The notes under the pieces: generated by a model
Seen by the model: only the letters and a program-made list of their open reading frames with translations
Told to the model about the DNA's origin: nothing
The model's database searches: none
Part shown: positions 1 to 55,996 of the stretch, piece after piece
How positions within the stretch are numbered: the first letter of the stretch is position 1
Layout: each line of letters opens with the position of its first letter
Made by a program: the position numbers and the translations under genes
Assembly: GCA_019237325.1 (NCBI GenBank)
Contig: JAFAHI010000613.1
Span: 1-55,996, forward strand
From: Verrucomicrobiota bacterium
Lineage (GTDB): Bacteria > Verrucomicrobiota > Verrucomicrobiia > Chthoniobacterales > JAFAMB01
Reading direction: 5' to 3'
Length of the DNA: 55,996 bases

Positions 1-975
1 CGCCCTCTTTACGCCTGGATCCTGGAGAACCTCGATTTGCCGCGGAAGCTGCCGCACCAATACGAATTCGCGCGCCTGAATCTCACCTACACCGTGATGA
101 GCAAGCGCAAGCTCTTGCAACTGGTTCAAAAAGGACTCGTTGCCGGATGGGACGATCCGCGGATGCCCACGCTCTCAGGACTGCGCCGCCGCGGTGTCAC
201 CGCCAGTGTGCTGCGGGACTTAGCCTACAACATCGGCATCACCAAATATGACGGCCTTACCGACCTCGCAGTACTCGAACACGCCATCCGCGACGAGTTG
301 AACAAGACTGCCCTCCGGCGTCTAGCAGTCTTGCGCCCGATCAAGGTGGTCCTGACAAACTATCCGGAAGGTAAAAGCGAAACGCTCAACGCAGTCAACA
401 ACCCGGAAGATCCGACCTCGGGTACGCGTGAAGTTACGTTCGGGCGCGAGCTTTATATTGAAAACAGCGATTTCATGGAGAATCCGCCGCCGAAGTATTT
501 CAGACTACGGCCCGGCGGTGAGGTGCGTCTCAAGTATGCGTACATCATCAAATGCGAAGAGATTATCAAGGATGTCGCTGGCAATATTGTAGAACTCCGA
601 TGCACAGCGGATCTTGAGAGCAAGAGCGGCGGCCCGAACGCGAATTGTAAAGTCAAAGGGACAATCCACTGGGTTAACGCAGCCGATTCGATCGATGCGG
701 AAGTGCGTCTCTACGATCGCCTCTTCGCGCAAGCCGAGCCCGACACCGAAACCGACTTCGAGCGCAATTTGAATCCAGCGTCACTCGAAGTAGTTGCCGC
801 CAAATGCGAGCCAAGCCTGCGGGAGGCGCGAAGTGAAACCAGGTATCAGTTTGAGCGCCTCGGCTACTTCGTCCTGGACAAAGACAGCACGTCTGAACAC
901 CTCGTCTTCAACCGGACGGTCACGCTCAAGGACTCTTGGGCAAAAGAAGCACAGAAACCGTCCGGACCAAAATAA
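1..975 (+). CDS. glnS: glutaminyl-tRNA synthetase, C-terminal portion (5' end lies outside the window)
   Basis: The frame is open from base 1 (RPLYAWILENLDLPRKLPHQYEFARLNLTYTVMSKRKL...). It has the DDPRMPTLSGLRRRG segment and a long C-terminal anticodon-binding region typical of class I GlnRS. The stop is at 973-975. Confidence 0.9.
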   Translation, partial: RPLYAWILENLDLPRKLPHQYEFARLNLTYTVMSKRKLLQLVQKGLVAGWDDPRMPTLSGLRRRGVTASVLRDLAYNIGITKYDGLTDLAVLEHAIRDELNKTALRRLAVLRPIKVVLTNYPEGKSETLNAVNNPEDPTSGTREVTFGRELYIENSDFMENPPPKYFRLRPGGEVRLKYAYIIKCEEIIKDVAGNIVELRCTADLESKSGGPNANCKVKGTIHWVNAADSIDAEVRLYDRLFAQAEPDTETDFERNLNPASLEVVAAKCEPSLREARSETRYQFERLGYFVLDKDSTSEHLVFNRTVTLKDSWAKEAQKPSGPK

Positions 976-1336
976 CCGCGAATGGACACGAATAGACGCG
1001 AATAAAAGACCAGGATCAACCGCAGATGAACGGAGGGGAGCTGCATTAGAGATGTGCCGCCGGTAGATTCGGAGGCGGTCTATCCCGGATCGGTTGAAAG
1101 GACATGTCCGGCCGCGGCTCCCTTTAGGTGTGGCAAGGTCTATGGTTCCCACAATCCCAGCGTGCTAGACATCGCCCCATCCGGGGCGTCGCGTCTATCG
1201 GAGCGCCATACCTGAAAACGATTCATCGGCGTCGACACGCGTGCGAGCTCTAACGCGGAATGCAACGCCCCTCCGTCCGTTCTCCTTCGTCGGCCGTCTT
1301 GCGGTTAACGCCTTCTATTCGTGTCCCTTCGCGGTT
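974..1336. repeat. 25-nt imperfect inverted repeat pair (974-998 and 1312-1336) bracketing the glnS/asnS convergent spacer
   Basis: AACCGCGAATGGACACGAATAGACG versus the reverse complement of CTTCTATTCGTGTCCCTTCGCGGTT matches at 23 of 25 positions. The ORF-track peptides here (REWTRIDANK / FASIRVHSRLF) are translations of the repeat, not genes. Confidence 0.7.
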
Positions 1337-1388
1337 CAATTCGCGGCCTGCCGCGCCGTAGGCTTGGCGAAGGCGGGTCCATTCGCGG

Positions 1389-2747
1389 TTAGAACTCTGC
1401 ATTACCAGGTGTACGGGCAAATGGGATCACATCCCTGATATTGGATACGCCGGTTAAGAACATCAGGAGCCGTTCGAAGCCAAGACCGAAACCTGCGTGG
1501 GGTACGGTGCCAAAACGACGTAGATCCAGGTACCACCAATACTCTTCCTCGCTCAAGCCGCGAGAGCGCATGTTTTCCTGCAGCACGTTCAGACGCTCCT
1601 CGCGCTGCGAACCGCCGATGATTTCACCGATGCCCGGCACCAGCACATCCATCGCGGCCACCGTTTTACCATCGTCATTCACGCGCATATAGAAAGGTTT
1701 CGCCTGCGCCGGCTGATCAAACAGGATCACGGGCACCCGGAAATGCTCTTCAGCCAGAAACCTTTCGTGCTCCGATTGCAGGCTCTGGCCATCCGTGACG
1801 GGATACTCAAAGTTCCGCCCGGAGGCGTTAAGAATCGAGATCGCATCGGCGTAGGGAACCCGTTGGAACGGACGTTCCGCGACGAGAGTGAGCGTCTCCA
1901 TCAACGTCTTATCCACAAACTTAGTAAACAGGCCCAGTTCATCCGCGCAATGCTCCAGGGCGTGCCGCACCATTGCTTTTACGAACTCCTCAGCCAGCTC
2001 CATATCCCCTCGTAGGTCGCAGAACGCCATCTCAGGTTCGATCATCCAAAACTCCGCCGCATGCCGAGAGGTATTCGAATTCTCGGCCCGAAATGTCGGC
2101 CCAAAGGTGTACACTTTCGACAAAGCGCAGGCGAACGTTTCGGCTTCCAGTTGCCCGCTGACCGTTAAATAGGTGGCTTTGCCAAAAAAATCGGGTTCGC
2201 CGGCCTTGTCCGTGCCCTGTTTCAGCGTCGTGACGCGAAACAATTCACCCGCGCCTTCGCAATCGCTGGCGGTAATGATTGGCGTTTGGACGTACACAAA
2301 ATCCCGCTCCTGAAAGAACTGATGCACCGCATAGGCCAGACGACTCCGAACCCGGAAAACGGCGCCGAACAGATTGGATCGCGTGCGTAAATGCGCGATG
2401 GTGCGAAGGAATTCGACGGTGTGCCCTTTTTTTTGCAGGGGATAGCTGGCATCAGCGTGTCCGATGATTTCCAGATTCGTGGCGCGAAGCTCCCATTTTT
2501 GGCCGGCGGCAGGAGACGCAATTAGCCGGCCCGCCACGCGTACCGAGCTGCCGGTCGTAGCATGCAGCGCCTGCTCGTAACCCGGCACCTCCTGGTCGAC
2601 GACCACCTGCAGATTGCGCAGGCAGGAACCATCGTTAACCTCGACGAACGAAAAGCCTTTGGAGTCTCGCCGAGATCGGATCCAACCTGCGATCTCAATT
2701 TCCGCCTCGGCGCTGGCCGAAAGGGCGTGTTTGATGGACGTAATCAT
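1389..2747 (-). CDS. asnS: asparaginyl-tRNA synthetase (class IIb)
   Basis: 452 aa. It has an N-terminal OB-fold ([21 protein letters not shown]) and class II motifs ([30 protein letters not shown]). The length fits AsnRS. Confidence 0.9.
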
Positions 2748-2942
2748 AAAACTGGGATGGTATTGCTAGTCTCCTGTCTCATAAATAGCATGGCTTTCGT
2801 TGGGCCACTGCCGGATCAGTTTGCTGTTTTTCAAGGCGCGAACGACGAGCATATCTAAATTGATACGTGGAGAGTGAGCAACGCGGAAAAACAGCCGCCC
2901 GGCCACGGCCGAAGGATTGCGATGAAAATGGAATAGAAAAAT

Positions 2943-3803
2943 ATGCCCAAAGAGTTAAATTTTTTGAGCCAGCTGACGGGATCATTTTCCCAGTCTGCAG
3001 CTGGCAACCCCACGGTGGCCATGATCGAGGCCGCCTATCATCATCACGGACTAGATTGGCGTTATATTAATTGTGAGGTAAGCCCCGAAAAACTGGGCGA
3101 CGCCGTTCGCGGAGCTCGGGCGATGGGCTGGGCCGGTTTCAACTGTTCCCTTCCCCACAAGGTCACGGTGATAGAGCATCTTGATGGAGTTGGCGAGTCT
3201 GCAGCGATTATGCGCGCGGTCAATTGTGCAGTTCGCCGTGGCAACCAGTACATCGGCGAGAATACTGACGGGAAAGGATTCTTGATGTCTCTCGAAGGGA
3301 TCGTTGATCCTCGCGGCAAGCGGATTGTCTTGTTCGGAGCAGGTGGCGCGGCCCGAGCCATCGGGGTCGAGCTCGCGCTGGCGGGCGCTTTCTCTATCTC
3401 GGTGGTTAACCGCACCGCGGGGCGTGGGATGGAACTAGTCCGGTTAATAAACGACAAAACGTCTGCGAAGGCAGAACTAATCAGTTGGCAAAACAAGTAC
3501 AAGGTGCAGCCGGACGCAGGCATTGTGATTAACGCCACCTCAATCGGCCTCTATCCGCACGTTCATGACCGGCTCGACCTCGACATCGAGTCACTCAAGC
3601 CAAGCATGGTTGTGGCAGATGTTATTCCGAACCCTCCTCGCACGCATCTCATAAAAGACGCCGAAGCGCGCGGTTGCACAATTGTTGATGGGCTCGGCAT
3701 GCTCGTTAACCAAGGTGTTATTGGCATCAAGTATTGGACTGGCGTCGATGCGGACGCCACGGTCATGAGGCGAAAGCTCGAAGAAATTTACCGGGAGCAG
3801 TAG
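2943..3803 (+). CDS. aroE: shikimate dehydrogenase
   Basis: 286 aa. It has SLPHK, GENTDGKGF and a GAGGAARA Rossmann motif in AroE order. Confidence 0.85.
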   Translation: MPKELNFLSQLTGSFSQSAAGNPTVAMIEAAYHHHGLDWRYINCEVSPEKLGDAVRGARAMGWAGFNCSLPHKVTVIEHLDGVGESAAIMRAVNCAVRRGNQYIGENTDGKGFLMSLEGIVDPRGKRIVLFGAGGAARAIGVELALAGAFSISVVNRTAGRGMELVRLINDKTSAKAELISWQNKYKVQPDAGIVINATSIGLYPHVHDRLDLDIESLKPSMVVADVIPNPPRTHLIKDAEARGCTIVDGLGMLVNQGVIGIKYWTGVDADATVMRRKLEEIYREQ

Positions 3804-3936
3804 ATAGAGATTGAGTCGATTTGGCGGGTTTATCTACGGAGGATTCTCCCCAAACAATGTTGGTACGGATCGCAATGAGATTTGGGACGAATCCCGAGGG
3901 TCACGTCTTATAGAGTCTATTGCCCAATCCATTTCT

Positions 3937-4108
3937 ACAATACGGAAAGATCACAAAGGACACAAAGACCAAGATTTCTACAGAAGCTAACAGAGCAAAC
4001 GAAGGCCTGTCTACAGCCAAACCTTCAGACAAAATTGAGGTCTCACCCTTCGTTACCTTCTGTAAAAAACCTTCTGTCTTTGTGTCCTTTGTGATCTTTC
4101 CGTATTGT
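3937..4108. repeat. perfect 33-bp inverted repeat (3937-3969 / 4076-4108) separated by 106 nt; long hairpin or REP/MITE-like element
   Basis: ACAATACGGAAAGATCACAAAGGACACAAAGAC is the exact reverse complement of GTCTTTGTGTCCTTTGTGATCTTTCCGTATTGT. It lies between convergent aroE and the 4151-4861 gene. Confidence 0.9.
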
Positions 4109-4150
4109 GATTTGCTGTTTTAAAAGCGGGATAAACTAGGGTCAGGCGCT

Positions 4151-4861
4151 TCAATGAATCGCATGCAGCGCTTTCAACAAACCAGGAAGGACATTCTCCA
4201 CGAAGTGGACCTGCGCCTCGGAGGGAGTCTGTCCGTGCACAGCGAAGGAACAAATTGCATAAACTTCCCTGATCGCGCTAGCGAGTCCGAGATCAAGCAA
4301 TTGCGACTCGATTAGCGTCCCAATGATCTCCACGAGTGGGCGCGGATTACCTTCCCCACCAATGTCGAGTCGTGTTGCCGCGATTCGTCGCAGCTCGCGT
4401 TCGATGCTGTAGCGTGCCTCGAAGAGGCTCTGCGTATAATCGTCCACCGAAATCGGCGAAGTAAGACTCGGCTCGTGTGGTGAGCCGTATTGTTGGATGG
4501 TCTTCTTGACCGCGACCTGAGCGCGCTTTTCTAGAGCTGGCAGCTCGGCATCGGGCAGAGGCACCAGATTGGCCCGCGCATGAGCCTCGGCCGTACTACG
4601 AATTTCGGAGCGCAAGTTCACTAACTCGGATTTGAATTCAGATCGCAGCTCCCGAACTTCCTGCTTCATTTCGAGTCCGAATAAATTGAGATCCTGGAAA
4701 AGAGGAACGAGAACTAGAGCTGCCCAGACCGAGAACACAAATACATCGGAAGGTGCAGGACGCCCTGCAACCAAGTCAGAATATCTCTGTAAAAGAAAAT
4801 AAGTGAGGAGAGCAATCAGTAAAGCCCACCAGGCGAGTTTGAACCAGTTCGGAAGTCTCAT
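4151..4861 (-). CDS. hypothetical membrane-anchored protein (2 N-terminal TM helices, coiled coil, helical C-terminal domain)
   Basis: 236 aa. The N-terminus is hydrophobic (WFKLAWWALLIALLTYFLL, VFVFSVWAALVLVPLF). The C-terminus (SIERELRRIAATRL ... AIREVYAICSFAVHGQTPSEA) loosely resembles DUF4145/HEPN-type helical domains. Confidence 0.55.
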   Translation of the reverse strand: MRLPNWFKLAWWALLIALLTYFLLQRYSDLVAGRPAPSDVFVFSVWAALVLVPLFQDLNLFGLEMKQEVRELRSEFKSELVNLRSEIRSTAEAHARANLVPLPDAELPALEKRAQVAVKKTIQQYGSPHEPSLTSPISVDDYTQSLFEARYSIERELRRIAATRLDIGGEGNPRPLVEIIGTLIESQLLDLGLASAIREVYAICSFAVHGQTPSEAQVHFVENVLPGLLKALHAIH

Positions 4862-4990
4862 TGAACAAATGGTTCTCAGGCAATGAATTACGCCGTAACA
4901 GCCAAAGGCTATGCCCGCCAGAACTTCTGTCTAGCACAATCGGAATCGCCGCCGAGCCATTAAGTCGCCGGTTAAAGCCCCAGACCTGGG

Positions 4991-5299
4991 TCACCCTTCT
5001 AGTGGGAGGCTCGGCATCAGATCGACGACCGGGACTTCATCCTTCGTAATCGTTATGAAGTCGCCGCGCTCAACGAGCGTAATCAGCTCCGGCAATTTCT
5101 CCCTTGCCTCCTGCACGCTAACTTCCATCCGCTCGCAAGATAGGCCCTTAACATAGTTCCAGCAGACAGAGGCTTCGGCGACCGGGATTTCATTCCGCGT
5201 AATCGTTATCAGTTCGCCGCGCTCAACGAGCGTGATCAGCTCCGGAAATTTCTCCCTGGCTTCCTCCACGCTAACTTGCATCCGCCTTAAGATAGCCAC
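4991..5299 (-). CDS. Phd/YefM-like antitoxin-type protein with an internal tandem duplication
   Basis: There are two about 36-aa copies: MQVSVEEAREKFPELITLVERGELITITRNEIPVAE and MEVSVQEAREKLPELITLVERGDFITITKDEVPVVD. The pattern (vs..eAr.k..eli..ver.g..v.It+.g.pva) is typical of the Phd/YefM N-terminal half. Confidence 0.6.
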   Translation of the reverse strand: MAILRRMQVSVEEAREKFPELITLVERGELITITRNEIPVAEASVCWNYVKGLSCERMEVSVQEAREKLPELITLVERGDFITITKDEVPVVDLMPSLPLEG

Positions 5300-5599
5300 T
5301 TGAGATAAGATGTGCCAATGCCGGAAAGCTTCTCTTTCGAGACGAAGAAAGCCCGGGGTTTATCCCGAGCTTTTCGCCGATATCAAGAACCGTGGCGGTG
5401 CTTGAAAAGTCCCCTCAGTTTTGCCCTCCGCCCTGGTCAGCGGTATTTTCCTCGACCGTCTTTTCTTTAGTGCCGCCAAAGGTCCCTTCTTCGACAACTT
5501 CTTCCTCTGGTTCGGGTCTCATATGTCCCTAAGCTACAACAAAATGAGCGAAATATCTCCGGTCATCTTTAGCGAGCGTACCAGCCTGCGGAACCTCTG

Positions 5600-6478
5600 A
5601 TGAATCCGAAGTTTTTAGCGGTTTACCTATTGTTGCTCTGGCAGCTCCAACTGTTCCCGAATGCGAAAGCTAATCAGATCCTTTGGAGCACGGTTTCACC
5701 TAGCGGGACCTATGCCGTCGCGGGGCCCGAATCGGATCCAACATCAAAGGATAACAGTAAAGCGGCCGTAAACGACGATCCCGCGACAGAGTTTTCGATC
5801 GTGAATATCCAGACCCAGCAGCCAGTCTTAGGTTTCTCGGGATTTAAGCAGACGGATTTCGCGACGCTGGGCTTGGTCGATGAGTCTTCGATCCAGGCGT
5901 TCTGTGCATGGGCGCCGCAGGAGGATCATCTCTTGATTGTCAACGCCCTAGACCCATCGGCGTGTCTCCAAGTCGATTTGCCCGACGGGCGGGTTTCGCA
6001 AGTTGGACCAACGTTAGCGGCAGCGGCGACTCGAATCGCAAATGGAAGAGCGACCCACAAGTCCAGTCATTCGGCTCAACCCACACATTTTTCCATTGTC
6101 GATGCACACTTCATTTCGTCTCACGAATGTTACGTCACCGTGAACATCGATTCGGGTTCAGGCTCGGAAGCACGAGTCGATCTCTATTTTCAGGTAAATG
6201 CCGGCGGCAACTCTCTCGCTTTCGAACGATCTGAGCCTTATCCCAATCCTAACCAGCCCCTTGGTGCATCGATCCTGGCCGCCCGCCAAGTCGAGCACTT
6301 CTATCAAACCCTGCGCGGAGTCTTGGATGAGCCGAATCGGCGAATTCTAACCATGGAACAACAGTCATGGCTTGGCGCCCGCGAATATTTAGGCAATTAC
6401 GAAGACCGTGTCGTTTTCAGCCAAAACCGCATCACCGAATTGAAGCAAAAACTGCAGCAAGAACTTCAGAAGAAATAG
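5600..6478 (+). CDS. secreted hypothetical protein
   Basis: 292 aa with an N-terminal signal-like segment (MNPKFLAVYLLLLWQLQLFPNAKA). The C-terminal EQQSWLGAREYL helix is reminiscent of DUF1311/LprI-like domains. Confidence 0.55.
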   Translation: MNPKFLAVYLLLLWQLQLFPNAKANQILWSTVSPSGTYAVAGPESDPTSKDNSKAAVNDDPATEFSIVNIQTQQPVLGFSGFKQTDFATLGLVDESSIQAFCAWAPQEDHLLIVNALDPSACLQVDLPDGRVSQVGPTLAAAATRIANGRATHKSSHSAQPTHFSIVDAHFISSHECYVTVNIDSGSGSEARVDLYFQVNAGGNSLAFERSEPYPNPNQPLGASILAARQVEHFYQTLRGVLDEPNRRILTMEQQSWLGAREYLGNYEDRVVFSQNRITELKQKLQQELQKK

Positions 6479-6551
6479 AGGATCCGGATTGCGGAGTGGC
6501 AATTCTCACCTTTCGATGCCTCGACCCGAGGCTTTGTGCATCTGGACATGC

Positions 6552-7322
6552 TCAGGATTTCATCGCTTTAACGAAATCTACAAGGGCAGTCAGGGTAGTA
6601 CCGATACCATCGGGAACGACGTCCAATTGCTCGACAGGAAGATTCAATCGATTGACCCAGAAGGTCGGGTACCCGAAATTCTTGGCGCCTGCCGCATCCC
6701 AGCCGCCAAAGGCGGCAAACACGATCTCTTCGCGCGGCAACTTGAAGGCATCGATCGCCATCTGATACGCTCGAGCATCCGGCTTGTACACTTTCACCGC
6801 ATCCGTGCTGAGATTGTACTCAAAAATACCTTCCAGTTTGGAGCTCTTGGTCGCCGCATCGAGCATCTGCGGCGTCAGATTGGCCAGAAAAGCCAGCCGC
6901 AGGCCGGCATCTTTCAGAACCTGCAAAGCCCGGGACACATCCGGGAATGCCTTAAGCTCGAGATAGCCGTTCATTAACCGTTCCCGTTTTTCGCCGGTGA
7001 GTTCCACCTTTAACATTTTTGCAGCGAACTCCAGTGAGTCTTGCGTCACTTGCCAAAAATCGGCGTAGCGCCCGTATAGAGTACGCAACCAGGTGTATTC
7101 AAACTGGCGCGTCCGCCATAAGCTGGTCAACTCGGTCCCCCGGCCCGGAAAGAATTCTTCTGCCAGAGCGGTAATCGGCCGAGCATCAAAGATGGTGAAG
7201 GCATCGAAGGCAATCGCCCTAGACGTTGGCGGTGTGTCCGCCCGTGTCGATCCATTAACCAAGAGACTGGTCGCAACACCGCTAGCTGCCAGATTCAAGA
7301 ACTGCCGTCGATTTAAAGACAT
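6552..7322 (-). CDS. haloacid dehalogenase type II (HAD superfamily) with twin-arginine signal
   Basis: It has a Tat motif (MSLNRRQFLNLAASGVA), a nucleophile motif (AFDAFTIFD), and YKPDARAY plus FAAFGGWDAAGAKNFG typical of L-2-haloacid dehalogenases. Confidence 0.8.
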   Translation of the reverse strand: MSLNRRQFLNLAASGVATSLLVNGSTRADTPPTSRAIAFDAFTIFDARPITALAEEFFPGRGTELTSLWRTRQFEYTWLRTLYGRYADFWQVTQDSLEFAAKMLKVELTGEKRERLMNGYLELKAFPDVSRALQVLKDAGLRLAFLANLTPQMLDAATKSSKLEGIFEYNLSTDAVKVYKPDARAYQMAIDAFKLPREEIVFAAFGGWDAAGAKNFGYPTFWVNRLNLPVEQLDVVPDGIGTTLTALVDFVKAMKS

Positions 7323-7742
7323 AACGTTTGTCCGGTCTCCAAAAGGAAGACTGGAAACACCAGGTCGAAATTCCTGTTTAGCACGAGATTGTTACAAACG
7401 GACAGCGACTAACTACCTAAGGCATAGTGCTGACAATTCGCTCCCGCCCCGAGGCCTCGAACTCCAGGAGCTCCCGGATAGCACTTGCCATTGTACCGAA
7501 CCCAGTAAAACTGCTTAGGGATTTCGATCGGTGACAAAGAGAGGTCTAGTTCTGATCGAGCATTCATACGCGTAATCGGGGCATGCGATTCATGGGGTTC
7601 TTTGACGAACCTCTGTTTCTTTAGTCAAATGGCAGCTTCGGGTAATATAACACCTCCCGCCTTGCCATTCCGGATCGCCCGCCCTTTAATAGGCCCCAGC
7701 GCCGCGGGCCCGTTATCGTGTGCGATCTGAGAAAAGCCCGTT

Positions 7743-8864
7743 ATGAATACCTTTCCGGCCACCTCAAACGCCGAGACCGCCGACCACGCGGCCGAGAGGG
7801 TCGACCGCGACTGGGTCGCCGAAGCCGTGCGGCGGATCGAAGCCGACTTCAACCGCTCGGCGGATACACATCTACTCAAACTTGATTTGCCGCAGCTCGC
7901 TAGGGCGGGCGTCGATCTCTACCTCAAAGATGAATCCACCCACCCCTCGGGCAGTCTGAAACATCGACTCGCGCGCTCGCTTTTTCTCTACGGCCTTTGC
8001 AATGGCTGGATCAGACCCGGCAAACCGGTGGTCGAGTCATCCTCCGGCTCGACCGCGATTTCTGAAGCTTATTTTGCGCGTCTCCTCGGCACTCCTTTCA
8101 TCGCGATCGCGCCTCGCACCACCGCGAGGCCCAAGATCGAAGCGATCGAGTTCTATGGTGGAGAGGTTCGCCTTGTCGAGCCCTCCGAGCTTTACGATGA
8201 GGCGCGGCGCGTGGCGGAAAAGTCAGACGGTCACTACATGGACCAGTTTACCTACGCGGAGCGCGCGACCGACTGGCGCGGGAACAACAACATCGCCGAG
8301 AGCCTCTTCTCCCAAATGCGCCTCGAGCGGTTCTCCACCCCTTCCTGGGTGGTCGTCAGCGCCGGAACCGGCGGCACCTCTTCGACCATCGGCCGCTACA
8401 TCCGCTACAGCCAGCGCGGACCCATGATGACCCGTCTCTGCGTCGTCGACCCGGAAAACTCGGCGTTTTTCGACTTTTACCGCACCGGCGCGAAAAGCAC
8501 GCTAGTCGAAAAGAGTTCGCGGATCGAGGGCATCGGACGCCCGCGGGTCGAGGCCTCCTTCATTGCAAGCGTAGTCGACCGGATGATCCGCGCACCGGAC
8601 GCCGCCTCGATCGCAGCGATCCACTGGCTCGAAGGCGTCATCGGGCGAAAGTGCGGCGGCTCGACTGGAACCAATCTCGTCGGGGCGCTCAAGCTCGCGG
8701 AAGAGATGATCGCCGCCCGCGTTACCGGCTCGATTGTCACGCTCATTTGCGATCCGGGCGAGCGCTATCTAGCGAGCTACTACGACGAAGGATGGATCGC
8801 CGCCGAAGGCCTCGATACGAGGCCTTTCCGCGAGTGGCTCGAAGGCTTTAGCGCCAGGGGTTGA
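7743..8864 (+). CDS. PLP-dependent enzyme, tryptophan-synthase-beta / cysteine-synthase family (fold type II)
   Basis: 373 aa. It has a lysine motif ([16 protein letters not shown]) and a glycine-rich phosphate loop ([14 protein letters not shown]). The exact reaction cannot be assigned. Confidence 0.75.
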
Positions 8865-9061
8865 GGGCTCGGGCGATCAAGCGAGAGCCGACATGCACAA
8901 CATCTGAGCGCGGATCGCATCGATGGCTTCCATCACCTCGACGGATTCTTGCAAAGGCATATACGCGGATTTCGTGAAGAAATCTTGGACCTCATGGCAG
9001 GCGGCGAGCGCCTCCAGTCGCTAGCCGCCGAATATCCAACGCTCACGCTCGAATGTCCGGG

Positions 9062-9781
9062 TCAGCCTTTCTTCGATTTTGGAGCACGAGGATTTGCTGC
9101 TGACCGGGAGCCACGGACTCGAGTACGGACCTGTGAACGGCGCACGCCGGAGCGGGCCTTTCTGCCGGTCGTTCCAATTCGGTGGCGCACTGCGCTTCCG
9201 ATCTCGGCCGCCAGCGCCGGATCCGAAACGGCTCGAGCCAACATGACGGCTCCGACGAGTTTCGCCAGGATCTCCCAGGCGACCGCCCGCCGCTCGGTCT
9301 TGCTGTCCGATAAACCCGCCTCCACCGCCTCCACGAGTTCCAACAGTCCTATCTGGTAAGCCTCGCGCGACGCTTGGTCGGCTCGCGCGACCTCCGGAGC
9401 AAAACTCGGCAGCCCGCAAGCATCTCCCGGCGGGCATGTCACCTTTTCGGTCAGATAAAAATCGGCAAACGCTTTGAGCCAACCGTGTCCCGCCTTCTCT
9501 TGAAAACTGGCGATACCGATTCGTAACTCCTCCAAGCCTGCGGTCACCGCGGCCTGAAAGGCTTCGGCTTTTGATTTGAAATGCCCGTAGAAAGCGCCAG
9601 AAGTCACGCCGGCAGCTTTGGCTAGGCCATCGACCCCGATGCCGGTGTAACCGGCAGTCCGGAGACCGCGGCCCACAGCTTGGAGGATGCGTTGATGACT
9701 TTTGGCGTGATGACCAGGTTTGTAGCGCATAAGCAGGCGGATAAAAAAGTTGCCAGACCGACCCAGCAAAATTCGCACCAT
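9062..9781 (-). CDS. TetR-family transcriptional regulator (the real start is probably the internal Met at 9730)
   Basis: It has an HTH segment (ILQAVGRGLRTAGYTGIGVDGLAKAAGVTSGAFYGHFKSK), an all-helical ligand domain and an unusual basic C-terminal tail. Confidence 0.85.
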   Translation of the reverse strand: MVRILLGRSGNFFIRLLMRYKPGHHAKSHQRILQAVGRGLRTAGYTGIGVDGLAKAAGVTSGAFYGHFKSKAEAFQAAVTAGLEELRIGIASFQEKAGHGWLKAFADFYLTEKVTCPPGDACGLPSFAPEVARADQASREAYQIGLLELVEAVEAGLSDSKTERRAVAWEILAKLVGAVMLARAVSDPALAAEIGSAVRHRIGTTGRKARSGVRRSQVRTRVRGSRSAANPRAPKSKKG

Positions 9782-9842
9782 TACATAACGCTCGCAATAT
9801 TCAGGCTTGACGCGCCTGCGCCTGAGGATTAAATCACGCTCG

Positions 9843-9864
9843 TTACATAACGATAGTTATGTAA
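9843..9864. promoter_or_regulatory. candidate TetR operator: perfect palindrome TTACATAAC-GATA-GTTATGTAA
   Basis: It has 9-bp perfect arms and sits in the 124-bp divergent spacer. An extra half-site, TTACATAACG, lies at 9781-9790. Confidence 0.65.
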
Positions 9865-9905
9865 TAACCACCCTATCCATCAACAACCCCTAATATCTGC
9901 AACCT

Positions 9906-10334
9906 ATGCCAATTACTGTTTACGCTACGGAGGGCATTCTGAATGCCGAAGCCGAAAATGTAGTTTTTTCTGAGCTCACCAATCTCTTTCTGAGACTTCA
10001 CCAGCTTGAGGGGAACGACTTCATTACGCCGAACATCATCGGAGAAGTGCGCCGGATCCCGCCCGAGCAGTCCTATGCTGGTGGGAAACGGGCCAGCATC
10101 GTCATCATCGAACTTAAAGTACCCTCGTTCGCGTTGACTGAACCTAACCAGAGAGAGGCGTTTATCGAGGAGGCCACCAGCATCGTGCAGCAGGCGAGCG
10201 GCGGCCGCCAACCGAAAGAGCGGATCTGGGTTAACATGGTTTACGCCATCGACGGTTTCTGGGGCATTGGCGGAAAAGCGTACACTAACAACCAGCTCAT
10301 CGCCGCGGTTACCCACGAGGCGGTTAGCGGTTAG
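9906..10334 (+). CDS. tautomerase-superfamily protein (Pro-1 type)
   Basis: 142 aa beginning MPI (Pro at position 2, as in the 4-OT/tautomerase superfamily). It has a duplicated beta-alpha-beta-like layout and is divergent from the TetR gene. Confidence 0.5.
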   Translation: MPITVYATEGILNAEAENVVFSELTNLFLRLHQLEGNDFITPNIIGEVRRIPPEQSYAGGKRASIVIIELKVPSFALTEPNQREAFIEEATSIVQQASGGRQPKERIWVNMVYAIDGFWGIGGKAYTNNQLIAAVTHEAVSG

Positions 10335-10502
10335 TTGTGGGGCCGCGGGACGACGGAGGAAGTTTGCGTTTTGCGGCAATCCTGCTTTGTGGCTTCGTGT
10401 CTTTGTGTGAGACTTGCTTGGCCCTGTTGTGTGAATCTTACAGCTCAATAGCTTCTAGCTGGAGAACAAGCGTATCCAAAACTTCCTTTATTTGGCCCCG
10501 CG

Positions 10503-10814
10503 GTGCCCTCGGATAATTCAGCTGGCGTTTTTGGCGCCGACTGTGGCAGACTGATTTGCAAGAGATTCACTACCATGGGCGAGCAACAGTTTAAGGACGC
10601 CGCCACGCGGATCACCGGGCTGTTCGAAACGTGTGGTGCGGCGGCGGCAGTAGCCGAGCAAGAGCGGGTAAATCAGACGTTAAAGCCCAAGAACCTGTAT
10701 ATCCGGTTCGAAGGCCGGCCAGGAGGCCGTCATCTAGCCTTTCGCCTCTACCGTAGCGATACGAGGCCGCATCAGGTCATCTTAGACCTTAATATGTGGC
10801 TCAAGCCGGTCTAG
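10503..10814 (+). CDS. hypothetical small protein (alternative start at the MGEQQF Met near 10575)
   Basis: This is an ORF only. I recognise no motif. Confidence 0.3.
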   Translation: MPSDNSAGVFGADCGRLICKRFTTMGEQQFKDAATRITGLFETCGAAAAVAEQERVNQTLKPKNLYIRFEGRPGGRHLAFRLYRSDTRPHQVILDLNMWLKPV

Positions 10815-11061
10815 GCGGGCAGCAGTCCGCCAGCTTCCGAGTCACAAAGGTCAAGGAAGCGCTCGCGCCGCACGACCACTATTTCACGTCGCTTCGGATC
10901 ATGGAGTTCACACCTTAATGCTGATTAGACCAAGAAAGCGCACTAACACACCTCGGAAACTTTTGTTACTTATTGACCACTATCAACCGCGCAGCACGAT
11001 AAAATAACCTTGCCAATCTTGTTTCTAATTTGATACATCCACTTCGTCGAATGCCTGAGAT

Positions 11062-11535
11062 ATGAAAATATACATACTCAAGGATAGGTTGAAATTCCTC
11101 GCATGGATGGGCAGGAAAGCTCCCGATACTATCGACGCTGTGCGGGAACACATCACAGACAACTGGCACTACTTTCAGCAAGGCTGGTACAAATTTTTTC
11201 TTATCGTGGATGGAGAACTGAATCAGGGACAGCTATTGTATGCCGGCGTGATTAGAGACGCTTACGCGGAACGATCGATTAGAGGCTGGAACACAGAGAT
11301 GGTCGAAATGGGCTCTTATTTGGCCGGAAGTCACGACGTTCCTTACAAAGAGGGCGGATTTACGATTGACCACGAGTTCTACCGCTGGAAAAGTTTTCCC
11401 CATAGATTCTCGAAGAAGGACGCGATGAAGGCACTAATTGCCTGCGGGAAGCAGGCGCCGTCGGTAAAGGAGAAGCACCAGGGGCCTGACATGAACGATT
11501 TTGGCCCAGGGCACGAAAAGGGCATCACTTTCTGA
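11062..11535 (+). CDS. hypothetical protein
   Basis: 157-aa ORF in an AT-richer patch, Trp/Tyr-rich, with no recognisable family. Confidence 0.45.
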   Translation: MKIYILKDRLKFLAWMGRKAPDTIDAVREHITDNWHYFQQGWYKFFLIVDGELNQGQLLYAGVIRDAYAERSIRGWNTEMVEMGSYLAGSHDVPYKEGGFTIDHEFYRWKSFPHRFSKKDAMKALIACGKQAPSVKEKHQGPDMNDFGPGHEKGITF

Positions 11536-11911
11536 GCACACGATGTTTTGCCTTCCTAGCTGAGAACATTTATCGATCTCAGTTATCCGGCAAGTCACCT
11601 CCGTAAAGCCGATGGTTCTGGATTTCGGAAGGTGCCGAGTGGGTCACGCCTAAGTCTTCAACACATGCTTTTTTCTTCTGTTGAAGATACTTGTTAGACT
11701 CGCTCCCGCAACATAGCGTTGCCTGTCCAGCCCGGGGCACAAATTCTGAGCGAATGAGCCCGGAAGAGGCCCTGAACAACGCCGACAGCCACGCCTACTT
11801 CGTCACTTAGATGGTAGCACACGTTTCCTTCGAGTGACTCCACGCATTCGCTTCTGCCAGCTACGATAAACGTTGATGACTCAACTGTGCCCGCATATTA
11901 CTTTTGTTTGA

Positions 11912-13915
11912 ATGAGTCACGAAAGTACCGCCATTGGCTTTCCCGATGGCTACGGGCCGCTGCCGCTGGATCTCGAAGTCGGTGTTGCCCCGGTCAGGAT
12001 CGCTCTAGTCACCCGGTCTGCACCCGCAGCCGAAACACCGATGCTAATGCTTCGGGAGACCATCGACGCTTCTATCTATCTAGGTTGCCTGATAGATGCC
12101 AGCGGTGATCCAAAGACCTGGATCGAGATCTGGGTCCAGAATGTTGATCACATGGCTCACGGTTTCCAGGCCCAGATTGAGGCCTTGAGCAACTCCGTGA
12201 TCGACCATCGCTGGTCCGCACGGCTGGACACTCTCCGGAAGCTCGACCGAACTGCGGTGATCGAGACCGGATGGGAAACAGTCCACCCGCGGCCTGCCTT
12301 CTTCGATTCCAAGACGGGGAGATTCGTTCACCCGGCTGAACCCGCGACAGGTAAGCCCTTCGTGCTCTGCACCGACGACGCCTCATTAGCCGCAGCGGGA
12401 TTACCCACTTACACTGGTTCTCTTCATCGTTATTTGTGGAATGGACCGGACATCGACACGCCGGCTTTTGTTGCGGTTACCAACCAGGCGCCGATTCCAT
12501 CTGGCGTCAGACCCGCATCCCAGGCTTTCCCAGACTTGTTGCCTTTCAATCCGGCCGGAGGATTCCTCTTGGTTCGTTCGTTTTGTCCACTGAAACTCGC
12601 GGATTTCGCTGACATTCTCGCGGGCAAGTCCTGGCCCGGTTTCTCCTGCGCCAGAGCTTCCTTCGATCTGGGCGGCGCTTACTCTGAGCTGGAGGATGCC
12701 GACAGGATCGTACAAAAAGGCGCTCATCTTTTCGCCGGCCGCGACGGCGGCGCGGGCCAACTGCGGGAGGTATTCCATCTAAAGATGAACCTGATCCAGC
12801 AGGTTCTCGTACAGATTCGTGAAGCCATTCGATCCGAGCAATTACCCGTGCTCAACCTCAACGCAGAAAGCTTTCGAGTCAGGCTATCTCAGACAGGAGT
12901 CGGTTTGCCGTTCTTTTGGACAGCGCGCGTTGAGCTAGTGGAGTCGTGTGCCGGAGTGGCATTGCCGATCCCCACGAGTGATTTGCGCTACTTCGTGCCG
13001 CCGGCGATTCCGGGGCCGTCAGTTTATCGTCCCCAAACCTTGACTGCGCTCGCGGCCGGAGAAGGTGAGTTAAGAATCAGAAAAATGCTCGACCCCGGGC
13101 CAGAAGGAATTTCCATCGAGGCAACGCTGGCGACCGATGAGCGTTTGGCGATTACCGGAAGCGACCTTATCCATATCCGGTTGGGTTTACCGGTCGGGCG
13201 CGTGGATTTGTATGGCTATGCCGACGAGTCAGCTGCCCTGGCCAAAGGCGAAACGCGCGTTCGGACACTGCCTCAAAGATTGCCTGATTCCGTTATGACG
13301 GCTCTAGGCCAAGCAACGGGTACGCCGATCAGGACAGCACACTTTGAAATTTTGCCGCTGCTCGCTTCTCCTTGCGATATGTATGCTGCTGGAGTAATCG
13401 CTGCTCGCATTCTCCTGGTCGATGAGGAAAACACTTTGAGCGTCGCGGTGGACGAGTTGTTAAGTCTGGCCCAGCAGCTGGCAACTCAATACGATCACGA
13501 AAGGACGTTTCCTGCGCGACTGCGTGCAATCGTCGACGCGGATCCACGCTGGGGTCCCGCGCTTGGGCCGCACCGGCTCGTTGCCAATTCCGGGATGCGT
13601 GAAACGGCTGCCCGGGTGATTCCAAGCGATCTCTGGTGGGATACAATCGGACTCATCCTTCGCCTGTTTCCAGGTACCGGTCCGGATAGTTTTTGCCGAA
13701 ACTTTGGTGATGCGCCGCCCTTAGCGCTGGATGCGATCTTTGAAAAGCCGCTGGCGGAGCTTGAGCTTTTACAGGTCCGGAGCCGAAGTTTAGTCGTGAC
13801 AGATTGGGATCAAAACATCGAAATTCGGGAGGCCATCGCCAAGGTGATGGCTAAACATGCTATGGAAGATTCAGCAACGAACTCCCGGACTCTGGTCATG
13901 GATCGATCGGATTAG
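11912..13915 (+). CDS. large hypothetical protein, probably co-transcribed with the downstream kinase
   Basis: 667 aa with coding-like composition throughout, ending 36 nt before the kinase start. The C-terminal segment (SPCDMYAAGVIAARILL) resembles kinase subdomain IX, but I see no catalytic motifs. Confidence 0.6.
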   Translation: MSHESTAIGFPDGYGPLPLDLEVGVAPVRIALVTRSAPAAETPMLMLRETIDASIYLGCLIDASGDPKTWIEIWVQNVDHMAHGFQAQIEALSNSVIDHRWSARLDTLRKLDRTAVIETGWETVHPRPAFFDSKTGRFVHPAEPATGKPFVLCTDDASLAAAGLPTYTGSLHRYLWNGPDIDTPAFVAVTNQAPIPSGVRPASQAFPDLLPFNPAGGFLLVRSFCPLKLADFADILAGKSWPGFSCARASFDLGGAYSELEDADRIVQKGAHLFAGRDGGAGQLREVFHLKMNLIQQVLVQIREAIRSEQLPVLNLNAESFRVRLSQTGVGLPFFWTARVELVESCAGVALPIPTSDLRYFVPPAIPGPSVYRPQTLTALAAGEGELRIRKMLDPGPEGISIEATLATDERLAITGSDLIHIRLGLPVGRVDLYGYADESAALAKGETRVRTLPQRLPDSVMTALGQATGTPIRTAHFEILPLLASPCDMYAAGVIAARILLVDEENTLSVAVDELLSLAQQLATQYDHERTFPARLRAIVDADPRWGPALGPHRLVANSGMRETAARVIPSDLWWDTIGLILRLFPGTGPDSFCRNFGDAPPLALDAIFEKPLAELELLQVRSRSLVVTDWDQNIEIREAIAKVMAKHAMEDSATNSRTLVMDRSD

Positions 13916-13951
13916 TCAAGAGCGATCTTTTGATTTATTCTTCTGCCGCGC

Positions 13952-16900
13952 ATGGCTGAGGTTGAGCGCTACCAACAATACGAAGTGCTTCGTCGCACGG
14001 ATGGCAGCCTGTGGGAGCTGGGCCGGGGAGCGATGGGAATCACGTATAAGGCTTTCGACACCAACCTGCACTGTCCGGTGGCGTTAAAGGTCATCAACTC
14101 TACCTACCTGCAAAACGAAACTGCCCGGCAAAGATTTCTGCGGGAAGCACGGGCCGCCGCAGCGCTACGGCATCCGAACGTGGCCTCGGTCTTCAACCTC
14201 AGCACGAACCAGGACAACTTCTTTTATGTCATGGAGTTCATCGACGGGGAAACCGTTGAGGCTCTGGTAAAGCGTAAAGGAAGCCTGGAACCGATCGAGG
14301 CACTGAATATCACGCTGCAAGTCGCTCGGGCGTTGGCCGCCGCCGCCAAACAACGGTTGGTCCATCGTGACTTAAAGCCCGCTAACCTGATGTTGGTCGA
14401 TCAGGAAGGCGAATCGGTGGTTAAGGTCATCGACTTTGGCCTCGCAAAAAGCGCCAAGGATTCGAACGAAGAAAGCGCCGCACTCACGGTGGGCGGATTT
14501 GTGGGTACCCCTCACTTTGCCAGTCCGGAACAGGTGGAAGAAGGTGATCTGGATGTGCGTTCGGATATCTACTCGCTTGGAGCCACCCTTTATTTCATAC
14601 TGACCGGCAAACCACCCTTTTCCGGTTCTGTCGGCCAGGTAATGAGCCAGCATTTGTACAAGGCGATCTCCATCGAGCCTTTAGCCGGCGTGCCCCCCTG
14701 CGTAATCGCTCTACTCCAAAACATGTTGGAGAAAGATCGGGCGAAACGACCGCAAACGCCGCGAGATTTGCAGGACGCCATTGCCACCTGTTTCGAAGAG
14801 ATTCGCTCGCCTTCGCCCCGAATCGTGACGCAAACCAGCGCTGCGCCACTGGAACCTTTTAGCCCGGGAACATTTGTCCAGGAGAATTACCGGTTGATTG
14901 AACCACTTGGCGAGCGCCCTCAGGGGCAATACTTTCTGGTCGAGGATCTTCGTCGCAACCGTTTGGCTCGCCAACTGGCGTTAAAGCCGGAGTTCATTTC
15001 AGACCCGCATTGGTACGAGCCACTAGAATTAGCAGTCACGCGATTACGGAGTGCGCCGCACCCATTGCTCCGAGAGGTATATTATTTAGAAAACGCTCCC
15101 GGCGAGGGCATCCTCGTGGAGGAGCACGTCATAGGCCCTAGCTTGTTGGATTTTCTTAAGGCTCGCAGTATTCTGAGCGCCCCGGAAGTCGTGCATCTGG
15201 CCACCCTTTTGGCGCCCCTAGCCGATCACGCCAGCGCTAGCCGGCTGGAGTACGTCGACCTTAGCTTATCCGGTATTCACTTCGTTAATTGGGAACCGAG
15301 CGCCACTGAGCCTGCGCTATCGGAGCGTTCCTTGCTTAATTCGGAGAATCTCGAACTGAAAGTCGACGGGCTCGACTTTTCTTTTACTTCCTCGCAAGCG
15401 GGTACTTTGGTTGGACTTGATACGATGATAGCGAGCGCCGCCGTCAGTGGACCGCGCGCAAGTTATGTGCGTTCGCTGAGCTTGCTCTCCTATGAATTAC
15501 TTGGTGGGCCACGCACGCGGGTGGAGGCGACAGGCCAATATAAACCGATTGCAGCGCTGACCCAGGAAGGAAACACCGTCTTAAAGCGAGGATTGGTTGA
15601 TGATTTTCCATCCGCAGTCGAGTTGGCCAAGCTGCTAGCGGCGGCGGCCAATCCCAAAGAATTCACTTCTGAAATTCGCGGCGACCAGCCCACCGCAACC
15701 AGCCGGCAAGCCGAAAAACTCGGCTCGATAACCTCCGTTTCTAAAAGCGCTGCGAGCGAGGCCCAAGAGGCGGTTCTCGGCGTTCCGCCATCGACGACCA
15801 CGAGCGAGCTCCCAAGTAAGCGGAGCCAGACGCCGGCCAGGTTGCGATTGGGTCTAGCAATCGCTTTGATTGCTTTGATAGGAGTCGGAGGCTACCTCAT
15901 TTATCCGCGACTCCGGCCAGCCCGGGAGATTGCCGCACTCTCAATTCAGAGCGATCCACCTGGCGCCTCTGTTCTGCTCGACGGTAAACCGCCACAGACG
16001 CCGCCAAACACATTTACTCATGTCCCTTTCGGGCTCCACCACATCACCGCGAGTTTGGATAACTATGAGCCCCTTAAACAGGATCTTGAGGTCCGTAAGG
16101 GTATGGTTCCTGGAGTCCGTTTGAAACTGACTGAAAAGCAGGAAATCGCAGCGCTCGCGGTACAGACGGATCCGGCCGGCGCCTCGATTTTTCTGGACGG
16201 CAAACCTCCGCAAACACCCCCGAAGACCTTCGAACATGTTCCCTTTGGTACCCATCAGCTTACGGCTGCTTTGGATGGGTACGAGCTCGCTCAACAGGAA
16301 CTGCAAGTGCGCAGCGGCATGAGTCCAAATCTCTATTTAAAGCTTAATCGAAAACTCAGCCCTACTGAAAAATTCCTGGGTGAGGTAAAGCAGGCCAGGG
16401 AAGGTTCACCCCAACAACTCAATGCCTATGTCCATCTCGCTCAGCTTTCAGCACCAGACTCGGGGGAATACACCAAAGAACTTGAAAAGCTTATAGAACA
16501 GTTGAGGACCAAAGCACCGCCGATCACAAGCGCGGAATTTAATCTTTCCTACAAAGACACTATTAAGGCAGCCGCTGATCTTAACATTATTCCAGCGATT
16601 TTGTGGTTAGCTGAGAACGAGCAAGGAAACGGGGCCCTGGATCTGTTTCTGCGCGCAGCAAAATTGGGAAATTCGTATGCGATGCTGAGAGCCGGCCGCG
16701 CTTATTTAAGAAAGGGAACGCCGAGCGATAACGAAGAAGGTTTCAAATTGCTCAACCAGGCTTATAACGCTCCTGATCGTAACCTGGAGGCTGGGGCCTA
16801 TATCGGTGATTGCTACCTGAGCGGCGTAGGAACTCAACGCGACCTGCAAAAAGCCGAAGACATTATTCTCCCCCTAGCTAACCAAAATGTCGTCCCGGCA

Positions 16901-17341
16901 ATGACGATCGCCGGACGCATCCTTGCGGTTAAATCAAATAACGCGGTTACCGAAGCCCAGAAAGCTGGGACAACGCCGGAGAGACGAAAACAACTTCAAG
17001 CGGAGGCGGATGATCTCGCGCGTCAGGCTGTGACCTGGTGGGAACGCGCATTGGAAAAAGGTGATTGGAACGCGTCGGCTCACTTGGGCCAATGCGCTGA
17101 GCTTGGGTGGGGCGGCGTTAACAAAAGCGAAGAGGAAGCAGAAAAAAGATATAAAGAGGGGGCGGACCATCGAAACCCAATCAGCACGTTCTACTACGGT
17201 CTGGCGATTCAGAATAAACCCGGCCGGCGTGCTGAAGCAGAAGAGTTCATCAGCAAAGCCGCCGGTGCAGGTATTCCCTCCGCCATCAAATGGTGCAAAG
17301 ACAACAACGTCTCTTTTACGCAATCTAGCCAGCAGGAGTAG
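13952..17341 (+). CDS. transmembrane Ser/Thr protein kinase: kinase domain, degenerate kinase-like region, TM helix, 2x PEGA, Sel1/TPR repeats
   Basis: It has a GxGxxG-like ELGRGAMG, VALK, HRDLKPANL, DFGLAK and GTPHFASPE. The TM helix is LGLAIALIALIGVGGYLIY. Two 72-aa PEGA copies are present (DPPGASVLLDGKPPQTPP / DPAGASIFLDGKPPQTPP). Sel1-type repeats follow (GNSYAMLRAGRAY, AHLGQCAELGWG). Confidence 0.9.
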   Translation: MAEVERYQQYEVLRRTDGSLWELGRGAMGITYKAFDTNLHCPVALKVINSTYLQNETARQRFLREARAAAALRHPNVASVFNLSTNQDNFFYVMEFIDGETVEALVKRKGSLEPIEALNITLQVARALAAAAKQRLVHRDLKPANLMLVDQEGESVVKVIDFGLAKSAKDSNEESAALTVGGFVGTPHFASPEQVEEGDLDVRSDIYSLGATLYFILTGKPPFSGSVGQVMSQHLYKAISIEPLAGVPPCVIALLQNMLEKDRAKRPQTPRDLQDAIATCFEEIRSPSPRIVTQTSAAPLEPFSPGTFVQENYRLIEPLGERPQGQYFLVEDLRRNRLARQLALKPEFISDPHWYEPLELAVTRLRSAPHPLLREVYYLENAPGEGILVEEHVIGPSLLDFLKARSILSAPEVVHLATLLAPLADHASASRLEYVDLSLSGIHFVNWEPSATEPALSERSLLNSENLELKVDGLDFSFTSSQAGTLVGLDTMIASAAVSGPRASYVRSLSLLSYELLGGPRTRVEATGQYKPIAALTQEGNTVLKRGLVDDFPSAVELAKLLAAAANPKEFTSEIRGDQPTATSRQAEKLGSITSVSKSAASEAQEAVLGVPPSTTTSELPSKRSQTPARLRLGLAIALIALIGVGGYLIYPRLRPAREIAALSIQSDPPGASVLLDGKPPQTPPNTFTHVPFGLHHITASLDNYEPLKQDLEVRKGMVPGVRLKLTEKQEIAALAVQTDPAGASIFLDGKPPQTPPKTFEHVPFGTHQLTAALDGYELAQQELQVRSGMSPNLYLKLNRKLSPTEKFLGEVKQAREGSPQQLNAYVHLAQLSAPDSGEYTKELEKLIEQLRTKAPPITSAEFNLSYKDTIKAAADLNIIPAILWLAENEQGNGALDLFLRAAKLGNSYAMLRAGRAYLRKGTPSDNEEGFKLLNQAYNAPDRNLEAGAYIGDCYLSGVGTQRDLQKAEDIILPLANQNVVPAMTIAGRILAVKSNNAVTEAQKAGTTPERRKQLQAEADDLARQAVTWWERALEKGDWNASAHLGQCAELGWGGVNKSEEEAEKRYKEGADHRNPISTFYYGLAIQNKPGRRAEAEEFISKAAGAGIPSAIKWCKDNNVSFTQSSQQE

Positions 17342-17526
17342 GAGAGCAAGACTAACACGCTGAACGGGTTGCAGCTAGATGACCCTTAAATAGTCGCTGT
17401 CGCGTCTATTTAAAGGACAGACTTCGTAAAGGGCAGATCAAGAAAATTTGAAGCACCCTGTTCCGAATTCTCACTCAAAAAACAGCGGCAGAATGTTCCG
17501 GCGTAGCTGGGGCATTCCGCCGCCGT

Positions 17527-17611
17527 AGCCTGCATCGCTCGCAAATGCGTCAGGCCCGCCCGCGTCGCTACGCGAAGCGTTGGCCTGACGCTTTTGCGAG
17601 CGATGCAGGCT
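17527..17611. repeat. 30-nt inverted repeat (17527-17556 / 17582-17611, 29/30) forming a long hairpin flush against the stop codon of the 17612-18031 gene
   Basis: AGCCTGCATCGCTCGCAAATGCGTCAGGCC pairs with GGCCTGACGCTTTTGCGAGCGATGCAGGCT. It lies between convergent genes. Confidence 0.8.
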
Positions 17612-18031
17612 TTACTGACCAACATACTCCGGATCAAGACTCGCGATGTTTGCGATCGTTCCGGTTTGCAGGGGAGTCTTGAACTCGTAAACGTAATTGT
17701 CGGCGAGGGTTTCTCCCTCCAGCGTATAGCGCATCTTGACTTGTTTAGCCTCGGGAGAGGTCTCAGCACTTCGAACTGTCGCAATCAAGACCGTCTTGAT
17801 GTGCTTCTTTTTGAGCTCCTGTTTTTTCGCCGGTGTTAATTGTTTGAAGAACGCTTTCGCATTCTGCTCGGCCACGCGGCGCTGGTACTCGGTTGCCGTG
17901 TGCCGAATAAATTGGGTCTGCGTCCGGATCGCGCGCAGCGTTGTGAGGTCATCACCGAACCCGAGAACCATTGAGGTGTTAAGGGCCATCCAGGCCAAAC
18001 ATGCGATGTACTTCAGAAGTGCGCTGTTCAC
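17612..18031 (-). CDS. hypothetical exported protein
   Basis: 139 aa with a signal-like N-terminus (LLKYIACLAWMALNTSMVLG). I recognise no family. Confidence 0.45.
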   Translation of the reverse strand: MNSALLKYIACLAWMALNTSMVLGFGDDLTTLRAIRTQTQFIRHTATEYQRRVAEQNAKAFFKQLTPAKKQELKKKHIKTVLIATVRSAETSPEAKQVKMRYTLEGETLADNYVYEFKTPLQTGTIANIASLDPEYVGQ

Positions 18032-18124
18032 GACATCCGGAGCTTCTATCGCACACGCCTGTTTAAGGCAAGATTCATAAAACTAGGATTGTCATATGTG
18101 CCATAGATTTGATATCAAGCCCCG

Positions 18125-27093: not shown

Positions 27094-27585
27094 ATGCCTC
27101 CAGCCGCGCGAGTCACCGATCCGGTATCGCATCCGCTTCCTCCGGTGTTAAGCCCTGGCCCGGGCAGCCTCAACGTGTTGATTGGGGGCCTGCCTGCGTG
27201 GCGCGGGATTCCGGCCGCAGCGGCAGCCGGTTTGCAGGTAGCCAAACAGGCTTCGGATGCGACGATCAAAACGGCAGAAGCCGCCTCCCTGGCTGCCTCC
27301 GGTACGCCGGGCGCACCTGCTGCCAAGGCAGCCGAGCAAACGACCAAAGCAACCGCCGCTTCAACCATGGGCTCGGCGATTACCTCCGCAGCGGGTGGAG
27401 CGGATATTCATACCTGCACTACGCCCCTGCCGGTGCCGCCACATGGCCCAGGAGTAGTCATTGACGCTTGTCCGACTGTCCTGATTAATAACCTTCCGGC
27501 AGCGCGGATGGGTGACACGATCCTTGAGGCCGTTGGGCCGCCGAACAAAATCGCCATGGGATGTCCGACAGTCATTATTGGGTGA
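27094..27585 (+). CDS. PAAR-domain protein with an Ala-rich insertion
   Basis: It has MPPAARVTDPVSHP, GGLPAWRG and NNLPAARMGD PAAR-type motifs. About 75 aa of Ala/Thr-rich sequence sits between them. A GGGAAG Shine-Dalgarno-like element lies upstream of the ATG at 27094. Confidence 0.85.
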   Translation: MPPAARVTDPVSHPLPPVLSPGPGSLNVLIGGLPAWRGIPAAAAAGLQVAKQASDATIKTAEAASLAASGTPGAPAAKAAEQTTKATAASTMGSAITSAAGGADIHTCTTPLPVPPHGPGVVIDACPTVLINNLPAARMGDTILEAVGPPNKIAMGCPTVIIG

Positions 27586-27689
27586 CGATGGGAAGCTGAT
27601 GTGGCGACCCCGCTGCTGACGGTATTCGGGACCTCTGTCTTTTTCTTTGCGACTCTGTGTCTTGGCGTGAGACTTTTTCTGTGCGGCGT

Positions 27690-29954
27690 TTATGACCGCA
27701 CAGATTTCTGACCGGACTTAGAATCATCGGCCACCGTTGGTTTGGTTGGACTCGCCTCCGTAGGCGCATCTGGGCTAATCGGGTTACTGCCGCTACCTGA
27801 GCCGGCGGATCCTCCGCTGTTGATCATGACCATTGTGCCCTGAATGGTTACGCCGGTTGGCCCGATCGTTACAAAGCCGCCGGCTCCCTTCAACGTGAGT
27901 TCCATCCCAGCCTCGATTACCACCGTCATCCCCGCCTTCAGATGGATCTCCATGCCGGCGTCCAACGCATGATTCTGTCCAACCTTCTCCTGCTGATTCA
28001 TGACGACCGTCAGCGACTGGCTACCACCGATTTTTTCTTTTCGGTCGCCCGTCACCTGTAAGTTATCCGTCTGACCGATCGATTCTTTTCTGGTCCCCTT
28101 AATCACAACGTCCTGATTACCTTGCCCGGAATCGATCCCGCCGATCAGCAATTGCATACTATCACCAATCTGCTCGACCTGGTTCCGGTTAACGATCAGA
28201 TTTTTATCCTGATAAACCTCTTCGAATTGACTACCAGTTTTTTGCCCGTCCTTGTCGGTACCAATAATCTGATGACGGTTAGCGAAAGTGCGCGCCAGGG
28301 AATCGTTCTTAGTCGTTATGTTCAGGTCACGCTCTGCATGTAGAAAGAGCTCTTCATGATCCTTGGTATCATCGAAGCGGATCTCGTTAAACCCGATCCC
28401 ACCCAGGGTAGTGTTCGTTTTAACTCCACTAACGTTAGGGTCATTCTTATGCTTAGAATCCAATCCATCGCCTTCATAGGGCGGCATCTGTTCGGCGTTA
28501 TAAACGCTGCCCACGATAACCGGCTGATCGGGATCACCCTCTACAAAAGCCACTAAAACTTCCTGACCTAGCCGTGGCCAAAAAGAAGCTCCCCAGCGTT
28601 TGCCGGCAAACCATTGGCCGACCCGGATCCAGCAGGAACTGTTTTCGTCTTTCTTGCCCTGGCGATCCCAATAGAACTGCACCTTCACCCGACCATATTT
28701 GTCGATAAAAATCTCTTTGCCGGAAGGGCCAACCACGAGCGCATTTTGAACTCCGGCGATGAATGGGATGGGCGTCTCTCGCGGGGGACGGTAAGGAAGC
28801 TGTATGGGAATGCAGGTAAAAGTATTCGTGTAAGTGAGACCAGCATCACCTTGCCCTGATCGAAAAGGCTCCCCTAGCGAACCATTGTGCACGACTGAGA
28901 CCAGAACATATTCTCCCTGCGCGTCGAAATGGCGATCCAAAGAAAATTTATGGCCCGTCACAAAATTGGCGCAGGTCGATGTGCCCTGAATCGCCAAAGC
29001 CGGAACCGCCTCCCTTTCCATTCGAAGTTTAACCGTGCGCTGGTTATCGTCGAAGAGTTTCTGTAAGCGCGATGGCTGATCGCCGCCGCTGGGAGAGATC
29101 CCGTCAAAACGTTCCGCGTAACCTCCAGGAAAATCGTAAATCTCGAGCGGACTATTAACCTGATCTTTCAACTGGTGTGTCACCGTACCAACCTGAACCG
29201 ACGCGAGGATATTCTGTTTGGCCTCGAGATTCTGGGTTGGTTGCTGAAAGTGATGGTCCCACAGGGTGTATTTGGATGCCCGGACTGCCTGGGTCTTTTT
29301 CCACTGAATGATGTGATCGCCCGTACGCGGGCCGCCCTCAATCATCTGATACCTGGCCTTAGTAAGCCCGGGCACATCGGTATGGGACTGCGGAGTATCG
29401 GCAATAATCATCTTGTGGCCGCTCTTACTATGCGTAAAGAAATAGTAGATCCCCTCGTCTTCCATTAGCCGGCTCGCAAAACTGAAGTCAGTTTCCCGAT
29501 ACTGCACACAATATTCCCGGGGTTCATACTGGCCTCGCAGTTGATAGTCGCAATCGTATCCCTGGAACACCTGTTTCAGGATATCCGGTACAGATTTTTG
29601 CTGAAAAATCCGGCTTTGCGCCACGTGAGTGAGTAACCAGATTTTCGGTACGACTTGAGCGAAATAACTCGTGAACTCCAGGTTACGGTCCCCTTCCGAG
29701 AACGAGGCACAGATGCCATTCACATAACGCCACTCGGTACTACCTCCGTTCCCCGGGGTAGTGACCGCGAGTGTAATGGGATTACCGATGAGCCGGTTAA
29801 AATCGACCGTAGTCGAATTTTCACCAACTAAATCCAGTTCAAATGAGAACGGCCGGCTGATTGTTTCAGTGCCTCGGAATCCAGTCACCACCAGAGCATC
29901 CTCACCAAGAGGAGTGGTTACCTGTAACAGTCGATTCTTTTGCGAAAGGGCCAT
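27690..29954 (-). CDS. vgrG: T6SS spike protein VgrG (TssI)
   Basis: 754 aa. It begins LLQVTTPLGEDALVVTGFRGTETISRPFSFELDL and has gp27/gp5-like regions, C-terminal beta-helix repeats and a Gly/Ser tail. No extra effector domain is present. Confidence 0.92.
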   Translation of the reverse strand: MALSQKNRLLQVTTPLGEDALVVTGFRGTETISRPFSFELDLVGENSTTVDFNRLIGNPITLAVTTPGNGGSTEWRYVNGICASFSEGDRNLEFTSYFAQVVPKIWLLTHVAQSRIFQQKSVPDILKQVFQGYDCDYQLRGQYEPREYCVQYRETDFSFASRLMEDEGIYYFFTHSKSGHKMIIADTPQSHTDVPGLTKARYQMIEGGPRTGDHIIQWKKTQAVRASKYTLWDHHFQQPTQNLEAKQNILASVQVGTVTHQLKDQVNSPLEIYDFPGGYAERFDGISPSGGDQPSRLQKLFDDNQRTVKLRMEREAVPALAIQGTSTCANFVTGHKFSLDRHFDAQGEYVLVSVVHNGSLGEPFRSGQGDAGLTYTNTFTCIPIQLPYRPPRETPIPFIAGVQNALVVGPSGKEIFIDKYGRVKVQFYWDRQGKKDENSSCWIRVGQWFAGKRWGASFWPRLGQEVLVAFVEGDPDQPVIVGSVYNAEQMPPYEGDGLDSKHKNDPNVSGVKTNTTLGGIGFNEIRFDDTKDHEELFLHAERDLNITTKNDSLARTFANRHQIIGTDKDGQKTGSQFEEVYQDKNLIVNRNQVEQIGDSMQLLIGGIDSGQGNQDVVIKGTRKESIGQTDNLQVTGDRKEKIGGSQSLTVVMNQQEKVGQNHALDAGMEIHLKAGMTVVIEAGMELTLKGAGGFVTIGPTGVTIQGTMVMINSGGSAGSGSGSNPISPDAPTEASPTKPTVADDSKSGQKSVRS

Positions 29955-30017
29955 GAAGGGTCTTTGAATACGTTCAACTAACTTCGAGCATTTGATGTCC
30001 GGGGTCTTTTTCGGCGG

Positions 30018-30141
30018 CCGGGAGGGCGCGCGTCCTCGCGCGCCGTGAAGACGTTTCCGACCTTGAGACGTAATTCATCGCTTAACGCTGGAACGTCATC
30101 GCTCCGCAAACAACGGATCGCGAGGACGCGATCCCTCCCGG
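30018..30141. repeat. pair of inverted 29-nt elements (30018-30046 / 30113-30141), each itself an 8-bp/4-nt-loop hairpin, between clpV and vgrG
   Basis: CCGGGAGGGCGCGCGTCCTCGCGCGCCGT versus the reverse complement of ACGGATCGCGAGGACGCGATCCCTCCCGG matches at 25 of 29 positions. The four differences are two compensatory pairs (CG..CG versus AT..AT), which preserve each local stem. Confidence 0.8.
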
Positions 30142-30151
30142 TGTTTGGAAT

Positions 30152-32848
30152 TTACGCATACTCATACGCAAAACTCCCGTCCTTGACGGCAACCTGCACC
30201 TTTTGCGGGCTAGCCCCTTCCATCAGGCGATTGAGGAGCTCGCGGCTAATCTCCGGCAGAAGGGTTTGGGTTAGAATCGCATCGACCATACGGCCGCCGC
30301 TTTCAAGCTCGGTACAGCGGCTCGCGATCAGATCCACTACCGCATCATCGTAGTTTAACGAAATTTCTTGGCCTTCACTAAGCCGCTTTTGCACCCGGCC
30401 CAGTTGCAGGCGGATGATCGATTTTAACATCGCATCACTCAAAGGATAATAAGGAATCACCACTAGACGTCCGAGCAACGCCGCAGGAAAGACTTTGAGG
30501 AGCGGAGGTCGCAGCGCCTTAGCAATCCCTTCCGGAGACGGCATCATATCGGGTTCCTTACATAAATTCATGATCAGATCACTCCCTACATTAGTCGTGA
30601 GCAGAATAATGGTGTTCTTAAAGTCGATCAGCCTGCCTTCGCCATCCTCCATCATGCCTTTGTCGAAGACCTGGAAAAAGATCTCGTGCACATCCGAGTG
30701 CGCTTTTTCGACCTCATCCAATAACACAACGCTGTACGGTCTGCGTCGAACCGCTTCGGTGAGGATACCCCCCTCTCCGTATCCAACGTATCCAGGAGGA
30801 GCGCCCTTTAACGTGGAAACGGTGTGCGCCTCCTGAAATTCACTCATGTTGATGGTGATGATGTTCGTCTCCCCCCCATACAACGTTTCCGCCAGGGAAA
30901 GAGCCGTCTCCGTCTTCCCCACCCCGCTGGGACCGGCTAGCAGAAAAACCCCAATCGGTTTGCTGGGATTATCTAACCCAGCCCGGGAGGTCTGAATCCG
31001 TTTGGCAATGGCTTCCAAACCATGCCGCTGTCCTACTACACGCTTTTCAAGATTGTCCGCCAACGTGAGGACGGCCTGGATTTCATCTTTCACCATGCGC
31101 CCCACCGGGATACCAGTCCAATCCGCTACTACCGAAGCGACGGCTTGTTCGTCTACACTAGGCAGAATAAGCGGTTCCTCACCTTGAATAGCGGTTAGTT
31201 CTTTCTCTAACTCTCTCAGTTTAGTGAGCAAAGCTTCCCGGTCCTTTTTCGGATCCTGGTCCGGCGCCTCACCGCCATTTTTTCCGGAGGCGGCATTTTC
31301 ATTTGTGCTTAACTTTTTCCGCGTTTCCAGAAGTTGATCGACGACTTCCTTTTCTTTTTTGTAAAGATCTTCCAGCTTGGTTAGTCGCTCTTTTTCCGCT
31401 GCCAGCTGGGCATCGACCTCCTCTTTGCGTGCTCCATGATCGATGCCGATAGCAGTCTCTCGCTCGATCATCGCGATCTCGCTTTGCAACGCCGCGATTT
31501 TACGCTGGCTATCTTCGAGAGCGGGCGGCGTGGCGTGCTGACTGATGGCGACCCGGGCGCAGGCCGTATCAATTAAACTGACGGCTTTATCCGGCAACTG
31601 TCTGGACGGAATATAACGATGCGACAAGCGCGCCGCCGCCTCCAGAGCCTCATCGAGCAAATGAACTCCGTGATGCTTTTCCAGAACTGGAGCCAGGCCT
31701 CGAATCATCAGTACCGTCTTCGCTTCATCAGGTTCCTCGACTTTGATCACCTGAAAGCGCCGGGTCAGAGCCGGATCCTTCTCAATATACTTTTTGTATT
31801 CAGCCCAAGTGGTGGCGGCGATGGTCCGCAAGGTACCGCGGGCAAGTGCCGGTTTAAGCAGGTTAGCGGCATCACCCTGACCCGCCGCGCCCCCGGCGCC
31901 AATCAGCGTATGCGCTTCGTCGATGAACAAGATAATGGGCTTCGGGGACGCTTGAACTTCCTCAATAACCTGACGAATTCGATTCTCAAATTCGCCTTTC
32001 ATACTCGCACCAGCTTGGAGAAGGCCAAGATCCAGCGTCCGCAGAACCACCTCTTTCAGCGCCGGTGGAACATCACCCGCTGCAATTCGCAGGGCGAACC
32101 CCTCTACCACCGCAGTCTTACCCACACCGGCTTCACCGGTCAGGATGGGATTGTTTTGCCGCCGCCGCATTAAAATATCGACAATTTGTCGAATCTCTTC
32201 ATCGCGGCCGAGGATCGGATCGATTTCGCCTTTTCGTGCTTTCTCGGTGAGATCGACTGAGTAACGAGCGAGCGCTTCTTGTTTGCCCATCGCCGCCGGA
32301 GCCAGCGCCCCGCTGGTTTCACCTGGAACCGCTCCGGCAGCGCCGGCTTCGTCGGCAGCGCCCAGCGACTCTTCCGGGGAACCCGATAGAATTTTGGAAA
32401 AGTCGTCAGTCAGAGCATCTAGCTTAATCTTGGCGAATTCCTTGGAGAGACTCAGAAAAACGTTTCGCAAGCTTGGCGTCTTCAATAAACCGACCACGAT
32501 GTGACCGGTGCGGACCCGGCGGTCACCGAAGAGCAGCGATCCGAATACCCAACCCCGTTCAACCGCTTCTTCCAGATGGGGAGAAAAGTCGGAAATCGAA
32601 GTGGCACCCCGCGGCAATTTATCCAGAGAGGTCGTTAGGTCGGTCGCCAGTCGAGCGGGATTGAGCTCGAAGAATTTAACGATGCGATGCTGATCCGAAT
32701 CCGTCAGCTGAAAAACTTGATGGAACCAGTGAACCAATTCCACATAAGGGTTACCTCTCATCTTACAAAATATCGTCGCACTCTCGACGGCTTTGTAAGC
32801 AATCGGGTTCAGTTTACCGAACAAAATCGACCTCTTGATTTCAGCCAT
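30152..32848 (-). CDS. clpV: T6SS AAA+ ATPase ClpV (TssH)
   Basis: 898 aa. It has a ClpV-type N-domain, two Walker A motifs ([16 protein letters not shown]) and a middle coiled coil. Confidence 0.93.
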
Positions 32849-32914
32849 AGGTTCTTGGCCCGCGTTGCGGCCTCCGGAAGTTAGATATTACTGTCAGCCG
32901 GTTAACAAAATTGG

Positions 32915-33928
32915 TTAATAATTTTGGGGATCAAAGATAGGATCATCGGCATCCCGATGGAATGGCTGGCTTTTTAGCCAAGTCGTCCAACCGAGCAAAC
33001 CATCTTGTCCCAAGGAAATCGCCGGTACCGCCGGCGCCTTTAGCACACATTGCAGATCCCAGAAGAGTTCCCGATTGATATAATTCAGGACCCAGTCTTT
33101 CAGTTTTTTAAAGTTGTCAGCCGCCGGGACCAGCCGTTTCAAGTCCTCGAGCTCCATTGGGCCCATCCTGATCCGGAATTTAAGTTGCGCCTCATACTTT
33201 TGGGAACCGGCAATCGCATTGACACCCAAGGTTCCCGTCTCGGGTGATTCTCCGAGGCGGCATTGATTTTCTGGGGGGATTTTCATCCAGAACCCGGCGA
33301 ACTCCTGTATCTCCGTGGGCACGCCAAAAAAGTCTCCCAGAATGGCTTCCAGCCCCTCCGCGTTTCGGCTCTGGGCCGCTAAATGGCCTGAGAAATAGAT
33401 TTTCGCGGGATCAGGTACTGTGTCGCGTTCGCGCAAGCCGGGCATGGCGATGCCGAACAAGCTTCCGAAATAGTTGGCGTAACGAGATTCCTCCGGACGA
33501 TCAAAGTCAGCGCTTTTCTGGTTGAGTGCCCAAGCCCGATAAAAGAATGACAACATCCGGTGATGAAAGACATCCATGAACCGGACGAAAGTCGGATCAT
33601 GAGCATTTCGGTACCGGTCCCGCGCGAAGTCGGTCAGATGTTGAGGCAACGGGCCGTTCGGGCCGAACATGCCGAGAAAATTGACGAACAGGCGGAGCCC
33701 CTTTTCTACCTGCTCTGCACCTTCCAAGGTTGACGGCGCAAAAGACAGCGACGGGATTTGGCAGAAACGCAGAAAATCCTCTTCCAGCCGGATCGAGTTC
33801 CCGACTCGTGGTCGATCACGGAATTCTGCCTCCAGCATCCGGACCGCCCGATAAAAATTAAACGCGTACGGATTGGAAGTGATTTCCTCGGCTAGATTAT
33901 CTGACGTTTGCCGATCAGGCTCGGCCAT
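32915..33928 (-). CDS. tssG: T6SS baseplate protein TssG
   Basis: 337 aa with YAFNFYRAVRMLE near the N-terminus. It overlaps the tssF 3' end. Confidence 0.88.
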   Translation of the reverse strand: MAEPDRQTSDNLAEEITSNPYAFNFYRAVRMLEAEFRDRPRVGNSIRLEEDFLRFCQIPSLSFAPSTLEGAEQVEKGLRLFVNFLGMFGPNGPLPQHLTDFARDRYRNAHDPTFVRFMDVFHHRMLSFFYRAWALNQKSADFDRPEESRYANYFGSLFGIAMPGLRERDTVPDPAKIYFSGHLAAQSRNAEGLEAILGDFFGVPTEIQEFAGFWMKIPPENQCRLGESPETGTLGVNAIAGSQKYEAQLKFRIRMGPMELEDLKRLVPAADNFKKLKDWVLNYINRELFWDLQCVLKAPAVPAISLGQDGLLGWTTWLKSQPFHRDADDPIFDPQNY

Positions 33929-35757
33929 CGCATGATCTCCCCTCGACGTTGCGAGACGATGACGGTCTCGGTGAAAGAATTAATGGAAACGTAGCGCGCG
34001 AAAAATTGGGCGAGCACTGCCCCCAGGACAAAGATGCCGCTTCCCTCGAACGCTGACTCATCCATGATTACTTTTATTTCCAGACCACGCGCAAAAGTGA
34101 GAGGGCCGGGAACATCGACTCGGCGGATAATTGGATTCGAGACCGCCGATCGAATGCCATCAATCTGGCGAAGGGTAAATAAGTCGTTCGGGTTGACGTA
34201 AAGCTTGAGCAACTCTCGGAGGGGGGCGGCACCCTCACCGTCCTTGGCATCGAGGAGAGAAAGGTAATTCAAGGACAGATGGCTGATGACGCGCCACGAA
34301 GGATCACCCTGACCAGTCGACGCCACCGGGATCGTCGGGCCAACCAGCCAACGAATCGATGTGACCGGCGCATAAAGCTCGGTGGTCATATCGGTCTCCC
34401 CAATCGAGATCGGCGATTGGAGAGGCAAATGCCGATTGGTGCATAACGCGGTTGAGTTCAGTTGACTCAGACGCCGCGGATAAGGCGCCGACTTTGCATC
34501 CACCAGCGAAATGAAAACTTCGCTGCCCGCATAAGAGGAGACGGCGCCGAATTTCTTTTCTTTTGCGGTCAAAACCCTCGGCGCTCTATGAACGGTGTAA
34601 TACGCCCCCGAGTGATCGCCCTCGCTTCTCGCCCGATAGAATGGCTCGAATCTCTGTTCTTGATTTGAGTCGGCGGTAACACCGGCGACCTCTTCGATCT
34701 GATAAACTTCGAACTCGATCGGACGGGTCCGTTCCGGCACGATATGAAACTCGGAAAAGCGGTCCGAAATTAATATCGGGTCAAGCCGTTTGCGGAACAG
34801 ATTAATTATCGGCGTACAAAACAGCGCAAAAGTGCTGGCATCGATGCGATTGTCGAGTCTCGGTTCGGGAGCGCGCAACGCGATGATAATTTCCAGCCGA
34901 TCCGAGTCGGATCGTTGCACGGCTTGAGTAAGTCCGGTGAGTTCAAAAAAAAGAAACCGCTGCGGACAAGCAAAGTACTCCTTTAGCAACCGGTAACCCT
35001 CAAAGCTCCGTGGTCCGTTCGGGAGGATGGCCTCGTCTTCCTCAAAACCCACTCGCCGAATCGTGGAAGCCGGAAGAATCTCTCGAAACTGACGAGATCC
35101 TTTCGTCGTTTGTAGAATGACGTGCGAAGCTCGCGTGAAGATCTGCTCGTAGATCGAGATGGGAATTTCGTCACTTCCACGAATAAAGATCGGCAGTCGA
35201 TCCAGTTTCAGCTCTTCGAGCTTTCTGCCAGCATTGGTTTGCAGACGGATGAAAATCCCTGCCTTGGCCCCAAGCGCAGCCGGCAGCTCGAGGGCGACGA
35301 TATCACGAGTGTAGTACCTCGATTCAGTAATACGAAGTGGCCAGAGACGAAGATCATGCGAGGTCCGGAATTGGCACCGGGTCTCCTGATCGACACTTCG
35401 AAGCGCAGTTCCGCGCTCGAGCAAAAAACCATCTTCTGGTCCAGGTTCGCGCGGGTCGGGTTCAAAATGGGCTATCCCCATCGCGGGCACCGGAGCCAGG
35501 TAATGCGGATAAACCGTTTCCAGCAGCGTCTGGGTAAATCGGGGAAACTCGGCGTCGAGTTTTAGATGAACGCGCGCCGCCAGAAAAGCGAAGCCTTCCA
35601 GCAAACGTTCGACATAGGGATCCGGACAAATCTCCTTCGCATCACGATCCAAGGCCAAACGGCCGGCGATCTTGGGGAATTCACGAGCGAACTCCCCAGC
35701 CATTTCCCGCAGGTGGCGCAACTCGCTGTTGTAATAGGCCACCAACCGCTCATCCAT
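33892..35757 (-). CDS. tssF: T6SS baseplate protein TssF
   Basis: 621 aa beginning YYNSELRHLREMAGEFAREFPKIAGRL, a typical TssF N-terminus. Confidence 0.9.
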   Translation of the reverse strand: MDERLVAYYNSELRHLREMAGEFAREFPKIAGRLALDRDAKEICPDPYVERLLEGFAFLAARVHLKLDAEFPRFTQTLLETVYPHYLAPVPAMGIAHFEPDPREPGPEDGFLLERGTALRSVDQETRCQFRTSHDLRLWPLRITESRYYTRDIVALELPAALGAKAGIFIRLQTNAGRKLEELKLDRLPIFIRGSDEIPISIYEQIFTRASHVILQTTKGSRQFREILPASTIRRVGFEEDEAILPNGPRSFEGYRLLKEYFACPQRFLFFELTGLTQAVQRSDSDRLEIIIALRAPEPRLDNRIDASTFALFCTPIINLFRKRLDPILISDRFSEFHIVPERTRPIEFEVYQIEEVAGVTADSNQEQRFEPFYRARSEGDHSGAYYTVHRAPRVLTAKEKKFGAVSSYAGSEVFISLVDAKSAPYPRRLSQLNSTALCTNRHLPLQSPISIGETDMTTELYAPVTSIRWLVGPTIPVASTGQGDPSWRVISHLSLNYLSLLDAKDGEGAAPLRELLKLYVNPNDLFTLRQIDGIRSAVSNPIIRRVDVPGPLTFARGLEIKVIMDESAFEGSGIFVLGAVLAQFFARYVSINSFTETVIVSQRRGEIMRWPSLIGKRQII

Positions 35758-36253
35758 AGCCCACCTCTCTGGTACTGGACTCGGATGATTCTAGGTCTAG
35801 CTGCGTCCGAATGAACATTCTCTCCGGAATCGGGTGGACCCAGAGTTCGCCAGTGATATCGAACGATAACAGATTCCGTTCGATCGTCGCCTTGACTTTC
35901 AGCGTCTGGCGATTGATTCGCGGCTCGAAAACCACAATGGCATCAAATAGCTGCCTCTCAATTTCTTCGACATCCGGAGAGAGACGCCCATACAGCTGGC
36001 GAAGACCGAAGTTCAGTACGGAACGGTAAGCCTCCTCAAAATCGGCAAAGGTCAGTTCGCCGACTCGCTCATCGGGATAGTGGCCAATCGCGTTGAACAG
36101 CCAATCCAAATCACGAACCACTCCCGTCTTATAACGTTGGAGAGAAACGATGCGTTGATTTCGAGTCTCTTCCCTCTTGGCCGGTTCATCATCGGTTAGA
36201 CGGTCAAGCAGACAAGGCTGAAGCCGATCGAGCGGTGGGATTGCATCAGCCAT
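35750..36253 (-). CDS. tssE: T6SS baseplate protein TssE (gp25-like); the ORF could extend to 36289
   Basis: It has the LLDRLTDDEP motif and a GPW/gp25-like C-terminal half. The Met at 36253 avoids abutting the tagJ stop. Confidence 0.88.
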   Translation of the reverse strand: MADAIPPLDRLQPCLLDRLTDDEPAKREETRNQRIVSLQRYKTGVVRDLDWLFNAIGHYPDERVGELTFADFEEAYRSVLNFGLRQLYGRLSPDVEEIERQLFDAIVVFEPRINRQTLKVKATIERNLLSFDITGELWVHPIPERMFIRTQLDLESSESSTREVGYG

Positions 36254-36289
36254 GGGAACTATCCAACGAAAAATGAAACCCAGTGCCAA

Positions 36290-37093
36290 TCATTCAGCGC
36301 GCGCAGGCGTGAGCTCGAACTGTCGAACCTCCAACAGTGGATATTCATGCTTATCTGTCGCAAACAAACGTTGGCCAAGACCAAGTTGAATCCCGTTTTG
36401 CTCAAGCCACTCGGTTTTTCGCGCCAGCTTTAACTGATTATCGGTCGAATGCTCTGTGCCGGAATAGCGAGTGGGAATATGGCCCGTCGCCTGACCACCG
36501 TTCTCCCACACAAACTGCGCTGGCGCCCAAACCAGGTCTCGCAAGTCCGTGACCGGCTCTACTAGAATCTGGCGGATGCGACAAAAAGGGACCCAGTAGT
36601 AACGGCCTTCGAGAATCACTTCGAGGACCGGACCAAGCCTTTCGTCGGCATCGGCAATCCATTCAAACGGTTCCCCGTTGACGACGCCACCGCTCATGGG
36701 AGCAGCATCGAACGCCTGATCGCGTAACTCGATGCCTGCCTGAAACTCTCCTTTGCCGAAGAGTTCCATTGCCTGGACTAATCGGCCGATCCATTCCGGT
36801 GGTTCACCAAAAATGATCGGTGTTTGTTTACCGGCAAAAACATCTGCCCGGAACGCTTCGCAAAGGAGGACTGGTTCGAACACTCTGGCTAACATCATGC
36901 TCTCCGAATCCATGTCGGAGAGCACCCGCAGCTGCGTGTTCGCTCGTTGCCAATCGCCCAGCACGCTGAGCAACTGAAAAAGAAAGATCCGGGGTTTTGC
37001 ATTGGCCGGGTCCTCTCGGGCGACATCCTGAATGGTTTTCAGTGCCTCGTCTAGCCTGCCTTCTTTTAGGAAATCCTCCGCGGTCATTGGCAC
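36290..37093 (-). CDS. tagJ: T6SS accessory protein TagJ (ImpE family)
   Basis: 267 aa with an N-terminal TPR-like segment (EDFLKEGRLDEALKTIQDVAREDPANAKPRIFLFQLLSVLGDWQRA). It sits between hcp and tssE, as in H1-type clusters. Confidence 0.85.
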   Translation of the reverse strand: MPMTAEDFLKEGRLDEALKTIQDVAREDPANAKPRIFLFQLLSVLGDWQRANTQLRVLSDMDSESMMLARVFEPVLLCEAFRADVFAGKQTPIIFGEPPEWIGRLVQAMELFGKGEFQAGIELRDQAFDAAPMSGGVVNGEPFEWIADADERLGPVLEVILEGRYYWVPFCRIRQILVEPVTDLRDLVWAPAQFVWENGGQATGHIPTRYSGTEHSTDNQLKLARKTEWLEQNGIQLGLGQRLFATDKHEYPLLEVRQFELTPARAE

Positions 37094-37170
37094 ATCGTCC
37101 TACTGAGCCCGCTTACCGACCAAGCTGCAGCCGGCGAAGCAAAAGCTACGTTACTCTAATGTTGATGGGC

Positions 37171-37192
37171 TGCGGCCGGCGCGCCGGCCGCA
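37171..37192 (-). terminator. 22-nt perfect GC-rich palindrome 19 nt downstream of the hcp stop (terminator/attenuator-like hairpin)
   Basis: TGCGGCCGGCGCGCCGGCCGCA is its own reverse complement. There is no clean U-tract on the minus strand, so it may be a processing or stabilising hairpin rather than a full terminator. Confidence 0.45.
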
Positions 37193-37210
37193 CCATTTTA
37201 AAAGACGCTT

Positions 37211-37696
37211 CTAGTTCGCCGCATTTCCGGCGATATCCCAAGCGGCATTGATTGCCGTGCCGGCCGACCCGTCATCCTGTTGTGGCGTATAGTCCAGGCT
37301 AAACTTACCGAAATTCAGGGTGACATTTTCGGTTAAACGGTCTTCACCGCCGGAGCCTCCCGTTGAAATCCCGGCGATCAGCACCTCGTCCATCGTGATC
37401 TTAATGTATTCGATCGGCGACTTACCGCCCGCCTTGCGTATGGTGAGTAACACCTGAGCGTAATGCGAACCGTTGCAACAGGCCAACATCAGTTTCGGCG
37501 ACGCGGAGTCCACCCATTTGGTGAGGCTGATATCCTGCACATTCACCTTGCCACTGCCGGCTCCTCCGCCAACATGCGCTGAGCCGGAATTGCTCATTCC
37601 CCAGGACCACGATAGTACGTCAATCTCCTTGGTGTGGACCTTATCTTTCGACTCACCGTCTACCCCCTGTATCTTCAAAAACATGTCGACTGCCAT
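37211..37696 (-). CDS. hcp: T6SS tube protein Hcp (TssD)
   Basis: 161 aa beginning MAVDMFLKIQGVDGESKDKVHTKEIDVLSWSWGMSN, the canonical Hcp N-terminus. Confidence 0.95.
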   Translation of the reverse strand: MAVDMFLKIQGVDGESKDKVHTKEIDVLSWSWGMSNSGSAHVGGGAGSGKVNVQDISLTKWVDSASPKLMLACCNGSHYAQVLLTIRKAGGKSPIEYIKITMDEVLIAGISTGGSGGEDRLTENVTLNFGKFSLDYTPQQDDGSAGTAINAAWDIAGNAAN

Positions 37697-37834
37697 AATC
37701 TTCGGTTACCGTTGTATTGATGAAAGCGCCGTTGGTTTTCAGTTTTCGATATGCCGATTCCGCATCAGTCGAAGGTTCCCCTGTGGCGCCTTCAGGGAGC
37801 TACGGCCGATCCGGAGTCACTTACTAAGGGAAAC

Positions 37835-39334
37835 TCACTTACCTTTTATCGCAGGCAGCTTTGAAACTAGCCGCAAGGAAACGGTTAATCCTTCCAGTTG
37901 GAAATGAGGCCGCAAATAGAACCTGGACGTGTAGTAGCCAGGATTGCCTTCGACTTCCTGCACTTCGACAGAAGCGTCTGCCAATGGGCGTAGCGCTTTC
38001 TGGGTCTCTGACGCTGTACTACCATCGACACAGAATTTTTTGATCCAATCGTTTAACCAACGTTCCATATCGGCCCGCTCTTTAAATGATCCGATCTTAT
38101 CGCGCACCATGCATTTGAGATAGTGCGCAAACCGGCAGGTCGCAAATAAGTAAGGCAATCTGGCAGCCAGATTAGCGTTAGCGGTGGCGTCTGGATCGTC
38201 GTAGACGGCAGGTTTTTGCAGTGACTGCGCACCGATAAAAACCGCGTAATCCGAGTTTTTATAGTGCGAAAGAGGCATGAACCCATTCTTGGCCAGCTCT
38301 GCTTCGCGACGGTCAGTAATCGCGATTTCAGTCGGACATTTCATGTCCACCCCACCGTCGTCAGTTGGGAAGGTATGAACCGGAAGGCCTTCGAGCATCC
38401 CGCCGCTCTCGGTTCCACGGATTTGGGCGCACCAACCGTACAGCTTGAAAGCCCGGGTAATATTCGTGCCCATCGCATAGGCCGAGTTCGACCAGGTGTA
38501 TTTATTATGGTCGGCGCCTTCGGTGTCTTCCTCGAACGCGAACTCTTCCACCGGCGAAGTCCTAACGCCGTACGGTAGGCGCGAAAGAAAGCGCGGCATG
38601 GCCAGACCGATATACCTGGAATCTTCCGAATCTCTCAGAGACCTCCAAGGCGCGTACTCCGGAGTCTGGAAAATTTTTGTCAGATCGCGCGGATCACTTA
38701 GTTCGCGCCACGAATCCATGTTCAGAACGGTCGGCCCAGCGCCGGCGATGAACGGGGCATGGGCGGCCGCCGCGATTTGGGCCATACTTCCCAACAATTC
38801 CACGTCCGGGGGGCTGTGGTCGAAGTAGTAATCGCCGATTAGAGCCCCATACGGTTGTCCACCGGGAGAGCCATACTCGTCCTCGTAAATCTTTTTGAAA
38901 ATTGGACTCTGGTCCCAGGCCGTCCCTTTGTATTTCTTCAAGGTCTTGCCTAGTTCCTGCTTGCCAACATTCAAGACTCGGATCTTCAGCATCTCATCCG
39001 TCTCAGTGTTGTTCACCAAGTGATAGAGACCGCGCCAAGTACCTTCCAATTTTCTGAAGTCGTCGTGATGAATAATCCGATTAACCTGCTCGCTGAGCTT
39101 GCGATCCAGTTCGCCGACCAATGATTCAATGGTCAAAAGCACGTCATCCGAAACCAACGACGTGGAGCCGAGCGCTTGTTCTGCCAGCGTTCTGACCGCT
39201 TCTTGAACCGCCGTCTTTGCTTCATCGGTCTTCGGCCGAAATTCTTTGTTAAGCAGCGCGTCGAATTCGCTGGGCTCGAACGCGGCAGCGGTCGTTGCCG
39301 ATTCCGATTGTGTCTGTGGATTCTCTTGAGCCAT
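37835..39334 (-). CDS. tssC: T6SS contractile sheath large subunit TssC
   Basis: 499 aa and conserved throughout (e.g. PFVMGVM-type partner upstream, RFAHYLKCMVRDKIGSF). Confidence 0.95.
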   Translation of the reverse strand: MAQENPQTQSESATTAAAFEPSEFDALLNKEFRPKTDEAKTAVQEAVRTLAEQALGSTSLVSDDVLLTIESLVGELDRKLSEQVNRIIHHDDFRKLEGTWRGLYHLVNNTETDEMLKIRVLNVGKQELGKTLKKYKGTAWDQSPIFKKIYEDEYGSPGGQPYGALIGDYYFDHSPPDVELLGSMAQIAAAAHAPFIAGAGPTVLNMDSWRELSDPRDLTKIFQTPEYAPWRSLRDSEDSRYIGLAMPRFLSRLPYGVRTSPVEEFAFEEDTEGADHNKYTWSNSAYAMGTNITRAFKLYGWCAQIRGTESGGMLEGLPVHTFPTDDGGVDMKCPTEIAITDRREAELAKNGFMPLSHYKNSDYAVFIGAQSLQKPAVYDDPDATANANLAARLPYLFATCRFAHYLKCMVRDKIGSFKERADMERWLNDWIKKFCVDGSTASETQKALRPLADASVEVQEVEGNPGYYTSRFYLRPHFQLEGLTVSLRLVSKLPAIKGK

Positions 39335-39345
39335 AGGGGGTTACC

Positions 39346-39870
39346 TTAAGAAGCCGTGTCGGCTGGTTTTGTCTCCTCAGGTTTAGGGGCCGATGCCAAA
39401 GCAGTTAACAACGCCGGGTCTCCGAGGATCTTACGGATAAGCTCTTCGGCGCCGACTTTGCCATCCATATAAGTAAGCAGGTTCGAAAGTTGATTGCGGG
39501 CCGTAAGTAGCTGGTTCAGCGATTCAACTTTCTGGGCAACCGCACCGGGCGAGAAATCGTCCAAGCTCTCAAAGGTCAGATCGACACTCAGGTTCCCTTC
39601 GCCAGTGAGGGTGTTCGGAACGCTGAAAGCGACTCGCGGCTTCGCCGCCTTTAGCCGGTCGTTGAAATTATCGATATCGATTTCCAAGAACTTACGCTCC
39701 GCTACGGGAGCCAGCGGATCCGCGGGCTTACCGGAAAGATCCGCCATCACGCCCATCACGAAAGGCAACTCGACTTTTTTCTGCGCTCCATAGACCTCTA
39801 CGTCGTATTCGATCTGGACGCGCGGCGCCCGGTTCCGGGCGATGAATTTTTGGCTGCTCGCTTTTGCCAT
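39346..39870 (-). CDS. tssB: T6SS contractile sheath small subunit TssB
   Basis: 174 aa with RVQIEYDVEVYGAQKKVELPFVMGVMADLSG. Confidence 0.95.
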   Translation of the reverse strand: MAKASSQKFIARNRAPRVQIEYDVEVYGAQKKVELPFVMGVMADLSGKPADPLAPVAERKFLEIDIDNFNDRLKAAKPRVAFSVPNTLTGEGNLSVDLTFESLDDFSPGAVAQKVESLNQLLTARNQLSNLLTYMDGKVGAEELIRKILGDPALLTALASAPKPEETKPADTAS

Positions 39871-40190
39871 TGGCTTGTTCCTTAATCAGTTTTTTCCGTT
39901 GAAGGTTGCTGCACCAAGGACTCTGGTGGCGAAAGCGCTCGCAATTAAATGCTGGGGAGAACGGAACCGTGTCAAAAACCGATTAGGTCGTGTCGCGCGG
40001 TAGGGCGACGTGTCACCGAAATATCGTCCAAAACCGATTCCCTTCATTCAACTGGGTTGGTTGCTCGCAAAACTCCAAGTAGATTTCGATAACGTCAGAA
40101 ATTACAAAAATTGTCAATCGGTATCCTACGAATTCCGGCCCTTTAATCCGAAATTAAAATCCGGAGCACTGCGCGCTCCTTGATGTCCTA

Positions 40191-41225
40191 TCAGCCACCT
40201 TGTTCCTCTTTTTCGCCAGAGATCCTGTAAATCTCGGTAATCGCGTCCGGTGCGATATCTTTTATGATCTGAAGGAAATCCATTTCCGCCAGTCGCAACG
40301 CGCGTTTGAGGATAAGGGGCACAGGACTGGACGGTTCAGCGCGCGCGTAGTAGTCGCAGATTTTGTGCAACAATCTTACGACATCCTCCCGAGAACGGAG
40401 CTCTCCCTGTCTCGACGCCGGTGCCGCGTCCTCGACATGGCCAGATCCGGGCACAGCTTCCTCCGCGGTCAGGAGGCTCGCAGCCGGCACGTACGGCTCG
40501 ACGCGTTTCCGCATGGCAGTCAGTTCTACCGATAAAGGAGTGAGATCGGGCGCTTTATCTGCACCAACCGTTTGGGTGAGGAACTGATCAACGGACTCTA
40601 CTAATGTAACGCTCTCGCTGAGAACCCGATAGGTCTCGGCTAACTCATCCTTGTTTGAATCGCGAAATGCAGCTTCGATCCGGGCGAGATTAGGTCCGGA
40701 ATCATCGGTCTTGCCACCGGCAGCCGTTTCGGCGCGAAGAATATCTGAAAGGCTGTAACGGCCCATCTGCAAAGAGTTACAAAGAGGCGCGTCGTGCAGG
40801 CGCTCGATCACGCGTAGCTGGTCGCCAAAGCTCCCGATTGGCATCGCCATCGAAGCAACGACGTTCATTCTTTCAAGAGGATCGTTGCCGTCAGACGGAT
40901 CAAGCTGGGGATGAAAGTTTGGCCAGTATCTTTCTACCAACCCCTTCAGTACTGCGAGGGTCTCTCGAAAAGCCGGCAAACCCTCTAACTCGAGCTCTGC
41001 CACCGATAGAGTCACTGCAATGCGTAAGTCTTTGGACCGGGCGAACAGCTCTAGGCAAGCGGAGCGGACTGCCTTCCAGTCCGGAGGTTTTGCCTCTGAG
41101 AATTGGGTTTCAGGCGTACCGCGCGCCATAGTTTCCAATGCCTGGAAACCCGTGTCATAAGATAAATCCTCCCCGCATGGAGCTTCCTCGGAGACCGGCT
41201 TGAGCAACTCTTCTGCGACAATCAT
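40191..41225 (-). CDS. tssA: T6SS protein TssA (ImpA N-terminal domain)
   Basis: 344 aa with the LLKPVSEEAPCGEDLSYDTGFQALE ImpA_N signature. Confidence 0.85.
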   Translation of the reverse strand: MIVAEELLKPVSEEAPCGEDLSYDTGFQALETMARGTPETQFSEAKPPDWKAVRSACLELFARSKDLRIAVTLSVAELELEGLPAFRETLAVLKGLVERYWPNFHPQLDPSDGNDPLERMNVVASMAMPIGSFGDQLRVIERLHDAPLCNSLQMGRYSLSDILRAETAAGGKTDDSGPNLARIEAAFRDSNKDELAETYRVLSESVTLVESVDQFLTQTVGADKAPDLTPLSVELTAMRKRVEPYVPAASLLTAEEAVPGSGHVEDAAPASRQGELRSREDVVRLLHKICDYYARAEPSSPVPLILKRALRLAEMDFLQIIKDIAPDAITEIYRISGEKEEQGG

Positions 41226-41295
41226 ACCGGCTGTGCTTTAGCGCCAGAAGACAGAATCTCTTTTAGCTTGTCGAGCGTTATTTCGATGAGTCAGG

Positions 41296-42882
41296 TTGAC
41301 CGGTATGTCGGCTGATCATGTTAGCACAGCTTACGACCGGGTATTGTATCCAAGCAGCACCTTTCCCGAGACTCACCCCAATCGACTTGCCACCGTCGCG
41401 TATCTTCGGGGACTGCAACCAGCTCCGGTCAATGGCTGCCGCGTTTTAGAACTGGGCTGCGGCGCAGGCGGTAATCTGATACCCATGGCGTTCCATCTGC
41501 CGGACAGTGAGTTTGTGGGCCTGGATTTGGCGCAGCGCCCTATCGCCTCAGGCCAGAGTTTTGCCGCTAAGCTCGGTTTGTCCAACCTCACCCTGCGCTC
41601 GATGGATCTGCGCGAAGCGCGTGTCGATGAACTGGGCCATTTCGACTTCATCATCGCCCATGGAGTCTATTCCTGGGTCCCGCAACCAGTGCGGGAGCGC
41701 ATTTTGGGTATTTGCCAGGACATGCTAAACCCGCAAGGCGTCGCCTACATCAGCTATAACGCTTACCCCGGAAGTCATTTTCGAGATCTCGCTCGCGGCA
41801 TGATGCGTTTTCATGTGTCTGCTTTTGAGAGTTTTGAGGACAAGCTTGGCCAGGCCAGGGGCCTTCTCAAATTTATCTCTGAGTCCAGAATGAAGCCCGA
41901 TTATTACGTAGAAGCGATTCGCGCGGAATTCGGGCGCGTCTCGAAATACATCGACGCAGCCTTTTTTCATGATGATTTGAACGAAGTCAATCAACCCTTC
42001 TATCTGTATGAATTCATCGCCGACGCGAAGCGGTACAGATTGCAATTTGTGGGAGAGGCTACCGCTAGCGATTTGAATCTTGAGAAATTAACCCCTGAAG
42101 CGACGAAGAAGATGGCCGAACTCGAAGCGGGGGATGCCGTGATCTTCGAACAATTTAAAGACTTTCTGGTTGCCACCGGTTTTCGACGAACACTCCTTTG
42201 CCGGGCAGAGATCGACCTGGCGCCCGACTTAGTCCTTGAAAGGGTGCGACAGCTTTACTTAATGTCCGACGCCGTCCGGGTCGAAGGAACTGGAACCGGG
42301 GACTCCAACCACCTCTTTCGACGGCCGCGCGGCGACGAGGTCGCAACCACAGATCCGCTGTTTGCGGCGGCTCTCGATTTTCTGTCGGCAGAGTATCCCC
42401 GGAGTGTCTCTTTTGAAAAACTAGTCCAGGCGGCCCGGGCTGCTGCCGGCTCCCAATCGGAAACCCGTAGCGCCGCCGATTCTACGGGCGCGTTGGAGGA
42501 AGCCCTATTGAAGGCGTACCACGCCGGCTTCCTTTTTTTAAATGCTTACCAGCCGGAAGTCGTCAACCAGGTTACGGAACGCCCCGCCACCAGCAAACTA
42601 GCGAGGTTTCAGCTGGCCCGAGGCAATTTTGCGACTAGCCAGCTTCATGTTTCTCATGAGTTTCCGGATCCATTCGCTCGCCAGCTAGTAGTGCTGTTAG
42701 ATGGTACCCGCGATCAGGCGGCCTTGACGCGCGACCTGATTGAATTCGCGAAATCGACTGGAGACCCAATTTACGAAAATGGTGTTCGCGTGACAAATTC
42801 GGATGAACTCCCCCATGCGATCGGACGGCGACTTCCGCCAGCGCTGGCGTCACTGGCTCGCGCCGGAATGTTAGTGGGGTAG
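41296..42882 (+). CDS. class I SAM-dependent methyltransferase with C-terminal methyltransferase-regulatory domain (an ATG at 41305 is the more likely start)
   Basis: It has YDRVLYPSSTFPETHPNRLA, VLELGCGAGGNLIPMA, FDFIIAHGVYSWVP and GVAYISYNAYPG, the typical layout of the MethyTransf_Reg family. Confidence 0.85.
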   Translation: MTGMSADHVSTAYDRVLYPSSTFPETHPNRLATVAYLRGLQPAPVNGCRVLELGCGAGGNLIPMAFHLPDSEFVGLDLAQRPIASGQSFAAKLGLSNLTLRSMDLREARVDELGHFDFIIAHGVYSWVPQPVRERILGICQDMLNPQGVAYISYNAYPGSHFRDLARGMMRFHVSAFESFEDKLGQARGLLKFISESRMKPDYYVEAIRAEFGRVSKYIDAAFFHDDLNEVNQPFYLYEFIADAKRYRLQFVGEATASDLNLEKLTPEATKKMAELEAGDAVIFEQFKDFLVATGFRRTLLCRAEIDLAPDLVLERVRQLYLMSDAVRVEGTGTGDSNHLFRRPRGDEVATTDPLFAAALDFLSAEYPRSVSFEKLVQAARAAAGSQSETRSAADSTGALEEALLKAYHAGFLFLNAYQPEVVNQVTERPATSKLARFQLARGNFATSQLHVSHEFPDPFARQLVVLLDGTRDQAALTRDLIEFAKSTGDPIYENGVRVTNSDELPHAIGRRLPPALASLARAGMLVG

Positions 42883-43126
42883 GTGATAGGCGATAAGCTC
42901 AGCGAGCAATCCGTAGATGAGCTGCTGAATTTACCTGACGTTCATCTGCAACGCTTTGGTGATCCTTTAACATGGTCCACAACGGCTTTTGCCCTATAAC
43001 ATGGTAGTATTTCCGCGAACAAGCTAAGGCGTGCCGGCTATCCTGACCGAAGAAGATCTCATGCAGCCGGAAGCGCTTCTGAAGCAAATCAGGGGGCTGG
43101 TTGGTAGTTACCCGTCTGTGTGGTCA

Positions 43127-45412
43127 TCAAGCCCGCTCTTTCCGAGCAAGCAGCCAACTGGAAACCGCAAAACCACCCAACGTCCACAAAATAAGCGATA
43201 GATACGCGACCCAAAGCGGCCGCTTCTCTGTGTAGATGGCGCCGTTGAGAAGCCGTTGCTTGGTGATGGATCGGTACCAGTTGTTGATATTTGAGTAGGG
43301 AGTTAGATAATTGGTGATTAGATCGCCGGTAATTTTCTGATCGATCAGAAAACTAACATCCGCAACCCGTTCGGAAGCAAAACTCGGCATGATCTGGCTC
43401 ACCCATAAGATGGGCGGCGACATCATATAGGCGGGGGGGCTAAAGCCAGAAAATACAATCTGGGGGATTAGGAACAAAGGGACCAGCATGACAGCTTGGA
43501 TCGCCGATCTAGCGAAAGTCGAAATTGTTAAGCCGATTCCTGTTGAGGCAAACGCCAATAAAATCAACCCGAGCACTTGCCACTGCCAAGCGCCGTGAAC
43601 CCCCAAGTGGATGACGAAGATCACCACAAACAATAGCAGTGATTGGAAAGTTGTAAGACCGCCCATCCAAAGGAACTTGCTTGCCAGATAGCTCCAGCGG
43701 CTCAACCCCACTAACCGCTCCCGGCGATAGATGGGTAACTCTCGAACGATCTCTTGCGCTGAATTACTCGAGCCGAACCAAAGAGTCGCGATATAAGTAT
43801 AGAATTGCGTCAGTGGAGCATCGTTAGTCGCGAAGGCAACCAAAACACCGATAATCATCGGTTGAGCCAGAAGCATGATCGGGTTCTTAATATCCGCGCG
43901 AAATATTGCGATTTGACGTTCTAACAAAATCGGAAGAGACAACGCTTTCTTCGGTCGGGGCGGAGGCTCGACCTCCGGCTTGCTCCGCTCGATTTCAGGC
44001 GGTAACGATGCCTGAAAATTGGGGAGCGACTGCGGTTCACGCGTTTGGAGCGCTCCGTACAGACCCGTGAGCCGGGAGACACCAAATGCGGCGCGCGCTT
44101 CCTCGGGTAGCCCTTCAAATAAAACTCGACCGTAAGAGACGATGGCCACTTGGTCCATCAGATACACGTTTTCCATCACATGCGTCGTGCAGATCACGGT
44201 ACAACCGTTGTCGGCAAGACGGCGCAACAGCTCCATCACTTTAAATTCAGCGAGCGGATCGAGCCCGGATGTGGGTTCATCTAAAAACAAAATTGGAGGC
44301 CGGCTGAGTAATTCAACTCCAACACTGACCCTTTTTCGTTGGCCGCCTGACAGACGGTCCACCTTCGCGTTTGCCCGGTCAGAAAGTCCCAGATTGGAGA
44401 TAGTCTGATTTACTAATTTCGCGATTTCCCGTCGTGGCGTCCCGGCCGGCAAACGGAGACGCGCCGCGAAGGTCAGCGCTTGGGAAATAGTAAGATCAGC
44501 ATGTACAATGTCATCCTGAGGAACGTAACCAAAAAGCGAGCGAAGCCGATCGAGGTTTGCGTAAAAATCGGTTTGATCGATCAAGATTTTCCCGCCGTCG
44601 GCGGGCTTGAGGCCGCTCAGGGCGTTAAGCAGCGTCGTTTTTCCCGCGCCGCTCGGACCAAGAATTCCGATGAATTGACCCGGCGCGGCGACAAAGCTCG
44701 CTTGCCGCAGAATCGGACCGCTCTCACCTTCCTTGGTCAAATCCACCGCAACGATGCGGCCCACTGAGACGCGCGGAACCCGTCGGCAGTTCTTCCCATC
44801 ATAAAGGAAGCAGAAAGATCCCAGCTGGATCTGGTCGCCAATGACCAGATCATGTTCTACAAAACGCCGGCCGTTAACAAACGCCCCGGTTTTGCTATTG
44901 AGATCAAACAGCCGAAACCCGTCCGGCCCAAGTTCGATCTTTGCATGCCGGCGCGAAACGCTCGGATCATTCAGATCGATGTCGACTTCGTCGCCGCGAC
45001 CGAAAACCAGATTCGCTTTCAGCGGAATGAGATCCACCGATTCACCCTGATAGCGAATGGCGCCCACCGGAGGAGCGGCATCCCAAATGGCTGAACGTTC
45101 TTCGCTGCTGACTCCGAAAGCCACCGTCACCGGCCCGATCCGGATTTGGTCGCCAGGCCGAAGGGTCACGCGACTCGAAAGGCGGTTTCCGTTTACAACC
45201 GTGCCGCGCCGGCTTTCAAGATCTTCAATAAACCATTCGTCACCTTCTCGCGAAAGCCGGCAATGACGTCGCGAGACTTCCGGATGGTTCAGAACCAAAT
45301 CGACGTCTGCGGCGCGACCAACAATAATATTATCCGTGGAAAAGGTCTCTGAGCGTAAAGGAAGACCAGAAACAACCGCGATCTGTATACTTTTCACGGC
45401 AGCCCGGCCCAT
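43127..45412 (-). CDS. FHA-FHA-ABC transporter fusion (two FHA domains, ATPase, ABC-2-type six-TM permease)
   Basis: FHA1 reads IIVGRAADVDLVLNHPEVSRRHCRL...GTVVNG and FHA2 reads LVFGRGDEVDIDLNDPSVSRRHAKI...GAFVNG. It has Walker A (GPSGAGKT), the ABC signature (LSGGQRKR), Walker B (ILFLDEPTSGLD) and a hydrophobic C-terminal roughly 260 aa. Confidence 0.9.
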   Translation of the reverse strand: MGRAAVKSIQIAVVSGLPLRSETFSTDNIIVGRAADVDLVLNHPEVSRRHCRLSREGDEWFIEDLESRRGTVVNGNRLSSRVTLRPGDQIRIGPVTVAFGVSSEERSAIWDAAPPVGAIRYQGESVDLIPLKANLVFGRGDEVDIDLNDPSVSRRHAKIELGPDGFRLFDLNSKTGAFVNGRRFVEHDLVIGDQIQLGSFCFLYDGKNCRRVPRVSVGRIVAVDLTKEGESGPILRQASFVAAPGQFIGILGPSGAGKTTLLNALSGLKPADGGKILIDQTDFYANLDRLRSLFGYVPQDDIVHADLTISQALTFAARLRLPAGTPRREIAKLVNQTISNLGLSDRANAKVDRLSGGQRKRVSVGVELLSRPPILFLDEPTSGLDPLAEFKVMELLRRLADNGCTVICTTHVMENVYLMDQVAIVSYGRVLFEGLPEEARAAFGVSRLTGLYGALQTREPQSLPNFQASLPPEIERSKPEVEPPPRPKKALSLPILLERQIAIFRADIKNPIMLLAQPMIIGVLVAFATNDAPLTQFYTYIATLWFGSSNSAQEIVRELPIYRRERLVGLSRWSYLASKFLWMGGLTTFQSLLLFVVIFVIHLGVHGAWQWQVLGLILLAFASTGIGLTISTFARSAIQAVMLVPLFLIPQIVFSGFSPPAYMMSPPILWVSQIMPSFASERVADVSFLIDQKITGDLITNYLTPYSNINNWYRSITKQRLLNGAIYTEKRPLWVAYLSLILWTLGGFAVSSWLLARKERA

Positions 45413-46251
45413 ACCTCGACCGTTCGATTCCTAGCCAGACCGTGTGGGTCGAATAGATCGGTTCCACCCATCGGAATCGCGTAGACCGTATTCACTACGC
45501 CACATTTGTCGCGCAGGATTTCTACGACCGCATCGGCACGCTCTTTGGAAAGCGTAAAATTTTTCTGGTCTTCACCCTGTCGGTCTGCGTACCCAAGCAC
45601 GGCCAGAATGATTCTTGGCTCTTGTAACAGTTTCCTAGCCTCTGGCGTGCTAAGTTGTGCCACGATCGACGCTACGCTTTCCGAAGGCACTGATGTGGCC
45701 GTGGGAAATGAAACCACCGCAATTCTGCCCATCGCTTTGGCGCTTTCCACGGCATTGTAAATCGTGTCCTTCTGGACTTGAGTAAGCGAAGGCTGGAGTT
45801 CGATCCGCTGGGCAATGGCGCGCTTGACTTCTTCGAGGCCTTCTCCTGTTAAGTCCAGATTGATCGGGGTGCCGGAACCCGTCGGTGTCGGCGAAGCGGC
45901 AGTTGCGGCTGGCGTTGGGGTCTCCACCGGAGTCGGTGTTGACGTCGGTGTCGGTGTTGGGGTCGGAGTCGGACTTTGCACCGGAGTCGGTGTTGACGAC
46001 ACGATGAGCACGCGGCCTGACGGAGCCCGCATTAAGGTCCATACGATGGCGCCGATAGCGAGTAGCAAAACCACCGCTACACCGGCGATAAGAAAGGTTG
46101 CCAATGAAGAATCCTTCTTCCGGCCGACAGGCTCCAATGGAGAACCGCATTCCGGGCAGCGAAATTCCTTGGTAACAACATTAATCTGTTCGTTGCGATA
46201 GGCTAGCTTACAACCCGAATAGTTAGTGCATTTACCGATGCGTTTAGCCAT
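45394..46251 (-). CDS. Zn-ribbon / TM / Pro-Thr linker / OmpA-like peptidoglycan-binding protein (T6SS-associated anchor candidate)
   Basis: It has CTNYSGC...CPECG, a TM helix (LATFLIAGVAVVLLLAIGAIVW), a (TP)n linker and a C-terminal OmpA/MotB-like segment (ILAVLGYADRQGEDQKNFTLSKERADAVVEIL...NRTVEVW). Its 3' end overlaps the FHA-ABC start by 19 nt. Confidence 0.8.
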   Translation of the reverse strand: MAKRIGKCTNYSGCKLAYRNEQINVVTKEFRCPECGSPLEPVGRKKDSSLATFLIAGVAVVLLLAIGAIVWTLMRAPSGRVLIVSSTPTPVQSPTPTPTPTPTSTPTPVETPTPAATAASPTPTGSGTPINLDLTGEGLEEVKRAIAQRIELQPSLTQVQKDTIYNAVESAKAMGRIAVVSFPTATSVPSESVASIVAQLSTPEARKLLQEPRIILAVLGYADRQGEDQKNFTLSKERADAVVEILRDKCGVVNTVYAIPMGGTDLFDPHGLARNRTVEVWAGLP

Positions 46252-46357
46252 AAGAAAGCAGCGTCCTAGTGAAGGGTTCTACAAAAGTTGAAGCGTGAAA
46301 ACTAGTAACAATCGCTAGAATTGTCACTGAGATTGCGATCGCTTTTCTGCGGGTCAT
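46244..46357 (-). CDS. possible 37-codon small membrane/signal-anchor ORF (not in the ORF track)
   Basis: MTRRKAIAISVTILAIVTSFHASTFVEPFTRTLLSYG. Its TAA stop overlaps the ATG of the next gene (ATGGCTAA). The ribosome-binding site is weak. Confidence 0.25.
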   Translation of the reverse strand: MTRRKAIAISVTILAIVTSFHASTFVEPFTRTLLSYG

Positions 46358-46384
46358 GATGTTCGAGCCGCCGTTTTCTAACTC

Positions 46385-55996: not shown

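What the first reader, a model, noticed from the sequence alone, without database searches (positions are those of the whole stretch)
43127..45412. FHA-FHA-ABC exporter fused in one polypeptide and embedded in the T6SS operon where H1 clusters carry PpkA/PppA/TagTS
In P. aeruginosa H1 the established order is fha1-tssJ-tssK-tssL-tssM-tagF-pppA-ppkA-tagT-tagS-tagR-tagQ. Here the operon reads X-tssK-tssL-tssM-tagF-(ZnR/OmpA)-(FHA-FHA-ABC). So the phosphothreonine-reader modules (two complete FHA domains with the GR...SRRH...NG signatures) are fused to an ABC ATPase plus an ABC-2 permease. They are not on a soluble Fha1 scaffold, and the cluster has no kinase or phosphatase. The domain architecture is that of M. 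tuberculosis Rv1747, an exporter controlled by the kinase PknF, but I know of no description of it as a T6SS component. This suggests a different wiring of the threonine-phosphorylation checkpoint. A kinase-gated transporter, in the position of TagTS, may itself sense or relay the activation signal. The 19-nt overlap with the upstream OmpA-like gene implies translational coupling.
Basis: partly seen in the sequence, partly recalled or inferred. Interest (0 to 1): 0.8.

Follow-up and report, generated by a model that had tools for sequence, protein, structure and literature searches.

The report
Kinase-read ABC exporter inside T6SS locus
A soil Verrucomicrobia type VI secretion locus carries a membrane exporter fused to two phosphothreonine-reading domains; the exporter and its partner kinase are older than the secretion locus that captured them, so this is probably a new wiring of a known signalling theme, not a new kind of machine.

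Summary
The gene is real. Window 43127-45412 (-) encodes FHA-FHA-ABC ATPase-ABC-2 permease, and the gene order is X-TssK-TssL-TssM-TagF-(Zn-ribbon/TM/OmpA-like)-FHA-ABC. I confirmed TagF by predicted structure.

The claim that the cluster has no kinase fails. A receptor Ser/Thr kinase (13952-17341) lies at the far edge of the same T6SS locus. Its orthologs sit directly after TagF in a sister T6SS clade. More distant orthologs sit directly after the FHA-ABC gene in Verrucomicrobia with no T6SS nearby.

The FHA-ABC family is mostly not T6SS-linked:
- About 30 species carry it in a housekeeping context.
- The older module is OmpA-like gene, FHA-ABC, kinase, which resembles PknF/Rv1747.
- The T6SS link holds in one clade only: 19 contigs keep TagF-c14-FHA-ABC, and two have lost the exporter.
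- In the sister clade, 0 of 27 informative contigs have it nearby.

Best reading: a kinase-gated envelope exporter module that a Chthoniobacterales T6SS locus captured and co-regulates. It carries the only FHA domains in the window, so a role like Fha1 remains possible (about 0.3).

Verdict: new variant of a known kind, moderate interest.

The parts
43127..45412 (-). FHA-FHA-ABC(NBD)-ABC-2 permease gene. The alternative start GTG 45397 gives 756 aa.
   Evidence: Pfam and NCBIfam hits. Start codons. Hydrophobic segments at aa 508-751.
45113..45340 (-). FHA domain 1 (about aa 25-100) with G32 R33 / S47 R48 R49 H50 / T71 N74
   Evidence: Pfam FHA at aa 29-93. Residues invariant in A2.
44798..45025 (-). 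FHA domain 2 (about aa 130-205) with G138 R139 / S153 R154 H156 / S173 N180
   Evidence: The stretch between the two domains (aa 101-130) is 30 aa and has no Thr.
44093..44710 (-). ABC ATPase domain (about aa 235-440), with Walker A GPSGAGKT, Q-loop VPQDD, signature LSGGQ, Walker B LFLDEPTSGLD and H-loop TTH
   Evidence: The nearest solved NBDs are ABCA and ABCG lipid transporters.
43133..43930 (-). ABC-2 type permease domain (about aa 495-760)
   Evidence: PF01061, PF12698 and PF12679. TM segments.
45394..46251 (-). c14: cytoplasmic Zn-ribbon (C8, C14, C32, C35), one TM (aa 52-70), Pro/Thr-rich linker, periplasmic OmpA-like domain. It is the conserved upstream partner of FHA-ABC, with and without T6SS.
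   Evidence: It lies directly upstream of FHA-ABC in L037, L039, L041, L043, L045, L046, L048, L050 and L051, which have no T6SS nearby.
46385..47335 (-). TagF. It overlaps the end of TssM by 4 nt, and a 133-nt gap separates it from c14.
   Evidence: TagF_N hit in 15 of 26 homologs. AF2 model plus Foldseek match to TagF 9t0n and 6iz8.
47332..54261 (-). Membrane-complex/baseplate operon: unknown c17 (53329-54261), TssK (51952-53310), TssL (51238-51939), TssM (47332-51081)
27690..41225 (-). T6SS core: TssA, TssB, TssC, Hcp, ImpE/TagJ, TssE, TssF, TssG, ClpV, VgrG
41296..42882 (+). PKMT-like methyltransferase, convergent with FHA-ABC and conserved in the locus
13952..17341 (+). Receptor Ser/Thr kinase: kinase domain aa 22-270, TM aa 629-647, periplasmic PEGA and Sel1 repeats. 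It is the inferred cognate kinase.
   Evidence: Kinase-domain identity is 80-82% to the kinases directly after TagF in clade-2 T6SS loci and 66-68% to the kinases directly after FHA-ABC in L039 and L046. In L124 the ortholog lies upstream of TssA-B-C.
11912..13915 (+). o11912: a 667-aa unknown protein that travels with the kinase (L124, L125) or with FHA-ABC (L009)
18125..21958 (+). PATR autotransporter that follows the kinase here and in sister loci

Best explanation
The gene encodes a half-size ABC-2 exporter, presumably a homodimer, whose cytoplasmic N-terminus carries two phosphothreonine-binding FHA domains. It works like the M. tuberculosis PknF/Rv1747 pair.

Proposed mechanism (inferred, not shown):
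- A single-pass receptor Ser/Thr kinase (window 13952-17341, periplasmic PEGA/Sel1 repeats) senses an envelope or cell-contact cue.
- The kinase becomes Thr-phosphorylated.
- The FHA domains of the exporter dock on the phosphorylated kinase or on another phosphoprotein, which switches or clusters the transporter.
- The transporter moves an envelope lipid or glycolipid-type substrate together with its constant partner c14, an inner-membrane protein with a peptidoglycan-binding OmpA-like domain.

This three-gene module (c14, FHA-ABC, kinase) predates the T6SS link. In soil Chthoniobacterales it was taken into a T6SS locus, so exporter and T6SS share one kinase input.

Shown here: the architecture, the intact motifs, the family's distribution, the ancestral neighbours and the conserved embedding in one T6SS clade. 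Inferred: kinase-to-FHA docking, the substrate class and co-regulation with firing.
For: - Architecture and intact catalytic and pThr-binding residues.
- The nearest solved NBDs are ABCA and ABCG lipid transporters.
- Rv1747 has the same FHA-FHA-NBD-TMD layout, is phosphorylated by PknF encoded in its operon, and is linked to lipooligosaccharide/PIM export (PMC7761784).
- In L039, L044 and L046 the kinase lies directly downstream of FHA-ABC and is co-oriented with it. L039 and L046 also show c14 directly upstream; L044 starts inside FHA-ABC. The L039 neighbourhood is housekeeping: LpxC-FabZ, pseudouridine synthase, sucCD, citrate synthase.
- The window kinase is orthologous to those kinases (66-68% in the kinase domain, against 54-57% to other local kinases) and to the kinases directly after TagF in clade-2 T6SS loci (80-82%).
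- The kinase stays in the T6SS locus through three arrangements: the window; TagF-(x260)-kinase-autotransporter in L058, L059, L085, L087, L096 and others; and o11912-kinase-autotransporter-TssA-B-C in L124.
- About 30 species carry a 55-70% identical FHA-ABC in a non-T6SS block with all motifs conserved. The transporter therefore has a T6SS-independent job.
- In the L065-L069 lineage, FHA-ABC is followed co-directionally by MlaB-MlaE-MlaF-MlaD lipid-transport genes and a GAF-PP2C gene. This fits an envelope-lipid theme.
- Two clade-1 contigs lost FHA-ABC but kept TssM-TagF-c14.
Against: - No experiment exists for any member, and the substrate is unknown.
- The stretch between the FHA domains is only 30 aa with no Thr in the window protein. 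Rv1747's self-phosphorylated linker mechanism cannot apply as such.
- In the window the kinase is 26 kb from the exporter and on the other strand.
- The strict TagF-c14-FHA-ABC order in 19 contigs, the presence of TagF, and the lack of any other FHA protein in the window are what one would expect if the FHA domains serve the T6SS directly.
- The full-length AF2 model was poor (pLDDT 55), so no structural support for the fold class beyond sequence profiles.
Confidence: 0.45

Rival explanations
1. One reading: the FHA-ABC protein replaces soluble Fha1/TagH. Its FHA domains read a phosphothreonine written by the locus kinase on TssL, TssM, c17 or the kinase itself. They nucleate or license T6SS assembly at the membrane, and TagF opposes this by binding the FHA module. 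The ABC part serves as a membrane anchor or as a second sensing input.
For: - The only FHA domains in the 56-kb window are in this protein.
- TagF is present and structurally confirmed. In Agrobacterium and Pseudomonas, TagF represses by direct binding to Fha (PMC5995506).
- The order TagF-c14-FHA-ABC is kept in 19 contigs.
- The link survives rearrangements: L009 reads TssB<>o11912-FHA-ABC<MTase, L031 is rearranged downstream of FHA-ABC, and L124/L073 are rearranged overall.
- All T6SS-linked copies form one clade in the tree.
- A receptor kinase is a constant member of this T6SS family's locus.
Against: - The sister T6SS clade has the kinase but no FHA-ABC or other detectable FHA gene within 10 kb (0 of 27 contigs). 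Five of those contigs go straight from TagF to TssA.
- FHA-ABC was lost in L072 (frameshifted remnant) and is absent in L083, with T6SS genes intact.
- Copies outside T6SS loci keep identical FHA residues, so nothing in the sequence marks T6SS specialisation.
- The FHA region scores 73.6 bits against TagH model TIGR03354, below the 120.25 cut-off, and matches only its FHA part.
- All ATPase motifs are kept, which a pure scaffold would not need.
- From my own knowledge, Acinetobacter has TagF without a known Fha, so TagF does not prove an Fha partner.
Confidence: 0.3
2. Passive neighbour. c14-FHA-ABC is a housekeeping envelope module that happens to lie where a T6SS island was assembled or inserted in one ancestor. 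The conserved order is inherited synteny among close relatives, with no functional tie to secretion.
For: - The T6SS link is confined to one monophyletic group (FHA-ABC 67-91% identical to the window copy), so it may reflect a single event.
- Most family members are elsewhere in the genome.
- The exporter has been lost twice without loss of the neighbouring T6SS genes.
- Four of the five GTDB genomes with a copy from the T6SS-linked clade show no second copy. That copy is then probably the genome's only one and must also do the housekeeping job (weak, because MAGs are incomplete).
Against: - The module lies between two T6SS gene blocks, not at an edge, in the window and in L003-L005.
- Its ancestral partner kinase is independently T6SS-linked in the sister clade and in three arrangements.
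- Other accessory genes (o11912, methyltransferase, autotransporter) co-travel with it across rearrangements.
- GC content is uniform across the region, so there is no sign of a recent unrelated insertion.
Confidence: 0.2

Closest known systems
M. tuberculosis Rv1747 with its operon kinase PknF
   Same: - Same domain order: FHA-FHA-ABC ATPase-ABC-2-type permease in one polypeptide (PMC7761784).
- FHA domains of the ordinary bacterial pThr-binding type. PDB chains of Rv1747 FHA-1 and FHA-2 match at E 5.5e-5 and 2.5e-5.
- A Hanks-type kinase is encoded next to the transporter in the older Verrucomicrobia arrangement.
   Different: - No long disordered phospho-acceptor linker: 30 aa without Thr here, about 150 aa in Rv1747.
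- The kinase is a large receptor with periplasmic PEGA/Sel1 repeats.
- There is a constant extra partner, c14 (Zn-ribbon/TM/OmpA-like).
- The host is diderm, and in this clade the genes sit in a T6SS locus.
- Orthology to Rv1747 was not tested. The resemblance may be convergent domain fusion.
T6SS threonine phosphorylation pathway (PpkA-PppA-Fha1/TagH, opposed by TagF)
   Same: The T6SS locus carries a receptor Ser/Thr kinase, an FHA-domain protein and TagF.
   Different: - The FHA reader is fused to an ABC exporter and is not a TagH family member (73.6 bits against a cut-off of 120.25).
- The kinase ectodomain is PEGA/Sel1. From my own knowledge, PpkA has a vWA-type ectodomain.
- No PP2C phosphatase was found in the window.
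- The sister clade has the kinase without any nearby FHA gene.
TagT/TagS ABC-like complex of the P. aeruginosa H1-T6SS
   Same: An ABC ATPase with a permease, encoded in a T6SS cluster and placed upstream of kinase signalling in models (PMC13584744).
   Different: - TagT/TagS are LolD/LolE-like (COG1136/COG4591) two-protein systems that work with TagQ/TagR.
- Here the permease is ABC-2 (PF01061), fused to the ATPase and to FHA domains.
- No TagQ or TagR equivalents were recognised.
- The FHA domains would place the protein downstream of the kinase, not upstream.
TagL/TagN/TagP-type peptidoglycan-binding T6SS accessories (for gene c14)
   Same: An inner-membrane-anchored protein with a periplasmic OmpA-like domain, encoded next to TssL/TssM. 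TssL here lacks such a domain.
   Different: - The OmpA hit is below Pfam's cut-off (25.9 against 27.2 bits), and TIGR03350 scores 17 bits against a cut-off of 139.8.
- c14 has an N-terminal cytoplasmic Zn-ribbon.
- c14 is the partner of FHA-ABC in genomes where no T6SS is nearby.

Membership tests
Rv1747-type FHA-ABC exporter | Two N-terminal FHA domains with pThr-binding Arg/Ser/His/Asn residues | tested here: met
   Pfam FHA x2, E 1.2e-40. Residues invariant in 23 homologs.
Rv1747-type FHA-ABC exporter | ABC ATPase followed by an ABC-2 type permease in the same polypeptide | tested here: met
   PF00005 at aa 235-382 and PF01061 at aa 495-677. Motifs intact.
Rv1747-type FHA-ABC exporter | Long disordered linker between the FHA domains carrying phospho-acceptor threonines | tested here: not met
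   The stretch between the domains (aa 101-130) is 30 aa with no Thr in the window protein, and 26-45 aa in 42 relatives. Rv1747's linker is about 150 aa.
Rv1747-type FHA-ABC exporter | Cognate Ser/Thr kinase encoded in the same operon | tested here: inconclusive
   The kinase is adjacent in L039, L044 and L046. In the window the orthologous kinase is 26 kb away on the other strand.
Rv1747-type FHA-ABC exporter | Phosphorylation-dependent transport of envelope lipids or glycolipids | not testable with these tools
   Needs biochemistry or genetics.
T6SS TagH/Fha1 | Match to the TagH family model at its curated cut-off, including the C-terminal TagH-specific region | tested here: not met
   TIGR03354 scores 73.6 bits against a cut-off of 120.25. 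Only model positions 19-111 of 420 are matched.
T6SS TagH/Fha1 | Encoded within a T6SS gene cluster | tested here: met
   Conserved in 19 contigs.
T6SS TagH/Fha1 | Binds the phosphorylated kinase or TssL, is bound by TagF, and is required for assembly | not testable with these tools
   Needs pull-downs and mutants.
TagT/TagS | LolD-like ATPase with a separate LolC/E (FtsX-type) permease, accompanied by TagQ/TagR | tested here: not met
   The permease is ABC2_membrane and is fused. TagS is COG4591. No FGE-sulfatase or TagQ-like hits among the window ORFs scanned.
T6SS threonine phosphorylation pathway | Hanks-type membrane kinase belonging to the T6SS locus | tested here: met
   Kinase at window 13952-17341. 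Its orthologs lie directly after TagF or upstream of TssA in related loci.
T6SS threonine phosphorylation pathway | PP2C phosphatase (PppA) in the locus | tested here: not met
   No PP2C/SpoIIE hit in the window ORFs scanned. One relative (L067) has a GAF-SpoIIE gene downstream.
TagF | TagF fold, for the gene upstream of c14 | tested here: met
   AF2 model with pTM 0.84. Foldseek hits 9t0n (E 6.9e-9, TM 0.55) and 6iz8 (E 1e-4). TagF_N hit in 15 of 26 homologs.

The most novel reading that the evidence does not exclude
In this Chthoniobacterales T6SS the soluble Fha1 scaffold has been replaced by a membrane transporter. T6SS assembly would be licensed where a kinase-phosphorylated, FHA-tethered ABC exporter sits, with TagF as its antagonist. 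Envelope transport or damage sensing and firing would then be physically one device.
Probability: 0.27. Interest if true: 0.8.

Novelty: new variant of a known kind. Interest (0 to 1): 0.55.

Why it matters
T6SS post-translational control is known from a few Proteobacteria, where the pThr reader is always a soluble Fha/TagH protein. Here an uncultured soil Verrucomicrobia lineage shows a T6SS family whose locus always carries a different receptor kinase (PEGA/Sel1). In one clade the only FHA reader in the locus is fused to an ABC exporter.

If the exporter takes part in firing control, phosphothreonine checkpoints can be built on membrane transporters, and envelope lipid handling would be tied to T6SS activity. 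If it does not, the locus is still a clear case of a PknF/Rv1747-like kinase-transporter pair in a diderm phylum. It also shows a secretion locus capturing a pre-existing signalling module piece by piece: the kinase in one clade, and the kinase plus reader in another.

Tried and rejected
- The full-length AF2 model of the exporter had pLDDT 54.9 and the ATPase region below 50. I did not use it and ran no fold search on it.
- The sigma-70 promoter and terminator scan of 42700-47500 found nothing on the minus strand in the TagF-c14 gap or after FHA-ABC. This is uninformative for a Verrucomicrobium.
- I first took the kinases about 9 kb from the housekeeping copies (L015, L016, L033) for the same kinase. 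Kinase-domain identity of 54-57% shows they are other paralogs.
- Paralog or ortholog: only one MAG (DATHPI01: L016 and L022) shows both a housekeeping-context copy and a copy from the T6SS-linked clade. The other four genomes with a copy from that clade show one copy. MAG incompleteness and possible bin mixing leave this open.
- I matched contig lengths between hit lists to find a contig that carries both a housekeeping FHA-ABC and a clade-2 T6SS. None turned up among the listed hits.
- Literature: no paper on T6SS in Chthoniobacterales and none describing an FHA-ABC fusion as a T6SS component. The library does not hold all journals.
- I looked for a TssL N-terminal Thr like Agrobacterium Thr14. 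Only T2 is present, which is not informative.
Full report
**What is there.**
- The window is from an uncultured Verrucomicrobia (Chthoniobacterales-like) MAG. NCBI names the identical protein 'FHA domain-containing protein [Verrucomicrobia bacterium]'.
- ORF 43127-45412 (-) encodes 761 aa with two FHA domains (Pfam E 1.2e-40), an ABC ATPase (5.2e-28) and an ABC-2 permease (5.4e-18).
- Both FHA domains keep the pThr-binding residues, which are invariant in 23 homologs. All ATPase motifs are intact in 42 relatives.
- The nearest solved ATPase domains are ABCA and ABCG lipid transporters. The FHA domains are ordinary bacterial ones and match GarA, OdhI, EmbR and also Rv1747 FHA-1 and FHA-2.
- The stretch between the FHA domains is 30 aa and has no threonine. 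Rv1747's disordered linker is about 150 aa (PMC7761784).
- The start may be ATG 45412 (19-nt overlap with the upstream gene) or GTG 45397 (GTGA, 4-nt overlap). The GTG is NCBI's choice and fits the 753-756 aa length of homologs.

**Surroundings.**
- On the minus strand the order is: unknown c17 (53329-54261), TssK, TssL, TssM, a TagF-like gene, c14, FHA-ABC.
- A PKMT-like methyltransferase follows on the plus strand.
- Then come TssA, TssB, TssC, Hcp, ImpE, TssE, TssF, TssG, ClpV and VgrG on the minus strand.
- The TagF call is weak by sequence (TIGR03373 E 0.003). Three results confirm it: 15 of 26 homologs hit Pfam TagF_N, the AF2 model is good (pLDDT 78, pTM 0.84), and its best PDB matches are TagF of A. 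baylyi (9t0n, E 6.9e-9) and TagF of P. aeruginosa (6iz8).
- c14 has a cytoplasmic four-Cys Zn-ribbon, one TM helix, a Pro/Thr linker and a weak OmpA-like domain.
- No other FHA domain exists in any frame of the window.
- Further left, on the plus strand, lie an unknown 667-aa gene (11912-13915), a 1129-aa receptor Ser/Thr kinase (13952-17341) and a PATR autotransporter (18125-21958). The kinase has its kinase domain at aa 22-270, a TM helix at aa 629-647 and periplasmic PEGA and Sel1 repeats.
- No PP2C phosphatase was found in the ORFs scanned.

**Survey from the FHA-ABC side.**
- A scan of one genome per species returned 47 Verrucomicrobiota loci. I classified them by tblastn with all window proteins and by ORF clustering.
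- Only the closest group shows T6SS genes next to the exporter, in the window's order. This group is L005, L006 and L031, plus the metagenome contigs L003 and L004.
- About 30 species (55-70% identical) have the gene in a conserved housekeeping block with no T6SS gene within 10 kb. The block reads UvrA-like, GT9, adh_short | FHA-ABC | FHA-cyclase, PALP, ThiS.
- More distant copies (38-49% identical) have c14 directly upstream.
- In L039, L044 and L046 a Sel1-repeat Ser/Thr kinase lies directly downstream. The L039 surroundings are housekeeping genes (LpxC-FabZ, sucCD, citrate synthase).
- In an NJ tree the T6SS-linked copies form one clade together with L009 and L022, sister to the main housekeeping-context clade.
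- L009 is also T6SS-linked but arranged differently: TssB <> o11912-FHA-ABC < methyltransferase.

**Survey from the T6SS side.**
- TagF homologs fall into clade 1 (60-100% identical) and clade 2 (43-50%). A metagenome scan with a TagF alignment gave 64 loci, which I classified by tblastn.
- Clade 1: every contig that reaches far enough has TagF-c14-FHA-ABC. That is 14 contigs, plus L004, L005, L006, L031 and the window, for 19 in all.
- Two clade-1 contigs are exceptions. L072 has only a frameshifted remnant of about 56 aa between c14 and the methyltransferase. L083 has c14 followed by unrelated ORFs.
- Clade 2: none of 27 informative contigs has FHA-ABC. After TagF comes an unknown 260-aa gene (14 contigs; where the contig reaches far enough, the kinase or the methyltransferase comes next), the kinase directly (8 contigs), or TssA-TssB-TssC (5 contigs).
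- Those kinases are 55-57% identical over the full length and 80-82% identical in the kinase domain to the window kinase. They are followed by an autotransporter 46-50% identical to the window's.
- The kinases next to FHA-ABC in L039 and L046 are 66-68% identical in the kinase domain. Unrelated kinases near the housekeeping copies are 54-57% identical.
- On a 129-kb clade-1 contig, o11912-kinase-autotransporter lies directly upstream of TssA-B-C-Hcp-E-F (L124). The c17-TssKLM-TagF-c14-FHA-ABC block lies about 20 kb further on (L073).

**Reading.**
- The kinase is a constant member of this T6SS family's locus, so the 'no kinase' premise is wrong.
- c14-FHA-ABC-kinase is an older module of the PknF/Rv1747 kind. 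The T6SS locus holds the kinase alone in clade 2, and the kinase plus c14-FHA-ABC in clade 1.
- I therefore rank first the view that this is a kinase-gated envelope exporter that shares its kinase with the T6SS (0.45). The supporting points are:
  - the transporter is fully intact;
  - its many non-T6SS relatives keep the same residues;
  - it has been lost twice without loss of the T6SS genes;
  - in one lineage it is followed by Mla lipid-transport genes.
The window has no other pThr reader, TagF is known to act on Fha (PMC5995506), and the placement is strictly kept and survives rearrangements.
- Pure inherited adjacency is least likely (0.2), because the module's partner kinase is independently T6SS-linked.

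**Novelty.**
- A 2026 review of T6SS accessory factors lists TagH/Fha and the LolCDE-like TagTS but no FHA-ABC fusion. I found no paper on T6SS in Chthoniobacterales.
- The protein fails the TagH model cut-off. Its permease family differs from TagS.
- It is best described as a new variant of known themes: Rv1747/PknF-type signalling joined to a T6SS phosphorylation circuit. It is seen only in uncultured soil bacteria and has no functional data.

Noticed in passing
window 41296-42882 (+) and 18125-21958 (+): A PKMT-like protein methyltransferase (Pfam MethyTransf_Reg plus the PKMT C-terminal domain) is conserved inside the T6SS locus in clade 1 and in some clade-2 loci (L090, L093). The same loci carry a PATR autotransporter. 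From my own knowledge, rickettsial PKMTs methylate the autotransporter OmpB, so this may be an enzyme-substrate pair.
   Followed up: no
window 53329-54261 (-): c17, the first gene of the membrane-complex operon, is conserved in both T6SS clades (59-76% identical). It has no Pfam or NCBIfam hit and no TM segment. No TssJ lipoprotein was recognised anywhere in the locus.
   Followed up: partly
window 11912-13915 (+); L009 373-2319; L124 7496-9469: A 667-aa protein with no family hit sits directly upstream of the kinase in the window, L124 and L125. In L009 it sits directly upstream of FHA-ABC. It is a third travelling companion of the module.
   Followed up: partly
window 13952-17341 (+), aa ~310-560: The cytoplasmic part of the kinase between the catalytic domain and the TM helix reads like a second, degenerate kinase-like domain. 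A Thr/Ser-rich stretch (aa 560-628) follows just before the membrane and could supply FHA docking sites.
   Followed up: no
L067 14237-19007 (same arrangement expected in L065-L069): In one clade-1 lineage, FHA-ABC is followed co-directionally, with overlapping ORFs, by STAS(MlaB)-MlaE-MlaF-MlaD and a GAF-SpoIIE(PP2C)-HATPase gene. That puts a phospholipid-transport system and a phosphatase downstream of the exporter.
   Followed up: partly
L002 12410-13342 and about 30 related loci (cluster c1): The housekeeping-context FHA-ABC copies are convergent with an FHA-guanylate/adenylate cyclase gene. This suggests a second FHA-read output of Thr phosphorylation in these genomes.
   Followed up: no
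L058 11040-11822; L059 11127-11996: A conserved 260-289 aa protein with no family hit and no TM segment lies between TagF and the kinase in many clade-2 T6SS loci. It occupies the slot that c14-FHA-ABC fills in clade 1.
   Followed up: no
window 22074-27585: Between the autotransporter and VgrG lie several small ORFs with no family hits, plus a GNAT acetyltransferase (25183-25758). The ORF at 26931-27368 has homologs next to FHA-ABC in L006, L022, L031 and L073. These may be effector, immunity or adaptor genes.
   Followed up: no
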